Assembly: GCA_040390125.1 (NCBI GenBank)
Contig: JAZJYZ010000001.1
Coordinates: 506,396 to 570,395, forward strand
Source: Patescibacteria group bacterium
GTDB taxonomy: Bacteria > Patescibacteriota > Minisyncoccia > Phycocordibacterales > Phycocordibacteraceae
Length of the DNA: 64,000 nucleotides
Direction of reading: 5' to 3'
The translations under genes were made by a program, and so were the position numbers. The stretch's first letter is position 1. Each line of letters starts with the position of its first letter. Of this stretch, positions 1-64,000 are shown one piece after another. The notes beneath the pieces are model-generated. The model was not told the DNA's origin, did no database searches, and saw nothing but the letters and a program-made list of their open reading frames with translations.

Positions 1-371
1 TTGCACCCGCGGTCTCTGAAATTGCTCTGGCACGTACTCTTGCAAACACCGGCCAGGTTTCTTTTGAAGGCAACCTTCAAATTGAAAATCCTAACGACCT
101 TCACGTAGCCGTTAATGCCCCTGACGCTCTAGGTACGGAAACACCCATTGAGCTCAATATATCTGGAACGGCAAAACTAGTGGCGGTGTTTGATATTGAG
201 CAACTTGCAAAAGACCTTGCGGGTAAAGATAAAGCGGATATAAAGACCGTGCTTCCAAACTACGCCGCTATCTCGAATATAGACGTAAAAATATACCCAT
301 TCTGGAGAGGAGGCCTTCCTGACGACCCTGCCAAGCTCAAAATTACCTCAAACAGCTCGTCCACAAACTAA
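1..371 (+). CDS. C-terminal fragment of an unidentified protein (ORF open to window edge)
   Basis: Frame 3 is open from position 3 to stop at 369-371; no recognisable motif; upstream of infA where secY/adk/map usually lie but sequence matches none I recognise. Confidence 0.35.
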   Translation, partial: APAVSEIALARTLANTGQVSFEGNLQIENPNDLHVAVNAPDALGTETPIELNISGTAKLVAVFDIEQLAKDLAGKDKADIKTVLPNYAAISNIDVKIYPFWRGGLPDDPAKLKITSNSSSTN

Positions 372-448
372 TCTTAGGGATCTTCTTGACGGCTCATACT
401 GATTTCTGGTACTATAGCTAAGTCCAACTCAGATTCCGATTCGCTCAA

Positions 449-664
449 ATGGTACGCACGAAAGACACAGAGGAGAGACTTGGTACTGTTACTGAGTCAC
501 TTCCCAATGCTCTATTTCGAGTAACCCTGGAAAGCGGAGAAGAGATGCTTGCATATCTTGCAGGTAAGATGCGGCTCCATCGCATTCGCGTGCTGGTGGG
601 AGACCGTGTTTCGCTCGTTCTGGATCCTTACGGCGGACGTGCACGAATAGTGCGACGTTTATAA
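449..664 (+). CDS. infA: translation initiation factor IF-1
   Basis: 71 aa, S1-like OB fold signature ...[50 protein letters not shown]...; conserved position before rpmJ-rpsM. Confidence 0.9.
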
Positions 665-673
665 TTTACACAC

Positions 674-790
674 ATGAAAGTTCTCGCATCGGTAAAGAAG
701 CAACAGGCAGGCGATATTCTCGTTCGCCGTCGTGGTCGCTTGTACCGAATCAACAAGAGAAACCCTCGTCGTAAAGCTCGCCAAGGTTAA
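674..790 (+). CDS. rpmJ: 50S ribosomal protein L36, zinc-independent (C-minus) form
   Basis: 38 aa [38 protein letters not shown]; L36 length/ends (MKV..SVK, ..RQG) but lacks the Cys/His zinc ligands, resembling the ykgO-type paralog; below 60-aa ORF-track cutoff. Confidence 0.8.
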
Positions 791-841
791 GCATTTCTGA
801 CTATTTTCTACACTCTACCTACTAAACTATTCTAATTAATT

Positions 842-1222
842 ATGCGTGTCGCTGGCATTACCATCCCTGATAACAAACATCTCTCAATCGCCCTCACTGC
901 GGTGTATGGGGTTGGACGGGTGAGAGCAATGACTATCCTTACGCAAGTAGGTGTTCCAGGTACGGTAGTTGCAAAAGATCTTTCTCCCGAGAAAGAGCAA
1001 GAGATACGAGTGCTCATTGAATCATTTACCATCGAAGGCGATTTACGCCGAGAGATTGGAGGCAATGTAAAAAGATTGAAAGATATTAAAGCGTTCCGTG
1101 GACTTCGCCACATGAAAAGCCTTCCAGCACGTGGACAACGCACCAAGACTAATTCACGCACAGTGCGAGGTAACGTGAGAAAGACCATGGGTTCAGGTCG
1201 TCGTAAGCTAGAAAAAACATAA
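842..1222 (+). CDS. rpsM: 30S ribosomal protein S13
   Basis: MRVAGITIPDNKHLSIALTAVYGVG... typical S13 N-terminus; operon context. Confidence 0.95.
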   Translation: MRVAGITIPDNKHLSIALTAVYGVGRVRAMTILTQVGVPGTVVAKDLSPEKEQEIRVLIESFTIEGDLRREIGGNVKRLKDIKAFRGLRHMKSLPARGQRTKTNSRTVRGNVRKTMGSGRRKLEKT

Positions 1223-1228
1223 AACAAC

Positions 1229-1663
1229 ATGGGTAAACGTCGCATATTAAAAAAGCAAGGCAGCGGAGTCGATTCTGGAAAACGGGATCGAGCTCTTTCA
1301 AAGATCTCAAAGAGACATATTGAGAAAGCTGTTTTGCATATCGAATCTACCTTCAATAACACACGGGTAAGCCTTACCGACCAAGCTGGCGGGATGCTCA
1401 TGTGGTCGTCTTCAGGCTCTATGGGATTTACCGGCAATCGTAAATCAACACCTTTCGCTGCAGCAAAGGTAGGTGAAGTTATTGGTGAAAAGTCTGCAAC
1501 TATTGGCGTTAAAGAGGTAGAAGTGTTCATTAAGGGAGTCGGTTCTGGCCGTGAATCAGCACTTCGTGCGTTTGCCGGTAAAGGTATTCAAATTCTTGCT
1601 ATTCACGACGTGACCCCAGTTCCTCATAACGGTCCACAGCCTTGTAAGCCCCGCAGAGTGTAG
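1229..1663 (+). CDS. rpsK: 30S ribosomal protein S11
   Basis: ...HIESTFNNTRVSLTDQAGGMLMWSSSGSMGFTGNRKSTPFAAAKVGE... S11 signature; follows rpsM. Confidence 0.95.
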   Translation: MGKRRILKKQGSGVDSGKRDRALSKISKRHIEKAVLHIESTFNNTRVSLTDQAGGMLMWSSSGSMGFTGNRKSTPFAAAKVGEVIGEKSATIGVKEVEVFIKGVGSGRESALRAFAGKGIQILAIHDVTPVPHNGPQPCKPRRV

Positions 1664-1700
1664 TTTTTCATAATTCCTAAATTTATAACTCAAAATCTAT

Positions 1701-2309
1701 ATGATACTCGGACCTAGATACAAAATCTGTAAACGCCTCGGCTCTTCCATCTTTGAGAAGTGTCAAACTCAGGCTTTTGCGCTTTCCAAACAACGTTCGG
1801 ACGCAAACAAGAAAAAAGGACGCAGAAATGTTTCTGACTATAATCGTCAGCTCATTGAGAAGCAGAAACTTCGACTCTTGTACGGTTTGACTGAAAAGCA
1901 GTTTTCTACGTACGTTGAAAAAGCTCTTGAAAGTAAGGCTAATCCTCAATCAACACTTTTCAGCTTCCTCGAAAGCAGACTTGATTCAATTGTGTATCGT
2001 ATGGGTCTTGCTTCAACACACCGCATGGCACGCCAAATGGTTTCCCACGGGCACATATGCGTGAATGGCACGCGTGTCACCATTCCTTCCTACCGTGTTT
2101 CTCCTGGCGACGCAATCACTGTGCGGGTTGGTAGCAGGGAGAGTGGTTTGTTTCAGACATTGGCTGACAAGTTGAAAGAAGCTCGCACGCCTTCGTGGAT
2201 TTCTTTTGACGTCGGTACTTTGGAAGGCAAACTTCAAACAGCTCCAGTGTTTTCTGACCAAGATACGGCTGTCGACATCGGTGCCGTCTTCGAATATTAC
2301 ACACGTTAA
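1701..2309 (+). CDS. rpsD: 30S ribosomal protein S4
   Basis: S4 N-terminal region and S4 RNA-binding domain (...[48 protein letters not shown]...). Confidence 0.9.
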
Positions 2310-2337
2310 TAATTAGCCGATAACTATTCTTTTTCAT

Positions 2338-3285
2338 ATGGATTACTCCATCACATTGCCATCAAAGCCTCGCATCGTTTCTGAAGAAGGAACTACCGGT
2401 ATCTACGAAATTGACGGTTTGTACCCTGGTTACGGACACACGCTCGGTAACAGCCTCCGTCGCATCATCCTTTCTTCCGTCCCTGGTGCTGCAATCACAT
2501 CGGTCAAAATTGAGGGTGCATCGCATGAATTTTCAACCATGGCTGGCATCAAAGAGGATACTATCGGCGTTATCTTGAACCTTAAAAAAGTTCGTATACG
2601 TATTTTTGACAATCAACCACACACACTTTCTTTGAACGCAAAGGGAGTAAAAACATTGACCGCAAAAGACATTACCGTTCCTGGACAGGTGGAAATATTG
2701 AATCCTGACCAACACATTGCTGAACTCACTGATAAAGGCGCACAGTTTGAAGCAGAATTGATGGTAGACACAGGTCTTGGCTATGTTCCAAAAGAGATCA
2801 TCCAGAAAGACCGAGTGGACATAGGTATGATTGCACTCGATGCAATATTCACACCAATTCGTCGCGTAAACTACGAAGTAGAAAACATGCGTGTCGGCGA
2901 CAGAACTGATTTCAACCGCCTTCGCATTGTTATCGAAACCGACGGCACTCTGACACCAAGAGAGGCACTCGAGCGTTCCGTTTCGACTATGATTCAGCAA
3001 TTGAAGGCAGTCGTTGGTTTCAAGGAGGACGCCCCAGAACCGTCTGATGCCGAATCAGTCGCAATGGGAGATGAGGCGAGGGAAGATGTTATGAAGACAC
3101 GCATTGATTCACTGGAGCTTTCAACGAGAACTGCAAATGCACTCACGGGTGCTGGCATCCGCACTCTTGGAGGCTTAGCTCGTAAGACACCTGAAGATAT
3201 TCTTGCACTCGAAGGCATTGGAGAAAAAGCAGTTGAAGAAATAAAAGAAGCACTCTCACACTTCGGTATCTCTTTGAAATCATAA
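2338..3285 (+). CDS. rpoA: DNA-directed RNA polymerase subunit alpha
   Basis: 315 aa; N-terminal dimerisation domain (...[30 protein letters not shown]...) and C-terminal alphaCTD (...[22 protein letters not shown]...). Confidence 0.95.
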   Translation: [315 protein letters not shown]

Positions 3286-3287
3286 GT

Positions 3288-3641
3288 ATGAATCACGGCA
3301 AAAAAGGACGGACTTTTGGAAGGAAACGTGATGTACGTAAAGCCTTCATCAACTCGCTTGCAGAGGCGCTTATACTACGTGAACGCATTGTTACCACCGA
3401 AGCACGTGCAAAAGAAATTCGTCCGTACGTAGAGAGCATGGTTACCAAAGCCAAAAGCGGAACAGTAAGCACACGCAGGAACCTTATTGCAACACTGTCT
3501 GGTCGTGAGAAAGTAGCAAAGAAGTTGATGGAAGTATTGGCCCCTCGTTTCAAAGATAGAAAGGGAGGCTATACTCGCATCACCAAAGTAGTTAAAAAAA
3601 GCTCAGACGGAAGAAAGAGCGCTCTCATTGAATTTGTATGA
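3288..3641 (+). CDS. rplQ: 50S ribosomal protein L17
   Basis: MNHGKKGRTFGRKRDVRKAFINSLAEALILRERIVTTEARAKEIRPYVE... L17 signature; follows rpoA. Confidence 0.9.
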   Translation: MNHGKKGRTFGRKRDVRKAFINSLAEALILRERIVTTEARAKEIRPYVESMVTKAKSGTVSTRRNLIATLSGREKVAKKLMEVLAPRFKDRKGGYTRITKVVKKSSDGRKSALIEFV

Positions 3642-3994
3642 ACAAGCCAACAGAACACACAATAGACGCAAAGGGGAAGAAGATGGGTCGCGTGGCTAGC
3701 CAGGCTGCACACATTCTTATGGGTAAGCACTCAACTGCATTTGCGAGACACCTCGCACCTGAATTAACAGTGAAAATCATCAATGCTTCTAAGCTTTCAA
3801 TTTCAGAGAAGCATCTTCAAAATAATACCTATGCACGTTTCTCTGGCTACCAAGGAGGACTCAAGTTCGACACACTTGAAGCAGTGATTGCACGTCATGG
3901 ATACAAAGAAGCGGTAAAGCGTGCAATAAAGGGTATGATACCGGCTACAAAGCTTCGTCCGGGTATGCTTAAGAGGCTAGTGATTAGCGACTAG
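3638..3994 (+). CDS. rplM: 50S ribosomal protein L13
   Basis: ...IDAKGKKMGRVASQAAHILMGKH... L13 signature; overlaps rplQ stop (ATGA). Confidence 0.9.
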   Translation: MNKPTEHTIDAKGKKMGRVASQAAHILMGKHSTAFARHLAPELTVKIINASKLSISEKHLQNNTYARFSGYQGGLKFDTLEAVIARHGYKEAVKRAIKGMIPATKLRPGMLKRLVISD

Positions 3995-4024
3995 CGTTTA
4001 GCGTTCAGGAAAACAATAAAAAAT

Positions 4025-4414
4025 ATGGCAACAAAATATATTGAAACGATAGGAAGAAGAAAAACGGCATCTGCACGTGTTCGACTAACTGAAAACAGCA
4101 AACAAAATGTTTCTGCAAACGGTAAAACGTTGGAAGAGTATTTCCGCACCCCAGAATTAGTGCGTATTTCTGTTGCACCACTTTCACATCATGAAAAGAA
4201 ATTTTCTATCACGGCGGTACTTCGTGGCGGTGGCATTGCAGGACAAGCAGTAGCACTTTCCCACGGTATTGCTCGTGCAATAGTTGAGTTTGATGCAACG
4301 TCTCGAACACCTTTGAAGAAACTAGGACTTTTGAAGCGTGACCCTCGTGCTAAGGAACGTAAAAAACCAGGTCTCAAGAAAGCTCGCAAAGCAGCTCAAT
4401 GGAGCAAACGCTAA
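4025..4414 (+). CDS. rpsI: 30S ribosomal protein S9
   Basis: ...ETIGRRKTASARVRL...GGGIAGQAVALSHGIARA...RDPRAKERKKPGLKKARKAAQWSKR; canonical rplM-rpsI pair. Confidence 0.95.
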   Translation: MATKYIETIGRRKTASARVRLTENSKQNVSANGKTLEEYFRTPELVRISVAPLSHHEKKFSITAVLRGGGIAGQAVALSHGIARAIVEFDATSRTPLKKLGLLKRDPRAKERKKPGLKKARKAAQWSKR

Positions 4415-4657
4415 GCAGTTAGCGTTTGCTCCGGTTCAGCTTGCCTCCTTAGGCAAACGCTGAAACGTCCGTTGCCGAAACTTGTGAGGCAGGGCGTAGG
4501 AGGGCGAAGCGATAGAACAAAACTGCTTTTGTTTTTCTATGCACTTCGACAAGCGGAACGATGTTTCGACTTTTGGTCGAAACCGTGAGCTGGGCTCGCA
4601 AGTACTTAGTAACTTGTGAGGCAAAGGCTAACTGCTTAGCGTTTGCTCCGGTTCAGC
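4409..4657. repeat. Two copies of a 22-nt direct repeat (TTAGCGTTTGCTCCGGTTCAGC at 4419-4440 and 4636-4657), each abutting a 13-bp-stem palindrome (GAGCAAACGCTAA-loop-TTAGCGTTTGCTC) that spans the rpsI stop; internal 8-bp-stem hairpin at 4562-4586
   Basis: Read directly; loop of the palindrome is inverted between the two copies (GCAG vs CTGC); lies at the left junction of the putative island. Confidence 0.7.
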
Positions 4658-4759
4658 CCTGCAAAAAACAAAAAACCGAGAACTAACACCTGAAAGCTAA
4701 TTCACGCTTTCTCCACAGTTGTAATTTTGTATTTTCTGGAGTCCTAGCATAATGAAGTT

Positions 4760-7700
4760 ATGAAATATAGGGGACCTTCAAGCCCCGTTCGTATTAGTCT
4801 TTCAACAAGACTCCTTTCGAAAACACCAGCATTCATGTTGGCGTTTTTTATTTTTTTTGGAGTGCTCGTAGCACAAAATATATATGCCTTCGGAACCGGA
4901 GAGCCAACGGTATTTAATCCTAATGTGTTTGGTTTTGAATCATCGAATTTAAAAGTGGAGGGACCAACAGGTGCCCTCACTGAGCGAATCCCTATCGCTA
5001 TTCCTCCAGGGCGAAATGGGTTGCAGCCCGATATTACTCTCGAATACAACAGTCAGCGCACCGAAGACAGTATTGTCGGATACGGCTGGAGCTTATCGAT
5101 TCCCTATATCCAACGCATGAATAAGGCGGGTTCGCAGGATTTGTATTCTGCAGATGCCGTATTCAGCTCCTCTATGGATGGGGAGTTGGTTCAAGTTTCG
5201 ACCACGACAGTAACTCATCGTGCACGGGTGGATACGGGTGCTTCTAACTCCTATTCTTTCTCTGGAAACACGTGGACTGTCTATGACAAGAAAGGCACTC
5301 GCTATACGTTCGGGATGGACGATGCATCTCGTCAGTACGATTCTGCAACCACCTCAGCCAGAACCTACACATGGATGCTCAGCGAAATTCGGGACACGAA
5401 CGATAATACGGTCGTATTCCATTACACCAGAGATGGCAATCAGCTCTATCCGAGCCAGATAAATTACACCGGTTCTGCTGCAGTAGAAGGCCCGCTTGCG
5501 GTGACTTTTGCAACCAGCACGAGGCCTGATGTGCGGGAAAGCTACAAAACAGGCTTTAAGGTAACAACGAACTATCGGATTTCGGAGATAGATACACTCA
5601 TCGCCTCAAGCACGGTGGGGAAGTACCTCCTTTCATACGGCACGGGTAGTAACGGCGTACGCTCCCTTCTCACTAGTATTCAGCAGCAGGGATACGATGA
5701 AAATAATACGCTCTCATCGCTTCCAGCAATGACATTCGCATACGCAAGCTCCTCTTCTATGTTCTATACGCTGAGTAGCGGAGGTGACATCCTGCTTAAT
5801 TCGCAGGTGGAAATTCCATCAGACGTAAACGGTAATGGAAAGAACGATATAACAGGATTTTATTACAATCACAATAACTCTACGGTAGGTGCTGACTTAT
5901 ATATCGATCAGTCAACGACAGTCACCGGTATAACTCCACCTGACTATTGGGGTAGAAAGTCAGGTGCTAATCTCGTGCCGGAAGAGCGAGGTACAAGATA
6001 TTTAGATGTGAACGGAGACGGTAAGGCGGACGTTGTGAAAGGACTCGAAGATAATTACAATGCAACCACTACAAGAAGTCTGTATGTGAATAGTTACGCC
6101 ACCTCAACCGATGCATACAGTTGGACAGCATCAACAACATACACGGGCACAATTCCTTTGTTTGGGTATTCAAGTACGTACCTCACTTTGACATCTGGTC
6201 TCTTTGGCGAAATAAACGGCGATGGTCTACCTGATTATGTTATGGCACTGCCCGGATACACTGGCACGGAAACGTATCTCGGAAACGGCTCTACATGGAA
6301 TGCGACAACCACCACATTTGCTCCGATCTATAACATGCCCACCACGGCACCCACGGAAAATGCCTCACAGTTAATAGATATGAACGGCGATGGACTCGAT
6401 GATTGGGTTTATTCTATAGGCTCCAACACGTACGCACGTCTCAATAATGGAACTGGATGGAATGGCTCGGCAAGCAGTCAGTGGACTATCGCGACCTCAA
6501 CGCTCTATCAAACATCAGTTGGTGGGAGCACTGTCTACTACGATCGTGGAATTCGATTTATGGATATGAACGGTGACGGTTTACCTGACTTTGTTCGCTC
6601 ATACTATATGCCAACACATACTGCGTGTACTGGTGTTGCCCAAGGAGAAGTTGCAACAGTAAAGCAAGTATTGCTCAACACCGGAAATGGGTGGGCAACA
6701 TCCACTGCGTATACTCTTCCAGAATATATTGTGTATGGAGTTGTTGACTCCTCAAGTCCGTGTAATTTCACAGGTGTTTTTTCACACAGAGAATACAGTA
6801 ACTGGATAGGTAATGGGCAAATGAAGCAGGATGTGATGACTCGTAGCACATCTGCGAAAGGTGCTGAGAAAAGTATTATTTACACCCCCTCTACTCAATT
6901 AGGAACAAACCCTGAATTACCCGCCTCGCTTCTGGTCGTGACTGAAATGGGGGAAAGTGATGGTTTTGGTAACACTGCCACCACTTCATATCAATACTCT
7001 GGCGGAAAAGTTTACCTTGCAAACGGAATCCGCGATCGCAAATTTGCCGGTTTTGCTCTGTCGACCAGCACCTCACCGGATTCTGTTGCAGTAACATACT
7101 TCAGTCAAGGAACGGGACTTAATACGACGTTGGGCGAGCAAACGAATGGGTATGCACAGATTAATCGTCCTTTCAGAAAGGATCTCTTTGATCTTTCTAA
7201 TGTACTTAAAAAACACACCTATTACCGTTGGGATTCAAGTACGATTGCGAGTAGCACGTTCGTGGGACTTGGGCGCGAACTCATCCTTGATTATGCAACT
7301 GACGGCAGCACCCATCGTGATAAGGGAACTGATTTTCTCTATGCATCAACAACTAACGACCTTCTTCGGACTATAGAGTACGGGGAAGTGAGTGGCTCCT
7401 CGGACGGCACATTTTCAGACATTGGCACTGACAAACGCACCACGCTCTTTACGTATACTGCCTCGACCTCAGTCAATATGAGCGTACCTCGGAGCAAAAC
7501 TCTCTCTGATTACAGCAACGCCACGACGACCGATGAACGTTACTATTACGATACTCTTTCATTTGGGAACGTCACGAAAGGGAATAAGACCACAAGTGAA
7601 AAGTTGAAGTCGGGCATTACATACGTCAGTAGCCAAAATGCTTATAACAGCTATGGTCTTCCTACGTCTGCAACGGATCCTCGGGGCAAAGTGACTACGT

Positions 7701-10700
7701 ATAACTATGATTCCAAGAATCTCTATATTGCGACGTCCACCAACCCACTTTCGCAAACCACCCAGTTCTACTACGACTACTCGCTAGGCAAGCCAAAGCA
7801 AACTATAGACCCAAATGGACGCATCTTTGAAACAACATACGATGGAGTTGATCGGCCGCTGGCGGAAAAACAGCCGAATATTTCGAACCCAACTTCTTTA
7901 GTAAACAAGAAAACCTACGCATATACTGACACCATTGGTTCACGCAAAATTATTGAAACAAATTATCTCGATGGTTCGACTGATTTCACTTTTCACACCT
8001 ATCTCGATGGCCTCAACCGCCCCATACAAACAAGAAAAGAAGCTGAAACAGCCGACCAGTTCTCGGTCAAGGATTTTGTATACAACAACGCAGGACTTCT
8101 TAAAAAAGAATCTCTACCATATTTCTCGGGAGGTTCTTCCAAAACATCTGCTTCAGCAACTGACGCATTGTATTCAAGATACACATACGATGCTTTGAAA
8201 CGCCCTTTAACTATCGCCAATGCTGTCGGCACTACCACGAATACCTATGGTGCATGGATAGCAACTACGACCGATGCTCTCGGAAATGCTCGTGGTCTCG
8301 CCTATGACGCATTCGGCCGATTGGTGCAGGTGACGCTTCCTGATACGGGCAACGTAACCGCATACACGTATGACACTGTTGGCAATCTGTCATCCATCAC
8401 CGATGCGAATGCGAATGTCCGCAACTTTACCTATGACGCTCTTGGTCGGCGACTTACTGCGGAAGATGTACATGCCGGAGGAGACGGAACATACGGCACA
8501 TGGAGCTATGTCTATGACGCTTCGGGCAATCTTGCTTCGACCACCGATCCGAAAAGTCAGCAGGTGGATTATATGTACGATGACATCAATCGTCTCCTTA
8601 CCGAAAACTATACCGGCCAAGGTGGCACGGAAGTCTCCTATGCGTACGACTCTTGCACGGAAGGCATTGGACGCCTATGCATCGCAACCTCAACAGATGC
8701 CATATCTTCGTTTACCTATAACGCACTCGGTTTAACCGCAAGTGAATCGAAAAACATTGCTTCGACTGTATATCTCACTTCTTATGCGTATGATCGCCAG
8801 AGCAACATCACTGGCATCGTCTATCCTGATAATTCGGAAGTTGAATACTCATACAATACGGCGGGTTTGCTCGAAAGTGTCGCACAAAAAGAAAGTGGCG
8901 ATTCCTTCCTGAATCTCATATCAGATTTTGATTATACTCCAACTGAAAAAGTCACTTTCAAGGCGTTTGCAAATGGGATTCAGAGTACATATGACTATGA
9001 TGCAAACACTTTATACCGACTCGCCAACATCTACACTTCCGCTTCTTCAACTGAAGGTGGGGGAGGAATGGGATTTGGTGGAAGCTTCTGGAGCAATATT
9101 GCTCGTGCCGTAGAAAATTTCCCGTTTGCCCTCCGAGGCAAGCTTGCATTTGCAGAGGAGCTTTCAGAAATACCGGCAATACTCGAAACTGAATTGAACC
9201 TTGAAAATCCCAGTTCTTCAGAAACTCCTGAAGAACCAGTTTTGCCTGAAGTGGCAGAGCTTGCGGTTCCTGAAGAATCAATTCTGTCCGAACCAATAGA
9301 AGAAGAAAATGCTCCGCTCACGCCTCCTGTTGTTGAAATGTTTGAATCGACTTCAACGGAATCGATGATTGAATCAGAAACTGAAGAAGTGCCGGCGGTA
9401 ATCCAGGAAGTAGAGGGAGAAGTATTGGTGGAAGATGAAGCGTCTCCGAAAACTGAAGTTGAGAAAGACCTACCTTTTGAAACGATTAGAGCGGCTGTGG
9501 AAGGGAGGTCCGCTTCCGAACGAGCTAGCATTAAAGGTCAAGAAGTTGCAAAGATTTCTTCCATCCCTCGAACACCTCGAAAAGGGTATGACATCGAAAT
9601 AGTTTCAATGGAACCCATCGATGGTGGTATTCAGGTGTTTGTAAGAGCTTGGAAGAATTGCAAACTGCTTTGCAATTCTTCCGATCCTGCCATGCAGGAA
9701 GAATCCCTGTCGGAGACAGATTCTAGGAGGGACGATGACATGCAGATAGGATTCGGTCTCGACGGCTCCGTAGACATGGAGCGTTTCCGCATCTTCAATC
9801 CACCGATTCTTGTTGAAGACGAAAAGGGCGATATCGTTCGAAATTGGGAAGATCCTGATAGTAAAAAATTGGAAGAACACCGGTTTCGTGAAGATCCAAA
9901 AGAAGCCCTCCTTCAAGTAATCGAGCAGAATCTTTCCATTATGAAAAATATCCATACTGACGGCAAGATTATTCCAGAAAAACGAGGTAATACGACTGAC
10001 ACCTATTATCCAGATGCAAATCCTGAAAGCACGTCAACCGATGGATTTACCGACGACGATAACAACTGGAACTATCACCGGAGTTGGGCACAGGTGCATG
10101 ACGGGGACGGTACGCAGGGGCGACAATCTGCTAATGCCACAAGCGAATATCTCTCTGTGCTGGCCGACAAGGGCAATGATGGAGGGCTATACTATCACAT
10201 GCGACGTACTCACATTTTGTTTGACACAAGTGCCATTGGAAGCGGAGACATTGTGTCGAGTGCAACTCTGTCCATCTACGGCGTATCCAAATCCGATGGT
10301 CAAAGCGATAGCCTATACGTAACCGATACCAATCCGGCCAGCACTACGGAGATTGTTGCAACCGACATGGACAATGTCACCATCCACGGCGCAACCGCAT
10401 ATGCTACACCAATAACTGTTGCAAGTTTCTCAACGAGCGGATATAACAACTTCTCGTTGAATTCAAATGGACTTGCTGCCGTCAATAAAATAGGGATTAG
10501 CAAGTTCTCACTGAGACTCGGACTTGATTTCAACGAAACCTCTTCTCATGATTCCCCGCCCGGAAGTGCAGATAATTACCTCTCAATGTACGCTTCAGAC
10601 CAGTCCGGCACTGCAAACGATCCGAAACTTGTTGTCGAGCATACCGCCGCCCCCAACTCGACCTCCACCCCTCCGACCAATCTTCTCGCTGAAGGACAGA

Positions 10701-12496
10701 CTAATCCACCGAACATTACCGACCCGACGCCTGAGTTCTCTGCGATCTATAACGATCCTGATGCTACCGACTCAGCAATGAACTATAAAATTCAAGTTGC
10801 TACGTCCTCTTCGTTCACAAGCCTCAAATGGGACTCAGGCAAAACCGCCCTCGGTGTCCCTACGGCCCAAGGCTCTCGCATCGCTGACATTTCATACGCC
10901 GGCTCCGCTCTCGCATCCTCCACCACCTACTACTGGCGCATAAAATTCTGGGACGTGGCTGATGCAGAAGGTGAGTGGAGTACCGCAACTTCCACTTTCG
11001 CCCTCGCCTCAAGCTATACACCACCCCCTGCTCAGACAGGAGGTATCCAGAACATTTCTTTCACCTACGACGCTGTTGGTAATATCACACTTCTTACAGA
11101 ATCCGCCACTTCAACTGGCCTCTATCGAAGCGTCACCTACACGTATGACACCCTATATCGCTTAACGAACGCTAGTACGACCGTTGCCTCATCAACTCCA
11201 TACTCTCGTTCATACACATACAGCAAGCTTGGCAATATGCTTTCGTCCGACCTCGGTGCGTATGCATATGCGGGCACAGGATACGCCAACTCCCATGCAG
11301 TGACGTCGATAGGAAACGGCATTGCCACTACTACCTATGGATATGACAACAATGGGAACCTCATCACTTCCGGCTCAAACACCTACGCGTGGGACTACAG
11401 GAACCACCTCACCTCCACAACAGTTGGCGGTATCGTTACCTCCTTCGGATATGATCACACGGCTAATAGAATGTTTAAATCCACAAACTTCGCCACCACC
11501 ACAACCCCCAATAAGTACTACACCACCACCTCAGCCACAACCACCAAAAACATATTCACTCCCGGTGGAGAGTTGATTGCCACAATCATCGGTACAGGCG
11601 CAAACGCAACGACCACGTACGTACATACAGATTGGTTAGGGGGGACGAACGTAGTCACGAATGAAGATTCAGACACTGTTGAAGTTGAAGATCCATATCC
11701 GTATGGGGCATCGAGAATAAGCGAGACGTATGGCGTGTCGAAAAACCAACGACAATTTGCTGGAACCGAGAGGGATAGTGAAGTGAATTTGGACTACATG
11801 ATTAATCGTTTTTACGATCCGTCCCGAGGACAATTTATCTCGGAAGATCCTACATTTTGGAGACGACAGAATCTCGAAAATCCACAGAGTTTTAATTCTT
11901 ATTCGTATGCGGAAGGGAATCCTATAAATAAAAAAGATCCTGAGGGACTTGAAGCATATGGAGTCGGTATAACTATAGGAGCTGAGGGTGGGCTTGGAGT
12001 TTTTGCAGGTTTCACATTTAGTGCAGGGCTTAGTTATGTACACAATCCAGATACTGACCAACGTTGGTTTGCGGCACCAGTTAGCTTTGGTAGTACAGCA
12101 GGAATATTTGGATCTAGTGTCAGTTATCCGAAATCTGATATATCGCCAACAGTAATGGGGGCATATGCCGGAGCTGGTTTAAATGTAAATTACTCGCCCA
12201 ATGCAAAAACACCGAATGATATCCGTGGTGTTCAAACCAGCTTAAATTTCAATATTCCCGCCGCTTCGGTTTCTATACAAGGTGGGCAAACAAATTCCCC
12301 GACAATATCAGGCGGGCTAGGAGTCAAAGGAGTTGGATCTGGAAGTATGTATTCTGTGCAAACTTGGGCACCAGCTGTAAGTTTTAGTACAATCAAGACT
12401 GTTACAAGCAGTATGGTAGGCTCATTGCAGACAGCTATTAATCAACTTCAACAAAAAACAAACACGACCAGTAATCAGAGTAAGAAAAAACCATGA
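4760..12496 (+). CDS. Giant (2578 aa) surface/secreted polymorphic toxin: N-terminal signal/TM anchor, SpvB/TcB-like N-domain, FG-GAP/VCBS-like Ca-binding beta-propeller repeats, RHS/YD-repeat shell interrupted by an acidic low-complexity + FN3-like insertion, RHS core ending DPEGL, C-terminal Gly-rich toxin tip
   Basis: Motifs: ...PIAIPPGRNGLQPDITLEYNSQ...GYGWSL (SpvB/TcB-N); DVNGDGKADVV, EINGDGLPDYV, DMNGDGLDDWV, MDMNGDGLPDFV (FG-GAP-like); many YxYDxxGNL YD repeats; core ...RQFAGTERDSEVNLDYMINRFYDPSRGQFISEDP...NPINKKDPEGL; single uninterrupted ORF. Confidence 0.85.
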   Translation: MKYRGPSSPVRISLSTRLLSKTPAFMLAFFIFFGVLVAQNIYAFGTGEPTVFNPNVFGFESSNLKVEGPTGALTERIPIAIPPGRNGLQPDITLEYNSQRTEDSIVGYGWSLSIPYIQRMNKAGSQDLYSADAVFSSSMDGELVQVSTTTVTHRARVDTGASNSYSFSGNTWTVYDKKGTRYTFGMDDASRQYDSATTSARTYTWMLSEIRDTNDNTVVFHYTRDGNQLYPSQINYTGSAAVEGPLAVTFATSTRPDVRESYKTGFKVTTNYRISEIDTLIASSTVGKYLLSYGTGSNGVRSLLTSIQQQGYDENNTLSSLPAMTFAYASSSSMFYTLSSGGDILLNSQVEIPSDVNGNGKNDITGFYYNHNNSTVGADLYIDQSTTVTGITPPDYWGRKSGANLVPEERGTRYLDVNGDGKADVVKGLEDNYNATTTRSLYVNSYATSTDAYSWTASTTYTGTIPLFGYSSTYLTLTSGLFGEINGDGLPDYVMALPGYTGTETYLGNGSTWNATTTTFAPIYNMPTTAPTENASQLIDMNGDGLDDWVYSIGSNTYARLNNGTGWNGSASSQWTIATSTLYQTSVGGSTVYYDRGIRFMDMNGDGLPDFVRSYYMPTHTACTGVAQGEVATVKQVLLNTGNGWATSTAYTLPEYIVYGVVDSSSPCNFTGVFSHREYSNWIGNGQMKQDVMTRSTSAKGAEKSIIYTPSTQLGTNPELPASLLVVTEMGESDGFGNTATTSYQYSGGKVYLANGIRDRKFAGFALSTSTSPDSVAVTYFSQGTGLNTTLGEQTNGYAQINRPFRKDLFDLSNVLKKHTYYRWDSSTIASSTFVGLGRELILDYATDGSTHRDKGTDFLYASTTNDLLRTIEYGEVSGSSDGTFSDIGTDKRTTLFTYTASTSVNMSVPRSKTLSDYSNATTTDERYYYDTLSFGNVTKGNKTTSEKLKSGITYVSSQNAYNSYGLPTSATDPRGKVTTYNYDSKNLYIATSTNPLSQTTQFYYDYSLGKPKQTIDPNGRIFETTYDGVDRPLAEKQPNISNPTSLVNKKTYAYTDTIGSRKIIETNYLDGSTDFTFHTYLDGLNRPIQTRKEAETADQFSVKDFVYNNAGLLKKESLPYFSGGSSKTSASATDALYSRYTYDALKRPLTIANAVGTTTNTYGAWIATTTDALGNARGLAYDAFGRLVQVTLPDTGNVTAYTYDTVGNLSSITDANANVRNFTYDALGRRLTAEDVHAGGDGTYGTWSYVYDASGNLASTTDPKSQQVDYMYDDINRLLTENYTGQGGTEVSYAYDSCTEGIGRLCIATSTDAISSFTYNALGLTASESKNIASTVYLTSYAYDRQSNITGIVYPDNSEVEYSYNTAGLLESVAQKESGDSFLNLISDFDYTPTEKVTFKAFANGIQSTYDYDANTLYRLANIYTSASSTEGGGGMGFGGSFWSNIARAVENFPFALRGKLAFAEELSEIPAILETELNLENPSSSETPEEPVLPEVAELAVPEESILSEPIEEENAPLTPPVVEMFESTSTESMIESETEEVPAVIQEVEGEVLVEDEASPKTEVEKDLPFETIRAAVEGRSASERASIKGQEVAKISSIPRTPRKGYDIEIVSMEPIDGGIQVFVRAWKNCKLLCNSSDPAMQEESLSETDSRRDDDMQIGFGLDGSVDMERFRIFNPPILVEDEKGDIVRNWEDPDSKKLEEHRFREDPKEALLQVIEQNLSIMKNIHTDGKIIPEKRGNTTDTYYPDANPESTSTDGFTDDDNNWNYHRSWAQVHDGDGTQGRQSANATSEYLSVLADKGNDGGLYYHMRRTHILFDTSAIGSGDIVSSATLSIYGVSKSDGQSDSLYVTDTNPASTTEIVATDMDNVTIHGATAYATPITVASFSTSGYNNFSLNSNGLAAVNKIGISKFSLRLGLDFNETSSHDSPPGSADNYLSMYASDQSGTANDPKLVVEHTAAPNSTSTPPTNLLAEGQTNPPNITDPTPEFSAIYNDPDATDSAMNYKIQVATSSSFTSLKWDSGKTALGVPTAQGSRIADISYAGSALASSTTYYWRIKFWDVADAEGEWSTATSTFALASSYTPPPAQTGGIQNISFTYDAVGNITLLTESATSTGLYRSVTYTYDTLYRLTNASTTVASSTPYSRSYTYSKLGNMLSSDLGAYAYAGTGYANSHAVTSIGNGIATTTYGYDNNGNLITSGSNTYAWDYRNHLTSTTVGGIVTSFGYDHTANRMFKSTNFATTTTPNKYYTTTSATTTKNIFTPGGELIATIIGTGANATTTYVHTDWLGGTNVVTNEDSDTVEVEDPYPYGASRISETYGVSKNQRQFAGTERDSEVNLDYMINRFYDPSRGQFISEDPTFWRRQNLENPQSFNSYSYAEGNPINKKDPEGLEAYGVGITIGAEGGLGVFAGFTFSAGLSYVHNPDTDQRWFAAPVSFGSTAGIFGSSVSYPKSDISPTVMGAYAGAGLNVNYSPNAKTPNDIRGVQTSLNFNIPAASVSIQGGQTNSPTISGGLGVKGVGSGSMYSVQTWAPAVSFSTIKTVTSSMVGSLQTAINQLQQKTNTTSNQSKKKP

Positions 12497-12497
12497 T

Positions 12498-13016
12498 ATG
12501 AAAAACCTATATAAGCGATTGTTTGATTATAGTGAGAATATTCAATTTGAATGCGTTGTTTCCATGGAAGAGGCATTAAAGCGATTAGCAGAAAAACTAC
12601 AAAAGCAGAGTGTCTTTATATTTTTAACTTCTACCGTATCGCATCCGTCGCTTATGGGGCAAATAACAAAAAATTCAGTTAAATTGCACAGAGTCGTTCC
12701 TTTTCTGGGCAATATTTATAAGCCAATTTTTTACGGAAGATTTAATAACAAAAATGGAAAAATTGTATTAGAAGGAATGTTTACAATGAGTCCCATCGCC
12801 AAGATCTCAACCCTCCTTTTCTTAACAATCTTTGTGGCTATTGAAATAATTATGCTTCCAGTAGGATTTGCTCAAGCTGATCCATCTGCAATATTATTAC
12901 TATTTGCGATTCCTATTATTGCCTTTCTTCCAGTCTGTTTCCTATTTCTTGGTAGGCGTTTAGCTAGGAATGACATGGAATGGATTTCAAATCACATCAA
13001 ATCAACACTAGCCTGA
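12498..13016 (+). CDS. Candidate cognate immunity protein (C-terminal 2-TM membrane protein)
   Basis: Starts 2 nt after toxin stop; hydrophobic helices ...ISTLLFLTIFVAIEIIMLPVGF... and ...ILLLFAIPIIAFLPVCFLFLG...; position immediately 3' of RHS tip. Confidence 0.5.
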   Translation: MKNLYKRLFDYSENIQFECVVSMEEALKRLAEKLQKQSVFIFLTSTVSHPSLMGQITKNSVKLHRVVPFLGNIYKPIFYGRFNNKNGKIVLEGMFTMSPIAKISTLLFLTIFVAIEIIMLPVGFAQADPSAILLLFAIPIIAFLPVCFLFLGRRLARNDMEWISNHIKSTLA

Positions 13017-13046
13017 AATAGTGTTCTTCTCTAACTACAATTAATC

Positions 13047-13442
13047 ATGAACTTCGGTGACGTAAAAACTATACTTGAATCTCTCACCGAGTTGGTTAAA
13101 AAAACTGCTACTCTCGATCTGCAAGAAAAGATTGTGAATTTGCGTGAGTACATTATTTCTATTAAGGACGAAAATATTACATTGAAAGAAGAGAATCAGG
13201 CTCTTAAACTCGAACTTTCTACAGAGCATGATTTTTTTCTTAAGAACGGTTTGTATTGGAGGGAGGGCGATCAAGTGCCATTTTGTCAAAAATGCTTGGA
13301 TGGTTCCAAAAAACGCATTCATCTCCAACCTTGGAATACCACCGGAGGATGGAAGTGTTTTGAATGTACTAGCTATTACAACCCTCAGCGTGGTGCGGAT
13401 GTTCATGTCTTCAGACCGAATAGACAAAATCCTGCTCGTTAG
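13047..13442 (+). CDS. Hypothetical protein with coiled-coil N-terminus and C-terminal CxxC...CxxC zinc-ribbon-like motif
   Basis: ...PFCQKCLDGSKKRIHLQPWNTTGGWKCFECTSYY...; no family recognised. Confidence 0.4.
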   Translation: MNFGDVKTILESLTELVKKTATLDLQEKIVNLREYIISIKDENITLKEENQALKLELSTEHDFFLKNGLYWREGDQVPFCQKCLDGSKKRIHLQPWNTTGGWKCFECTSYYNPQRGADVHVFRPNRQNPAR

Positions 13443-13525
13443 ATGAGTATTTCTTTTCATAGACACCGTCAGTATCGCCACAATCGGGTAAGTCCAGTTA
13501 ATTCAGCGAAGACTTTTGGTAACTC

Positions 13526-14932
13526 ATGAAATCAGTGAAAATCCTTCGCCGTGTGCGAGTTACCGTAAAACCCCACACTTTCTCACTGGATCCAATGTGG
13601 TCTGCTTTCCTCCAGTACAAGGGGAGAGTGGTCGAAAGCCCACAAAGGAACGCCACAAATCTCTTAAGCCCGTACTGGCCGCCCAACAGGGAGAGTGCAT
13701 TCTTGTTCCCAGAATATGGAGAGGGTGTCGATGCAGTTCCTACTACTACCTATGGATATGACCAAAGCGGCAATTTGACGAGTGCAAACTCAAATCTCTA
13801 TGGCTGGGATTTTAAGAACCGAATGGCATCAACTACGGTTGGCGGCATCGTTACCACATTTGGATACGACCACGGGATCGAGCGGGTTTTCAAGAGTACG
13901 AATTTCGCAACTACAACGTATCCTTCGAAATATTATTCCGCTACTAGTGCAACGACCACCAAGTATGTATTTGCTGGAGATGAGCTGATTGCGACCATTA
14001 CCACTTCTGGAGCGACATCAACAAAACAATATATTCATAATGACCATCTCGGAGGAACGAACGTCGTGACGGATGAAGACTCTAACACAGTGCAGGCTCT
14101 GGATTACTATCCGTATGGCAGTGAGAGGATAGACCAAAACTACGGGGGTTCTCCGTCTCAAAAAACTTACATCGGACTTTATTCAGATTCGGAAACAGAT
14201 CTTCTGTATGCCAAAGCGCGATATCTTGAACCTTCACGCGGGCAGTTCATAAGTCAGGATCCGGTTTTTTGGGAAATCGGGTTAACTCAAGACGGGCGAA
14301 ACGCTCTGATTAATCCACAGGCAGCCAATTCGTATTCGTACGCAGAAGACAATCCAATCACAAAGAAAGATCCAGACGGTAGATGCGCAGGTCCGTTTAT
14401 AGCAGCTGCGCCGGTATGTCTCGGCGTAGCATATGGAATAATAGAAACTGCGGCCACTAATCCTGATGCAACTTTCGGTCAGTATGTAGTTGGTGCAGTT
14501 AGTGGAGGTATCCAAGGTGGATTGCTCGAAGCAAGAATAGTTGGAGGGGCAATATTAGGATTTGGTTCCTCGTTAGCTCAAGATTATGTTGGTGGTCAGT
14601 CACTAAACTTCCAAAGGGCTTTCGTTGCTGCAGGTTCCAATGCAGTTGGAGCTGGCACTATTAAATCCGCTGTTAGTGGGGTTACAAATGTAGCCGCACA
14701 AGCAGGAGGTACGCTTTCTTTAAACGCTGGTTCTAGAGCTGTTGCTTCTGGGATTTCTGGAGGATATCAAACAGTTACTAACGTAAGCGCACAACGATCT
14801 TTTGCACCAGTAATTTCGCAACCTTCGAATTCTAATGCTTCAAAATCCACCTCGCCCTCATCGAGTGGAGGTGGGTTTGTTGGGCAAGTAGTGAATTCAA
14901 TTAAAAGTTTCGTATCTAGCATATTCAAATGA
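13526..14932 (+). CDS. Orphan RHS C-terminal cassette (RHS core fragment ending DPDGR + alternative Gly-rich toxin tip)
   Basis: ~65% aa similarity to aa ~2190-2390 of the giant RHS protein (TTTYGYDxxGNL...STTVGGIVT.FGYDH...KSTNFATTT...DHLGGTNVVTDEDSNTV...YYPYGSERI...SRGQFISQDP...NSYSYAEDNPITKKDPDGR) followed by unrelated Gly-zipper-like C-terminus; N-terminal 70 aa of ORF have no homology so the annotated ATG may not be used. Confidence 0.7.
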   Translation: MKSVKILRRVRVTVKPHTFSLDPMWSAFLQYKGRVVESPQRNATNLLSPYWPPNRESAFLFPEYGEGVDAVPTTTYGYDQSGNLTSANSNLYGWDFKNRMASTTVGGIVTTFGYDHGIERVFKSTNFATTTYPSKYYSATSATTTKYVFAGDELIATITTSGATSTKQYIHNDHLGGTNVVTDEDSNTVQALDYYPYGSERIDQNYGGSPSQKTYIGLYSDSETDLLYAKARYLEPSRGQFISQDPVFWEIGLTQDGRNALINPQAANSYSYAEDNPITKKDPDGRCAGPFIAAAPVCLGVAYGIIETAATNPDATFGQYVVGAVSGGIQGGLLEARIVGGAILGFGSSLAQDYVGGQSLNFQRAFVAAGSNAVGAGTIKSAVSGVTNVAAQAGGTLSLNAGSRAVASGISGGYQTVTNVSAQRSFAPVISQPSNSNASKSTSPSSSGGGFVGQVVNSIKSFVSSIFK

Positions 14933-15387
14933 AATATAAACCTAGATTAATTTGGAGTGGATCCATTGCAAGTGGACTCTTATTAATAATCTTGCTGGCT
15001 CTTAATGGCTTTCTTAGTAATCCGCTTTTATGGACAGATAAATTCGCCCTCTTACCCTTTGTTTTACTAATATTTATGGGTCTACACGTTCTTTTTGGAA
15101 TGTATGTTTTCTTTGATGAATCAAAATTATGCCGCGTGGATTTCTTTATATGGAGGAGTTGCATCGCTATCGCGGATATCCAAAGTGTTGTATACCAATC
15201 CTCCTTAATCTTTGGAGGACCAAATAAAACCGTTTCTGTTTTTGATGCAAAAGGGAAGAAGGTATTTATGGAGAGCATGCCTTTTGGCAAAGAAATGCAG
15301 AAGGATTTAATCGATAAACTTATACGCCTCAACCCCTCTATTAGATTGAATGAAGATGCCGAGGCACTTCTTCGTGAAAATAAATGA
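14929..15387 (+). CDS. Candidate immunity protein for orphan RHS tip (multi-TM membrane protein)
   Basis: ATGA overlap with orphan toxin stop; TM helices ...IASGLLLIILLALNGFL... and ...ALLPFVLLIFMGLHVLFGMYVFF... Confidence 0.5.
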   Translation: MKYKPRLIWSGSIASGLLLIILLALNGFLSNPLLWTDKFALLPFVLLIFMGLHVLFGMYVFFDESKLCRVDFFIWRSCIAIADIQSVVYQSSLIFGGPNKTVSVFDAKGKKVFMESMPFGKEMQKDLIDKLIRLNPSIRLNEDAEALLRENK

Positions 15388-15630
15388 TTCATACACACCG
15401 ACGATACCGCCACGGCAGTACAAATCCAGCTCAAATCTTGCAGATTGTTGGTAAGTCACTCTGTATCTCATCAGGTTGCTTTACAAGGAAGCTGGGCATT
15501 GTAGAGTTTGTTTACTATGGCAGATAACATAGACCTAAAAAGGACATCCAGCTTTACTTTAGAGGCAACAGATATAGTCATTCGCGAAGAAAATGGGGTC
15601 AGCCACCATTTTCAGTGATACGATACCTCC

Positions 15631-16308
15631 ATGCCTCGCATCCAGCGTACCGACATTGGTAATCATGTCTATCATGTTTTAAACCGTGCCAACGCACGAG
15701 CACAGATTTTCGACTCCAAAGAGGACTACCTTCTCTTCGAGAGCATTCTAGAAGAGGCAGTAGAGAAGTTTGATATGCGTCTTCTTGCCTATTGCCTCAT
15801 GCCTAACCATTGGCATTTCGTGCTCTATCCCCGAGCCGATGGTGACCTCGCCGCCTTCATGGGTTGGCTCACCAATACACATACCAGACGGTGGCATGTA
15901 GCCAAGAAAACCATCGGTCACGGACATCTCTACCAAGGACGATATAAATCATTTCTCTGTCAGACTGATTCGCACTTCTTGACTCTAGTGAGATACGTTG
16001 AGAGGAATGCCAAAAAAGCAAACCTCGTGCGGCGGGCGGAAAATTGGAAGTGGTCCAGTGTGTGGAGAAGAGAGGAGGGAACACTAGAACAAAAGAAAAT
16101 CCTTACGGAATGGCCGGTATCAATGCCACCACACTATCTTGCTCTACTCAATGAACCGCAAACTAAAGCAGAAGAAGATGCTCTGGAGCGGTCAATTGCA
16201 AAAAATATACCATTCGGGAGTGAGAAATGGCGTGATGTTATTATTAAAAAGCATGGTCTTGAACAAACACTCCACTCGGTCGGAAGACCTCGAAAGAATG
16301 GTGGCTGA
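15631..16308 (+). CDS. REP-associated tyrosine transposase / IS200-IS605-like Y1 HUH transposase (TnpA_REP family)
   Basis: ...HVYHVLNRANARAQIF...LLAYCLMPNHWHFVLYP... (HUH motif H-W-H + hydrophobic) and downstream Tyr-containing region ...RYVERNAKKANL...; 225 aa. Confidence 0.75.
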   Translation: MPRIQRTDIGNHVYHVLNRANARAQIFDSKEDYLLFESILEEAVEKFDMRLLAYCLMPNHWHFVLYPRADGDLAAFMGWLTNTHTRRWHVAKKTIGHGHLYQGRYKSFLCQTDSHFLTLVRYVERNAKKANLVRRAENWKWSSVWRREEGTLEQKKILTEWPVSMPPHYLALLNEPQTKAEEDALERSIAKNIPFGSEKWRDVIIKKHGLEQTLHSVGRPRKNGG

Positions 16309-16516
16309 CCCCATTTCTGACCCCATTTCCCAAGAAAGCTCGCAAAGCAGCTCAATGGAGCAAAAGATAGCTTCGGCATATTTTGGAGAATCTTACGATG
16401 TTGAAGGTGACTTCGCAGAGTTTTCCTCTGTCTGGCATCCCCCTCAACCCTCATTTCCTGAAAAAATTTCCTTCGCACTTCCACTCGCTGAAGTCAGTAG
16501 TAATGCTTGACAAATA

Positions 16517-17005
16517 TTGTATTTAGTGATGATATGTAAAGCCACTATGACTAACTTCGATTCAAGACCTGAGGGAAGATTTATGCCAGCATTTCGTGAA
16601 CCTACTTCACAAGGGCCTGCTCCTGAGCAATTTGTCCCACGAATGGAAACACTAACCAGGAGACCCGAAGGACAGGTACCTTCTATGACAAATGTCAGAA
16701 GGCTTAATTTGCCCCCTGGAGATTTCGGTCCTCAAGGCTATCGTTACGAACCAGCAACTCACTCTAAGCATTACTCCTTACCACGACGGTTAGGGTACTT
16801 GGTTGCTTCAATGATTGGTGCAGCTATGGGGCTTGCAGGTCTTATTGGCGGACCAGCTCTGGCGTATTTTGCTTTAACAACAGCCCCCTTTGTTAGCTTC
16901 ATCTTTGCGGTTCCCGTAGCTGCAGGGCTTGCCCTTGGTGTGTTGGGTGCCGCTCTGTTAGTTGGTACTCGTGATGCATTTAAAGTTGCAGCAGGAAAGG
17001 ATTAG
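16517..17005 (+). CDS. Hypothetical membrane protein (Pro/Gly-rich N-terminus, two C-terminal TM helices)
   Basis: ...LGYLVASMIGAAMGLAGLIGGPALAYFALTTAPFVSFIFAVPVAAGLALGVLGAALLV...; followed by rho-independent terminator. Confidence 0.4.
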   Translation: MYLVMICKATMTNFDSRPEGRFMPAFREPTSQGPAPEQFVPRMETLTRRPEGQVPSMTNVRRLNLPPGDFGPQGYRYEPATHSKHYSLPRRLGYLVASMIGAAMGLAGLIGGPALAYFALTTAPFVSFIFAVPVAAGLALGVLGAALLVGTRDAFKVAAGKD

Positions 17006-17042
17006 ATAAGAATCTTTTTTCTGTACTATCTTATTCCTGAAC

Positions 17043-17071
17043 GCCGTTCACATCACGTGAACGGGTTTTTT
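17043..17071 (+). terminator. Rho-independent terminator (CCGTTCACATCACGTGAACGG + GTTTTTT)
   Basis: Perfect 8-bp stem hairpin followed by T-run directly after 16517..17005. Confidence 0.7.
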
Positions 17072-17441
17072 ACATTGTGTTTTTGGAAATGGCGTCAGCC
17101 ACCATATTTTATGATTAACACCCTCACCATTTCTGCCCCCACTTTCTGAATTGTAGTTAATTATCCTGGGTATACTGAAACCCAGTATGATGTTGGAAAA
17201 TTTAAACAAATTAAAAATTGGAGAGCAATCTCAAATACTTAATTTTCAAAATTCGAAGCCTACCAAAAACGAACTCCATGTATCGTACGGAGGAAGTATT
17301 ACATCAAAAGAGATGTTGCAAATTGAAGGCGGTCTTGCTGTAGGAGTTCTTATGCTCCTCTTTATACATTTTTTAAAAAGAGATTCTCCAAAAAATAAAT
17401 AAATTCATTGACGTTTCCTAAAATTTAGGGCATATTATAAA

Positions 17442-17999
17442 GTGATGAACACTGAAGACGATGTTGTTATTGAGCCAGATGACGAAAGCTTGGAGGGGGA
17501 AGGGGCGTCAGCTACTAAACTTTCAGCTCAAATAAAAAAAATAAAAAGTGAGCTTGAAAAAGCCCTAAAGGAACGTCAAGAGTATTTAGATGGCTGGCAG
17601 AGAGCAAAAGCTGATTACGTAAATATCCGTAAGCGTGCTGAAGATGAACGCCAGGCACTGGTTAAGGGTGCTTCTAGGGGACTTGTTGAGGCACTACTGC
17701 CGGCTCTCGACAGCTTTGATCACGCTATGAGCTCAGTTGAGGGTGGTGGGGCCTGGATAGAGGGTATAAAAAACACGCACAGCCAACTCATGAAGGCACT
17801 CGAAGCAGAAGATGTGAGTGCGTTTGACCCTTTGGGGGAAATTTTTGACCCGAATGTACATGAGCCGGTTGAGACAGTTGCAGTAACAAGTGAGGTAGAG
17901 GATAATACAGTAACTAAAGTCTACCAAAAAGGGTACACCCTTCATGGTACGATTATCCGCCCAGCACGTGTTGCGGTTGGACATTATCAAAATAGTTGA
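17442..17999 (+). CDS. grpE: nucleotide exchange factor GrpE
   Basis: ...YLDGWQRAKADYVNIRKRAEDERQ...; C-terminal beta-domain ...VTKVYQKGYTLHGTIIRPARVAVG; precedes dnaK. Confidence 0.9.
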   Translation: MMNTEDDVVIEPDDESLEGEGASATKLSAQIKKIKSELEKALKERQEYLDGWQRAKADYVNIRKRAEDERQALVKGASRGLVEALLPALDSFDHAMSSVEGGGAWIEGIKNTHSQLMKALEAEDVSAFDPLGEIFDPNVHEPVETVAVTSEVEDNTVTKVYQKGYTLHGTIIRPARVAVGHYQNS

Positions 18000-18110
18000 G
18001 AGTAGAGAGTTGAAAGTAGAGTGTAGGAAATAGTAAATTTAGTTTTATAATCTTCCTTCTTCCTTCTTCCTTCTTCCTTCTTCCTTCTACCCTCTACCTT
18101 CTACTAACTA
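17999..18110. repeat. Word-based inverted repeat (GTAGAG words) with 7-bp tandem repeat (TTCTTCC)x5 plus degenerate units at 18050-18106, upstream of dnaK
   Basis: GAGTAGAGAGTTGAAAGTAGAGTGTAGG ... TCTTCCTTCTTCCTTCTTCCTTCTTCCTTCTTCCTTCTACCCTCTACCTTCTAC. Confidence 0.7.
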
Positions 18111-18125
18111 ATAACTAATACATTC

Positions 18126-20021
18126 ATGGGAAAAATACTTGGAATCGATCTTGGAACTACAAATTCAGCAATGGCTATTGTTGAGGGTGGCGAGCCACGC
18201 ATCATTGAAAATGCGGAAGGAAATCGCACGACACCCTCAGTAGTCGCTATTTCAAAGGCGGGTGAACGTTTAGTGGGGCTTGTGGCAAAACGACAAGCGG
18301 TAACGAACCCTACAAACACTATCTATGGTGTGAAGCGCTTCATGGGTCACAAACTAAGTGACGCAGCTGTTCAGAAGGACGTTGCAACAGCATCCTACAA
18401 GACCAAAGAAGCCTCTGGCGGAGGTGTTTCGGTTGTTTTGGGAGATAAAGAATACCGACCTGAAGAAGTTTCAGCAATGATACTCCAGAAATTGAAAGCA
18501 GATGCTGAGGCAAAACTAGGTGAAACTATTACAGAGGCAATTATTACCGTCCCTGCATATTTTGACGATGCACAACGCCAAGCAACAAAAGATGCAGGGA
18601 AAATTGCGGGTCTTGATGTGAAGCGAATCATTAATGAGCCAACAGCGGCGGCTCTTGCGTATGGCTTTAATAAACGAAAAAATGAACAGATTATCGTTTA
18701 CGATTTTGGTGGCGGAACTTTCGATGTTTCTGTACTTGAGGTGGGTGATGATGTCATTGAGGTTAAGTCAACCGGCGGAGACTCACACATGGGTGGCAGA
18801 GACATCGATCAGAAAATCGTCAAATGGATTGCCGATTCGTACAAAAAAGAAAGTGGTATTGATATCACTAAGGACTCGCTTGCTTTGCAACGCCTTGATG
18901 AAGCGGCAGAGAAGGCAAAACATGAACTTTCCACCACAATGGAAACGGAAATTAACATTCCGTTCATCACTTCTGATGCATCAGGCCCGAAGCATCTTCT
19001 GATGAAGATGAGCCGTGCCTCACTTGAAGAGCTTGCACGCGAATATATTGATCGCTCTATTGAAATCACTAAGCAGGTTTTGGAATCAGCGAAGTTTAAA
19101 ACTACTGATATTCAAGAAATTATTCTCGTTGGAGGGCAGACCCGCATGCCTGCTATTCAGGAGGCTGTTAAGAATGTCTTCGGTAAAGAGCCTAATCGCA
19201 CCATTAACCCTGATGAAGTGGTTGCTCTCGGTGCTGCCATTCAGGCTGGAATTATGCAGGGCGATGTGAAGGATGTACTTCTCCTTGATGTTATTCCGCT
19301 TTCCCTCGGTATTGAAACAATGGGTGGCGTTGCGACGAAGCTCATTGAAAAAAACACCACAATTCCTGCAACTCGTTCGCAAACATTCTCAACTGCCGCA
19401 GACAATCAAACATCGGTAGAAATTCACGTGGTTCAGGGAGAGCGTGCTATGACGAGTGACAATAAATCATTGGGACGCTTTATTCTTGATGGTATTCCGC
19501 CAGCTCCACGAGGACTTCCGCAGGTGGAGGTGTCGTTTGATGTAGATGCAAACGGAATCCTCAAGGTAACCGCAAAAGATAAAGCAACTAATAAAGAGCA
19601 ATCTATTCGCATTGAGGCACGTTCAGGTCTTACAGACGCTGATATAGAGAAGATGAAAAAAGATGCCGATCTTAATGCCGACACCGATAAGAAATCAAAA
19701 GAGCTTGTTGAAACTAGAAATCTTGCAGACCAAATGATTTACACTGCTGAAAAAGCACTCCAAGAGCACGGTGCAAAAATTCCTGACGACGTGAAGCAGG
19801 GAGTAACGGGTGCTGTCGCAAAAGTGAAAGAAGTAAAAGAAACGGGCGACATAACAGGTATTCAAGGAGCTACACAGGCACTCTCAACTGAGATGCAGAA
19901 AATCGGACAGTACATGGCTGAACAGCCAAGTGGACAGAGTACAGCGAACAGTGAACAGGGAGGAGAGGAACAGAAACCTCCGGAAGAAACTCCGGGACAG
20001 GGACCAGTGACAGATGTGTAA
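18126..20021 (+). CDS. dnaK: molecular chaperone DnaK (Hsp70)
   Basis: [18 protein letters not shown]...; ...[13 protein letters not shown]...; ...[13 protein letters not shown]...; 631 aa. Confidence 0.97.
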
Positions 20022-20029
20022 ATAAAGAA

Positions 20030-20113
20030 GGTTCTAGGGACTAGCTTCTAGCTTCTAGCTTTTAGGTTTAACTTCAGAAAAACTAGCACCTAGCACCTAG
20101 AAGCTAGAACCTG
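20030..20113. repeat. Intergenic inverted repeat built from CTAGCTTCTAGC / GCACCTAGCACCTAGAAGCTAGAACC words between dnaK and dnaJ
   Basis: GGTTCTAGGGACTAGCTTCTAGCTTCTAGC...GCACCTAGCACCTAGAAGCTAGAACC. Confidence 0.7.
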
Positions 20114-20126
20114 TAAACTAACCCCT

Positions 20127-21206
20127 ATGGCTTCAAAAGATTACTACCAACTTCTCGGAATCGATAAAAAAGCCTCAAAAGAGGATATAAAGAAGGCGTT
20201 CCGTAAACTTGCGCACCAGTATCATCCGGATAAAAAAGGAGGCGACGAAGCGAAGTTCAAAGAGGTGAGTGAAGCGTACAGTGTGCTTTCTGATGACAAA
20301 AAGCGTTCAGAATACGATTCTTACGGCCGAGTATTTTCGGGAGGTGGATCTCAAGGGCCTCAAGGAGGCGGGTTCGAGGGTTTTGATTTCTCACAGTTCC
20401 AGGGTGGTGCTGATTTTGATGTTGACTTGAACGACATCTTTGGTGGATTTTCTGACATCTTTGGTGGTGGCCGGGGTAGGCAAGCTAGAGGTAGAGATAT
20501 TTCTGTTGATCTAGAACTCTCATTCAAAGAATCAGTGTTCGGACTTACACGCAGAATGCTTATCACTAAAGACAGTACATGTTCTTCGTGCACAGGCTCG
20601 GGTGCAGAACCTGGAACAAAAACAAAAACATGCCCAACCTGTAACGGCAAAGGCCAAGTGGTGGAGTCTAGGCGCTCTCCCTTTGGTACTTTTTCTGTCT
20701 CTACCGCATGTGCTACGTGTAATGGCAGACGTGTTGTTCCTGAAAAACCCTGCACTACCTGCAAAGGTTCCGGCGTAGAACGTCGTCAAGAAGAAATTAC
20801 CGTTGTTATTCCACCAGGCCTTGATAATGGACAAGTTATTCGCTTGGCAGGTTTTGGAGAAGCAATTTCTGGTGGTGCCACTGGAGATCTCTACGTAAAA
20901 GTACATGTACGTGCCGATCAAAAGTTTAGAAAAGAAGGATATAACCTTGTCACTGATCTTTCTGTAAAAATTTCTGACGCATTGATGGGCTCTGAATATC
21001 AGCTTGAAACTCTGGATGGCACGGTGAGTTTGAAAGTTCCACCACTTTCTTCTACTGATGAAATTCTTCGCATGAAAGGGAAAGGGGTACCTACGGAGCG
21101 TGGAAAGCGAGGCGATCTTCTTATACGTGTTCGTGTCGAGATGCCCCAGAAGCTATCCAAAGAAGCAAAAGAACTCCTTCTCAAGTTGAAACAAGAGGGA
21201 ATATAA
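20127..21206 (+). CDS. dnaJ: molecular chaperone DnaJ (Hsp40)
   Basis: J-domain ...[33 protein letters not shown]...; Gly/Phe region; four CxxCxGxG zinc-finger repeats ([32 protein letters not shown]). Confidence 0.95.
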
Positions 21207-21207
21207 A

Positions 21208-21288
21208 GAAGCTGCCAGCTTCCAGCTGTCAGGTTCCAGCTTTTAGAGGTTAAAGCTGAAAGCTAGCAGCTGGAAGCTGAAACCTGAT
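21208..21288. repeat. AGCTG/CAGCT-word inverted repeat (family member) after dnaJ
   Basis: GAAGCTGCCAGCTTCCAGCTGTCAGGTTCCAGCTTTTAGAGGTTAAAGCTGAAAGCTAGCAGCTGGAAGCTGAAACCTGA. Confidence 0.75.
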
Positions 21289-21312
21289 TTCGGTGTGGTA
21301 TGATTTTCCCGT

Positions 21313-21819
21313 ATGGATATACTTACGGATTTGGACATAGGAGGGAATTTTCATAAAGCTCTAGATTTTCTTGTGGGCTTTGGTAGTGACTTTTTTGCCT
21401 TTATAGTGCTGGCAGGTCTGGTTGCGGTTTTTGCATTTTATTTTGGACGTAATCGTTTGATGCCTCTCATTGCCGCTTTGTATGCGGCTGTTCCTTTATA
21501 CCTATTTTTTCCATTTCAAACTCCACTTCTCCAAGACCCGTACATAGCGATAGCCCTCTATCTACTCTTCGTCTTTCTTGCTCTGGTGGCTTTTTCGGGT
21601 CTCTCATTTTTTATGGCAAGTGCTCCAAGGTCATTGCTCCGAGTTGGTGCCACTTCTATTTTGGTTGCAGGGGCACTACTCGCAATAGGCATCCATGTTC
21701 TTCCTCTTGAACAAATTTATACACTAACCGCTCCAACAAAAGCTCTTTTTGCTTCAAACCAGGCCTTCTTTTGGTGGTTAGTAGCTCCATTAGCTGGGCT
21801 CTTTTTCTTAGAGCGATAA
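21313..21819 (+). CDS. Hypothetical polytopic membrane protein (4-5 TM), first gene of the 21.3-27.2 kb cluster
   Basis: Hydrophobic segments throughout; 9-nt gap to next gene. Confidence 0.5.
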   Translation: MDILTDLDIGGNFHKALDFLVGFGSDFFAFIVLAGLVAVFAFYFGRNRLMPLIAALYAAVPLYLFFPFQTPLLQDPYIAIALYLLFVFLALVAFSGLSFFMASAPRSLLRVGATSILVAGALLAIGIHVLPLEQIYTLTAPTKALFASNQAFFWWLVAPLAGLFFLER

Positions 21820-21828
21820 TAACCATTT

Positions 21829-23412
21829 ATGTCTCAAACAAAAAAACAAAAAGAGAATATTTTAATACTTGACGGTAACAACCTAACACCTGAGGCTGTG
21901 CATGCCGTAGCACATAACCAAGAGATTTCTGTAGCTCCATCGCCGGACGCCATGAAGCGTGTACGGGAAAGCAACGCCTTTCTTAAGGGAGAAGTTGGGA
22001 AAAAAGTTATTTACGGGATTACCACAGGCTTTGGGCCAATGGCTTCTCACATCATTGGGAAAAATCAGCTCGTAGAACTGCAATACAATCTCATTCGGAG
22101 TCACGCCGTGGGAGCAGGGGATCCTATACCGCAAGCTTTCGTTGTCGCTGCGATGGTAGACAGGGCAAATACTTTTCTCAAAGGATATTCAGGTGTTTCA
22201 GAGGGTGTAATCGAGCAGATCATAGGCTTCATCAATCACCGCATCATCCCCATCGTCCCTGAACACGGAGCAGTGGGCACGAGCGGGGATTTGGTACAAC
22301 TCGCACATATTGCATTAGCACTCATTGGAGAAGGGGAAGTGTTCTATAAGGGCGTGCGTATGTCGTCGAGCGTCGCTTTGAAAAAAGTAAAAATGAAAGC
22401 ACTCAAGCTCGGACCCAAAGAAGGTCTCGCACTCATCAACGGCACTTCCGTGATGACGGGTATCGCTGCACTTCTCATCGTCGAAGCAAGGCATCTTGTT
22501 GACCTTGCCACTCGCTCAGGTGCTATCGCTTTGGAGCTCGTAAATGGTCTGAATGACGCCTTCTCGGATATGCTCCACTCTGTGCGTCCACACAAAGGAC
22601 AGAGAGAAATTGCGAAACGCCTCCGAGAACTCCTCAAGGATTCTGAACTCATGACCGACCGAAAGATGCTCCAGTCGAAAGTGAACGTCATCGATAACGT
22701 CTATGTCACGCCCGAGAGCATACAAGAGGTGTATTCGTTCCGGTGCATACCACAGATACTCGGACCCATACTCGATATATCAGAAAAGGTATACGGAGAA
22801 GTGTCCGTCGAGCTCAATTCAGTAACTGACAACCCAATAATTGACCTCAAGGAGAAGATATTCCTCCATGGTGGCAACTTCCACGGAGACTATATCGCAA
22901 CTGCGGTAGATCAAATGAAGATAGGTATCGTAAAGATGACCATCCTCTCGGAGAGACGTGTGAATTTTTTCCTAAATAGAAACGTTAATCAAACATTCCC
23001 ACCGTTTTTGAACCTAGCCCAGCCCGGCCTCACGCTTGCACTCCAGGGACTCCAATTTGTAGCAACTTCGACGACAGCTCAGAGCCAATCACTCGCATAC
23101 CCGCACTCACTTCATTCGATATCCACGAACGCAGACAACCAAGACGTCGTTTCCATGGGCACCGATGCGGCACTTTTAGCGTATAAAACCATAGAAAACG
23201 CCTACATAGTGCTTGCGATAGAGCTCATCACGCTCGCACAAGCTGTAGACTTGATACACGCCGCAGAGAAGCTCTCTCCCGAATCGAAAGAGCTCTACAA
23301 GTTCATTCGTTCTCACTTTGCCGTGGTACAAGAAGACCGCTCGTTCACAACAGAATTGAATGTCCTCAAGGAAAAGATTCAAAAAGGCAAAGGTTTCGAG
23401 GCTTCGAAATAG
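21829..23412 (+). CDS. MIO-dependent aromatic amino acid ammonia-lyase / aminomutase family (HAL/PAL/TAL/PAM-like)
   Basis: ...YGITTGFGPMAS...RSHAVGAGDPIP...; MIO-forming triad region ...GAVGTSGDLVQLAHIA... (Thr-Ser-Gly variant of Ala-Ser-Gly); 527 aa typical length. Confidence 0.8.
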   Translation: MSQTKKQKENILILDGNNLTPEAVHAVAHNQEISVAPSPDAMKRVRESNAFLKGEVGKKVIYGITTGFGPMASHIIGKNQLVELQYNLIRSHAVGAGDPIPQAFVVAAMVDRANTFLKGYSGVSEGVIEQIIGFINHRIIPIVPEHGAVGTSGDLVQLAHIALALIGEGEVFYKGVRMSSSVALKKVKMKALKLGPKEGLALINGTSVMTGIAALLIVEARHLVDLATRSGAIALELVNGLNDAFSDMLHSVRPHKGQREIAKRLRELLKDSELMTDRKMLQSKVNVIDNVYVTPESIQEVYSFRCIPQILGPILDISEKVYGEVSVELNSVTDNPIIDLKEKIFLHGGNFHGDYIATAVDQMKIGIVKMTILSERRVNFFLNRNVNQTFPPFLNLAQPGLTLALQGLQFVATSTTAQSQSLAYPHSLHSISTNADNQDVVSMGTDAALLAYKTIENAYIVLAIELITLAQAVDLIHAAEKLSPESKELYKFIRSHFAVVQEDRSFTTELNVLKEKIQKGKGFEASK

Positions 23413-23414
23413 CT

Positions 23415-24968
23415 ATGTCCCGATCGGTACAACGAATCACTACAACGAAGAGTGCCACAGGTATCGTTACAGATATTTTTGGTAAAGGTCTCACTAAAGA
23501 TTCTCTTAGACGCCTCACGCACGAGAAGTCAGAAGAGTGGTGGGTGAAGGAAGGGGAGAAGCGCGCTCTGGCTCTTTTCCACGAAGCTGCAAAGCGAGTC
23601 CCTGCATATGCGTCGTTCCTCAAGAAAAAAGGGGTCAAAGCTTCTGCGGTCCGCAGCATGACCGATTTCTCACAGGTTCCCGAAACTGACAAGAAAAACT
23701 ATATAACCAGATATCCTTTGGAGGATCGCTGTTGGGACGGGACACTCAAAGGAAGCACGTTAGTTGCTATGAGCTCGGGCACGACAGGTTCCCCGACTCT
23801 CTGGCCACGGGGGATGGAACAAGAAGCAGAGGCTGCCCTGGTCCACGAACATCTCTTCCTTGATTTGTATGAAGTAAAAAGATATAGAACGTTGGCAATT
23901 ATTGCATTCCCTATGGGGGTGTACGTGTCCGGCATCGCAACTACGCTCCCATCGTTTCTCACGGCATGCAAACATCCAAACCTTACCTTACTGACAGCGG
24001 GGAATAACCGCGATAGCATTTTGAAGACTCTAACTCAGCTCCAGAAGGATTTCGATCAGGTCATTCTCATCGGTCATCCTTTCTTCATCAAAGACGTGAT
24101 AGAGACGGGGAAAAAACACGGGATCCGGTGGGGAAAGACAAAGCTCCGAACGATGTTTTGCAGTGAGGGGTTCAGTGAAGAATGGCGAGACTACATTTCT
24201 TCGCTCGTGCTGAAATCAGCATCGCATAGAGATTTCTTCAACACCTATGGATCTTCGGAGCTACTTTTGATGGCCTATGAATCTCCTGAAACGGTGCTCT
24301 TACGGCGTGCAAGCGAGAAAGACAGCGAGCTCCGAAACAAACTTTTCTCAAAGCCAGTGACCCCGTTTCTTTTTCAATACAACCCGAGCCTTCGCTATAT
24401 CGAGAGCAATTCAAAAGGGGAACTTCTCTTTACCGCACGAAGCGGCGTGCCTCTAGTGCGTTTTAACTTACATGATTCAGGCGAACTCATATCGCACTCT
24501 TTCGTGAATGGAGCTCTTAAAGAAACAGGAATATCTCTTACAGGAGAGATACGGAAAGCTGGCTGGAAGAGATGGAACCTTCCCTTCGTGGCACTCTACG
24601 GACGGAGCGATCATGCACTAGTTTTTTATGCGGCGAACATATATCCAGAGCACATACATGGTGCACTTAATCACGCACCTTTTCTGAAGAAGATAACCGG
24701 TAAATTCAGTATGGAGAAGAACTATACGCCCTCTATGGATCAGAGGCTCACTGTCCATATAGAACTGCAAGAGAAAGAGTCTGGTACTGCTTCCTTGTGC
24801 TCCGAATTGAGAAAAAACATCGTTCAAAATTTAGAAGCAGTAAATATGGAATACCTCTTCCTCCGTAATAATCTTGAGAAAGACTTGGTGCCTGAAGTCG
24901 TCCTTCATCCGTATCAAGATGACACCTATTTCAAACAAGGAATCAAACCACGTTATATTATCAAGTAG
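23415..24968 (+). CDS. Adenylate-forming enzyme of the phenylacetate-CoA ligase (PaaK)/coenzyme F390 synthetase/CapK family
   Basis: ...KNYITRYPLEDRCWDGTLKGSTLVAMSSGTTGSPTLWP... (AMP-binding SSGTTG-PT motif of PaaK family); 3-nt gap from lyase gene. Confidence 0.7.
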   Translation: MSRSVQRITTTKSATGIVTDIFGKGLTKDSLRRLTHEKSEEWWVKEGEKRALALFHEAAKRVPAYASFLKKKGVKASAVRSMTDFSQVPETDKKNYITRYPLEDRCWDGTLKGSTLVAMSSGTTGSPTLWPRGMEQEAEAALVHEHLFLDLYEVKRYRTLAIIAFPMGVYVSGIATTLPSFLTACKHPNLTLLTAGNNRDSILKTLTQLQKDFDQVILIGHPFFIKDVIETGKKHGIRWGKTKLRTMFCSEGFSEEWRDYISSLVLKSASHRDFFNTYGSSELLLMAYESPETVLLRRASEKDSELRNKLFSKPVTPFLFQYNPSLRYIESNSKGELLFTARSGVPLVRFNLHDSGELISHSFVNGALKETGISLTGEIRKAGWKRWNLPFVALYGRSDHALVFYAANIYPEHIHGALNHAPFLKKITGKFSMEKNYTPSMDQRLTVHIELQEKESGTASLCSELRKNIVQNLEAVNMEYLFLRNNLEKDLVPEVVLHPYQDDTYFKQGIKPRYIIK

Positions 24969-24973
24969 CATCC

Positions 24974-27217
24974 ATGGAACCAGAATTGAATCTAAAGCCT
25001 ACCCCTAAACGTGCGTCCAAGCCGGTGTTCTTTGACCTGTCCGAAAGTAGTAACCGCACTGCCCTGCAAGAGCTTTTTGCCGCAGGAGACATTATTCATG
25101 TGATTGACGAATATGAATCACAGCTCAAAGAGCTTTTTACGATCAGTAATCCTTCTTTGGCACAATCTTCAGAATTGCCAGCATCTTTTTCTACATATTT
25201 TCAATCTCTCTCAAAAGTTAAACCTCCTTCAGAGCAGGGCACATGGGTTTACTTCCCTTGGCTTTCAATGATTTCTCACATTCTTAGTGACGCTGAATTT
25301 CAGAAAGTAAGAACGGCAAGGAACAAAAACCTAATAACAGAAGAAGAGCAGAAAAAGCTATATGCAACCCGTGTTGCTATTGCGGGTCTTTCTGTGGGAA
25401 ACAGTGTGGCACTTGCTATCGTTCTTCAAGGAGGAGCTCGGCGGATAAAGCTTGCTGACCATGACACTCTAGAGCTTTCCAATTTGAACCGCATTCGTGC
25501 CGGAGTCGAATCGCTGGGGTTAACGAAAGTGGAAATTACCGCCCGTCAGATATATCTTCTTGATCCTTACGCTGAAGTAGAACTCTTCCTCGAGGGTATT
25601 ACCGAAGAAAACATCGAATTATTTTTCAATGACGTGGATATCGTTATAGATGAGATAGATAGCTTACCAATGAAGTACCGTATACGCGAAGAAGCGAAGA
25701 AGCGAAATCTTCCGGTTCTGATGGCAGCCGACAATGCTGATTCTGGAATTATTGATATTGAGCGATATGACCTCGACCCTTCGACCACATTCTTTAATGG
25801 ACGTATTCGAGAAACAAGGCAGGAAATACTGCATCTGGATAAAAAAGAAACCGGTGCTCTGATCGCTGACTTTGTGGGCTTAGAAAATCATAGCGAAAAG
25901 ATGTTGGGTTCACTGTCGGCGTTGATAGGGTCGACCTTAGTCTCTTGGCCACAGCTTGGTAGCACTGCTCTTATGAACGGCTCAGCGCTGGCGTATGTGG
26001 TTCGGCAGATCGCACGCGGAGTGCCACTCCCAAGCGGTCGCACTAAGATTCCGCTAGATAATCTATTTCATATTGGAGAAGGTGATGCAGATTCTCCCAC
26101 AGCTTTGGAGAAAGCACCCGATGCTACCTGGGGAGATGAGTTAGATTTCATACTGGAGGCCGGTCGGTTTGCTCCTTCGGCTGATAATACGCAACCGTGG
26201 AGGGTTGTCATAACAGATAATAAAACATTTTACCTCCACCACGTACCACAGCGAGATATGACCCCTTACGACAATGGTCAAAGAACTTCTTATATGAGTC
26301 ATGGTGCTTTCATAGAGAATGTCCGTATAGCAGCTGCAAAGTTAGGAAAATCGATTCAGTACGCACTTGAAGAGCCAACAGCACTGAATGATTACTGCGT
26401 CGCCCGGCTTACAATACAAGATAAAAAAGACGCCTTGAATGCGAGAGATGCTGAGCTGTATGGTGCCGTATTTTCCAGAGCCACAAACAGGAAAACATAC
26501 CGGAAAGAACCACTCTCAGACATTACTAATCAACGGATCATGCTCGCACAAAAAGAGATAGGGTGGGGAGAAGTTCGCATTATCGATTGCCCGAACCGTG
26601 AAATCGCACGGGCTGCAGCACTTTCAGGGCAGATTATGTTTCAAAATCCGGATGTCCATGAAGGGCTCTTCGCTCATATTCGATGGACACCCAAAGAAGC
26701 GCGTGATACTCAGGACGGGTTCCTTATAGATACCTTCGAGCTTCCATTCCCTGCGAAACTCATCTTTAAGCTCGCCCAATCTGCGGAGCGTTTGGAGTTC
26801 TTGAACCGATCCATAAAGCTAGCGGAAACTATCCCTACAGGGATGCAGGATCTCTACGAGCATTCAGGTTCATATATCGCTTTAGTCTCCGAACATAAAA
26901 CTTTTGAAGACTATGTAATGTTAGGTAGACTCATGGAGCGCATCTGGCTTACGGCTACTTTGGAAGGAGTCGCCCTCCAGCCTATCGGTGCGATGTGTTT
27001 CTTCAAAGACATGCTGGATGCAAAGACGACTCAGGCTCTTTCCAAGGAAGATATTCTTCTTACGGAAAAAGCACATGCCGTTTTTGAAAAAGAGTTTGAT
27101 CTCAAGGGCAAACATCTTCTTTTTCTATTTCGGGCAGGCTACGGCCCTAAACCATCGGCACGTACTGAAAGACTCTCTCTTTCACGCATCGTAAAAATTT
27201 CAGGAATCGAGGAATAA
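24974..27217 (+). CDS. Fusion protein: N-terminal E1-like/ThiF-MoeB adenylyltransferase fold + C-terminal FMN nitroreductase-like (SagB/McbC-type dehydrogenase-like) domain
   Basis: ThiF Rossmann: ...RVAIAGLSVGNSVALAIVLQGGARRIKLADHDTLELSNLNRI...; nitroreductase: ...FAPSADNTQPWRVVITDNKTFYLH...; architecture as in Rv1355c/MoeY-like and E1-SagB fusions. Confidence 0.75.
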   Translation: MEPELNLKPTPKRASKPVFFDLSESSNRTALQELFAAGDIIHVIDEYESQLKELFTISNPSLAQSSELPASFSTYFQSLSKVKPPSEQGTWVYFPWLSMISHILSDAEFQKVRTARNKNLITEEEQKKLYATRVAIAGLSVGNSVALAIVLQGGARRIKLADHDTLELSNLNRIRAGVESLGLTKVEITARQIYLLDPYAEVELFLEGITEENIELFFNDVDIVIDEIDSLPMKYRIREEAKKRNLPVLMAADNADSGIIDIERYDLDPSTTFFNGRIRETRQEILHLDKKETGALIADFVGLENHSEKMLGSLSALIGSTLVSWPQLGSTALMNGSALAYVVRQIARGVPLPSGRTKIPLDNLFHIGEGDADSPTALEKAPDATWGDELDFILEAGRFAPSADNTQPWRVVITDNKTFYLHHVPQRDMTPYDNGQRTSYMSHGAFIENVRIAAAKLGKSIQYALEEPTALNDYCVARLTIQDKKDALNARDAELYGAVFSRATNRKTYRKEPLSDITNQRIMLAQKEIGWGEVRIIDCPNREIARAAALSGQIMFQNPDVHEGLFAHIRWTPKEARDTQDGFLIDTFELPFPAKLIFKLAQSAERLEFLNRSIKLAETIPTGMQDLYEHSGSYIALVSEHKTFEDYVMLGRLMERIWLTATLEGVALQPIGAMCFFKDMLDAKTTQALSKEDILLTEKAHAVFEKEFDLKGKHLLFLFRAGYGPKPSARTERLSLSRIVKISGIEE

Positions 27218-27240
27218 GGTGCTACACTTTTTATGCAGGT

Positions 27241-28899
27241 ATGGGTCTTGATTTTTTAAATGTTGATCTGTTGGCGCTGGGCATAAGCATCGCAGCAATA
27301 GGTATTCTGGGTTTCGTAGTGTTCCTTCAAAACCCAAAAAGTGCGACTCATTTCGCCTTTCTTTTTACAGCCGTGATGACCGCCTGCTACGGCGTAGCCA
27401 ACTATGTAAATTACCAAGTCTCTGATCCTGTAGCGATATTATGGTTAATACGCATAGTTATTTTTTTTGCAGTATGGCATGCATTTTCTTTTTTCCATCT
27501 TTTTTTCGTCTTTCCAGAAATACGAGTACGCTATCCGGTATGGTATCGGCTCGCCCTTATCCCGGCAGTCACTGCAGTTTCAATCCTAACACTTACACCC
27601 TTTGTTTTTACAAAACTTTCTAAAATCGGTGGTATCGGCGAAGTTTCAACGCCCGAAATAGGGATAGCTGCCCCAGTCTTCTTTGCTACGATTGCATTTC
27701 TTATATTAGCCGGTATCTATCTTTTATTAAAAAGAACTTTCCGAACAAACCCCCAAGAGCGTAAGCGTTTTATATACGTGCTTATCGGGAGCGTCCTGTC
27801 TTTTGGGCTTTTGCTGATTTTGAATCTAATTTTTCCCATACTCTTTAATTCCGTCGTCTTTGTTCCGTTTGCAGGGCTCACCTTTTTGCCCTTCATCTTC
27901 TTCACTGGTTATGCAGTCATTCGATATAAACTTTTGGATGTAAAAGTGTTGAGTACGGAAATCGTTGCTTTGGCACTTTCTATTGTTGCTTTTGTGCAAA
28001 TTATCTTTGCCCAAACTTTGCTCGAAAAAGTATTCACCTCTGGAGTATTCCTTCTCGTTTTACTTTTCAGCTTTATGCTTATAAAAGGAGTAACTAATGA
28101 AGTAAAGCAACGTGAAGAAATTGAACATCTTGCCGATAACCTGAGAGTCGCTAACGACAAACTTAAAGAACTCGACAGACTTAAATCACAATTTCTCTCC
28201 ATGGCTTCGCATGACCTTCGTGCACCCTTAACTATCATTCGTAACTTTATTTCACTGCTTTTGGATGGCTCTTACGGGGTTTTGGCACCGGCAGGAAAGG
28301 AAGGTTTACAGCAAGTTTTTGATAGGGCAACAGACATGGCGAAATCAGTGGAAACCTATCTTGACGTGTCACGCATAGAGCAGGGAAGAATGAAGTATGA
28401 CTTTATTGATATTGAGCTCTTGCCATTAGTCAAAAATGCAGTCACTGCATTTACGCCGAACGCTGAAAAAAAAGGTTTGAAACTCACCGCTACGTATGAC
28501 AGTGCACTTGAGGGAGCCAAAGCAAAAATAGATGTATCAAAAATGAACGAAGTGTTGAATAACTTGCTCGACAACACCATCAAGTACACACCGACAGGCA
28601 CAATGAATTTAAGTCTAAAAAGAATAGGTGATGCTTCATCGGGTCCGAAGGGACCATCAGTGGTTCGCCTTACTCTGAAAGACACAGGAGTGGGTATGAG
28701 TGCAGATACATTGAAAAACCTTTTTCAACTCTTCAGGCCGGGTGAAGATTCTAAGCGTATAAATCCTGCTTCAACGGGCGTAGGACTCTTTGTCACTAAA
28801 GCCCACGTAGAGGCACATAAAGGAAAAGTTTGGGCTGAATCTGAAGGGGTAGGGAAGGGCTCCACGTTCATTATGGAGCTTCCTCTTTTGACGGCTTAA
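27241..28899 (+). CDS. Sensor histidine kinase (multi-TM sensor + HisKA + HATPase_c), no adjacent response regulator
   Basis: ~6 N-terminal TM helices; H-box ...LKSQFLSMASHDLRAPLT...; N/G boxes ...LLDNTIKYTPTGT..., ...DTGVGMSAD..., ...GVGLFVTKAHVEAHKGKVWAESEGVGKGSTF... Confidence 0.85.
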   Translation: MGLDFLNVDLLALGISIAAIGILGFVVFLQNPKSATHFAFLFTAVMTACYGVANYVNYQVSDPVAILWLIRIVIFFAVWHAFSFFHLFFVFPEIRVRYPVWYRLALIPAVTAVSILTLTPFVFTKLSKIGGIGEVSTPEIGIAAPVFFATIAFLILAGIYLLLKRTFRTNPQERKRFIYVLIGSVLSFGLLLILNLIFPILFNSVVFVPFAGLTFLPFIFFTGYAVIRYKLLDVKVLSTEIVALALSIVAFVQIIFAQTLLEKVFTSGVFLLVLLFSFMLIKGVTNEVKQREEIEHLADNLRVANDKLKELDRLKSQFLSMASHDLRAPLTIIRNFISLLLDGSYGVLAPAGKEGLQQVFDRATDMAKSVETYLDVSRIEQGRMKYDFIDIELLPLVKNAVTAFTPNAEKKGLKLTATYDSALEGAKAKIDVSKMNEVLNNLLDNTIKYTPTGTMNLSLKRIGDASSGPKGPSVVRLTLKDTGVGMSADTLKNLFQLFRPGEDSKRINPASTGVGLFVTKAHVEAHKGKVWAESEGVGKGSTFIMELPLLTA

Positions 28900-29686
28900 C
28901 TGACGATTTCTCGATATTTAGTCGCTTAGCCTCTTCGAAGGCGAGATCGAATATCTTTTTCATTGCATCTGCAATAGTTGGACTGTCAATATGGATTGAA
29001 ATGAGTTCATCGTGCAACATAAAACCGACAGTGTTATCGAAAACTGCAAAGTCAGACATGAAGTGCCATTTCTCAGGTGAAATAAGTTGTGCATCATCAA
29101 TATGAGTTACATTTTTCCTTAGATAGTCCGCCTGTTCGGTATAAGGATGAATCCCATGCATTGCGATACCTAACTCCATGCGCCGTTTTACATACGAAGG
29201 AAGATACTCCGGAAGTGTATTTTGAATCTTGTCAGTTGACGAAACAATTCGAATGACCTTCTCCTTCATTTCGAGAGTTTCTTCGAAAGAATTCACAAAA
29301 CCCGCCTTTCCTTCAAAGATACGAACATGGGGTCGTTTCTTATTGCCTCCATAGAGTAATTTAAGGTCAGGAAGTAAATGTTCAATTGATTTCTGAATCT
29401 GTAGTTTTTCATTAGCGGTCTGTTGAGCGATCCGAGCGAGTTGTTCTGGCGGTACAACAACATATTTTTTAATTTTTTCTCCACCGGAAATACTAGTAAG
29501 CCCACGTGCTTGCAAAGATTCAAGGACAACATAGGTAGAACTGCGATTTAGTTCGGCTTTATCAGCAACTTCATGTGCAGTTGCAACTTCAAGCTCTAAG
29601 AGAGCAAGGTATGCCCTCGCCTCTTTTTCTGAGAGTCCAAAATTGACCAATTCTTCTGTAAACATGTTGTTGGTAGTGGTAAACAC
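28871..29686 (-). CDS. TrmB-family transcriptional regulator
   Basis: N-terminal wHTH ...LVNFGLSEKEARAYLALLELEVATAHEVADKAELNRSSTYVVLESLQARGL...; 271 aa with C-terminal effector-like domain. Confidence 0.75.
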   Translation of the reverse strand: MFTTTNNMFTEELVNFGLSEKEARAYLALLELEVATAHEVADKAELNRSSTYVVLESLQARGLTSISGGEKIKKYVVVPPEQLARIAQQTANEKLQIQKSIEHLLPDLKLLYGGNKKRPHVRIFEGKAGFVNSFEETLEMKEKVIRIVSSTDKIQNTLPEYLPSYVKRRMELGIAMHGIHPYTEQADYLRKNVTHIDDAQLISPEKWHFMSDFAVFDNTVGFMLHDELISIHIDSPTIADAMKKIFDLAFEEAKRLNIEKSSVKPSKEEAP

Positions 29687-29711
29687 TTAATTTTCCATTA
29701 TGGATTCTTCT

Positions 29712-29736
29712 GGTCTCTGTTGTCAATGACTAACAA
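29712..29736. promoter_or_regulatory. Perfect 8-bp-arm inverted repeat TCTGTTGT-N9-ACAACAGA upstream of the TrmB-family gene (candidate operator)
   Basis: Read directly, 26-50 nt upstream of the minus-strand start at 29686. Confidence 0.35.
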
Positions 29737-30143
29737 CAGATTACCAAAACACGCCTGTACAGTAGGCCTGCCTCGATAAGGTTTTAAAAGAAGATTTGAC
29801 ATAATTCTTTTATTGTTTTTTTATACCTGTCCATACTTCACAACACTTTTTAACATTTTAAAGTGATTTTGCATGCGGAGGGTTGATTCAAAGAATCGTC
29901 TCAAGTCGACAACTGTGAAGCTTTTGATATTTAACAAAAATTTTAAAACGTACGACATTCAATGCGTTGCAGAAAAGGAGATTGATGCAATTACAGGAAA
30001 AATAAAAACCGAAGGACTTCAGTGCGACCACGTTGTAGATGAACAGGAAATAGATAAAAAAATGAAAACTACCGGCTACTCCCGTGCCAAATATTATTAG
30101 AACGATTCCAAAGGTAAACATTTGAAGTGTAATTAATTCTTAT

Positions 30144-31394
30144 TTGCTAATGGTCAATGTAAAAATTATGTCAAGATTCCAATCTTCGGCAAAGAAATTG
30201 TCAAATTTATTAATGAACAGGCAACTAGCCTGCGATCAAGTGAGTTTTTTTGTTGACGGTAAAGTGTTTGAAGAGCTATCACCTCTCGATGTGGCGAAGC
30301 ATAACTGTTTACACCTGATTAATCTTTTATCAAAATTCGATACAGCCACCCTTGAGAAGTCTTCACAGAAAATTCTGCAAATAGAAGTTGTGCCGGATTT
30401 GCTCGTGTATGCATTGCAATTAGCTCATGTTTTTAATCACGATCCCATAGAAAATTTGCTAAAAGAACACGGCATAGTCATTGATGAAACAATCCAACTA
30501 ACTAACCTAAACGAATTAAGGGATAAAATTTTAGAAAGTAAAAAGACCACATTGAAAGTTGAGAGTATTCAAAAGACAGTTATTCAGGCTGCATCATACC
30601 TTGCTAGAATTTGTGACAAGAATGACCACGGGACTATTATGTCAACAAATGAAGTTTCAACCAACGTTACTGTTCCATTGTTAATGGCCTCAATAGAGCT
30701 TTCAGATTTGCTTAAGGTAGATTTATATACTGCCTATAAAGAACGCATAGAACAGATTGTGGCAAAGTATGGTAATGTGCGGAATTTGTTAGATAAAAGA
30801 GCCAATTCATTTGAATGGTGTGGGCCAGCTAAATTACCTAGAGAAGACGGTGAGTGGAAACTTTACGGATTCAAAGACATAATTTTTGGAAAAACTGTTG
30901 AAGGGGTAGCGTTAGTTTTGGGGGAAGTAGAGAAGCAAGAGAATGTTTTAATAAGACTACATTCTCAATGTATTACAAGTGAAGTGTTTCGATCGTTAAA
31001 ATGCGACTGCAAAGACCAGTTGGATACAGCGGTCGAGTTAATAGTTGAAAAAGGACAGGGTGTGATCGTGTATGTACTTGAGGAGGGGCGGGGTATTGGA
31101 ATATATAACAAGGTGGCAGCGTATGCAGAACAAGATACCGGAAAGGACACCATTGAGGCCAATATATCGATTGGGCAACCTGTGGAGGGTAGAACTTTTA
31201 AACTTGAAGGAAAAATCCTACGACACTTAAACCCAAAATCCATTATATTAATAACCAATAATCCAGATAAAATTAAAGCTATGGAAAAGATTGGTGTGGC
31301 AATAAAAAAAATATTTGAGACACGGACACCTAGTGGTCCTCATAGTAGGGGATATATTCATACAAAAAGGGAAAAGTTTGGTCACGGGATCTAA
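30144..31394 (+). CDS. GTP cyclohydrolase II (RibA)-like catalytic domain (aa ~235-416) fused to an uncharacterised ~235-aa N-terminal domain
   Basis: ...IRLHSQCITSEVFRSLKCDCKDQLDTAVELIVEKGQGVIVYVLEEGRGIGIYNKVAAYAEQDTGKDTIEAN...EGRTF...ILITNNPDKIKAMEKIGV... aligns with RibA ...[23 protein letters not shown]...[38 protein letters not shown]...ERDF...LLTNNPKKVEIL...; zinc Cys triad, Tyr105- and Arg128-equivalents present. Confidence 0.75.
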   Translation: MLMVNVKIMSRFQSSAKKLSNLLMNRQLACDQVSFFVDGKVFEELSPLDVAKHNCLHLINLLSKFDTATLEKSSQKILQIEVVPDLLVYALQLAHVFNHDPIENLLKEHGIVIDETIQLTNLNELRDKILESKKTTLKVESIQKTVIQAASYLARICDKNDHGTIMSTNEVSTNVTVPLLMASIELSDLLKVDLYTAYKERIEQIVAKYGNVRNLLDKRANSFEWCGPAKLPREDGEWKLYGFKDIIFGKTVEGVALVLGEVEKQENVLIRLHSQCITSEVFRSLKCDCKDQLDTAVELIVEKGQGVIVYVLEEGRGIGIYNKVAAYAEQDTGKDTIEANISIGQPVEGRTFKLEGKILRHLNPKSIILITNNPDKIKAMEKIGVAIKKIFETRTPSGPHSRGYIHTKREKFGHGI

Positions 31395-31646
31395 CTTCCT
31401 GATATATATAAGATTGAAATAGGATCAGCTCTGTTCCGTAGAAAAAATTTCTTTGTACGGATCTATGGCCGATAGGTGTATGCATGAAGAAAGAAGTCAT
31501 TTCGATCCTTGCTAAAACTATTGACAATCGTAATCTGGAGCATTATGTATGTGATATTTTGTTGAATCTGAGAGTTTTTTAAAGATTGTGCAATGTAACA
31601 CAACTCAATTTATTTCATTTTAAATCGGAGCAGGTAAGACTATGGC

Positions 31647-33689
31647 TCATAGCTTTCTAATGACACCTTTCCCAGCATCCACTTCCACCATATCACCATT
31701 CTTAAGAATTTTAGTTGCTATATTTGTGCCGACAATACAAGGTTTTTTTAATTCACGAGCAGTAATCGCAGCGTGGGATAAAAGTCCCCCAGAATCAGTA
31801 ACAAAAGCAGCAGCTTTTTGCATGAGTGGCAGAAAATCTGGACGTGTCATACCGGTTACCAGTATCTCACCATCCGCAAAGTCGGTCTCGTTTGGATCAA
31901 GGACCACCCTAACGTGACCGCGCACCACCCCTTTGAAAACAGAAAGTCCCTTGAGTTCAGAACCATTATCATCCTGACTGAGAAGTCTCTGTAAGAGTTG
32001 GAAACGCTCGCCTGTAAGAAATTTACTCTCTCCGTTTTCATTAAATAAAATTGCTACACCATTAATGCGCTCTCTTAGAATCTCTTTATTGGGACGTACT
32101 CCTTTTTCAAGTGCATCTATGTCGTTACTTGCTAACACAAAAACCTCTTCTTCAGTAAGTTCAGGAAAAAAATGTGAGGCAATTTTTCTAAAAAGGTAGT
32201 CTGCTTCTGGATACACTCCTTCCAAGTAAGCACGAACTTTACTGAAAGTATCCAAATACTTTTCTATGATTTTAGAAGGCAAAAAATCTGCCGCCCTTTT
32301 CAAGGTGAAATTTGCTGGCACGTGTGCGTATATGGCATTCGCGACCGCACGGTAATCTTCAATGGAATAGTTTTTTTTCTTTTTCAAATCAGTAAATAAT
32401 GAAAGCGCAGCATCGGTGCGCTCATACAATTCTTGGCACCAATGTTCCACTATATTTTCGTCCTCTATGATTCGTTCAGCATATGTTCTACATATAGTGT
32501 TCATTTCGTTTGCGGGAACGAAATTTGAACTAACATTTTTATCACACACCACAATATGGTGTGTGAATTTCATGCCTGAATATTTTGACAATTCTTTTGT
32601 ATACATTCTTCCGTAGAGCGATGGAAATAAGAGGCTCATATTGGTATTTGACCAATTTTGAGTCCATATTTTTTGTTCAAATAGGTCTTGAAGTTGCAAA
32701 TCCCGATTATCACTTACCTTAATAATGGACTCTGATGTATCAAGTGTCGTTATTGGGCGACTTTGGGTTATGAAAAATTTCTCATTTTCTAAAGCCCATT
32801 CAATATCAACTGGAAATGCATAATGTTTTTCTATACCGAGAACGATTTCTGAAAGTTCTAGAATCTGAGTATCGGAAAGTTTTTGTTTTTTTGTTTTTTC
32901 AAGAGCGTTAACCCACTGATTCCCACTTTTCCCCCCATCCACACGAATAAGTGAACGGGTTTGTTCTGATATATTTTTGTCAAGAATTGCTTTCGGCTCT
33001 TTCGTGACCACATAAGAATCAGGTGTAATTTTTCCCGAAACTATAGCTTCACCCAAACCGAAACCTGCCTCAATAATCATCTGATTCCTATCCTCTGTCA
33101 CTGGATGCACAGAAAACGCAATGCCGGAAACTTCGCTCTGTACCATTTTCTGAATCACAACAGCAACGGAAATCTTTGAAGTGTGCAATCCTTTTTGAAA
33201 GCGGTAGAAAATAGCACGTGGAGTAAAAAGCGATGCCCAACATCGGCGTATATTATCAAGTAGTGCCTCCTCTGTAGTATTCAGAAACGTGTCGAGCTGT
33301 CCTGCCCATGCGGCGGATGCGCTGTCTTCGGCAGTTGCTGACGAGCGCACTGCGACAAATTCTGCATCAAGCTTTTTAAAGCTTTTCTCAATCTCTCTAG
33401 CAATATCTTCCGGTATTTCTTTTGCAAGAATGAGCGTCTGTATCTGTTCAGAGGCACGTTCTACTGTTTCCATATTTTCAACCTGAACGGTCTTGAGGAT
33501 AGCACTTATTTCAATATTGAGATCCACAACCTCAATGAAATGCTCAAAAGCGGAAGCGAGAATTACAAAACCCGACGGGACCGAAATCCCTGCCTGAGTC
33601 ATTTCCCCAAGCGATGCTCCCTTTCCTCCAGCTACGGAAGTGTCGTTTTTAGAAATTTGCGAGAATAATTTTATCCATTTCATTATCAA
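31647..33689 (-). CDS. PEP-utilising enzyme family dikinase with rifampin-phosphotransferase-like domain order (N-terminal PPDK-type ATP-grasp, central domain, C-terminal mobile phosphohistidine domain; no PEP-binding TIM barrel)
   Basis: N-term ...DTSVAGGKGASLGEMTQAGISVPSGFVI...; extreme C-term ...GEILVTGMTRPDFLPLMQKAAAFVTDSGGLLSHAAITARELKKPCIVGT... (His domain ends the protein). Confidence 0.8.
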   Translation of the reverse strand: MIMKWIKLFSQISKNDTSVAGGKGASLGEMTQAGISVPSGFVILASAFEHFIEVVDLNIEISAILKTVQVENMETVERASEQIQTLILAKEIPEDIAREIEKSFKKLDAEFVAVRSSATAEDSASAAWAGQLDTFLNTTEEALLDNIRRCWASLFTPRAIFYRFQKGLHTSKISVAVVIQKMVQSEVSGIAFSVHPVTEDRNQMIIEAGFGLGEAIVSGKITPDSYVVTKEPKAILDKNISEQTRSLIRVDGGKSGNQWVNALEKTKKQKLSDTQILELSEIVLGIEKHYAFPVDIEWALENEKFFITQSRPITTLDTSESIIKVSDNRDLQLQDLFEQKIWTQNWSNTNMSLLFPSLYGRMYTKELSKYSGMKFTHHIVVCDKNVSSNFVPANEMNTICRTYAERIIEDENIVEHWCQELYERTDAALSLFTDLKKKKNYSIEDYRAVANAIYAHVPANFTLKRAADFLPSKIIEKYLDTFSKVRAYLEGVYPEADYLFRKIASHFFPELTEEEVFVLASNDIDALEKGVRPNKEILRERINGVAILFNENGESKFLTGERFQLLQRLLSQDDNGSELKGLSVFKGVVRGHVRVVLDPNETDFADGEILVTGMTRPDFLPLMQKAAAFVTDSGGLLSHAAITARELKKPCIVGTNIATKILKNGDMVEVDAGKGVIRKL

Positions 33690-33749
33690 AACAATACCAT
33701 TTTTAGATCTAATGTGAAAAACGATGCCACTTAAGTTCAGTAGTTAGAT

Positions 33750-34151
33750 GTGCCAATCCTGTTTCAATATGCCCATGAGACTCTTCGTCACCAAAGTAGT
33801 CAAAATTTATATTTTAAAGTCGATATCCCACGGGGTATACTGCACTATATGGATACACTCGTGCATGCAGATATTTTCTTTTTTATTACTGCGATTGCAG
33901 TGCTATTGGGTACGGGAACATTCCTTGTTGCCTCATGGTACGTAATTCAGATTCTGCGTGATGTACGTGAAATATCAACGAAAGCAAAAAATGCGGCAGG
34001 GAAACTCGAGATTGATTTTGAAACACTCAGGGCAGACATGAAGCGAAAGGGTGATAAGGTTGGCGTTATTGCTGATACGTTTTTAGCATTTATTGCAAGT
34101 TGGGTTCCTCATCCTAGAAAAAAGAAAACCGAAAAAGCTGATGTGCTATAA
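33750..34151 (+). CDS. Hypothetical small membrane protein
   Basis: One TM segment ...FFFITAIAVLLGTGTFLVASWYVIQIL...; weak. Confidence 0.35.
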   Translation: MPILFQYAHETLRHQSSQNLYFKVDIPRGILHYMDTLVHADIFFFITAIAVLLGTGTFLVASWYVIQILRDVREISTKAKNAAGKLEIDFETLRADMKRKGDKVGVIADTFLAFIASWVPHPRKKKTEKADVL

Positions 34152-34187
34152 TAAAGGTTGGATTAAATAAAACTAATAAAAAACAGT

Positions 34188-34592
34188 ATGGACAAGAAAG
34201 GTAATTTGGGTATGAAGGTAGGTATTGCAGCAGGAGTAACGGCAGCTGTAGCGGCTGCAGCAGGAGCGTATTGGCTTTACGGTGCTAAACATTCAGCAAA
34301 ACACCGCCAGATGGCGAAGAGCTGGATGCTTAAAGCTCGTGCAGACGTTATGGATGCAGTCGAGAAGATAGGCGAAATCGACCGAGCAGCATACGTTCGT
34401 GTAGTTGATGAAGTCATGAAGCGTTACGCAGGAGTGAAAGGCTCTACATCCGCCGAAGTAGCAAAGGTGGTTGCTGAATTAAAGAATTCATGGAAGCACA
34501 TGCAAAAGGCAGGAAAAAAAGTTGCCAAAAAAACTGTGAGCAAAAAACGCTCTCCGGTCAAAAAAGCAATAAGAAAAGCAAAATCTGCATAG
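34188..34592 (+). CDS. Hypothetical protein with N-terminal TM/Ala-rich segment and Lys-rich C-terminus
   Basis: ...MKVGIAAGVTAAVAAAAGAYWLYG...; followed by canonical terminator. Confidence 0.5.
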   Translation: MDKKGNLGMKVGIAAGVTAAVAAAAGAYWLYGAKHSAKHRQMAKSWMLKARADVMDAVEKIGEIDRAAYVRVVDEVMKRYAGVKGSTSAEVAKVVAELKNSWKHMQKAGKKVAKKTVSKKRSPVKKAIRKAKSA

Positions 34593-34606
34593 TAGTTTCC
34601 TCCAAA

Positions 34607-34640
34607 CAAAAAGCCCCCGCTTGGGGGCTTTTTGTTTGGA
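34607..34640 (+). terminator. Rho-independent terminator (AAAAAGCCCCCGCTTGGGGGCTTTTTGTTTGG)
   Basis: GC-rich 7-bp stem + T-run immediately after 34188..34592. Confidence 0.8.
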
Positions 34641-34748
34641 AATTCAGTCATCAAGATAATCCACAAAGCTCCATACAGCACCTTGACCGTTTTGTTGCTT
34701 TAAGGTACAGTGATATTGACTTTTGAATAAAATTCAATATAAATTTTT

Positions 34749-35147
34749 ATGGCGTTTTTTACTGAATCAGTAGGATTGAGAAAGCCAAAATCCGCTCTTG
34801 CGGGAGGGTTAGCTTTTCTTGTGGCACTTGCTGCACCTATAACTGCAACAGCAGGGGAGAGAAAACCCGCCTCTTCTTCACGGGCAGTAGATTCAGATCC
34901 AGTACTATTCGCAGCAAGAGAAAGACAATGGGAAGAAGAGGCAAGGATGAGGGCAGAGGAGGAGGCGGCAGGACCAGAAGGGAGTCCAGGACGGATTGCA
35001 TTCGATAAAAGGCGAAAAGCCGAGCGGTGTCTAGAAAGTCAAAAAATAATCAAAAAAAACGGGAAGGTTGGCTTAATGACAGGGCAAGGCTTAGATGCTA
35101 ACTGTCCACCAGATGTTGCGAAAAGAGTTCGTGATGCATACAGATAA
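34749..35147 (+). CDS. Hypothetical secreted protein (signal peptide, Glu/Arg-rich)
   Basis: ...LAGGLAFLVALAAPITATAGE...; no family recognised. Confidence 0.35.
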   Translation: MAFFTESVGLRKPKSALAGGLAFLVALAAPITATAGERKPASSSRAVDSDPVLFAARERQWEEEARMRAEEEAAGPEGSPGRIAFDKRRKAERCLESQKIIKKNGKVGLMTGQGLDANCPPDVAKRVRDAYR

Positions 35148-35738
35148 TCATAGATTTGTATCTCCCTCAAACTTCACTGCTCCTGGGCACCCTGGAAAAC
35201 CTAAACTGACTCCGCCGTAATAATCGTTTACACCTTTAGGGATAATCACTTCGGCAATCAGTGTACACAATTCTTTATTTGATATTCCTAGGCGACTCAT
35301 TAAATCATCACTGGCTTTGCGACGGATTTCACCAATAGGTTCTTTCAGAATAGAAACAAGAAACGATTTATCGTTGGGGAAAAAGAAAATTTGATATTCT
35401 GCATCCTGAGTAGTAGTGTCGCTTCCTCTTGGATATCCTGTGTAGAAATAGTCAGTTGATGTGGCAATGTCGGTTCCTTTGGTGAAGTCTAAAACAAATA
35501 AACTTCCTGCAACAGTAGCCACTTCAAGGCTAGAAGAAGAAATCCCCCCATGCACATTCGTCGTTGCGGTCGGCGAGATTGGTCCTCCATTTGAGAAAGG
35601 AAAGAGATCTTCTCTAGAAGTATTCGTACTTAGGGTACCTGTGTTAGAAGATATAAATAAATAAATAGAAAGTGCTCCAAGTCCCAGAATGAGGACGAGG
35701 CCGGCAACTGCAACAATTAGAATGTTCCGTGAATACAT
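35148..35738 (-). CDS. Hypothetical membrane-anchored/secreted protein, second gene of minus-strand operon with 35746..36756
   Basis: N-terminal TM ...ILIVAVAGLVLILGLGALSIYLFI...; Thr/Ser-rich linker; 8-nt gap from upstream gene. Confidence 0.5.
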   Translation of the reverse strand: MYSRNILIVAVAGLVLILGLGALSIYLFISSNTGTLSTNTSREDLFPFSNGGPISPTATTNVHGGISSSSLEVATVAGSLFVLDFTKGTDIATSTDYFYTGYPRGSDTTTQDAEYQIFFFPNDKSFLVSILKEPIGEIRRKASDDLMSRLGISNKELCTLIAEVIIPKGVNDYYGGVSLGFPGCPGAVKFEGDTNL

Positions 35739-35745
35739 AGATTTT

Positions 35746-36756
35746 TTAGTTCAGGTTGCACTTAATTACATCTGTTTTCCAGGCTTGATAATGACCATAT
35801 TGAAGACTATCTCCCTTTTCAAACGTATTTTTGGCTGTATGGAGATTACAACTCACGTCTGTAGCTGCAGTAACGCATTGATTGTAGAGTGTTTGGTTTA
35901 CAATAGGCTTACCCCAGCCGGCACCCGCACTGATTTTTGTGGGTCGCCCATTAATTATCATGGTCCGTGTCTCAGCAGGATTTGCAGGAGAACCAAATGC
36001 CTTCGGACAATTTAATACTCGACCATCGGGACATGAAACTTGGTGTGCGGTGAGATTTATTTGGAAAAGCCCATACGAAAAAGGTTTTTTTGTATACCAT
36101 CCTATATCCCCACCTGCTTGGGGATTTCCGGAACTTTCAACACGACAGATTATAGACATATTTGTGGCGTTAGGTGCACCAAAATATCCTGCAAGATTTT
36201 CTGGAGAACAGGGACCACTTTTAATAATAGAACACTGCCCTCCGGAGGCGACGTATGTTCCTGCTTTCTTAAGCCATTCTTCTAATGTCTCCCCCTGAGG
36301 TATCACAGGAACATCAGCGAAACCTGCAGAAACTGGGTTGGCAATGCATGAAATCTTAGTCCATTCAGAGAGTCCTTTGCCGGTTAACACCGAAAACAGT
36401 ATGTTCACCAGAAGCCACGATAGAAGGACTAACAATAACCCTACAAACACGTTAGTGAAGACTCCATGGGCTTTTTTAATTTGTCCTTCACTACTTGCGG
36501 CACTGACATACATGATGCCTGCGTAGGCAAACATCAGGGTGGCGACAATCACTGAAAACGCAACACCGAAGTTGATGACGTTGTTGGCTAACTCCAACAG
36601 ATCACAGGCACGGCAAAAGGGACCTTCACACTCCGGAACCAAGCCACCTCCACCGCCACTCAACAGATTTGCTGGATTCTGCTCTACCGCAGCGAAGGTT
36701 GCGAGAGGGGTGAAAATCAAAAGCAAGCTGAGAATAATAACCAGCTTTTTATTCAT
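35746..36756 (-). CDS. Secreted/membrane protein: signal peptide + VirB2/TrbC-pilin-like two-helix hydrophobic hairpin + C-terminal lytic transglycosylase (SLT/lysozyme-like) domain
   Basis: SP MNKKLVIILSLLLIFTPLATFA; hairpin ...NFGVAFSVIVATLMFAYAGIMYV...FTNVFVGLLLVLLSWLLVNILFSVL...; SLT motifs ...ICRVESSGNPQA...(~25 aa)...YGLFQIN... Confidence 0.6.
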   Translation of the reverse strand: MNKKLVIILSLLLIFTPLATFAAVEQNPANLLSGGGGGLVPECEGPFCRACDLLELANNVINFGVAFSVIVATLMFAYAGIMYVSAASSEGQIKKAHGVFTNVFVGLLLVLLSWLLVNILFSVLTGKGLSEWTKISCIANPVSAGFADVPVIPQGETLEEWLKKAGTYVASGGQCSIIKSGPCSPENLAGYFGAPNATNMSIICRVESSGNPQAGGDIGWYTKKPFSYGLFQINLTAHQVSCPDGRVLNCPKAFGSPANPAETRTMIINGRPTKISAGAGWGKPIVNQTLYNQCVTAATDVSCNLHTAKNTFEKGDSLQYGHYQAWKTDVIKCNLN

Positions 36757-36848
36757 ATCTTCTTCACAGAGAACAGTATATCTGCAAAAGTGGACCAGCC
36801 TTTAGATAGGAGGGTCTAATGATGTGTTTTCTGGTATTATTGGCAGAT

Positions 36849-36893
36849 GCTAGAAACCAGCTTTCAGCTTTCAGCTTTCAGGTGTCAGCTTAA
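36849..36893. repeat. CAGCTTTCAGCTTTCAGCTTTCAGGTGTCAGCTT word repeat (family member, single arm) in the 5' region of the 35746..36756 operon / upstream of trpS
   Basis: Read directly. Confidence 0.7.
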
Positions 36894-36905
36894 ATATCTA
36901 TAATA

Positions 36906-37847
36906 ATGAGCAAGAAACGCCTTTTAACGGGACTTCAACCATCAGGAGCTCTTCACATTGGGAACTATTTTGGTGCACTCAAACCTTTTTTTGATATATA
37001 TGAAGAGTACGATAGCTCGCTCATGATTGTGGACTATCACGCCCTCACGTCCCTCAAAAATCCAACTGAACTCAATAGAAACATACTTGATGTTGCAAAA
37101 GACTACCTTGCTGTTGGAATCGATCCTTCGAAAGCAACTATTTTCAAACAATCAGATGTGCCGGAGCACACGGAACTTGCCTGGATATTTGACTGCCTTG
37201 TGACTGTCCCATTTCTTATGCAGGGACATGCGTATAAAGATAAGGTAGCAAAAGGTCTTGAGGCGAATGCAGGCCTCTTTACTTACCCTATGCTTATGGC
37301 CGCCGACATTCTTTTGTATGACACTGAAATAGTGCCGGTGGGAGAAGATCAACGCCAACACATCGAATACACACGCGAAGCTGCAAATAAATTCAACATC
37401 GCATTTGGGGAAACATTTAAAGAACCTAAGGAGCAGATTCTTAAAGGTGTTGGTGTAGTGCCTGGTATTGATGGCACTAAAATGTCAAAAAGCTATGGCA
37501 ATGTCATACCGCTCTTCGGTTCAAAGGATGAAATAACAAAAGCAGTCATGGGTATCGTCACTGATTCCGGAGGAGATCGACCACAAAACGTATACGCCAT
37601 TCACTCTCTCTTTAAAACTGAAGTGGAACTTGCACCATTGTATGAAGCTAACAAAAAGAATTACAAAGCTCTCAAAGAAGCTTTAATTGCTGATATCGAA
37701 ACTGTCATCGGTCCAATGCGTACAAAACGAGAATCACTATCGGACGAGGAAGTGAAGCGTGTCATCAAAGAAGGGGGTGAGAAGGCTCGTACGCTTGCAA
37801 GTGCAAAGATGGCTGAAGTACGCAAGAAAGTAGGAGTCACTTTATAG
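36906..37847 (+). CDS. trpS: tryptophanyl-tRNA synthetase
   Basis: Class I HIGH-type motif ...QPSGALHIGNYFGAL... and KMSKS (...GTKMSKSYGN...); 313 aa. Confidence 0.9.
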   Translation: MSKKRLLTGLQPSGALHIGNYFGALKPFFDIYEEYDSSLMIVDYHALTSLKNPTELNRNILDVAKDYLAVGIDPSKATIFKQSDVPEHTELAWIFDCLVTVPFLMQGHAYKDKVAKGLEANAGLFTYPMLMAADILLYDTEIVPVGEDQRQHIEYTREAANKFNIAFGETFKEPKEQILKGVGVVPGIDGTKMSKSYGNVIPLFGSKDEITKAVMGIVTDSGGDRPQNVYAIHSLFKTEVELAPLYEANKKNYKALKEALIADIETVIGPMRTKRESLSDEEVKRVIKEGGEKARTLASAKMAEVRKKVGVTL

Positions 37848-37896
37848 CAGGTTTTAGGTTACAGGTAATAGGTTATAGTTTTAAAATTCAAACATC

Positions 37897-39249
37897 ATGG
37901 AAAGAATATTAATAAAAGAATTACCAGAGCATATTGGAAAGGAAGTATTTATCCAAGGATGGGTTGATGTACGCCGTGATCAGGGCAAGATGATCTTCTT
38001 CGATTTTCGTGACCGCTCTGGAAAGGTGCAGGGAGTAGTGTTGCCTGCAAGTTCTGCACTCGAAACTGCAAAAACACTCCGCCATGAGTATGTGGTTGAG
38101 GTAACTGCAAAAGTAAATGCACGTCCTACAAAAAATATAAACGAGAAAGTGCAAAACGGCACCATTGAACTTGAAGTGCTTGCAATCAACGTTTTGGCTG
38201 AGGCCGAAGCCTTGCCGTTTGATATGTCTGAGTCAGGATATAACCTCGACCTCACCACCGAGCTTGACCACCGTGCACTCACGCTTCGCCACTCACGTAA
38301 TCAAGCAATTTTCAAAATTCAGGCAGTCATTATTGACTCGTTCCGCGAATACATGAAGTCGCAAGATTTTCTTGAGTTTCAGGCGCCTTCCATTACTCCT
38401 GCTACCGCTGAAGGTGGGGCAGAGGTCTTTGAGGTTCAATATTTTGGTAAAAAAGCCTATCTCTCGCAGTCACCTCAGCTCTACAAGCAAATTGTAATGA
38501 CAGCGTTCGAGCGTGTCTTTTCCGTTAACAAGATATTCCGTGCAGAACCATCTGCCACCACTCGCCACCTCACAGAAGTTGTCTCGCTTGACGCAGAGTG
38601 GGCATTCATCAAGTCCTGGGAAGACATACGTGACATGTCTGAAAACACGGTGCGTTATATTTTAAAGCAATTGGGAGAGCGTTGTGCACATGAGCTTGAA
38701 TACCTCAAGGCAGAACTGCCAGTACTCATCGAACACACACCAACCATAACCTTAACGGAGGCACAGAATAAAATTTTTGCATTCAACGGACGAGACGTGC
38801 GTGGTGATAAAGATTTGAATGCAGAAGATGAACGAATTCTTTGCGAGATTGTTAAAGGCGAAACAGGCTCTGACTTCGTGTACGTGTATGGCTACCCAAC
38901 AAAACAAAAACCTTTTTATGTATACCCGAACCCTGAAAACCCTGAGTTCAATGAAGGGGTAGACCTACTCTGCCGTGGGCGAGAGTGGCTTTCTGGAGGA
39001 CGCCGTATCAATGACTACGCACAGCTTATGAAGCATGTGAAAGAGTGGGGAATGGACCCAGAAAAAATCAGTATGTTCCTTGAAGCGTTCCGCTACGGCG
39101 TACCACCCGAAGGAGGTTTTGCCTTTGGTGTTGAGCGAATGACCATGCAAATTCTAGGTCTTGAAAACATTCGTGAAGCAACTATGTTTCCTCGAGACAT
39201 GCACCGTATCGACTCCTCCTTAAACCAAACAGACTCCACTTCGAACTAG
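37897..39249 (+). CDS. Class IIb aminoacyl-tRNA synthetase, archaeal/eukaryal-type AspRS (or AsnRS)
   Basis: N-terminal OB anticodon-binding domain ...VFIQGWVDVRRDQGKMIFFDFRDRSGKVQ...; class II motifs ...FRAEPSATTRHLTEV...; ...GGFAFGVERM...; 450 aa. Confidence 0.85.
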   Translation: MERILIKELPEHIGKEVFIQGWVDVRRDQGKMIFFDFRDRSGKVQGVVLPASSALETAKTLRHEYVVEVTAKVNARPTKNINEKVQNGTIELEVLAINVLAEAEALPFDMSESGYNLDLTTELDHRALTLRHSRNQAIFKIQAVIIDSFREYMKSQDFLEFQAPSITPATAEGGAEVFEVQYFGKKAYLSQSPQLYKQIVMTAFERVFSVNKIFRAEPSATTRHLTEVVSLDAEWAFIKSWEDIRDMSENTVRYILKQLGERCAHELEYLKAELPVLIEHTPTITLTEAQNKIFAFNGRDVRGDKDLNAEDERILCEIVKGETGSDFVYVYGYPTKQKPFYVYPNPENPEFNEGVDLLCRGREWLSGGRRINDYAQLMKHVKEWGMDPEKISMFLEAFRYGVPPEGGFAFGVERMTMQILGLENIREATMFPRDMHRIDSSLNQTDSTSN

Positions 39250-39315
39250 ACTAAGGCGTTACTCTTTCCCCAAAGACACTTTAGAGGGGTGGTGATTTTT
39301 GGTAGAGTGTTAGGT

Positions 39316-39333
39316 GATATGATATATCATATC
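39316..39333. promoter_or_regulatory. Exact 18-bp palindrome GATATGATATATCATATC, 37-54 nt upstream of the TrpR-like gene (candidate operator)
   Basis: Read directly; two one-mismatch copies recur at the gene's 3' end. Confidence 0.5.
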
Positions 39334-39369
39334 GGATATTACGGGTGGTAACTCGTTACATACAAAAGT

Positions 39370-39792
39370 ATGAAAGTACAGGCAAAAAATTTGAATGACA
39401 CAGATAGAATAAAAATTCTTGACGCACTGTACACGTCTGCTGGTTCCCTCAAGGGGCGTGACGCCATGAAAGCTTTTCTTAAGGACCTCCTAACTGAAAG
39501 TGAACGCATTATGCTGGGGAGACGCATACTCATCGCTCAAGGTCTACTTGAAGGGAAAAGCAGTAGGACGATTTCAGAAGAGATGGGGGTTGGTTTAGAC
39601 ACCGTAGGAAAGGTAGAGCGATGGCTTCAAGATCAGATGCCTGGATATGAAAAAGCAATTACAGGAATGAATCGTGCTTTCGATCAACGGTTAAAGCAAG
39701 CTGAGTCAAAAAAGAATTGGAAAAACTTAAAACGGAAATACCCACTTCATTTTCTTCTTTTCAATATTGCTGACAAACTAAAAAACAAGTGA
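39370..39792 (+). CDS. TrpR-like/YerC-YecD family HTH protein
   Basis: ...LLTESERIMLGRRILIAQGLLEGKSSRTISEEMGVGLDTVGKVERWL... (Trp-repressor-like fold signature); adjacent to trpS. Confidence 0.65.
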   Translation: MKVQAKNLNDTDRIKILDALYTSAGSLKGRDAMKAFLKDLLTESERIMLGRRILIAQGLLEGKSSRTISEEMGVGLDTVGKVERWLQDQMPGYEKAITGMNRAFDQRLKQAESKKNWKNLKRKYPLHFLLFNIADKLKNK

Positions 39793-39832
39793 TTTGATAT
39801 ATCATATCACTGATATGATATATCAAATCACT
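39788..39832. promoter_or_regulatory. 45-bp near-perfect palindrome (AGTGATTTGATATATCATATCACTGATATGATATATCAAATCACT) overlapping the TrpR-like stop codon; two tandem variants of the 18-bp motif; may also act as bidirectional terminator hairpin
   Basis: Read directly; only the central nucleotide breaks symmetry. Confidence 0.5.
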
Positions 39833-39871
39833 CGTTAAAAGTAAGGGGGGATACTAATAAAGCGGGGAGGA

Positions 39872-40774
39872 TTAAGGCAGTTCAGGTTTAAGAGAATTTT
39901 CTGCCTTTTTTAAATGTGTCCACATTTTGAAAAGATCGGGCACTCTATTTTCAGACATTCTTTTCCCTGCGTTTGGGGTGTATTGAATATGCCATGGCTC
40001 AACTAAAACCCCATCGCCACCAGTAGTGGACTGCAAGTATGTACGGTTTGGAAAGAAAGGCAACCAAAAACCAAAAGAAGGAGCATGCTTCAAAAGCCAA
40101 TCAAATTCCATTGTTTCTTCGAATCCGATATCTCTACCGTCCGCTCGCTTTGTTTTTCCGTATGAATCACCAATATTGTTTATATCAAAAGCACAGTGTT
40201 CATAATTAGCGTGCTGAGACGTTCCTGGTAGAGCAACGCTTTGCAGTGTTTTACGAATGCCTCTTTCTAAAATAGTGCGTGCGAATATGCCGATTTGGTA
40301 ATAAGGAGACCTGTAGGCAGACTGTAAAATAAGCCCTGGTCTTTTATATGCTCCAACATCCCAATATTTCTCCAAATCTGCATCATATGCATTTTGCATT
40401 TTCGTAAGACTAGGAAGAATATGTTTCGGTACATATTTAGGGAGAGGGCGACGTGTTTTTCCATCTGCACCACGATACGGGGCATCTATAATCTCAAAGT
40501 CTTTAGGAGGATGAACGTCACCAAAATCACGTAGCCCCGTGAGTGCGAGTATACGATTAAAGACTGTATCAACGGCTGAGTTTTCCCGTTGGAGACGTTT
40601 CATGTCGTTTCTATTAGCTAAGGACATATATACGCCTTCGTCCATTTTTGCTTTGATATGTGACGACGCCTCTGCAATGATTCCATCTTTCTCATCGCTC
40701 TCAAACAGAGCAATAATCCTTTCTGTTTTTGGTCTCCGTATCTCCGATTTCAAGACGTTTTTTGATTCGTTCAC
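39872..40774 (-). CDS. LAS-family zinc D-Ala-D-Ala carboxypeptidase (VanY/M15B-like)
   Basis: ...LPGTSQHANYEHCAFDIN... (SxH...D metal site) and C-terminal ...EPWHIQY... (ExWH) motif. Confidence 0.65.
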   Translation of the reverse strand: MNESKNVLKSEIRRPKTERIIALFESDEKDGIIAEASSHIKAKMDEGVYMSLANRNDMKRLQRENSAVDTVFNRILALTGLRDFGDVHPPKDFEIIDAPYRGADGKTRRPLPKYVPKHILPSLTKMQNAYDADLEKYWDVGAYKRPGLILQSAYRSPYYQIGIFARTILERGIRKTLQSVALPGTSQHANYEHCAFDINNIGDSYGKTKRADGRDIGFEETMEFDWLLKHAPSFGFWLPFFPNRTYLQSTTGGDGVLVEPWHIQYTPNAGKRMSENRVPDLFKMWTHLKKAENSLKPELP

Positions 40775-40858
40775 TCAATACATACGCTACCTCAGCGTGT
40801 TTGGTTTCAAACTGAAATCGGTTCTAACCTCCGTGAGATAGGAGAGAGGGGAGCGCAA

Positions 40859-42250
40859 CTAGGCGGTTTCAATGAGGCGAACCAGAAGACGAACAGGGGT
40901 GCCGGTGGCACCTTTTGCGAGCATATCGTCAGGAATAGACTCCATACGTGGAGCAATATCAATGTGTGCCCATTGAGGAAGATTTTCAGCAAATTGTGCT
41001 AAGAATGTACCACCGTTTATAGTTCCACCCCCTGGTTTGCCAATGGTAGCGTTTGCAAGGTCAGCGTGAATACCTCGCACTTCTGCTTCATATTCCTTCC
41101 AAAGGGGAAGTGGCCAGACGTATTCTCCGGATTTTTCTCCTAGGTCACGAAGTAAGGTTTCCAAATGTGGCGTACGGGTCATTATTGCTGAGGCACGTTT
41201 ACCAAGAGCCACCAGAGCAGCACCGGTCAGGGTTGCCACATCAATCACCAGACGAGGTTTGTAACGCTCTGAATACGTGAGTGCATCACCAAGAATAAGC
41301 CTGCCTTCAGCGTCGGTATTAAAAATTTCAACGGTTTTACCATTCATCGCACGAAGTATGTCGCCAGGGCGGTATGCAGAACCTGAAACTGCATTTTCAA
41401 CGGCAGGAACAAGAGCTATTACATTTTTCTTAAGCTTCATTTTTGCGACGATGGCAACAGTAGCTATCACCGCAGCTCCACCCGCCATGTCATGATTCAT
41501 GCCCATCAACGCATCGGAAGGCTTCAGGTTGATTCCTCCTGTATCAAACGTAATTCCTTTACCTACAAGAACTATTGGTTTTTCTTTGCTTGTTTTTCCA
41601 GCTCCCCAATACTCAACAATAATAAACTTAGGTTCTTCTACGGAGCCTTTGGCTACTCCCAAAATAAGACCCATCTTGAGCTTCTTTATTTCGCCGAGAG
41701 GCAACACGGTGACCGTTGCGGATGTGCCTTTTAGTTGACGCTTAGCGTCGCTCGCAAGAATAGTAGGAGTCATGTCGCCCCCGGGAGTATTTGCCAAGTC
41801 ACGACAATAATTTATTTCTCCTCCGATAATTTGCCCCTCTTTAAATCCACGCTTGGCATCTGCGTTTGCACCTCGTATAAAAATTGTTTTTACGCTGGCA
41901 AAACCTTCTTTTGGTGGAGTTTTATATGTACGAAACTCGTAGTTAGCCATTTCAAAATTTTCCGCCAGAATACGCCCAAGTTCGTAGTCAGAAATGTCTT
42001 TAGTGCCTCCAAATTGGAAGTCAGTAAAAGAAACAGCAAGAGTGTTAAATCTGTGTTCGTTAGCGGTTCGTACAACCTTGCGTGCGATGGTTACGAGTTT
42101 TCTCCGTGTTACTTCGTCGGCTTTGCCGACACCAATCTTAAGCACTGAGATACCTTTTCCGTCTTCGACTACTTTTGTTATTTCGCCTGCGACCAGGTCA
42201 ACAGACACAGCACCTTTAGGATCAGTGAATTCTATTTTCATATGCCCCAT
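40859..42250 (-). CDS. pepA: leucyl aminopeptidase (M17)
   Basis: M17 signature ...NTDAEGRLILGDALTY...; ...GKGITFDTGG...; 463 aa. Confidence 0.9.
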   Translation of the reverse strand: MGHMKIEFTDPKGAVSVDLVAGEITKVVEDGKGISVLKIGVGKADEVTRRKLVTIARKVVRTANEHRFNTLAVSFTDFQFGGTKDISDYELGRILAENFEMANYEFRTYKTPPKEGFASVKTIFIRGANADAKRGFKEGQIIGGEINYCRDLANTPGGDMTPTILASDAKRQLKGTSATVTVLPLGEIKKLKMGLILGVAKGSVEEPKFIIVEYWGAGKTSKEKPIVLVGKGITFDTGGINLKPSDALMGMNHDMAGGAAVIATVAIVAKMKLKKNVIALVPAVENAVSGSAYRPGDILRAMNGKTVEIFNTDAEGRLILGDALTYSERYKPRLVIDVATLTGAALVALGKRASAIMTRTPHLETLLRDLGEKSGEYVWPLPLWKEYEAEVRGIHADLANATIGKPGGGTINGGTFLAQFAENLPQWAHIDIAPRMESIPDDMLAKGATGTPVRLLVRLIETA

Positions 42251-42450
42251 TCTATCTCAAAATACAAAAACACGCTTAGGAACGATCAATTTCCTACTAC
42301 AACAAAAAAACCTATTTTGCGTAACGACAACTCGGATGGTGCCCGACCTCGAATTCACATACAGGACATCTTTTTGTTGCCATTTCAGTTGCTGTTATTC
42401 GCTCTTTTGACATGTTTTCTAAAATATTAATTTTGAATAATTTCGACCTC

Positions 42451-42479
42451 CAAAAAAGACCCCTCCGGAGAGGGGTCTT
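42451..42479 (-). terminator. Hairpin AAGACCCCTCTCCGGAGGGGTCTT followed by TTTTTTGG on the minus strand (rho-independent terminator-like) with no annotated minus-strand gene ending here
   Basis: Read directly (plus-strand CCAAAAAAGACCCCTCCGGAGAGGGGTCTT). Confidence 0.5.
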
Positions 42480-42696
42480 AGGTTCTGGCTTTGTTAGTTT
42501 GTCGCACTACGCCATTCCGAAGACCCCTCTTGTAGAAAGAAGGTGGACGACGAGAATGCCTGGTGATGTGCATCGTTGCGACATGTTCTTAGTCTCTCAC
42601 TATCAGGGTATTTGTCAAGAATGGGTGTGGAATTCTGGCTAAAGATAGGCGTACTAATGAGAAAGATAAAATTTCCCCCATGATATAGTTACTCTC

Positions 42697-43422
42697 GTGG
42701 AAAACTCTTTCAGCATTAAAACACCGCAGTTTGAGGGTCCTTTGGAGCTACTGTTGAACCTAATCGAGGAGCGCAAGCTCCTGATTTCTGATATTTCACT
42801 TTCACAAGTCGCCGATGATTTCTTGGGGTACATCCAAAAGCAAGTCGCATTTCCTATAGGGCAGGCAGCTCATTTCATACTTGTGGGTGCAACGCTCCTG
42901 CTTCTAAAATCTCGTTCTCTTCTGCCAGTTTTGTCTCTCACCAAAGAAGAAGAGGGAGACGTAAAAGATCTCGAGCTCCGTCTTGCCCTCTACCAAGTAT
43001 TTCGAAATGCGGCTCGAGGCATAAGCACGTTACGCTCACGAATGTTTTTCGGTCAAGGCTCTCGCATAGTGGATCCAATTTTTACTCCCTCAAAAGATTT
43101 ATCACTCGATGCAGTACAAGAAGCAGTGAGACGTGCACTTCTTAGTGCACCCCAGGAAACAAAGCGAGACGAAGTAGCAGTGAAATCTGTTATATCTCTT
43201 GAGGACATGATCGACAGACTATCCGGGAGGATTGAAAAAGCAATACAAATGACATTTCGTGATTTTGCAGGCACACACACAGCGGACAAACGAGAAGTAG
43301 TGGTTGGTTTTCTTGCAATGCTAGAACTTTTCAAACGAGGGTTACTTTTGGTTGAGCAAGAGCAAACCTTTGGTGAAATTGCGATTGCATATAATGGTGT
43401 TGCAAAAACTCCTCGATTTTAA
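42697..43422 (+). CDS. scpA: segregation and condensation protein A
   Basis: ...FEGPLELLLNLIEERKLLISDISLSQVADDFLGYI... ScpA N-terminus. Confidence 0.85.
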   Translation: MENSFSIKTPQFEGPLELLLNLIEERKLLISDISLSQVADDFLGYIQKQVAFPIGQAAHFILVGATLLLLKSRSLLPVLSLTKEEEGDVKDLELRLALYQVFRNAARGISTLRSRMFFGQGSRIVDPIFTPSKDLSLDAVQEAVRRALLSAPQETKRDEVAVKSVISLEDMIDRLSGRIEKAIQMTFRDFAGTHTADKREVVVGFLAMLELFKRGLLLVEQEQTFGEIAIAYNGVAKTPRF

Positions 43423-43430
43423 TATCAGAT

Positions 43431-44015
43431 ATGCCACAAAAAACTGCAATTGAAATAGAAATTGAGTCAGCCTTATTTTTCCGAGGCGGTGCCATAACCG
43501 TAAAAGAACTTGCAGTGCAAATGGGTCTTTCAAAGGAGGAGTTAGAAAACGGTATCACGAGCCTCACTATGTCTCTCGAGGGCAGAGGTATACGGGTAGT
43601 ACGTGAAGGAGAAACCGTTGCTCTGGCAACTGCACCAGAAACACATGAGCTTATTGAAAAAATGCGTCGAGAGGAACTAGAGGGCCCTCTAGGAAAGGCA
43701 GGGCTCGAAACCATTAGCATCATCATCTTTCGTGGTCCAGTTTCTCGTTCCGACGTTGAATATATACGTGGTGTGAATTGTTCTTCAATACTCCGTTCAC
43801 TTCTCATCCGAGGATTAATAGAGCGTGTTGAAAATCCGAACGATAAACGAAGCTTTTTGTATCGTGCCACGCCAGAATTACCCGCCTACCTTGGTGTGGG
43901 CTCGCTTGCTGAAATTCCAGGCTATACAGAAACCCGTGCGAACATCGACACAGTGTTCAGCGCACGTGATGCAGTAACTAGTTTGGAAGAAGAAACTCCT
44001 ACAGAAAATTCATGA
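43431..44015 (+). CDS. scpB: segregation and condensation protein B
   Basis: ...IESALFFRGGAITVKELAVQMGLSKEELENGITSL... tandem wHTH; follows scpA. Confidence 0.85.
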   Translation: MPQKTAIEIEIESALFFRGGAITVKELAVQMGLSKEELENGITSLTMSLEGRGIRVVREGETVALATAPETHELIEKMRREELEGPLGKAGLETISIIIFRGPVSRSDVEYIRGVNCSSILRSLLIRGLIERVENPNDKRSFLYRATPELPAYLGVGSLAEIPGYTETRANIDTVFSARDAVTSLEEETPTENS

Positions 44016-44947
44016 ATGCAAACACTCGCCTCAATATACTTTCAGTTGTCATCGTACTTGTGTGCGGGGCAATCGTCGTCTCGGCGTGGCCATTAATTTT
44101 TCAAGAGCCTCAGTCTGCTCGTGTATCTGCGTCGGTCTTTTGTGCCAATCTTTCACCACAGCTCTCCTTAACGGGACGGGCAGCGTATGCCGAGGATATG
44201 ACGACTGGAAAAGTGCTTTACGGGAAAAACGCCGACGTACAACTTCCATTAGCGTCTTTAACCAAACTCATGACAGTACTCACGGCCTCTGACACGCTTG
44301 GGAGCAACGACATAGTTGTCATTTCGGAAGAGTCTCTCAGCCCAGAGGGGGACTCAGGTTTAACTCAAGGTGAGCGTTGGCATGTTAAAGATTTAATAGA
44401 TTTCACTCTACTCACTTCCTCGAACGACGGTGCGCATGCACTTGCTGTTGCAACACAGGCGAAAACCAAAGGCACCCCAGAAGTATTCATACAACGAATG
44501 AATGAGAAAGCTTTCTCACTCGGAATGGTGCAAACATATTTTGCGGATGACACTGGTCTTGATATCTCGGAAAATACTGCAGGTGCATATGGCTCGGCAA
44601 GAGATATAGGAAAACTATTTTCTTATGTCGCACGCACGCACCCTAATCTCATCGAGGCAACTACCGCTCCGTCGGGCACTTTTTTGTCCCTCGACAACAT
44701 AGCCCATAAGGGGAAAAACACGAGTAGCGTAATTACGGCTCTCTCTGGTGCAATAGGCTCGAAAACCGGATTTACTGATATTGCTGGAGGAAATCTTGCG
44801 GTAATTTTTGAACCATTGCCCGGACGAGCGGTAGTGGCAGTAATTTTAGGTTCAACGAGAGATGGAAGAGATACCGACATGGTAACTCTCGCAAACGCTC
44901 TAAAAATAAGCCTGAAACGGGATATACTCTGCACAAGCGATATTTAG
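44012..44947 (+). CDS. serine-type D-Ala-D-Ala carboxypeptidase (S11, PBP5/DacA-like)
   Basis: SxxK ...LASLTKLMT...; SxN ...LTSSNDGAHAL...; KTG ...GSKTGFTDIAG...; N-terminal TM anchor. Confidence 0.8.
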   Translation: MNANTRLNILSVVIVLVCGAIVVSAWPLIFQEPQSARVSASVFCANLSPQLSLTGRAAYAEDMTTGKVLYGKNADVQLPLASLTKLMTVLTASDTLGSNDIVVISEESLSPEGDSGLTQGERWHVKDLIDFTLLTSSNDGAHALAVATQAKTKGTPEVFIQRMNEKAFSLGMVQTYFADDTGLDISENTAGAYGSARDIGKLFSYVARTHPNLIEATTAPSGTFLSLDNIAHKGKNTSSVITALSGAIGSKTGFTDIAGGNLAVIFEPLPGRAVVAVILGSTRDGRDTDMVTLANALKISLKRDILCTSDI

Positions 44948-45025
44948 AAAGTAGAGGGTAGAATGTAGAATATTGCATACACAAAAAATTATGAATTTTT
45001 CTACCCTCTACCCACTACGCTCTAC
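44947..45025. repeat. Inverted repeat of GTAGAGGGTAGAA / TTCTACCCTCTAC words between dacA-like and mraY
   Basis: GAAAGTAGAGGGTAGAATGTAGAA...TTTTCTACCCTCTACCCACTACGCTCTAC. Confidence 0.7.
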
Positions 45026-45038
45026 TATCTAATTCACA

Positions 45039-46103
45039 ATGATCATCGATCTTCTAAAAGTTTTTGCCCCATCCATATTCGCTTTTTGGATAGGTATAGC
45101 TATTGCACCGATTCTTACACACTACCTTTTTAAATATCGTATATGGAAAAAAAAGTCTGGCAAAAAAGCTCTTGATGGAAAGGTAGCCGTTGAGTTCGGT
45201 AAGCTCCATGGAGAAAACGAAACGAAAACACCTCGCATGGGAGGCATTTTGGTGTGGGCATCCGTTATCCTCACAATAGCTTTGGTGTGGATTCTTCAAT
45301 ACATATTTCCTAACTCCGCTACAACAAAACTTTCATTCCTTTCTCGATCACAAACATGGATACCTTTCACTACACTTATTCTTGGTGCTTTAGTTGGTCT
45401 CGTTAATGATATTCTTGATGTAGTTGACCGTCACGGTGAAAAGGGGATTCCACTCCGTATTCGGCTAGTTTTCGTGGCAGGCCTTTCTTTCTGTATTGGG
45501 TGGTGGTTTTACGCAAAACTTGGTGTAACGGCTATCAGTATGCCCTTCGGAGACCCACTCTATATAGGATGGCTCGTCATACCCTTGTTTATGCTCGTTT
45601 CTTTATTTCTCTATGCTTCAGGGGTCATCGATGGCATTGATGGGTTGTCGGGTGCTGTCTTTGCTTCTATATTTTCGGCATACGCATTCATTGCTTTTCA
45701 CCAAAATCAAATAGACCTCGCAGCTTTCTGCGCAACCGTTGTGGGTGCTCTTCTAGCATTCTTGTGGTTCAACGTACCTCCTGCCAGATTTTGGATGACC
45801 GAAACGGGCACAATGGGGCTCACTCTTACCGTTGGTGCTATAGCATTTATGACCGATACACTCGGGGAAGGGAAAGGTCTTTCTGCTCTGCCAATTATTG
45901 CGTTTCTTCTCGTCATTACTGTATTCTCAAATATCATCCAAGTACTTTCAAAAAAAATATTTAAGAAAAAAGTATTTAAAATTGCTCCTCTTCACCACCA
46001 CTTCGAAGCTATTGGGTGGCCTGGGTACAAGGTAACTATGCGCTATTGGATTCTTTCTATAATCCTCGCTATTCTTGGGGTTTCACTTGCACTTATTCCC
46101 TAA
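45039..46103 (+). CDS. mraY: phospho-N-acetylmuramoyl-pentapeptide transferase
   Basis: ...KTPRMGGILVW...; ...NDILDVVD...; ...IDGIDGLSG...; 10 TM; followed by ftsW-murG. Confidence 0.85.
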   Translation: MIIDLLKVFAPSIFAFWIGIAIAPILTHYLFKYRIWKKKSGKKALDGKVAVEFGKLHGENETKTPRMGGILVWASVILTIALVWILQYIFPNSATTKLSFLSRSQTWIPFTTLILGALVGLVNDILDVVDRHGEKGIPLRIRLVFVAGLSFCIGWWFYAKLGVTAISMPFGDPLYIGWLVIPLFMLVSLFLYASGVIDGIDGLSGAVFASIFSAYAFIAFHQNQIDLAAFCATVVGALLAFLWFNVPPARFWMTETGTMGLTLTVGAIAFMTDTLGEGKGLSALPIIAFLLVITVFSNIIQVLSKKIFKKKVFKIAPLHHHFEAIGWPGYKVTMRYWILSIILAILGVSLALIP

Positions 46104-46106
46104 TCT

Positions 46107-47213
46107 ATGGCGGGGCACACACGCAAGTCTCCTGACAGAATACTTCTTATAACCCTACTTGTGCTCGTAGTAAGTGGGCTTTTTATATTTCTCTCTGCGT
46201 CACTTGGGCTACTCGCATACGACGGAGCCCAGTTTTCAAACGTCGCACGAAGTCAAATTGTTTTAGGGCTTGGCGGGGGACTTATAGCATTCTTTTTTTG
46301 TATGGCGGTTCCATACCGTGTATGGCGTCGCTTCTCTCTGTACATATTCGGAGTGTCTATTGTGCTCACCTTACTCGTGTTTGTGCCTCACTTAGGCCTC
46401 GAATTAAATGGTGCACGCAGATGGATTAAGCTCGGGCCACTTACAGTACAAACTTCAGAGTTTTTAAAAATTGGCTACATTCTCTACCTTGCCACATGGT
46501 TTTCAATGGCAAAATCAAAAATAAATACGTTAACTCATGGACTTATACCTTTTGTTATTATCACTGCTATAACTGCCGGAGCGCTTCTTTTACAACCAGA
46601 CACAGATACATTCATTGTTATTGCAGTTGCAGGTGGTGCCATGTTCATGGCAGCGGGAGCACGATTTCGAGATTTAGCGCTTTTGGTAGTAGCGGGCATT
46701 TTAGGTCTTGCAGTACTTGTTTTTTTCCGACCCTACCTCGCTGACAGAGTCACTACGTTCTTGAATCCGAGTAGCGACCCTCGAGGTTCAAGCTACCAGG
46801 TGCAACAATCGTTACTTGCAGTGGGGGCAGGGGAGATGTTTGGGCGTGGCTTTGGTCAGAGTATCCAAAAATTTGGCAAACTTCCTGAACCCATTTCTGA
46901 CTCAATATTTTCCGTGTTCGCAGAAGAATTTGGCTTTGTTGGGGGGTTGGCACTGTTACTAGTCTATATAACATTTGCCCTACGGGGACTCTGGGTTGCC
47001 GCTCGTGCGCCAGACTTGTTTGGAGGATTAGTCGCTGTGGGCATCGTTGTATTAATTACTTCGCAGTGTTTCCTTAACATTGGTGCCATGCTTGCACTCG
47101 TTCCTCTTTCGGGGTTGCCATTAGTATTCGTGTCTCATGGAGGTACGGCACTTTTAACGGCTTTAGGTGCTGCAGGTATCTTGATGTCAGTTTCCCGTTC
47201 AATTAAGAGCTAG
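46107..47213 (+). CDS. ftsW: SEDS-family peptidoglycan polymerase FtsW/RodA
   Basis: ...PSEFLKIGYILYLA...; ...SDSIFSVFAEEFGFVGGLALLLVY...; position between mraY and murG. Confidence 0.85.
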   Translation: MAGHTRKSPDRILLITLLVLVVSGLFIFLSASLGLLAYDGAQFSNVARSQIVLGLGGGLIAFFFCMAVPYRVWRRFSLYIFGVSIVLTLLVFVPHLGLELNGARRWIKLGPLTVQTSEFLKIGYILYLATWFSMAKSKINTLTHGLIPFVIITAITAGALLLQPDTDTFIVIAVAGGAMFMAAGARFRDLALLVVAGILGLAVLVFFRPYLADRVTTFLNPSSDPRGSSYQVQQSLLAVGAGEMFGRGFGQSIQKFGKLPEPISDSIFSVFAEEFGFVGGLALLLVYITFALRGLWVAARAPDLFGGLVAVGIVVLITSQCFLNIGAMLALVPLSGLPLVFVSHGGTALLTALGAAGILMSVSRSIKS

Positions 47214-47218
47214 GTGAT

Positions 47219-47312
47219 GGAAAGTAGAGAGTGGAGAGTGGGTTATAGGAAATAGTTAGGAGGGGATGAAGGATGTGAGGTTCTACCCACTACTCTCCAA
47301 TCTCTAACTACT
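47219..47312. repeat. Inverted repeat of GTAGAGAGTGGAGAGTGGGT / ACCCACTACTCTCCA words between ftsW and murG
   Basis: Read directly. Confidence 0.65.
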
Positions 47313-47340
47313 AGTTTCTAAACACTCTTAGACTTATACT

Positions 47341-48486
47341 TTGGATATGAAAATCGTTTTGACAGGAGGAGGTACAGGAGGGCATTTTTACCCAGTTATA
47401 GCAGTTGCTGAAGCCCTACAGGATATTGCAAAAGAGAAAAAATTGATTGACCCCGAGCTCTACTTCTTCGGGCCAGCTGCGTTTGATGAGCGAGCATTGT
47501 ATGAAAATGGCATCACGTTTGTAAAAACTCCGGCAGGAAAAATACGACGGTATTTTTCTATTCTCAATTTCTTTGATTTTTTTAAAACTGGATGGGGAAT
47601 ACTCGAGACGTGCCTTACGTTGTATAAAATTTTCCCTGACGTTGTTTTCTCAAAAGGAGGTTACGGAAGTGTGCCTACATTGATAGCGGCGAAAATTTTA
47701 CGTATTCCCGTCATCGCACATGACTCTGACGCAGTGCCTGGGCGTGCAACCATGCTTGCTGCACCCTTCGCAAAAAAAATTGGCATCTCATATGAAGAAG
47801 CCTACGAATATTTTCCTGAAAAAATACGAGCAAAAGTAGCACTTGTGGGAAATCCAGTGCGCAGAGAACTTCGAGATCCTGCTCGCGAAGGAGCACAAGA
47901 GTTTTTGGAACTTGAGCACAACGTCCCTGTATTACTTTTCCTTGGTGGCTCCCTTGGCGCAGAAAAACTCAATAATACTATTCTTGAAGCCTTGCCGGGA
48001 CTCATCGATCGCTATCAGGTAATACATCAAGCAGGACAAATTCATATCAAATCAGTCGCAGAAACAGCGCAAGTTATTTTAGGAAAAAATGAGAGGCGTT
48101 ACAGATATAAACCATACGGCTACTTATCGTCACTCGCACTCAAAATGTCTGCGGGAGCGGCTGATTTAGTCATAACACGCGCAGGTTCAGGCTCTATTGC
48201 AGAAGTTGCATCGTGGAAGAAGGCCTCCATTCTTATTCCTATTCCGGAAGAGGTAAGTCGAGATCAACGCTCAAATGCATTTGCCTATGCACGCTCAGGT
48301 GCTGCGATTGTTATGGAACAGGCAAATCTTACTCCACACCTATTACTTTCAGAGATAGATAGACTGTTTACCAATCCAAAAGTTCGAAACGATATGGCAG
48401 AAGCTGCGGGTAAGTTTGCCAAAAGTGATTCAGCAAAAACAATAGCGCAAATGGTCATAGACACGGCTCTGGAGCATGAAAGCTAG
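47341..48486 (+). CDS. murG: UDP-GlcNAc:lipid I GlcNAc transferase MurG
   Basis: MDMKIVLTGGGTGGHFYPVIAVAEAL... G-loop; GT28 C-terminal domain. Confidence 0.9.
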   Translation: MDMKIVLTGGGTGGHFYPVIAVAEALQDIAKEKKLIDPELYFFGPAAFDERALYENGITFVKTPAGKIRRYFSILNFFDFFKTGWGILETCLTLYKIFPDVVFSKGGYGSVPTLIAAKILRIPVIAHDSDAVPGRATMLAAPFAKKIGISYEEAYEYFPEKIRAKVALVGNPVRRELRDPAREGAQEFLELEHNVPVLLFLGGSLGAEKLNNTILEALPGLIDRYQVIHQAGQIHIKSVAETAQVILGKNERRYRYKPYGYLSSLALKMSAGAADLVITRAGSGSIAEVASWKKASILIPIPEEVSRDQRSNAFAYARSGAAIVMEQANLTPHLLLSEIDRLFTNPKVRNDMAEAAGKFAKSDSAKTIAQMVIDTALEHES

Positions 48487-48590
48487 CTTTCAGCTGTCAG
48501 CTTCCAGGTTTCAGCTTTAATACCACATCAAAATTAATAAAGCTGGCATTTAAAAGCTGGAAGCTGTAACCTGACAGCTGGAAGTTCTAA
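48481..48590. repeat. AGCTG/CAGCT-word inverted repeat (family member) between murG and gltX
   Basis: AGCTAGCTTTCAGCTGTCAGCTTCCAGGTTTCAGCTTTAA...AAAGCTGGCATTTAAAAGCTGGAAGCTGTAACCTGACAGCTGGAAG. Confidence 0.75.
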
Positions 48591-48592
48591 AT

Positions 48593-50038
48593 ATGAATGT
48601 AGTAACTCGATTTGCCCCTAGTCCAACCGGCTTTATGCATATTGGCAGTGTTCGCACCGCACTTTTTGCATATCTGTTTGCTAAAAAAAATAATGGCACC
48701 CTGATACTCCGTATTGAAGATACTGATCAGGCTCGTGAAGTTGAAGGCTCAATACAGCACATTCAGGATTCACTTTCTTGGCTTGGTATTGATTGGCAGT
48801 ACGGACCTGAAAAGCCAGGGCCTTTTGGTTCCTGCATCCAGTCAGAGCGAATGGACTCTTACAGAGAGTTTGCAAAAAAACTCATGGACGCTGGGCATGC
48901 GTACCCTGACCCCTATACACCTGAACAAATTACTGCTTTCAGAGAAACTGCAAAATTAGAAAAACGACCATTTCTTTTTCGAGATCATCGTCCGGAAACA
49001 TTTGATGCGTGGGATGGCAAAGCTCCACTGCGGTTTAAGGTTCCTGAAATAAAGAGATACAAATGGAATGATGCGGTGCGTGGTGAACTTGAAGCAGGGG
49101 AGGAAGCACTGGACGATTTTATTCTAATGAAAGGCGATGGCTACCCGACGTACAACTTTGCACACATTGTTGACGACCATCTGATGGGTGTGACTCATAT
49201 TTTCCGGGCGGATGAATTTATTTCATCAACTCCAAGATTTTTGAGCCTCTATGATGCCTTGGGAGTTACGCCACCAATCTTTGTTACCTTACCCCCAATA
49301 CTTCGTGACGACCGCACCAAAAAACTAGGGAAACGTGATGGTGCAAAAGACGTCCTCGAATACAGAACAGAAGGCTATCTACCAGAAGCGATTGTTAACT
49401 ACCTTGCACTCATCGGCTGGAACCCAGGAACCGATGAAGAGGTTTTTTCGCAAGAAGATTTAGTGGAAAGATTCAGTATCGATCAGATTCAGAAAAGCGG
49501 GGGTGCATTCGATGAGACAAAACTAAAATGGTTCAATCGTGAGCACATTTTGAGGCTTACTCCTGAAAAATTCCTGCATTATGCTTCAGGATTTCTTTCT
49601 GCAAAAACAAAAGCTGATCTGAAAAAAAAGAATCTATTCGAGAAACTCGTACCCCTAATGCGTGAACGGATTCAGACGTTTGCAGAATTGAAAGACATGG
49701 ACGAGGCGGGGGAGTTTGCTTTCTATGCCGAAACTCCTGTGTACCCCGTGGGAGGCCTACTCTCAAAAGACGAACCTGACAAAGCAAAAACCGCAACACG
49801 CCTTCGTTATGTTGCTTCAGCATTAAGTGCTTTGAACGAAAGTGAGTGGCATGAGCAGAAAATAAAAGAAACCATCTGGCCATACGCTGAAGAGAAGGGG
49901 AGGGGAGCCGTCTTGTGGCCGTTCCGTTTCGCCCTTTCAGGTAGAAGTAAGTCCCCTGACCCGTTCATTATTGCGTCAATAATAGGAAAAAAAGAAACTC
50001 TCGCACGCATTGAAGATGCCGCCCGCAATCTCGGATAA
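48593..50038 (+). CDS. gltX: glutamyl-tRNA synthetase
   Basis: MNVVTRFAPSPTGFMHIGSVRTALFAYLFAK... (HIGH region) ...; KMSKS-equivalent ...KLGKRDG... Confidence 0.9.
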   Translation: MNVVTRFAPSPTGFMHIGSVRTALFAYLFAKKNNGTLILRIEDTDQAREVEGSIQHIQDSLSWLGIDWQYGPEKPGPFGSCIQSERMDSYREFAKKLMDAGHAYPDPYTPEQITAFRETAKLEKRPFLFRDHRPETFDAWDGKAPLRFKVPEIKRYKWNDAVRGELEAGEEALDDFILMKGDGYPTYNFAHIVDDHLMGVTHIFRADEFISSTPRFLSLYDALGVTPPIFVTLPPILRDDRTKKLGKRDGAKDVLEYRTEGYLPEAIVNYLALIGWNPGTDEEVFSQEDLVERFSIDQIQKSGGAFDETKLKWFNREHILRLTPEKFLHYASGFLSAKTKADLKKKNLFEKLVPLMRERIQTFAELKDMDEAGEFAFYAETPVYPVGGLLSKDEPDKAKTATRLRYVASALSALNESEWHEQKIKETIWPYAEEKGRGAVLWPFRFALSGRSKSPDPFIIASIIGKKETLARIEDAARNLG

Positions 50039-50040
50039 CA

Positions 50041-51414
50041 ATGAAATTAAAAAGTGTCTCTCCAAAGAAGTTTTCCGCATCATTGTTAGTTGTTTCTTTT
50101 GGAATGTTCTTAAGCCTGTCAGGGCTTATCCTCTTTGAATTGACGCCTACGGTCGCATGGGGAGAAACAGCGGAAGAAATTCAAATCAAGATAGCTGAAC
50201 AGAATGCAAAAATTGCTGCACTTGAAAAAGAAATTGCCGAGTACGAAAGCACTCTCTACACAATAGGTGGTGAAAAAACAACCCTGCAAGGAGAAATAAA
50301 CCGTATTGATGTCTCCCGCAAGAAGATCACAGCGACCGTCTCAGTTACGGAGAATAAGATCACCGCAGCGAATCTTTCATTAAAGAACCTCGGCGGAGCT
50401 ATCGAAGATAAAGGCAAACGCATCGAGAATTCAACCGAGACTATTCGTCAGTCGCTTCGCAACCTCTATCAGATAGGTGACACAACGATAGTCGAACAAC
50501 TCTTAGCTGCAGACGAGATACTGGAGGCATGGCAGGAGGTGGATAGGATAGGGCAGTTGGGGATCGCTTTGAGAAAGGAGATCGTTGAGCTTCAGACCAC
50601 CAAAGAATCGCTTACGGTCGACTACAGCACTACAGAAAAAGAGAAAGCCAAACTCGTGTCACTAAAAAAACAGCTCTCCGACCAGAAGATACTTTTGGAT
50701 CAAAACCGAAAAGAACAAGAGACGCTTCTTGCACAAACCAAGAACAAAGAATCCACGTTCCAAAAACTACTTGCTGAAAAACAAGCCGCAAAAGCACAGT
50801 TCGAAAAGCAATTGAATGATTACGAAGCTAGTTTGAAATATACCCTCGATCCGAACTCTATACCGAAAGCAGGCAGTGGTGTCCTATCGTTTCCAATTGA
50901 CCCTGCATTCATGAACCGATGTAAAAGTCGCTCTGGAACCTTTGGCAACATCTACTGCCTTACTCAATACTTCGGAAATACCGATTTTGCTCAAAGCGGA
51001 GCCTATAACGGCAAAGGGCACAACGGTGTCGATTTTGGGACACCAGAAGGCACTCGCATTGTTTCGGCGCTTGGAGGTACGGTGGTAGACACAGGAAACA
51101 CTGATTTGTATAAAGGTTGTTACTCCTATGGGAAATGGGTGTTTGTGCGTCATGAAAACGGTCTTTCAACCATCTATGCACACCTTTCTGTTATAAGTGT
51201 CGTGAAAGGTCAAAGTGTCAGCACGGGAAGCCTTTTGGGCTATAGCGGGAAAACAGGTTATGCGACAGGCCCACACCTTCACTTTGGCGTATATGTCTCG
51301 AGCGCAGCTAAAGTTATCAGACTTGGAGACGTTAAATCTATAACCAAATGCGGGTCTGCTTATATGCCCGTTGCTCCTACAGAGGCATATTTGAATCCGA
51401 TGAAATACCTTTAA
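50041..51414 (+). CDS. M23 family metallopeptidase with N-terminal coiled-coil (EnvC/LytM-like)
   Basis: Signal/TM; long coiled coil; C-term ...GKGHNGVDFGTPEGTRIVSALGGTVV...YGKWVFVRHENGLSTIYAHLS... Confidence 0.8.
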   Translation: MKLKSVSPKKFSASLLVVSFGMFLSLSGLILFELTPTVAWGETAEEIQIKIAEQNAKIAALEKEIAEYESTLYTIGGEKTTLQGEINRIDVSRKKITATVSVTENKITAANLSLKNLGGAIEDKGKRIENSTETIRQSLRNLYQIGDTTIVEQLLAADEILEAWQEVDRIGQLGIALRKEIVELQTTKESLTVDYSTTEKEKAKLVSLKKQLSDQKILLDQNRKEQETLLAQTKNKESTFQKLLAEKQAAKAQFEKQLNDYEASLKYTLDPNSIPKAGSGVLSFPIDPAFMNRCKSRSGTFGNIYCLTQYFGNTDFAQSGAYNGKGHNGVDFGTPEGTRIVSALGGTVVDTGNTDLYKGCYSYGKWVFVRHENGLSTIYAHLSVISVVKGQSVSTGSLLGYSGKTGYATGPHLHFGVYVSSAAKVIRLGDVKSITKCGSAYMPVAPTEAYLNPMKYL

Positions 51415-51415
51415 C

Positions 51416-51512
51416 TAGGGGTTAGTGTTTAGGGTCTAGTGGTTAGGCGATGCCTCATCGGATCCGAAGGGGTCATTAGGGAAAACCTAAACCCTGTACA
51501 CTAAACACTGTT
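51416..51512. repeat. Structured intergenic region with TAGTGTTTAGGG / TAGTGGTTAGG word inverted repeats upstream of the DUF378 gene; related copy (opposite orientation) at 53731-53764
   Basis: CTAGGGGTTAGTGTTTAGGGTCTAGTGGTTAGG...CCTAAACCCTGTACACTAAACAC; 53731 CCTATCCCCTAAACGCTAACCACTAAACCCTAGC. Confidence 0.55.
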
Positions 51513-51625
51513 CACTTTGCTGTTTAATAAACAATCCACACCAAATACTTCGGAAGTCCGGAAAGATGTAATTCGGGTGTTCAATGTATATGTCGATCTT
51601 TATTATGTAGAAGTTTTAATTAATA

Positions 51626-51660
51626 AGCTAACAGCTAGAAGCTGAAAGCTATAAGCTAAT
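51626..51660. repeat. AGCTAACAGCTAGAAGCTGAAAGCTATAAGCTAAT word repeat (family member, single arm)
   Basis: Read directly. Confidence 0.6.
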
Positions 51661-51664
51661 TTTT

Positions 51665-51907
51665 ATGAAATATTTGCATATGCTTGCGTTCCTACTCCTT
51701 GTAGTAGGTGGCCTTAACTGGGGTCTTGTGGGCCTTGGTGGTTTTATGGGTGGCGACTGGAATGTCGTCAACATGATTCTCGGTAGCTGGCCACAAGTGG
51801 AGTGGGCTGTATACGTCCTCGTAGGTCTCTCAGCAGTCTGGCTTGTGCTCACTCACAAGAAGGAGTGCATGATGTGCGTGGCAGGCTCTGCTGGCCCAAT
51901 GGCATAA
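51665..51907 (+). CDS. DUF378 family small membrane protein
   Basis: ...LLVVGGLNWGLVGLGGFMGGDWNVV... characteristic GLNWGL motif; 80 aa. Confidence 0.7.
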   Translation: MKYLHMLAFLLLVVGGLNWGLVGLGGFMGGDWNVVNMILGSWPQVEWAVYVLVGLSAVWLVLTHKKECMMCVAGSAGPMA

Positions 51908-52108
51908 ATTCAATACCATTAGGTATTTTAAAAACCCTCCAAGCTGGAGGGTTTTTAAATGATTTGACATACCAGTAGGGGAGATGTATAAATTTCTATA
52001 TGAGCGAAATTGGCAAAAGAGAAACACCTTGCACTCACCCTATTTTATCTAGCACAATTTACGGCTACGATTTACTTAGAGGACGCACTTTACGTGAATG
52101 TCTAATTT

Positions 52109-52384
52109 GTGGCGATAGCTTTTCGACACCCTCCCCATGGATTAAATCAAGCATACTTCCACATCCTTAGCTCCCCATATATACTTCGTAAAAGCCTAAA
52201 AGAAAAAAGAGACATGACTCAAGGAAGTAGCTCACGGCCGGAAAAAATAGGAAAACACTCTAAGCCTTATTATGCTCGTAGTAAAGGCTTCCATAAATAT
52301 GGGGAAAGGTATATTCCAAAAGAAATAAAACAACGGATTGATAAAGATATACGTGCATTACGTGTACCAACTACAGAGAAGTAA
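52109..52384 (+). CDS. Hypothetical small basic protein (possibly shorter, from internal Met)
   Basis: ORF only; basic C-terminal half; no family recognised. Confidence 0.25.
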   Translation: MAIAFRHPPHGLNQAYFHILSSPYILRKSLKEKRDMTQGSSSRPEKIGKHSKPYYARSKGFHKYGERYIPKEIKQRIDKDIRALRVPTTEK

Positions 52385-52742
52385 ATTCCCATGGTTGGCA
52401 AAATAGGGGAGTGCGACTCCCCCGATATCAAGTTCTTTTTTTGAAGCCTTTCTTCTACTTAAATATTTCAATGTATCGGAAGAAGAAAGAGATGTAGATA
52501 TCTCTTTGCTTGTGTCACGTTGGCGTGCGTTATAGATGGGTTAGAAGCTGATTAGCCCTCTAAGGAAAGCTTTCGAACCACTGCCCGGGATTCTCTCTAT
52601 GGATACTTCGTAAAAGATATATTGTGCGAAGTACTCCTAATCCTATTCCCTCTAGCAAAGGTCAGTTAAGAAAAGGATTTAATCTTCATCGTCCTCTCGA
52701 GCGAGTCTCCTTTCGTCTCGTTCATTTGCTTCGTGACGACGA

Positions 52743-53093
52743 TCAGTCATAAGAGTAAAGTCGTATCTTATTAAGATTCTTGAAATGGAAAATTCTATCA
52801 CCAATAAGAAATGTACGATAATTTAATTGACGAAACACACCACTAAAAACACCAACAACTCCAAAGGGTCTTACTTCGATCTCGACATTATCTCCATCTT
52901 TTACTTCTGCCTCTTCAACTTTTCTGTACCCTACCGCCTCAGCTTTATGACGACCCTTATTACGCCGAGTCTTCCATATCCGCCATTCGGTATCCACCGG
53001 TTCTGGGCCAAATCGTAGTGTTGTTGGAATTTCAGTCACAGACAACATATTGACACGATAAGAAGAATATGTCAAATACGATACTGCCTGCAC
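52743..53093 (-). CDS. Hypothetical protein
   Basis: ORF only. Confidence 0.3.
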   Translation of the reverse strand: MQAVSYLTYSSYRVNMLSVTEIPTTLRFGPEPVDTEWRIWKTRRNKGRHKAEAVGYRKVEEAEVKDGDNVEIEVRPFGVVGVFSGVFRQLNYRTFLIGDRIFHFKNLNKIRLYSYD

Positions 53094-53767
53094 CCTAAAT
53101 ACCCTTAAGAAAAACGACGACCACGTGCCTTGCTAGCGCAAGAAGGAAAATGATAACCCCAAACGCCACCGCAGTATTCGTTTTTGCAGGTAAAAGATTT
53201 CATTTCTCTTTTCACTGCTGGATGAGCAAGAGAGTCCCTAGGTATTGGGTTTTTATAGGCATCTAAATAACGCATGAATTTTAAGTTATTTATTTTGGTT
53301 TTCTTGGCTTTCCTCTTCGTTTTCCTCTTTTTCTTGGTTTTACCCCAAACATTTCTTGAAGAAGAATCGGTGCAGTTTCTTGCATCTGCTTCAAAACTGC
53401 AGCTCTTTGGTGTCGATTCCCGTCAGCACCAGACCTCTTTAGACGCTCCGGTCTACTATCGCTCCCGTGTGGCATAACGAGCACAATAACACCTTACTTT
53501 GATATGTCAATTAATAACGGGAGTTACGGACAGAATAGACTTTACGATTTTGGCTATTCGTGAGAACATTAAGAATGATAGAAAACGATTTAAGCCATTG
53601 GCTGAACTTGGCATTCTTTACGATTGTCATCCTTGCTTTCTTGAAAGACAGCAATAGCTGATTTGAATTGGAAAATCACTCCCCTTCTTACTTTACTTCT
53701 ATTTTTTTGCTAATGATCCCTCCGAAATCGCCTATCCCCTAAACGCTAACCACTAAACCCTAGCTAT

Positions 53768-54055
53768 ATGTCTCAAGAATTTGATTTCAATTCTGTTCCT
53801 TCAAAGCTGTTCATCGATACCGTGAACGTAAGGGTCATCAATGGGCTTCTGCACCTTGCTCTTCAATCCGGACAAACAACTTCATGCTTCCTACTCCCCC
53901 TCCCTGCTGCAAAAATGATAGCCAAGGCGATAACCAAGCAAGTAGAAGAAATAGAAGAGAAAAACAACATAAAATTTGACGACCGCCTTCCCAACGAGCC
54001 AATGCTGAGTCCCTGGACTTCAAAAAACGAAGGGGGTGCTCCGGAGCAAAAGTAG
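53768..54055 (+). CDS. Hypothetical protein
   Basis: ORF only. Confidence 0.3.
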   Translation: MSQEFDFNSVPSKLFIDTVNVRVINGLLHLALQSGQTTSCFLLPLPAAKMIAKAITKQVEEIEEKNNIKFDDRLPNEPMLSPWTSKNEGGAPEQK

Positions 54056-54150
54056 AGGTAAAATTTACAATTTTCAATTACCAACCATTTCGGTATACTT
54101 GAAACATTACAACCTGTCAGCTCATTTTTACTCTATAAGAAAAGTGATTT

Positions 54151-54558
54151 ATGAATAACGACAAAAAAGCTTCTGTATTTATTCTTCTTGGGCGAGTTGC
54201 ACTGTCAGCGCTATTTATAATCTTTGGATTTCTAAAGATCGGCACCTTTGCGGGCATGGTGGCGTTTGCAACTTCTGCTGGTGTTCCCTTCCCCGAGCTC
54301 GCAATAACCCTCGCCATTGTAATTGAGCTTTTAGCTGGACTCATGGTGCTTGTGGGCTACCAAACAAAGTGGGCAGCGCTTGCCATAGCCCTCTTCCTTA
54401 TTCCTGTTACCTATTACTTCCACAGAAACTTTGCAGATCAGGTGAATCTAACTATGTTCTGGAAGAACATCTCAATCTTGGGCGGTATGCTCGTTCTTGC
54501 CGCCCACGGTGCAGGCAGGTACAGTATTGACGGCTACCTTGCGAAAAAGAGTTCGTAG
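54151..54558 (+). CDS. DoxX family membrane protein
   Basis: 4 TM pattern ...VALSALFIIFGFLKIG...AITLAIVIELLAGLMVLVGYQTKWAALAIALFLIPVTYYFH... Confidence 0.7.
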   Translation: MNNDKKASVFILLGRVALSALFIIFGFLKIGTFAGMVAFATSAGVPFPELAITLAIVIELLAGLMVLVGYQTKWAALAIALFLIPVTYYFHRNFADQVNLTMFWKNISILGGMLVLAAHGAGRYSIDGYLAKKSS

Positions 54559-54894
54559 AATAAAAGAGGAAGTTTGCTCGGATATAAAAAACTCCCTATA
54601 CAGGGAGTTTTGATATAAGGCTTTTGTTTTAAAATTATTTTATTCTTCTGACAGGAAAGAATGTTTGACGTAAAAGTTCATAGGCGCTCATAGGCCTTTG
54701 TCTAGGAGGTGTATTTTCTGAAGGCGGAACACCGGCCCGTTCGTCTGGTTTGGTTTTACGCTCAACAACTGGATAACCTGACTTAAGTTCTTCCGCCGAC
54801 CTCCCCGCCCATACCATAATTACTATATAGATTAGCTTTTACAAAGCAAAGTGTAACTAAGAGGATTCAGAAAAGCAATGGAGCTGTTTTGAAT

Positions 54895-55293
54895 TTACTT
54901 CACCGCCAAGTGTCCCCAGCAAGCCTTGGATGACTTCCATGGCCTGGTGCCTTGTTTCTCGTACAAATGCTTTGCATACGCAAGGTTACCGTCAAGACTA
55001 TAGATATTGATATTGAGCTCCTCAGCCTCCCCTTCGTGATACTGGGTATTGATTTGCATCACCCCGATATCGTCAGAGTTAACAACCCCACGGAGAATTT
55101 CTCCGTCCTCATCGATATGACGCAGTCTCGACTCGCACCAAGCGATATCGGCCAAAATAGGCGTATCGGCATAGTACTTCTCCACATACTCCTTCAACGT
55201 CTCTACGTTTGGAGCCTGCACTTCCTTGGTGGAGGTGGCTGCTGGCGTAGACATAGCAACGCTCGCTAGCAATAGCATTATTGGTAACAACAT
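54895..55293 (-). CDS. Small secreted lysozyme-like/lytic transglycosylase-domain protein
   Basis: Signal peptide; ...ADIAWCESRLRH...(~25 aa)...IGVMQINTQYH... (catalytic Glu-Ser + GxMQI motif). Confidence 0.55.
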   Translation of the reverse strand: MLLPIMLLLASVAMSTPAATSTKEVQAPNVETLKEYVEKYYADTPILADIAWCESRLRHIDEDGEILRGVVNSDDIGVMQINTQYHEGEAEELNINIYSLDGNLAYAKHLYEKQGTRPWKSSKACWGHLAVK

Positions 55294-55550
55294 ATGAATC
55301 TAATGATTTTTTTGGCTTTTAGCCTTTAGAGATGCAAGAAGATTGCGGGGGTTCCCCTTCGTAACAATCGTGCTTGGGGTACTAAAAAAGCCGGCCCGAA
55401 AGCCGACTACTTCAATACGTTAGCACTCGCATCATTTCGTGTCAAGCCTTGCGGAACCAAAAAAGACCTTTATATGGCTCAATGAAGCCGTATAAATGCT
55501 CATGAGGAAATCATGGTTTTTGCGTGTTTTTGAGGTTTTAAGTTTTTTTT

Positions 55551-55587
55551 CCACTAACCCCTATTCCCTATAACCTATAACCTATCT
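55551..55587. repeat. TAACCTATAACCTAT word repeat; reverse-complement relative of 37847-37878 (GGTTTTAGGTTACAGGTAATAGGTTATAG)
   Basis: Read directly. Confidence 0.55.
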
Positions 55588-56313
55588 TCAACACTTGACC
55601 AGGTTCAAAACAGCCTCATGAGCCTCCTCGGGGCTATCTACGACATGGAAAAGAGCCAAATCTTCCTTATTGATGGTTTTGTACTTTGCCAAAAGGTGAT
55701 CTTTAAAGAAGGTAACTAGAGGTGTCCAGTACTCTCTATTGTAAAGAATTATCGGAATCCGCTTGATTTTATTGGTCTGAACTAAGGTCAAAATCTCGAA
55801 TAGCTCGTCCATGGTTCCAAAACCACCTGGGAAGTAAATATACACTTCGGAGGCGAAAGAGAGCATCACTTTTCGGGTAAAGAAGTAGTTGAAGAGGGCT
55901 GTATCAGTAAGGTAGGGGTTAACATGCTGTTCGTGTGCGAGCTTGATGTTAAGACCTACAGACTGCCCCCCTGCTTCAAATGCCCCCTTACTCGCAGACT
56001 CCATGATGCCCCCTGCGCCTCCAGTAATTACCACGAACCCTGATTTAGCGAGCTTTTCAGCAAGAAGTCTTGCGTCCTCATATACCTTAGGCTCCATTTG
56101 AGAGCGAGCAGAACCAAAAAAAGTTGCAGCGAGGCGATACTTACGAAGCATAGAGAAACCATCAATCAGCTCACCCATGATTCTGAAGATACGCCACGAC
56201 TCCATGTCTTTGGTGTGGTCGGTTTTTTCAGGATCGCACACACGCAAATCCCCCTCCATGCGATGCTCGCCAGGCGGATTTACGATGTTGTATTTTCTTT
56301 GTGGTTCAGACAT
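55588..56313 (-). CDS. LOG family protein (TIGR00730; cytokinin riboside 5'-monophosphate phosphoribohydrolase-like Rossmann protein)
   Basis: ...VVITGGAGGIMESASKGAFEAGG... and ...IYFPGGFGTMDELFEILTLVQT... (PGGxGTxxE motif). Confidence 0.8.
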   Translation of the reverse strand: MSEPQRKYNIVNPPGEHRMEGDLRVCDPEKTDHTKDMESWRIFRIMGELIDGFSMLRKYRLAATFFGSARSQMEPKVYEDARLLAEKLAKSGFVVITGGAGGIMESASKGAFEAGGQSVGLNIKLAHEQHVNPYLTDTALFNYFFTRKVMLSFASEVYIYFPGGFGTMDELFEILTLVQTNKIKRIPIILYNREYWTPLVTFFKDHLLAKYKTINKEDLALFHVVDSPEEAHEAVLNLVKC

Positions 56314-56340
56314 ATGGGAAAGTGTAACATCTTGAACTAC

Positions 56341-56376
56341 TAGCTTACAGCTTTCAGCTTTCAGCTTTCAGCTTTT
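56341..56376. repeat. TAGCTTACAGCTTTCAGCTTTCAGCTTTCAGCTTTT word repeat (family member)
   Basis: Read directly. Confidence 0.7.
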
Positions 56377-56391
56377 GTGGAAGAAGAAAAA

Positions 56392-56991
56392 CTATTCGGA
56401 TAGCCAAGGGATGGGGTGGGTGGAAAATCCTGGAAGAAGAGGTTTATTGTAAAGGAGGCGGGAAGCTACCTCCGCATGCGATAGGGCACCGGTGAGAGCA
56501 TTATGAGGCTTTGGTTCTTCGGGGATGCCCACATACTTGAGGGCAGCATCCAAGGTGAGCTTAGTGTGATGTTTCTCCTCGTCAAATGGAGGCGTAATGT
56601 CTCGCTCAACCATGTGCATATAGGCAAGGCTGTGCGTATCGATAGTCCGATGGGCGAAAGGAAAATTGATACCTCCTCTCTCGCACGCTGCAATCAAGAA
56701 GTCTCTATCGAAAGAAGGATTCTGCCCTACAAAGGTTCTGTCGTGTACTTCTGCCGTCCAGACTATGAATTCCTGCACTAATTCTAATTCGCTTTTCTTT
56801 GAGGAATCTGTAGCCTCTGCGTTTGAAAAGCCATTCACCGCAAGTGCTTCTTCGTTTATATGTGCCCCCTCCCATACCCTACATTCGCCATAAAAACGCT
56901 TTGACGGCGTTTCTGTATCAACCGCACCAATCGATAGGATTGAATTCTTATGAGGTTCGGTTCCTGAGCATTCAATATCGAGAGCAATCAT
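56392..56991 (-). CDS. DEDDh 3'-5' exonuclease (DnaQ/RNase T-like)
   Basis: Exo I ...MIALDIECSGTEP...; Exo III ...HNALTGALSHAEVASRL... Confidence 0.75.
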   Translation of the reverse strand: MIALDIECSGTEPHKNSILSIGAVDTETPSKRFYGECRVWEGAHINEEALAVNGFSNAEATDSSKKSELELVQEFIVWTAEVHDRTFVGQNPSFDRDFLIAACERGGINFPFAHRTIDTHSLAYMHMVERDITPPFDEEKHHTKLTLDAALKYVGIPEEPKPHNALTGALSHAEVASRLLYNKPLLPGFSTHPIPWLSE

Positions 56992-57077
56992 TTGAGTAAG
57001 TTTACCGTCTAACGAGCCGAGGGGAAAGAGGACTTATGTTCTTTCCCGAGCGAGAGCTGACGGAAAAACATCCTAGG

Positions 57078-57157
57078 TTTTACAGCTTTCAGCTGTCAGG
57101 TGCCAGCTTTTTTCTGAATTCAAAGCTGAAAGCCGGAAGCTGAAAGCTAACAGCTAA
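57078..57157. repeat. AGCTG/CAGCT-word inverted repeat containing the conserved core CAGCTTTTTTCTGAATTCAAAGCTGAAAGCCG (shared with 59017-59050)
   Basis: TTTTACAGCTTTCAGCTGTCAGGTGCCAGCTTTTTTCTGAATTCAAAGCTGAAAGCCGGAAGCTGAAAGCTAACAGCTAA. Confidence 0.75.
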
Positions 57158-57158
57158 T

Positions 57159-57575
57159 TCAGAGTCCATTACACCGCCCGGCATGGTAGCCCGCAGATTC
57201 GGCAGAGGCTCTGGTATTGAAATAAACTCTGTTCGCTACTGGAATTTTTATCGCTAGCGGGCACCATGGAAAGAAATACGTACTGCCAGTCTTGGACGCT
57301 ACATATGTGCCCGCAAGACTAGGTGGAGGGGGCAGTGAATCTGATCCTTCTGAAAATGACGAAACCTCGCCAATCCCAATGGCACCGAGGAGAGCTGAAG
57401 CACTTTGCCCATTTGGATACAGCACCTTAAATTCACCCTTTCCTCCGTAAAAAACCGATAATCTACCGAGCCCAAAAGCAAACAAAGCAACCAATATAAT
57501 CACCAGAACCACGAGTATGTTCTCCCGTAAGCGCCTCCAAACCACCTTGATTTTATTAGTGAAATCACGAAACAT
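57159..57575 (-). CDS. Hypothetical membrane-anchored protein
   Basis: N-terminal TM ...ILVVLVIILVALFAFGLG...; no family recognised. Confidence 0.4.
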   Translation of the reverse strand: MFRDFTNKIKVVWRRLRENILVVLVIILVALFAFGLGRLSVFYGGKGEFKVLYPNGQSASALLGAIGIGEVSSFSEGSDSLPPPPSLAGTYVASKTGSTYFFPWCPLAIKIPVANRVYFNTRASAESAGYHAGRCNGL

Positions 57576-57762
57576 AGTGAGTAGATTTCAGTTATACCCC
57601 GTTAAATCTGGCTCAAAGCCAGCCAGCTTGAAATTTTCCGTGAAAACAGTTATATTCTAACGTATCGGGTACGCAATGAGCAGTTTCTATACACCAAAGT
57701 CCAAGCTGGATTTAACAGGGTGTAAGAATTTCTAAGCTCGATACTCGCTAACAAATTCTAAC

Positions 57763-58035
57763 ATGGCAACAAAAAAAGCAGCCGGCTCAGCAAAAAACCT
57801 AACAGATTCAAATCCTCAATACTTGGGCGTTAAGCTCTATGCAGGTCAGAAAACTAAGAAAGGTTCAATCATCATCCGTCAGCGTGGTACTAAATTCATG
57901 GCAGGAAAAAACGTGGAAGTTGGTAAAGATCACACCCTCTATGCGGTTGAAGAAGGTACCGTTTCTTTCCGTGTTGCTCGAAAGACTCGTTTCGACGGAT
58001 CCACCGTCAAGCGAAATGTCGTTGACGTGAAGTAA
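57763..58035 (+). CDS. rpmA: 50S ribosomal protein L27
   Basis: ...[49 protein letters not shown]... L27 signature. Confidence 0.9.
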
Positions 58036-58037
58036 AC

Positions 58038-58244
58038 ATGCCTTCGAATACGGAACGGTTTAAAGAAGGTGCCCGTGTCCTTTGGGGGAAAGATAACGCA
58101 ACAGTGGTCAAAGTTACTCGAGGTGGAAAGAAAGCGGAGAGTTTGAAATTTGAAAAAGGAGGAGGTGTAACAAGTTTGAGCGGACTTGATGTAAGATACC
58201 GAACAAATGAACCACCCGTTTTCTTTGGGAGGGGAGATATTTGA
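58038..58244 (+). CDS. Hypothetical small protein co-oriented directly after rpmA
   Basis: 2-nt gap after rpmA; ORF only. Confidence 0.35.
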   Translation: MPSNTERFKEGARVLWGKDNATVVKVTRGGKKAESLKFEKGGGVTSLSGLDVRYRTNEPPVFFGRGDI

Positions 58245-58262
58245 AACTAAACCTTCATAAAT

Positions 58263-58520
58263 ATGGCAGGAGAAAGAAGCTCGTCCACAAGAGCTAACAG
58301 TCGTTTTCGTGAAATTGATGCAAGGCGGGTTGTGCCAGGAATGACTGCGAGATTGAAAGAACCGACGAAAACACTGAAAGCCGGCCCCTACTTAATTTTA
58401 GACATTACCCCTGTCGGGAGAGTGAAAATTCGAAGAACTGAAGGTAAGAAGGGTACAGCAACACTGTCTCCACTGCATCCAGATGTAGTTTTCCAAATAC
58501 CTAGGCAGGTACTGAAATAA
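58263..58520 (+). CDS. Hypothetical small basic protein
   Basis: ORF only; operon position. Confidence 0.35.
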   Translation: MAGERSSSTRANSRFREIDARRVVPGMTARLKEPTKTLKAGPYLILDITPVGRVKIRRTEGKKGTATLSPLHPDVVFQIPRQVLK

Positions 58521-58950
58521 CCACCGTCACTTCAGCACGAAAACCTTGAAGGGTAACAGTAGCTCGGTGCTCTCCGAGCTTTTTTATTGGACCACCCACA
58601 ATGACAAGTGAGTCTTCAGGTACCGAGATTTTCAATTCCTTCAACATTGCTTGGGCGACTTGTTTCGCATGAATAGATTCAAAGAGAGTCCCTTTTTCAT
58701 TTGCCTTCGCTTGAATACTAATTGTTTTTCCATCAATCTCTGCGAGTGCTTTTTTCGCTAGAATAGCGTCCATAGCAATCTTAGCTTTTGCTCCTTGGGT
58801 TTGTTTTTCAAATTTCTTTATATTTTCCGCAGTTGCAGGCAATGCCAACTTCTTTGGAATCAAGACATTCTGGGCATACCCATCAGCAACGGTCACGAGA
58901 GTGCCTCGTTGGCCTACTTTCTTAACGTCAGTGAGCAATATTAACTTCAT
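58501..58950 (-). CDS. rplI: 50S ribosomal protein L9
   Basis: MKLILLTDVKKVGQRGTLVTVADGYAQNVLIPKKLALPAT... L9 N-domain. Confidence 0.9.
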   Translation of the reverse strand: MKLILLTDVKKVGQRGTLVTVADGYAQNVLIPKKLALPATAENIKKFEKQTQGAKAKIAMDAILAKKALAEIDGKTISIQAKANEKGTLFESIHAKQVAQAMLKELKISVPEDSLVIVGGPIKKLGEHRATVTLQGFRAEVTVVISVPA

Positions 58951-58952
58951 AT

Positions 58953-59071
58953 AAAAGCTGTCAGGTTCCAGCTTATAGCTTTCAGCTTTAAATGCAAATT
59001 AAAAAAACCGATGCCTAGAGCTTTTTCTGAATTCAAAGCTGAAAGCCGAAACCTGGCAGCTGGCAGCTACT
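58953..59071. repeat. AGCTG/CAGCT-word inverted repeat (family member) with conserved TTCTGAATTCAAAGCTGAAAGCCG core
   Basis: AAAAGCTGTCAGGTTCCAGCTTATAGCTTTCAGCTTTAAATGC...AGAGCTTTTTCTGAATTCAAAGCTGAAAGCCGAAACCTGGCAGCTGGCAGCTAC. Confidence 0.75.
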
Positions 59072-60281
59072 TCCCTGTCACCAGGAAAGTGGCTGCCCTT
59101 TCAAGCTGGGGGTCACGCTTTGCCTCCACATCCTCTTTCGTTATAGCTACTTCCACATCCGGCACTATGCCGGCATGTGAAATAGAGATGCCGTTTGGAG
59201 TGAGCCATCTTGCGATAGTAATCTTTAGGGAGGTCTCAGACGTTACATCAAAGAGTTGCTGCACAGAGCCTTTACCAAATGACTTTTCCCCAATAAGGGT
59301 GGCTTTGCCGTGATCACGGAGTGCACCTGCAAGAATTTCTGATGCGGAAGCAGAACCGCTATCGATAAGCACTGCTAATTTAAGTTTGTCAGAAAACACA
59401 TCGTAGCCACGGCTTCTGCTCACATTTGCCGGTTGCTTTGAACCAAAATCTTCACTCACAATCACCTTCCCTACCGGCAAAAACCAGCTCGCAATATCAA
59501 CGGCAACCCCTAAATAACCACCAGGATTACCCCGAAGATCAATCACCATTTTGTCAGAACCTGAATCGGCAAACTCACGAATAGCTGCACGGAACTTTTC
59601 TGGTGCATTCGCATTAAATGTGAAGAGATGAATAACAAACACGCCATCCGGACGAAGTGTGGTCTTTATGGTTGGCAGATTTATTGTTGCCCGAACTAGG
59701 GTCACTTCAAATGGAGCACTATCGGCACGACCAAGTGTGAGAGTTACTGACGTTCCAATTTCTCCACGAATGGCACTCACTGCATCATCAACAGATATCC
59801 CAATGGTGTCTTTACCATTAATCTCAAGAATAAGATCTCCACTTCTAATGCCAGCTTTAGATGCAGGGGTTCCTTCAAGTGGCGAGATGACGGTGAGTTC
59901 GCCGTCTTTAAGCCCTAGCTCCATACCTACACCCCCAAAGTCACCCTGTACTTGGCTATCAAAAAGCTTCTTTTCTTTTGGAGGAAAGAAGGTGGTGTAC
60001 GGGTCACCGTATGATGATGCAAGCCCTTCTATCATTCCCCACAACCTATCTTCAGGAACGCTCGCTACAGTTGTGGTTCCTGGTGCAAAATTTTCATCAA
60101 GCAAATCCCACGCTTTATATAAAGGCGCTAAATCGGGTCTGGAATTAGCGACGCTCACTTCCGATGGTGCCTTCCACGGCACCATACCTCCAGCTTCGGT
60201 GCCTACAAAAAACGCCACCACAGCCACTACCACAACTGCTATCATGGCAGTACGAAAACCTATTTTTGAATTGTCTTTCAT
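59067..60281 (-). CDS. ctpA: C-terminal processing (tail-specific) peptidase, S41 family, with PDZ domain
   Basis: ...MVIDLRGNPGGYLGVAVDIASWF...; PDZ ...GIRSGDLILEINGKDT...; N-terminal TM anchor. Confidence 0.85.
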   Translation of the reverse strand: MKDNSKIGFRTAMIAVVVVAVVAFFVGTEAGGMVPWKAPSEVSVANSRPDLAPLYKAWDLLDENFAPGTTTVASVPEDRLWGMIEGLASSYGDPYTTFFPPKEKKLFDSQVQGDFGGVGMELGLKDGELTVISPLEGTPASKAGIRSGDLILEINGKDTIGISVDDAVSAIRGEIGTSVTLTLGRADSAPFEVTLVRATINLPTIKTTLRPDGVFVIHLFTFNANAPEKFRAAIREFADSGSDKMVIDLRGNPGGYLGVAVDIASWFLPVGKVIVSEDFGSKQPANVSRSRGYDVFSDKLKLAVLIDSGSASASEILAGALRDHGKATLIGEKSFGKGSVQQLFDVTSETSLKITIARWLTPNGISISHAGIVPDVEVAITKEDVEAKRDPQLERAATFLVTGK

Positions 60282-60308
60282 TGTTTCCTATTATGCCATA
60301 TCCGAGGG

Positions 60309-60373
60309 GAAGCTTTCAGGTTACAGCTGTCAGCTTTCAGCTTTAACTTCTAAAAGCTGGAAACTGGAAGCTC
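60309..60373. repeat. AGCTG/CAGCT-word inverted repeat (family member)
   Basis: GAAGCTTTCAGGTTACAGCTGTCAGCTTTCAGCTTTAACTTCTAAAAGCTGGAAACTGGAAGCTC. Confidence 0.7.
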
Positions 60374-60458
60374 ACAAAGGGAATGCTCCAATCTTTCAAA
60401 CCTTCTGTTCACTGTACACTATCCACTGTACACTCTTCATCGGTGTATACTGCCGAGG

Positions 60459-61373
60459 ATGATAAACCGCTATGAATACGAAGGGATTATTTGGATAGAT
60501 ATTGAAAATCCTACCGCCGAAGAAATTACAGAAGTCGGACAGGAGTTCAATTTGGGAGCGCTTTTGCGTCAGGAGCTTTTGGCTCCAACAGTAAAAGCCC
60601 GTGTTGATCTCTATCCGGAGGTTGTGTACGCACTCCTTCATTTCCCCGCACGAAGACATACGCACAACAAACGTGAAAGCCAAGAAGTTGATTTCGTCAT
60701 AGGCAAACATTTTGTCATCACGGTTCACTATGAAACCGTTGATGCACTCGTCGATTTTTCGCGCTCATTTGAAGCGGCAATGCTACTCAAACGTAACAGT
60801 GGAAAATTTCATAGCGGACACATTTTGTTTGAACTTGCACAGCGCTTGTATCAAGAAGTGGAATATGAATTGGACTCACTTGAGGATTCCATAGCAACTA
60901 TCGAAACGGCTATTTTTTCAGGACATGAACGTGACATGGTTTTTGCAATCTCTCGAGCGAGCCGTGAACTCATCGACCAGAGACGTACACTCTCCATGCA
61001 CGTTGAGGTCTTGGCATCTCTGGAGCATGCAACTGTCTCTTTGTTTGGAGAACAATTTGCTAACTACCTCCGAGGAGTAACGACATTCCACTACCGAGCA
61101 CACCAGCGAGCACTCGCCATGATGGACACCGTCACCGACCTTCGAAAAACAAATGACTCACTTCTCACTACACGCCAAAATGAGATTACGAAAAACCTCA
61201 CCGTCATGGCATTTATCACCTTCCCGCTTTCGGTAGTGGCTGCGGTGTTTGGCATGAACACAGACAATACTCCGATTGTGAGCTCCCCCTACGGATTTTG
61301 GATGATTGTAGGTGCCATGACTGTTCTCACAATCGCCTTTTTCATCTACTTTAAGATTAAGAAGTGGTTCTAG
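60459..61373 (+). CDS. corA: CorA family Mg2+/Co2+ transporter
   Basis: C-terminal TM pair with ...VFGMNTDNTP... (GMN motif); 304 aa. Confidence 0.85.
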   Translation: MINRYEYEGIIWIDIENPTAEEITEVGQEFNLGALLRQELLAPTVKARVDLYPEVVYALLHFPARRHTHNKRESQEVDFVIGKHFVITVHYETVDALVDFSRSFEAAMLLKRNSGKFHSGHILFELAQRLYQEVEYELDSLEDSIATIETAIFSGHERDMVFAISRASRELIDQRRTLSMHVEVLASLEHATVSLFGEQFANYLRGVTTFHYRAHQRALAMMDTVTDLRKTNDSLLTTRQNEITKNLTVMAFITFPLSVVAAVFGMNTDNTPIVSSPYGFWMIVGAMTVLTIAFFIYFKIKKWF

Positions 61374-61386
61374 AGACCCGGAACGG

Positions 61387-61476
61387 GTCAGGTGCCAGGT
61401 TTCAGCTGTCAGCTTTCAGCTTTAAATTTAGAAATCAAGAATAAGCTGGAACCTGACAGCTGGCAGCTGAAAGCTC
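61387..61476. repeat. AGCTG/CAGCT-word inverted repeat (family member) between corA and dnaB
   Basis: GTCAGGTGCCAGGTTTCAGCTGTCAGCTTTCAGCTTTAAA...TAAGCTGGAACCTGACAGCTGGCAGCTGAAAGCTC. Confidence 0.75.
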
Positions 61477-61557
61477 TGCGAAGTGGATATATCCGTGTAC
61501 AAACCTCCGTATAAGGGGCAATTTTGAAAAGTAAGTAAAAAACACCCCAGTGCTACA

Positions 61558-62946
61558 ATGCCATTTATGGCGAATCCTGGCACACGAATTCCTCCTCAAT
61601 CAACAGACGCTGAACGTGCACTTTTGGGCTCCGTAATGCTCAAGCCCGACGCAATCCACGAAATAACTGATTTCGTTTCTGCCGACTCTTTTTATGTAGA
61701 AAAGCACCGTGTCATTTATCGAGCCTTCACCGATTTAGCGACCGGTGGAAATCCTATTGACCTTCTTTCAACTGCAAACCGACTAAAAGAAACAAACGAT
61801 CTAGAGCGAGCTGGCGGTAACTCATACTTGGCAGAGCTCGTAAGTGCAGTACCCTCTTCTGCAAACCTAAAATACTACGCAGAAATCGTCCAGAAAAAAT
61901 CGATGATGCGCTCTCTCATTTCTGCATCGTCAGACATTGGCGAGATGGGCTATGACGAATCGCAAGACATCGATGAGCTTTTAAATAACGCAGAAAAAAG
62001 AATCTATGAAGTAACCAGCTCCCCTTCTGTTAGAAAATTCGTTGCGATTGGTGATGCCTTGGGAGAGGCGTGGGAGCGTTTTGACAACCTCCACAAGGGT
62101 GACTATCAAATGCGAGGCATCCCCACAGGCTTTGATGCCCTCGACAACATGCTGGCTGGCTTTCAACGCTCTGACTTAATTATTTTAGCCGCTCGTCCTT
62201 CCGCAGGTAAAACTGCCTTTGCCCTCGACATCGCACGACAAACCGCCATCAAGCACGGCACGCCCGTTGGAATTTTTTCACTTGAAATGAGCGCACAGCA
62301 GTTGGTTGACCGTATGCTCGCCGCAGAAGCACGAGTTGACGCTTGGAAGCTTCGCACCGGAAAAATTTCAACTGATGAAGAATTTGAAAGAATCCGTGAC
62401 GCCATGGGTCGACTTTCTAAGGCTCCTATCCATATCGACGACCAGCCGGCAACCAATGTGCTCGGCATGCGATCTGCCGCTCGTCGATTAAAACGAGAAC
62501 ACGGCATTGGACTTCTTGTTGTTGACTACCTTCAGCTCATGAGTCCAACATCAGCACGTTCATCCGACTCAATGGTGCAACAGGTGACAGAAATCTCCCG
62601 CTCCCTAAAAACCCTTGCTCGTGAACTCGATGTTCCAGTGCTTGCTCTCTCCCAGCTTTCGCGTGCCATTGAGCAAAGGCGTGGTCGCCCTCGCCTTTCA
62701 GACCTTCGAGATTCAGGATCTATTGAGCAGGATGCTGACGTGGTTATGTTCATCCACAATGAAGATAGGTATAACGACAACAAAGAAGAGCGTAGCAATG
62801 TAACCGAAATCTTGATTGAAAAGCATCGTAACGGTCGCACCGGCAAAATAGATCTCTTCTTTGATGTAGAGCGTGCCACGTTCTTACCAATCGATAAGTC
62901 AGGCTTCTCTGGCGGTGCGCCAGGCAACGCACAAGACGATTTCTAA
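61558..62946 (+). CDS. dnaB: replicative DNA helicase DnaB
   Basis: N-terminal domain ...PPQSTDAERALLGSVML...; Walker A ...LIILAARPSAGKTAFALDIA...; ...LLVVDYLQLM...; no intein. Confidence 0.95.
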   Translation: MPFMANPGTRIPPQSTDAERALLGSVMLKPDAIHEITDFVSADSFYVEKHRVIYRAFTDLATGGNPIDLLSTANRLKETNDLERAGGNSYLAELVSAVPSSANLKYYAEIVQKKSMMRSLISASSDIGEMGYDESQDIDELLNNAEKRIYEVTSSPSVRKFVAIGDALGEAWERFDNLHKGDYQMRGIPTGFDALDNMLAGFQRSDLIILAARPSAGKTAFALDIARQTAIKHGTPVGIFSLEMSAQQLVDRMLAAEARVDAWKLRTGKISTDEEFERIRDAMGRLSKAPIHIDDQPATNVLGMRSAARRLKREHGIGLLVVDYLQLMSPTSARSSDSMVQQVTEISRSLKTLARELDVPVLALSQLSRAIEQRRGRPRLSDLRDSGSIEQDADVVMFIHNEDRYNDNKEERSNVTEILIEKHRNGRTGKIDLFFDVERATFLPIDKSGFSGGAPGNAQDDF

Positions 62947-62949
62947 TTT

Positions 62950-63023
62950 AAAAAGCTGTCAGGTTTCAGCTGTTAGCTTTCAGCTTTAAATGCAAAAAGC
63001 TGGCACCTGAAAGCTGTAAAACA
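62950..63023. repeat. AGCTG/CAGCT-word inverted repeat (family member) between dnaB and recR
   Basis: AAAAGCTGTCAGGTTTCAGCTGTTAGCTTTCAGCTTTAAATGCAAAAAGCTGGCACCTGAAAGCTGTAAAAC. Confidence 0.75.
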
Positions 63024-63101
63024 GTTTTCCGTCAGCTCTCGCTCGGGGAAGAGAGAATGTCTCTCTTCCCCCTCGGCTCGTTAGACGGTAAGCTAGTTGT
63101 T

Positions 63102-63701
63102 ATGTCCCGAACAACTCACGACCTCATTGAACACATCGCAGAATTTCCTGGCATAGGCCCAAGGCAAGCTCGTCGCATCGTGCAGTTTCTACTTTCAGCC
63201 GGAGCACCGTTTAGGGAAAAACTAGCACAGCTCATTATTGACTCTGGGACGTCCACTTCACCTTGCAACGTGTGTTTCCGTTTTGACGATACTCGTGATT
63301 CAGGCACCTGCTCCATTTGCTCCGATGCTTCACGTGACCACACAAGCCTCATGGTAGTCGAGAAAGACATTGATATAGAAGGCATAGAGGGCTCTGGCGC
63401 ATACAGAGGTACCTATTTCGTTTTAGGAGGCCTTAAGACAATGACGGAACGCAAGAATTCAAGAACACTACGTACCAAAGAACTCCTTTCACATATAGGA
63501 AAGAACGGAACAAAGGAGGTCATCTTTGCACTTTCAACCACTCCCGAGGGTGATTACACCGCCCGTGAGCTCTCAAAAGAAATACAAAAAGCAACTCCAG
63601 ATAAAAAAGTAACCCTGCTTGGGCGAGGTCTTTCAGTGGGCGCTGAAATCGAGTATGCAGATGCAGAGACTCTCCGCAGTGCCCTTCGTAACAGATCTTA
63701 A
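63102..63701 (+). CDS. recR: recombination protein RecR
   Basis: MSRTTHDLIEHIAEFPGIGPRQARRIVQFLL (HhH); C4 zinc finger ...CNVCFRF...CSICSD...; Toprim ...LMVVEKDIDIEGIEG...; ORF-track start 63057 extends upstream, 63102 ATG matches the canonical RecR N-terminus. Confidence 0.85.
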   Translation: MSRTTHDLIEHIAEFPGIGPRQARRIVQFLLSAGAPFREKLAQLIIDSGTSTSPCNVCFRFDDTRDSGTCSICSDASRDHTSLMVVEKDIDIEGIEGSGAYRGTYFVLGGLKTMTERKNSRTLRTKELLSHIGKNGTKEVIFALSTTPEGDYTARELSKEIQKATPDKKVTLLGRGLSVGAEIEYADAETLRSALRNRS

Positions 63702-64000
63702 ATTTTATTTTTTCTTATCAGACCACGACGGTGGTTTCATTGCCCAAGCACGCAGTGCTAAATATCTCTCAGGTAGAGACCCCGATTTCGAACGTCTGTA
63801 GACTGGATGTGGCCTCGCCACTTCCTGAGTCACTTCAACTTTTTTCGAATTCTTCCGTACGCTTTTTGGACCTACATAAGACGGGCCGGCATCAGGAGTT
63901 GCCATACCTAGACCGTCTCAATCTTCACTTTCATGTTGGGCTGTTTGTGCCCTCGCTTTTTGTAGTATCGGCTTTTTGCTTTGTACTTCACCACGACAAC

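Follow-up and report, generated by a model that had tools for sequence, protein, structure and literature searches.

Rv1355c is TrzS, an oxazolone synthetase that in vitro cyclises N-acyl-Trp with ATP and desaturates it with O2 and FMN to give an oxazolone (PMC12856293). OxzB and TyzB/TyzC perform the same cyclisation and desaturation as TrzS, but on N-acyl-Tyr. In these systems, the N-acyl amino acid is made from acyl-CoA by a FeeM-like acyltransferase that is encoded next to the E1 and nitroreductase (NR) domains or fused to them, as in the FeeM-E1-NR fusion of D. vulgaris. The cluster described here, which lies in a 64-kb stretch of a Patescibacteria genome (the window), differs in having no such gene. 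No FeeM/GNAT-type N-acyltransferase was found in the 64-kb window, and none recurred beside the cluster in 46 related loci. We propose, with a probability of about 0.55, that this operon is specific to CPR bacteria, makes an oxazolone (azlactone) and is coupled to a sensor kinase of its own in the membrane.

Gene order and synteny across CPR loci

The four same-strand ORFs of the first-pass annotation were confirmed at their original positions, with spacers of 9, 2 and 5 nt. They encode, on the forward strand, a small polytopic membrane protein (168 aa, 21313–21819), a MIO-dependent aromatic amino acid ammonia-lyase (527 aa, 21829–23412), a divergent PaaK-fold adenylate-forming ligase (517 aa, 23415–24968) and a ThiF/E1–nitroreductase fusion protein (747 aa, 24974–27217). 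A HisKA_7TM sensor histidine kinase gene (27241–28899, forward strand) starts 23 nt behind the fusion gene. The motifs GAVGTSGDL, SSGTTGSPT and PSADNTQPWR were all found in these ORFs as quoted, and profile searches upheld the original domain assignments (aromatic lyase, PaaK-like, ThiF plus nitroreductase).

Retrieval with the ligase alone yielded 47 related loci, one of which (L016) duplicates another (L015), leaving 46 non-redundant species loci; the adjacency counts below refer to loci with enough flank. The MIO gene adjoins the ligase gene in 42/45 related CPR loci, E1 is adjacent in 37/40 and NR in 32/39. The conserved order is MIO–ligase–E1–NR–7TM histidine kinase, and this five-gene synteny spans distant CPR classes. 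Such an arrangement is far beyond chance. The possibility, raised earlier, that the genes would prove unlinked in relatives thus fails, as synteny in other CPR genomes is strongly conserved. NR has a gene of its own, still tightly coupled, in 25 of the related loci.

A sister cluster type carries an amino-acid dehydrogenase in place of the MIO lyase. This dehydrogenase is fused to the ligase, at times to E1 too, and the layout is NR, dehydrogenase-ligase, E1, hydrolase and 7TM kinase. As the MIO lyase is swapped for a dehydrogenase, the position upstream of the ligase can be filled by either of two different enzymes that deaminate amino acids. The ligase family comprises 892 clusters at E≤1e-30, among them proteins in which it is fused with ThiF, ELFV dehydrogenase or both (ligase-ThiF, ThiF-ligase, ELFV dehydrogenase-ligase and ELFV dehydrogenase-ligase-ThiF); the ligase also serves as the family marker of the cluster. 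Taken with the interchangeable deaminating enzymes, these fusions imply that the ligase product should feed E1 without an intervening step. The kinase had been described as an orphan, which was not borne out: it is adjacent in 31/35 MIO-type loci and in all dehydrogenase-type loci, and this conserved adjacency places it in the core of the cluster.

The E1–nitroreductase fusion and its link to TrzS

Pfam places ThiF (PF00899) at residues 117–252 of the fusion protein and Nitroreductase (PF00881 and PF14512) from residue 388. The NF005901 'Rv1355c family' model aligns with residues 12–742 (474.2 bits, E 7e-142), a score just below its curated cut-off of 476, and the protein is collinear with actinobacterial Rv1355c-family proteins at 28–32% identity. 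The Rv1355c/MoeY-like architecture suggested at first is borne out by this whole-length alignment, whereas the view of Rv1355c as undescribed is outdated by its characterisation as the oxazolone synthetase TrzS (PMC12856293). With that identity, the E1–NR pair can be assigned a definite chemistry that has N-acyl amino acids as substrates. The earlier idea that an arylacrylate is handed to an E1 activator is not supported.

The E1 domain (24974–26128, forward strand; PF00899, NF005901) has as its closest PDB relative TcdA, an oxazolone-forming ThiF enzyme. Its adenylation residues R116, N117, G138, S140, G142, D162, D164, N170, N172, R173, K185 and D229 are each conserved in 95% or more of 38 CPR sequences. 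The predicted role of the domain is the ATP-dependent ring closure of an N-acyl amino acid to an oxazolone. The NR domain (26129–27217, forward strand; PF00881, PF14512) is of the Acg/FDO type, scoring 132 bits against the Rv3131/Acg family with a PDB match to Acg (2ymv), and the residues APSxxNxQPW (400–409), R502, N505, R506 and R720 are kept across 36 CPR NR proteins. It is predicted to be an alpha,beta-desaturase of the oxazolone or of the N-acyl amino acid. Two points count against the oxazolone reading. Arg540 of TrzS, within 'DRIRF' in mycobacteria, has a tentative counterpart here in 'GQIMF', a mapping that is approximate because it was made without the M. smegmatis sequence. Characterised FDO domains use O2, whereas many MAGs with this cluster come from groundwater of unspecified redox state.

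A proposed pathway and its alternatives

Our account builds on what is directly observed, namely gene order, protein families, conserved catalytic residues, synteny and fusions. The product is probably a reactive oxazolone small molecule built from amino acids alone. The MIO enzyme would deaminate Tyr or Phe to p-coumarate or cinnamate, and the PaaK-fold ligase would adenylate this acid and attach it directly to a second amino acid at its alpha-amino group, a step that would need neither CoA nor an acyltransferase; gene context suggests both steps, as well as Tyr and Phe as the amino acids used. Characterised homologues point to the next two. The ThiF/E1 domain would adenylate the carboxylate of the N-acyl amino acid, so that the amide oxygen closes the ring to an oxazol-5(4H)-one, and the FMN nitroreductase-type domain would introduce a double bond between C-alpha and C-beta, so that the product is a conjugated, electrophilic 2-styryl-4-arylidene-oxazolone. 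The 7TM kinase, again judging by its neighbours, would sense the product or a derivative or control its production. The first-pass view of a dedicated small-molecule pathway is judged right, and the conserved pairing of biosynthesis with a kinase suggests a chemical signalling system not previously described in the ultra-small CPR/Patescibacteria.

The ligase scores only 55 bits against PaaK TIGR02155 (cut-off 646) and had no match in Pfam; its significant PDB profile matches are PaaK-family ligases only. An AF2 model (pLDDT 92.9) has the PaaK fold, with PaaK1 (2y27, E 5e-24), BT_0428, NatL2 (6six/6siy), AjiA1, ClxA and HCL as Foldseek neighbours, and identity to solved PaaK enzymes is only 15–17%. 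Two of these structural neighbours, NatL2 and ClxA, belong to the PaaK family and join two small molecules in a CoA-independent condensation (PMC7204872, PMC9400959). From its place in the cluster, the ligase is predicted to couple the deaminated acid directly onto an amino acid, so that the N-acyl amino acid would form without CoA; it may have CoA-ligase activity as well. Such an activity would fit the canonical route, in which an ordinary aryl-CoA ligase (like FlxY or 4-coumarate-CoA ligase) and an unlinked N-acyltransferase moving the (hydroxy)cinnamoyl group from CoA to an amino acid precede the E1–NR pair, with an oxazolone again as the end product. This we consider unlikely, even though acyl-CoA and an acyltransferase occur in all characterised oxazolone pathways and the only significant sequence and fold relatives of the ligase are CoA ligases (PaaK, BT_0428, HCL). 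The ligase also has a weak match to FlxY of the flexirubin pathway, in which FlxY acts after the TAL FlxA, the closest match of the MIO enzyme. However, an acyltransferase is conserved in or beside none of about 50 clusters of both types, and the dehydrogenase-ligase-E1 triple fusions leave an intermediate enzyme no place. Biosynthesis of CoA and of fatty acids is often missing from CPR genomes, which also counts against an acyl-CoA route.

The MIO lyase matches PF00221 (Lyase_aromatic) at E 2.6e-160. Its top NCBIfam model is the FlxA tyrosine ammonia-lyase (583 bits), followed by hutH (455; hutH models 455–465), AdmH-type (414) and TAM (398), all of these scores being under the model cut-offs. 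Its motifs NLIRSHAVG and DNQDVVSMG agree with SgTAM, the HAL motif being QEDH. At RsTAL positions 435/436 it has N-Q, in place of the Q-E of HAL; this replacement, together with FlxA-TAL as the best model, answers the question of whether the enzyme is a plain HutH in the negative. The unusual Thr-Ser-Gly MIO triad noted at the outset is kept in 39/42 orthologues. The triad may be that of the phenylalanine aminomutase AdmH, which would favour a 2,3-aminomutase; the ligase would then activate its beta-Tyr or beta-Phe for incorporation into another kind of heterocycle or into a small product resembling a peptide. The enzyme is of the TAL/TAM selectivity type 'S/H + N/Q', and under the published selectivity rules TAMs and TALs are inseparable at these positions (PMC9321829); the S/H and N/Q residues and DNQDVVSMG are common to the tyrosine aminomutase SgTAM. 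Aminomutase activity is thus possibly present, but as the basis of the pathway it is improbable: the FlxA TAL model leads the TAM and AdmH-type models by 170–185 bits, and the dehydrogenase of the sister cluster removes the amine and does not move it. As the dehydrogenase replaces the MIO gene there, the shared role is probably deamination.

For the oxazolone pathway, the lyase is accordingly described from its sequence as a predicted supplier of cinnamate or p-coumarate. The single Patescibacteria MIO enzyme assayed to date showed PAL activity only (PMC9321829), and the acid made here may be cinnamate and not p-coumarate. That enzyme was picked for its Ala-Ser-Gly triad, and its orthology to the Thr-Ser-Gly group is uncertain.

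E1-like proteins and nitroreductase-fold partners occur together in azoline RiPP pathways. This recommends a RiPP-like or ubiquitin-like peptide or protein modification system, in which E1 would adenylate a peptide or protein at its C-terminus, NR would be SagB/McbC-like and the ligase would add an arylacryloyl group. Most ThiF-like enzymes do target proteins, peptides or tRNA (PMC12596934). We nevertheless regard such a system, and with it the azoline-RiPP/SagB reading made at first, as very improbable, since YcaO, precursor peptide, beta-grasp protein, E2 and JAB are absent from all cluster maps, the Acg/FDO-type NR comes from a fusion protein with no SagB or ocin-ThiF model match at E≤0.01 (NCBIfam), and that protein is homologous over its full length to the small-molecule enzyme TrzS.

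The kinase contains PF16927, PF00512 and PF02518 (Pfam), with the phospho-acceptor H324 and the N and G boxes conserved. Its 7TM region is conserved as strongly as the catalytic core; among the conserved features are the polar residues N54, R71 and K235 and the motif LTLTP. Gene context makes it possibly a receptor for the pathway product or a pathway regulator. The kinase of relatives has a stand-alone receiver protein as its partner and in some cases also a receiver–PilB/GspE ATPase; no receiver domain was found inside the 64-kb window. Elsewhere, genes for a TAL and a p-coumarate ligase lie next to pyp genes, and their products provide the chromophore of photoactive yellow protein (PYP). 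Activated p-coumarate could likewise be attached covalently to the kinase or another sensor as a light or redox receptor, which would account for the linkage of a sensor kinase to biosynthetic genes. There is little to recommend this reading, as it leaves the equally conserved E1 and NR unexplained, dehydrogenase-type clusters would not yield p-coumarate, the kinase has no PAS/PYP domain in Pfam, and groundwater is the source of many samples according to record titles. Finally, ordinary catabolism of histidine or an aromatic amino acid beside functionally unrelated neighbours, which the hutH matches and a nearest solved chain annotated as probable HAL might suggest, can practically be dismissed given N/Q (NQDV) where HAL has Q/E (QEDH), no hutU or hutI found nearby, and the gene fusions and five-gene synteny over distant CPR classes.

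Accessory genes

The small membrane protein is hydrophobic (GRAVY 1.18) and had no match in Pfam or NCBIfam. Its family occurs in the query locus and 5 related loci (L003, L005, L009, L011, L027), where its gene directly precedes that of the MIO enzyme and, in every locus extending far enough upstream, follows dnaJ. Rather than the full operon member it was first taken for, it is a lineage-specific accessory outside the conserved core, possibly with an export or immunity role. A TrmB-family HTH regulator gene (28871–29686, reverse strand; PF01978, E 8e-17) is convergent with the kinase gene and overlaps its end. It may control transcription of the operon, though its association is loose: homologues adjoin the cluster in L007, L014 and L026, and the dehydrogenase-type cluster in L057/L058.

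Gene order in the window and in related loci

On the forward strand of the window, four ORFs follow one another with spacers of 9, 2 and 5 nt. They encode a small membrane protein (168 aa, 21313-21819), an MIO lyase (527 aa, 21829-23412; PF00221, E 2.6e-160), a PaaK-fold ligase (517 aa, 23415-24968; assigned to no Pfam family) and a fusion of a ThiF-like E1 half to an FMN nitroreductase-like (NR) half (747 aa, 24974-27217). A histidine kinase gene on the same strand (552 aa, 27241-28899; HisKA_7TM, HisKA and HATPase_c) begins after a further 23 nt. The motifs cited in the first-pass annotation were all found in ORFs of the window. Scans of the window for tRNAs and Rfam families gave no matches, and promoter and terminator scans stayed at background level and were uninformative on the operon limits.

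Scanning one genome per GTDB species with a ligase alignment as the query yielded 47 loci (46 non-redundant; handles such as L013 denote loci fetched from other genomes). All of them are from Patescibacteria, namely Paceibacterota, Doudna-, Kaiser- and Lloydbacteria and, more distantly, Roizman- and Gottesmanbacteria. Where enough flanking sequence was present, the ligase was adjacent to the MIO enzyme in 42 of 45 loci, to E1 in 37 of 40, to NR in 32 of 39 and to the 7TM kinase in 31 of 35, while genes outside the cluster were housekeeping genes. Other genes accompany the cluster in part of the loci: besides the window, five related loci carry the small membrane protein and three a TrmB-type regulator, and six loci have a class I SAM methyltransferase gene inserted between those for NR and the kinase. 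On this conserved adjacency, the kinase, earlier described as an orphan, belongs to the core of the cluster, whereas the membrane protein does not. One ligase homologue labelled 'Gammaproteobacteria' (P0038) was rejected as evidence for the family outside CPR, as it lies in the same DnaJ-MIO-ligase-E1-NR-HK context.

The E1-NR protein and the PaaK-fold ligase

The best-scoring NCBIfam family for the 747-aa protein was NF005901, the 'Rv1355c family' (474.2 bits, E 6.7e-142), with an alignment that spans model positions 8-720 of 722 and a score 2 bits under the curated cut-off of 476. PF00899 (ThiF, residues 117-252) and PF00881/PF14512 (nitroreductase, from residue 388) lie in one polypeptide, which aligns collinearly with members of the Rv1355c family from Mycobacterium and Rhodococcus (28-32% identity, 88-97% coverage). 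The closest solved relatives are TcdA for the E1 half and Acg for the NR half; TcdA is a ThiF enzyme that forms an oxazolone on tRNA. Rv1355c has now been characterised as TrzS, which first cyclises N-acyl-tryptophan at the expense of ATP and then, with O2, desaturates the ring product to an N-acyl tryptazolone (PMC12856293). N-acyl-tyrosine is processed in the same way by OxzB in Pseudoalteromonas rubra and, in M. tuberculosis, by two separate proteins, TyzB and TyzC (bioRxiv 10.1101/2020.06.11.147165; PMC10404671).

The adenylation site of the E1 half is intact (G138, S140, G142, D162, D164, N170, N172, R173, K185 and D229, covering the glycine-rich loop, SNLNR and the Mg/alpha-phosphate Asp), and these residues are kept in at least 95% of 38 CPR E1 sequences and are common to the actinobacterial members. 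Positions D217, R540 and Q651 of TrzS were mapped through M. goodii with an offset of ~17-18 residues, so that their correspondences, including that of D229 to D217, are approximate. In this approximate mapping, the Gln of the 'VQP' motif (Q651 region) is kept as LQP in the window protein, and the Arg of 'DRIRF' (tentatively R540) is absent, the window protein reading GQIMF. In the NR half, the APSxxNxQPW and RxxNR motifs are kept in 36 CPR homologues. Judged by its sequence, E1-NR would be an oxazolone synthetase, a known kind of enzyme that has been characterised only recently. In the TrzAS system (Rv1356c-Rv1355c; M. tuberculosis, M. smegmatis and Rhodococcus; PMC12856293), the ThiF-like cyclase is likewise fused to an Acg/FDO-type flavin oxidase and is collinear with the window protein, although its hosts are Actinomycetota rather than CPR and identity is ~28-32%.

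E1 and NR are fused in three loci, including the window; in 25 related loci each has its own gene, the two being tightly coupled. The CPR loci thus show both states known from the described systems, in which OxzB is fused and TyzB and TyzC are adjacent genes. The separate ORFs share a reading frame in 12 of the 25 loci (L003, L005, L018, L019, L020, L023, L026, L032, L040, L043, L044 and L045), which is not clearly above the chance expectation of one third. In most of these pairs the gap consists of a stop codon and a few further codons, which may mean recent splits or fusions, possibly with read-through. The E1 half is also 36-38% identical to stand-alone ThiF proteins of Streptomyces and Kitasatospora, closer than to mycobacterial TrzS. 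On a plasmid of Streptomyces sp. NBC_01471 (L049:7917-9715), the one such context examined, the ThiF gene is followed by a GNAT gene, with no NR annotation in the vicinity.

The ligase was rejected as a PaaK equivalog, since it scored 55.4 bits against a TIGR02155 cut-off of 646, even though the PaaK fold is present. A profile of 20 homologues matched PaaK-family ligases only, among significant matches in the PDB. The AlphaFold2 model (112 sequences, pLDDT 92.9) has PaaK1 (2y27; E 5e-24, TM 0.77 on target) and BT_0428 as its nearest structural neighbours, followed by NatL2 (6six/6siy), AjiA1, the 2-hydroxyisobutyryl-CoA ligase HCL and ClxA, with TM values of 0.77-0.80 normalised to target. The family is large, with 892 clusters (50% identity representatives) recovered in an exhaustive profile search at E<=1e-30. 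NatL2 and ClxA adenylate an aromatic acid and couple it to another small molecule with no need for CoA (PMC7204872, PMC9400959), so that an amide-forming role of the CPR ligase has precedent within the family. By analogy, we propose that the CPR ligase would join an acid to an amino acid as an amide. NatL2, AjiA1 and ClxA, from benzoxazole pathways, share the PaaK fold and rank among the top structural neighbours, but they are 14-17% identical to the CPR ligase and act on other substrates. The CPR family is ~80 residues longer than PaaK, and the lock against CoA is a feature of NatL2 that we do not claim for the CPR ligase.

Supply of the acid and the proposed pathway

In all described oxazolone systems, the N-acyl substrate is made from acyl-CoA by an adjacent FeeM/AHL-synthase-like N-acyltransferase. 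The logic of OxzAB and TyzACB otherwise resembles that predicted for CPR, with an N-acyl aromatic amino acid that undergoes ATP-dependent cyclisation and FMN-dependent desaturation to an unsaturated oxazolone. The acyl donor differs, being a fatty acyl-CoA used by an acyltransferase in OxzAB/TyzACB and, by prediction, an arylacrylate used by an adenylating ligase in CPR. No FeeM-like N-acyl amino acid synthase was found beside or fused to E1-NR: phmmer queries (a FeeM domain, a GNAT and a candidate homologue of TrzA) brought up nothing of relevance in the window or the 47 fetched loci, and the cluster maps show no recurrent acyltransferase. TrzA, the acyl-CoA:Trp N-acyltransferase of this FeeM/AHL-synthase-like type, has no CPR counterpart; the MIO lyase and the PaaK-fold ligase take its place in the cluster. 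As a separate observation, plasmid pDV of Nitratidesulfovibrio vulgaris Hildenborough (L052:5074-8043) encodes a 989-aa FeeM-ThiF-nitroreductase triple fusion with PF21926 FeeM at its N-terminus (E 6e-45). This is the full canonical oxazolone pathway in a single polypeptide, and it lies amid PEP-CTERM/exosortase genes.

The top matches of the ligase family included ligase-ThiF and ThiF-ligase fusions as well as fusions of an ELFV amino-acid dehydrogenase to the ligase and to ligase-ThiF. These fusions argue that the substrate of the ligase is a deaminated acid and that its product passes directly to the E1 cyclase, with no acyltransferase between them. Their genomic contexts reveal a sister cluster composed of NR, dehydrogenase-ligase(-E1), E1, an alpha/beta hydrolase and a HisKA_7TM kinase, followed by TrmB, a receiver or bactofilin, on other CPR contigs (L055:6986-14237, L057:6962-14901, L060:4095-10155 and L061:2-6742). 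Neither the dehydrogenase nor the hydrolase was found in MIO-type loci. Comparison of the two cluster types indicates that ligase, E1, NR and 7TM kinase form an invariant core, and that unrelated enzymes that remove the alpha-amino group are interchangeable upstream of the ligase. From these gene arrangements we conclude that the acid supplied to the ligase would be an arylacrylate where the MIO lyase is present and a 2-oxo acid where the dehydrogenase is present. The predicted acyl group of the sister cluster is thereby unlike the fatty acyl group of OxzAB/TyzACB.

An alternative is that CPR follow the canonical acyl-CoA route with an acyltransferase encoded elsewhere in the genome. This reading agrees with every described system, but we regard it as unlikely given the passage from ligase to cyclase that the fusions argue for. 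CPR organisms often do not have CoA and fatty-acid synthesis, and a product made from two amino acids with ATP alone would suit such hosts.

The MIO enzyme scored 534.6 bits against PF00221 (cut-off 27.3), and its GTSGD and YG(I/V)(T/N)TGFG motifs, which hold the MIO triad and the catalytic Tyr loop, are conserved. The triad is Thr-Ser-Gly in 39 of 42 orthologues and Ala-Ser-Gly in three Microgenomates sequences; the phenylalanine aminomutase AdmH may carry Thr-Ser-Gly as well. (MIO residues are masked in PDB sequences.) Among NCBIfam models, FlxA (NF053541) ranked first (583 bits, cut-off 700), followed by hutH (455), AdmH-type mutase (414) and TAM (398); none of these scores reaches the cut-off of its model. 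Residue rules that separate the classes of MIO lyases have been published (PMC9321829), and the selectivity sites of the window enzyme, S/H in NLIRSHAVG and N/Q in DNQDVVSMG (89/90 and 435/436 in RsTAL), show the TAL/TAM pattern, as in the tyrosine aminomutase SgTAM. Active-site residues and synteny led us to reject a plain HutH: HALs have Q/E or T/E at 435/436 (HAL Glu414 site), the N-Q pair stands where HAL 7tqr has QEDH, and the TIGR01225 score of 454.6 is under the cut-off of 539. A MIO enzyme from a 'Patescibacteria group bacterium', found in a screen for Ala-Ser-Gly, had only PAL activity in vitro (PMC9321829). Its orthology to the Thr-Ser-Gly group is uncertain, and the substrate of the window enzyme could therefore be Phe or Tyr.

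By its residues, the enzyme may be a lyase or a mutase. Action as an aminomutase would fit the pattern shared with SgTAM, but the exchange for a dehydrogenase in the sister cluster makes this less likely, and we consider it improbable. In flexirubin biosynthesis (FlxA/FlxY, a TAL and a PaaK-like acyl-CoA ligase), a PaaK-type ligase gene also follows a TAL-type gene. The FlxY score is, like that of FlxA, below its cut-off (25 against 520) and, unlike flexirubin clusters, the CPR cluster contains no polyketide or aryl-polyene genes and its MIO triad is Thr-Ser-Gly.

In the pathway that we propose, (i) the MIO lyase would convert Tyr or Phe to p-coumarate or cinnamate, and (ii) the ligase would adenylate this acid and couple it to the amine of another amino acid, which the known FDO substrates suggest is probably aromatic. 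Then (iii) E1 would adenylate the carboxylate, with ring closure to an oxazolone, and (iv) NR would desaturate the alpha,beta bond by means of FMN. The outcome would be a strongly conjugated, electrophilic azlactone whose synthesis takes two amino acids and two ATP. We infer steps (iii) and (iv) from homology to characterised enzymes, and steps (i) and (ii) from family assignment, synteny and fusions. The azoline-forming RiPP (TOMM) pathway entertained in the first-pass annotation was abandoned: the window cluster and related loci contain no YcaO, SagB-type dehydrogenase or precursor peptide, and neither SagB nor ocin-ThiF models matched E1-NR at E<=0.01. Modification of a peptide or protein in general, PYP-like chromophore attachment and simple catabolism are all poorly supported.

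The histidine kinase and a possible signalling role

The kinase exceeds the cut-offs of PF16927, PF00512 and PF02518 (34.1, 46.4 and 69.9 bits, respectively). H324 and the N and G boxes are conserved in 36 orthologues, which makes it catalytically intact by sequence. Its 7TM region is as conserved as the catalytic core, and polar residues within the membrane are conserved as well; a homologue search with the 7TM domain returned only eight proteins, and the AF2 model was poor (pLDDT 65). Linkage suggests that the kinase may act as receptor of the pathway product. Unlike OxzAB and TyzACB, the CPR cluster includes a sensor kinase. A stand-alone receiver domain adjoins the cluster in 18 loci. In four loci (L013, at 15822-17573, L025, L037 and L044), a receiver-T2SSE (PilB/GspE-like) ATPase is encoded downstream, after the cluster kinase and the stand-alone receiver. 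This fusion hints at a two-component output that acts on pilus or secretion machinery, not on transcription. Receiver, methyltransferase and PilB homologues were not found in the 64-kb window.

In the Vibrio quorum-sensing pairs CqsA/CqsS and LuxM/LuxN, the synthase gene adjoins the gene of a polytopic membrane histidine kinase. The CPR arrangement is similar in that a kinase without a large periplasmic domain lies beside synthase genes, but there is no sequence relationship. The CPR receptor role is suggested by linkage alone, and its outputs would be receivers and receiver-PilB-like ATPases rather than LuxU/LuxO. For the mycobacterial oxazolones, the authors noted a resemblance to acyl-homoserine lactones and nearby c-di-GMP genes. 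The signalling neighbours are c-di-GMP enzymes for TrzAS and a histidine kinase for the CPR cluster. As the kinase is hard-wired to the pathway, the CPR cluster lends support to the idea, put forward for the mycobacterial compounds, that they serve in signalling, and it bears on the physiological role of oxazolones.

We tentatively propose, with a probability of about 0.3, that ligase, E1, NR and 7TM kinase constitute a widespread CPR system for cell-cell or symbiont-host signalling. A CoA- and lipid-free oxazolone autoinducer would be made from two amino acids and ATP, and the cognate kinase would act through stand-alone receivers and receiver-PilB ATPases on type IV pili and attachment. Signal 'dialects' would arise where one supplier of the acid, MIO lyase or amino-acid dehydrogenase, is swapped for the other. 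CPR bacteria are generally credited with hardly any biosynthetic capacity, and little is understood of how they detect their partners. Here, a putative dedicated five-gene small-molecule pathway is conserved across many CPR lineages, as a concrete candidate for CPR small-molecule signalling. In the literature searched, we found no description of the CPR cluster, of a deaminase and PaaK-fold ligase that replace the acyltransferase, of an oxazolone-type system throughout CPR, or of a 7TM kinase as constant partner of the pathway. If true, the proposal would extend oxazolone natural products beyond the described Pseudomonadota and Actinomycetota, add a CoA-independent route to N-acyl amino acids via a PaaK-fold ligase, and point to a first concrete and testable candidate pair of signal synthase and receptor in CPR.

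Some further observations concern the surroundings of the cluster. About 3 kb downstream of the MIO-type cluster in L021 lies a second, divergent ligase-E1 pair (15212-17458), whose ligase is 34% identical to that of the window, with a radical SAM/SPASM gene (12773-13723) in between; this genome may contain two parallel systems. In the window, an ORF at 30144-31394 (+) has a RibA (GTP cyclohydrolase II) domain at residues 229-389, behind an N-terminal extension of ~225 aa without an assigned family. It starts 1.2 kb past the kinase stop and ~0.5 kb past the convergent TrmB gene. It is curious that a reduced genome should have a lone riboflavin-pathway enzyme, RibA, near an FMN-dependent pathway; its position beside the cluster is not conserved in the other loci. 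A 680-aa protein on the opposite strand (31647-33689) combines a PPDK_N ATP-grasp domain with a C-terminal PEP-utilizers mobile domain, with no PEP/pyruvate-binding domain detected in it, an architecture that recalls phosphotransferases acting on small molecules. Upstream of grpE-dnaK-dnaJ, which precede the cluster, lie a giant ORF of 2578 aa (4760-12496, +), a 468-aa protein with a weak RHS-repeat match (13526-14932, +) and an IS200-like (Y1 transposase) gene (15631-16308, +).
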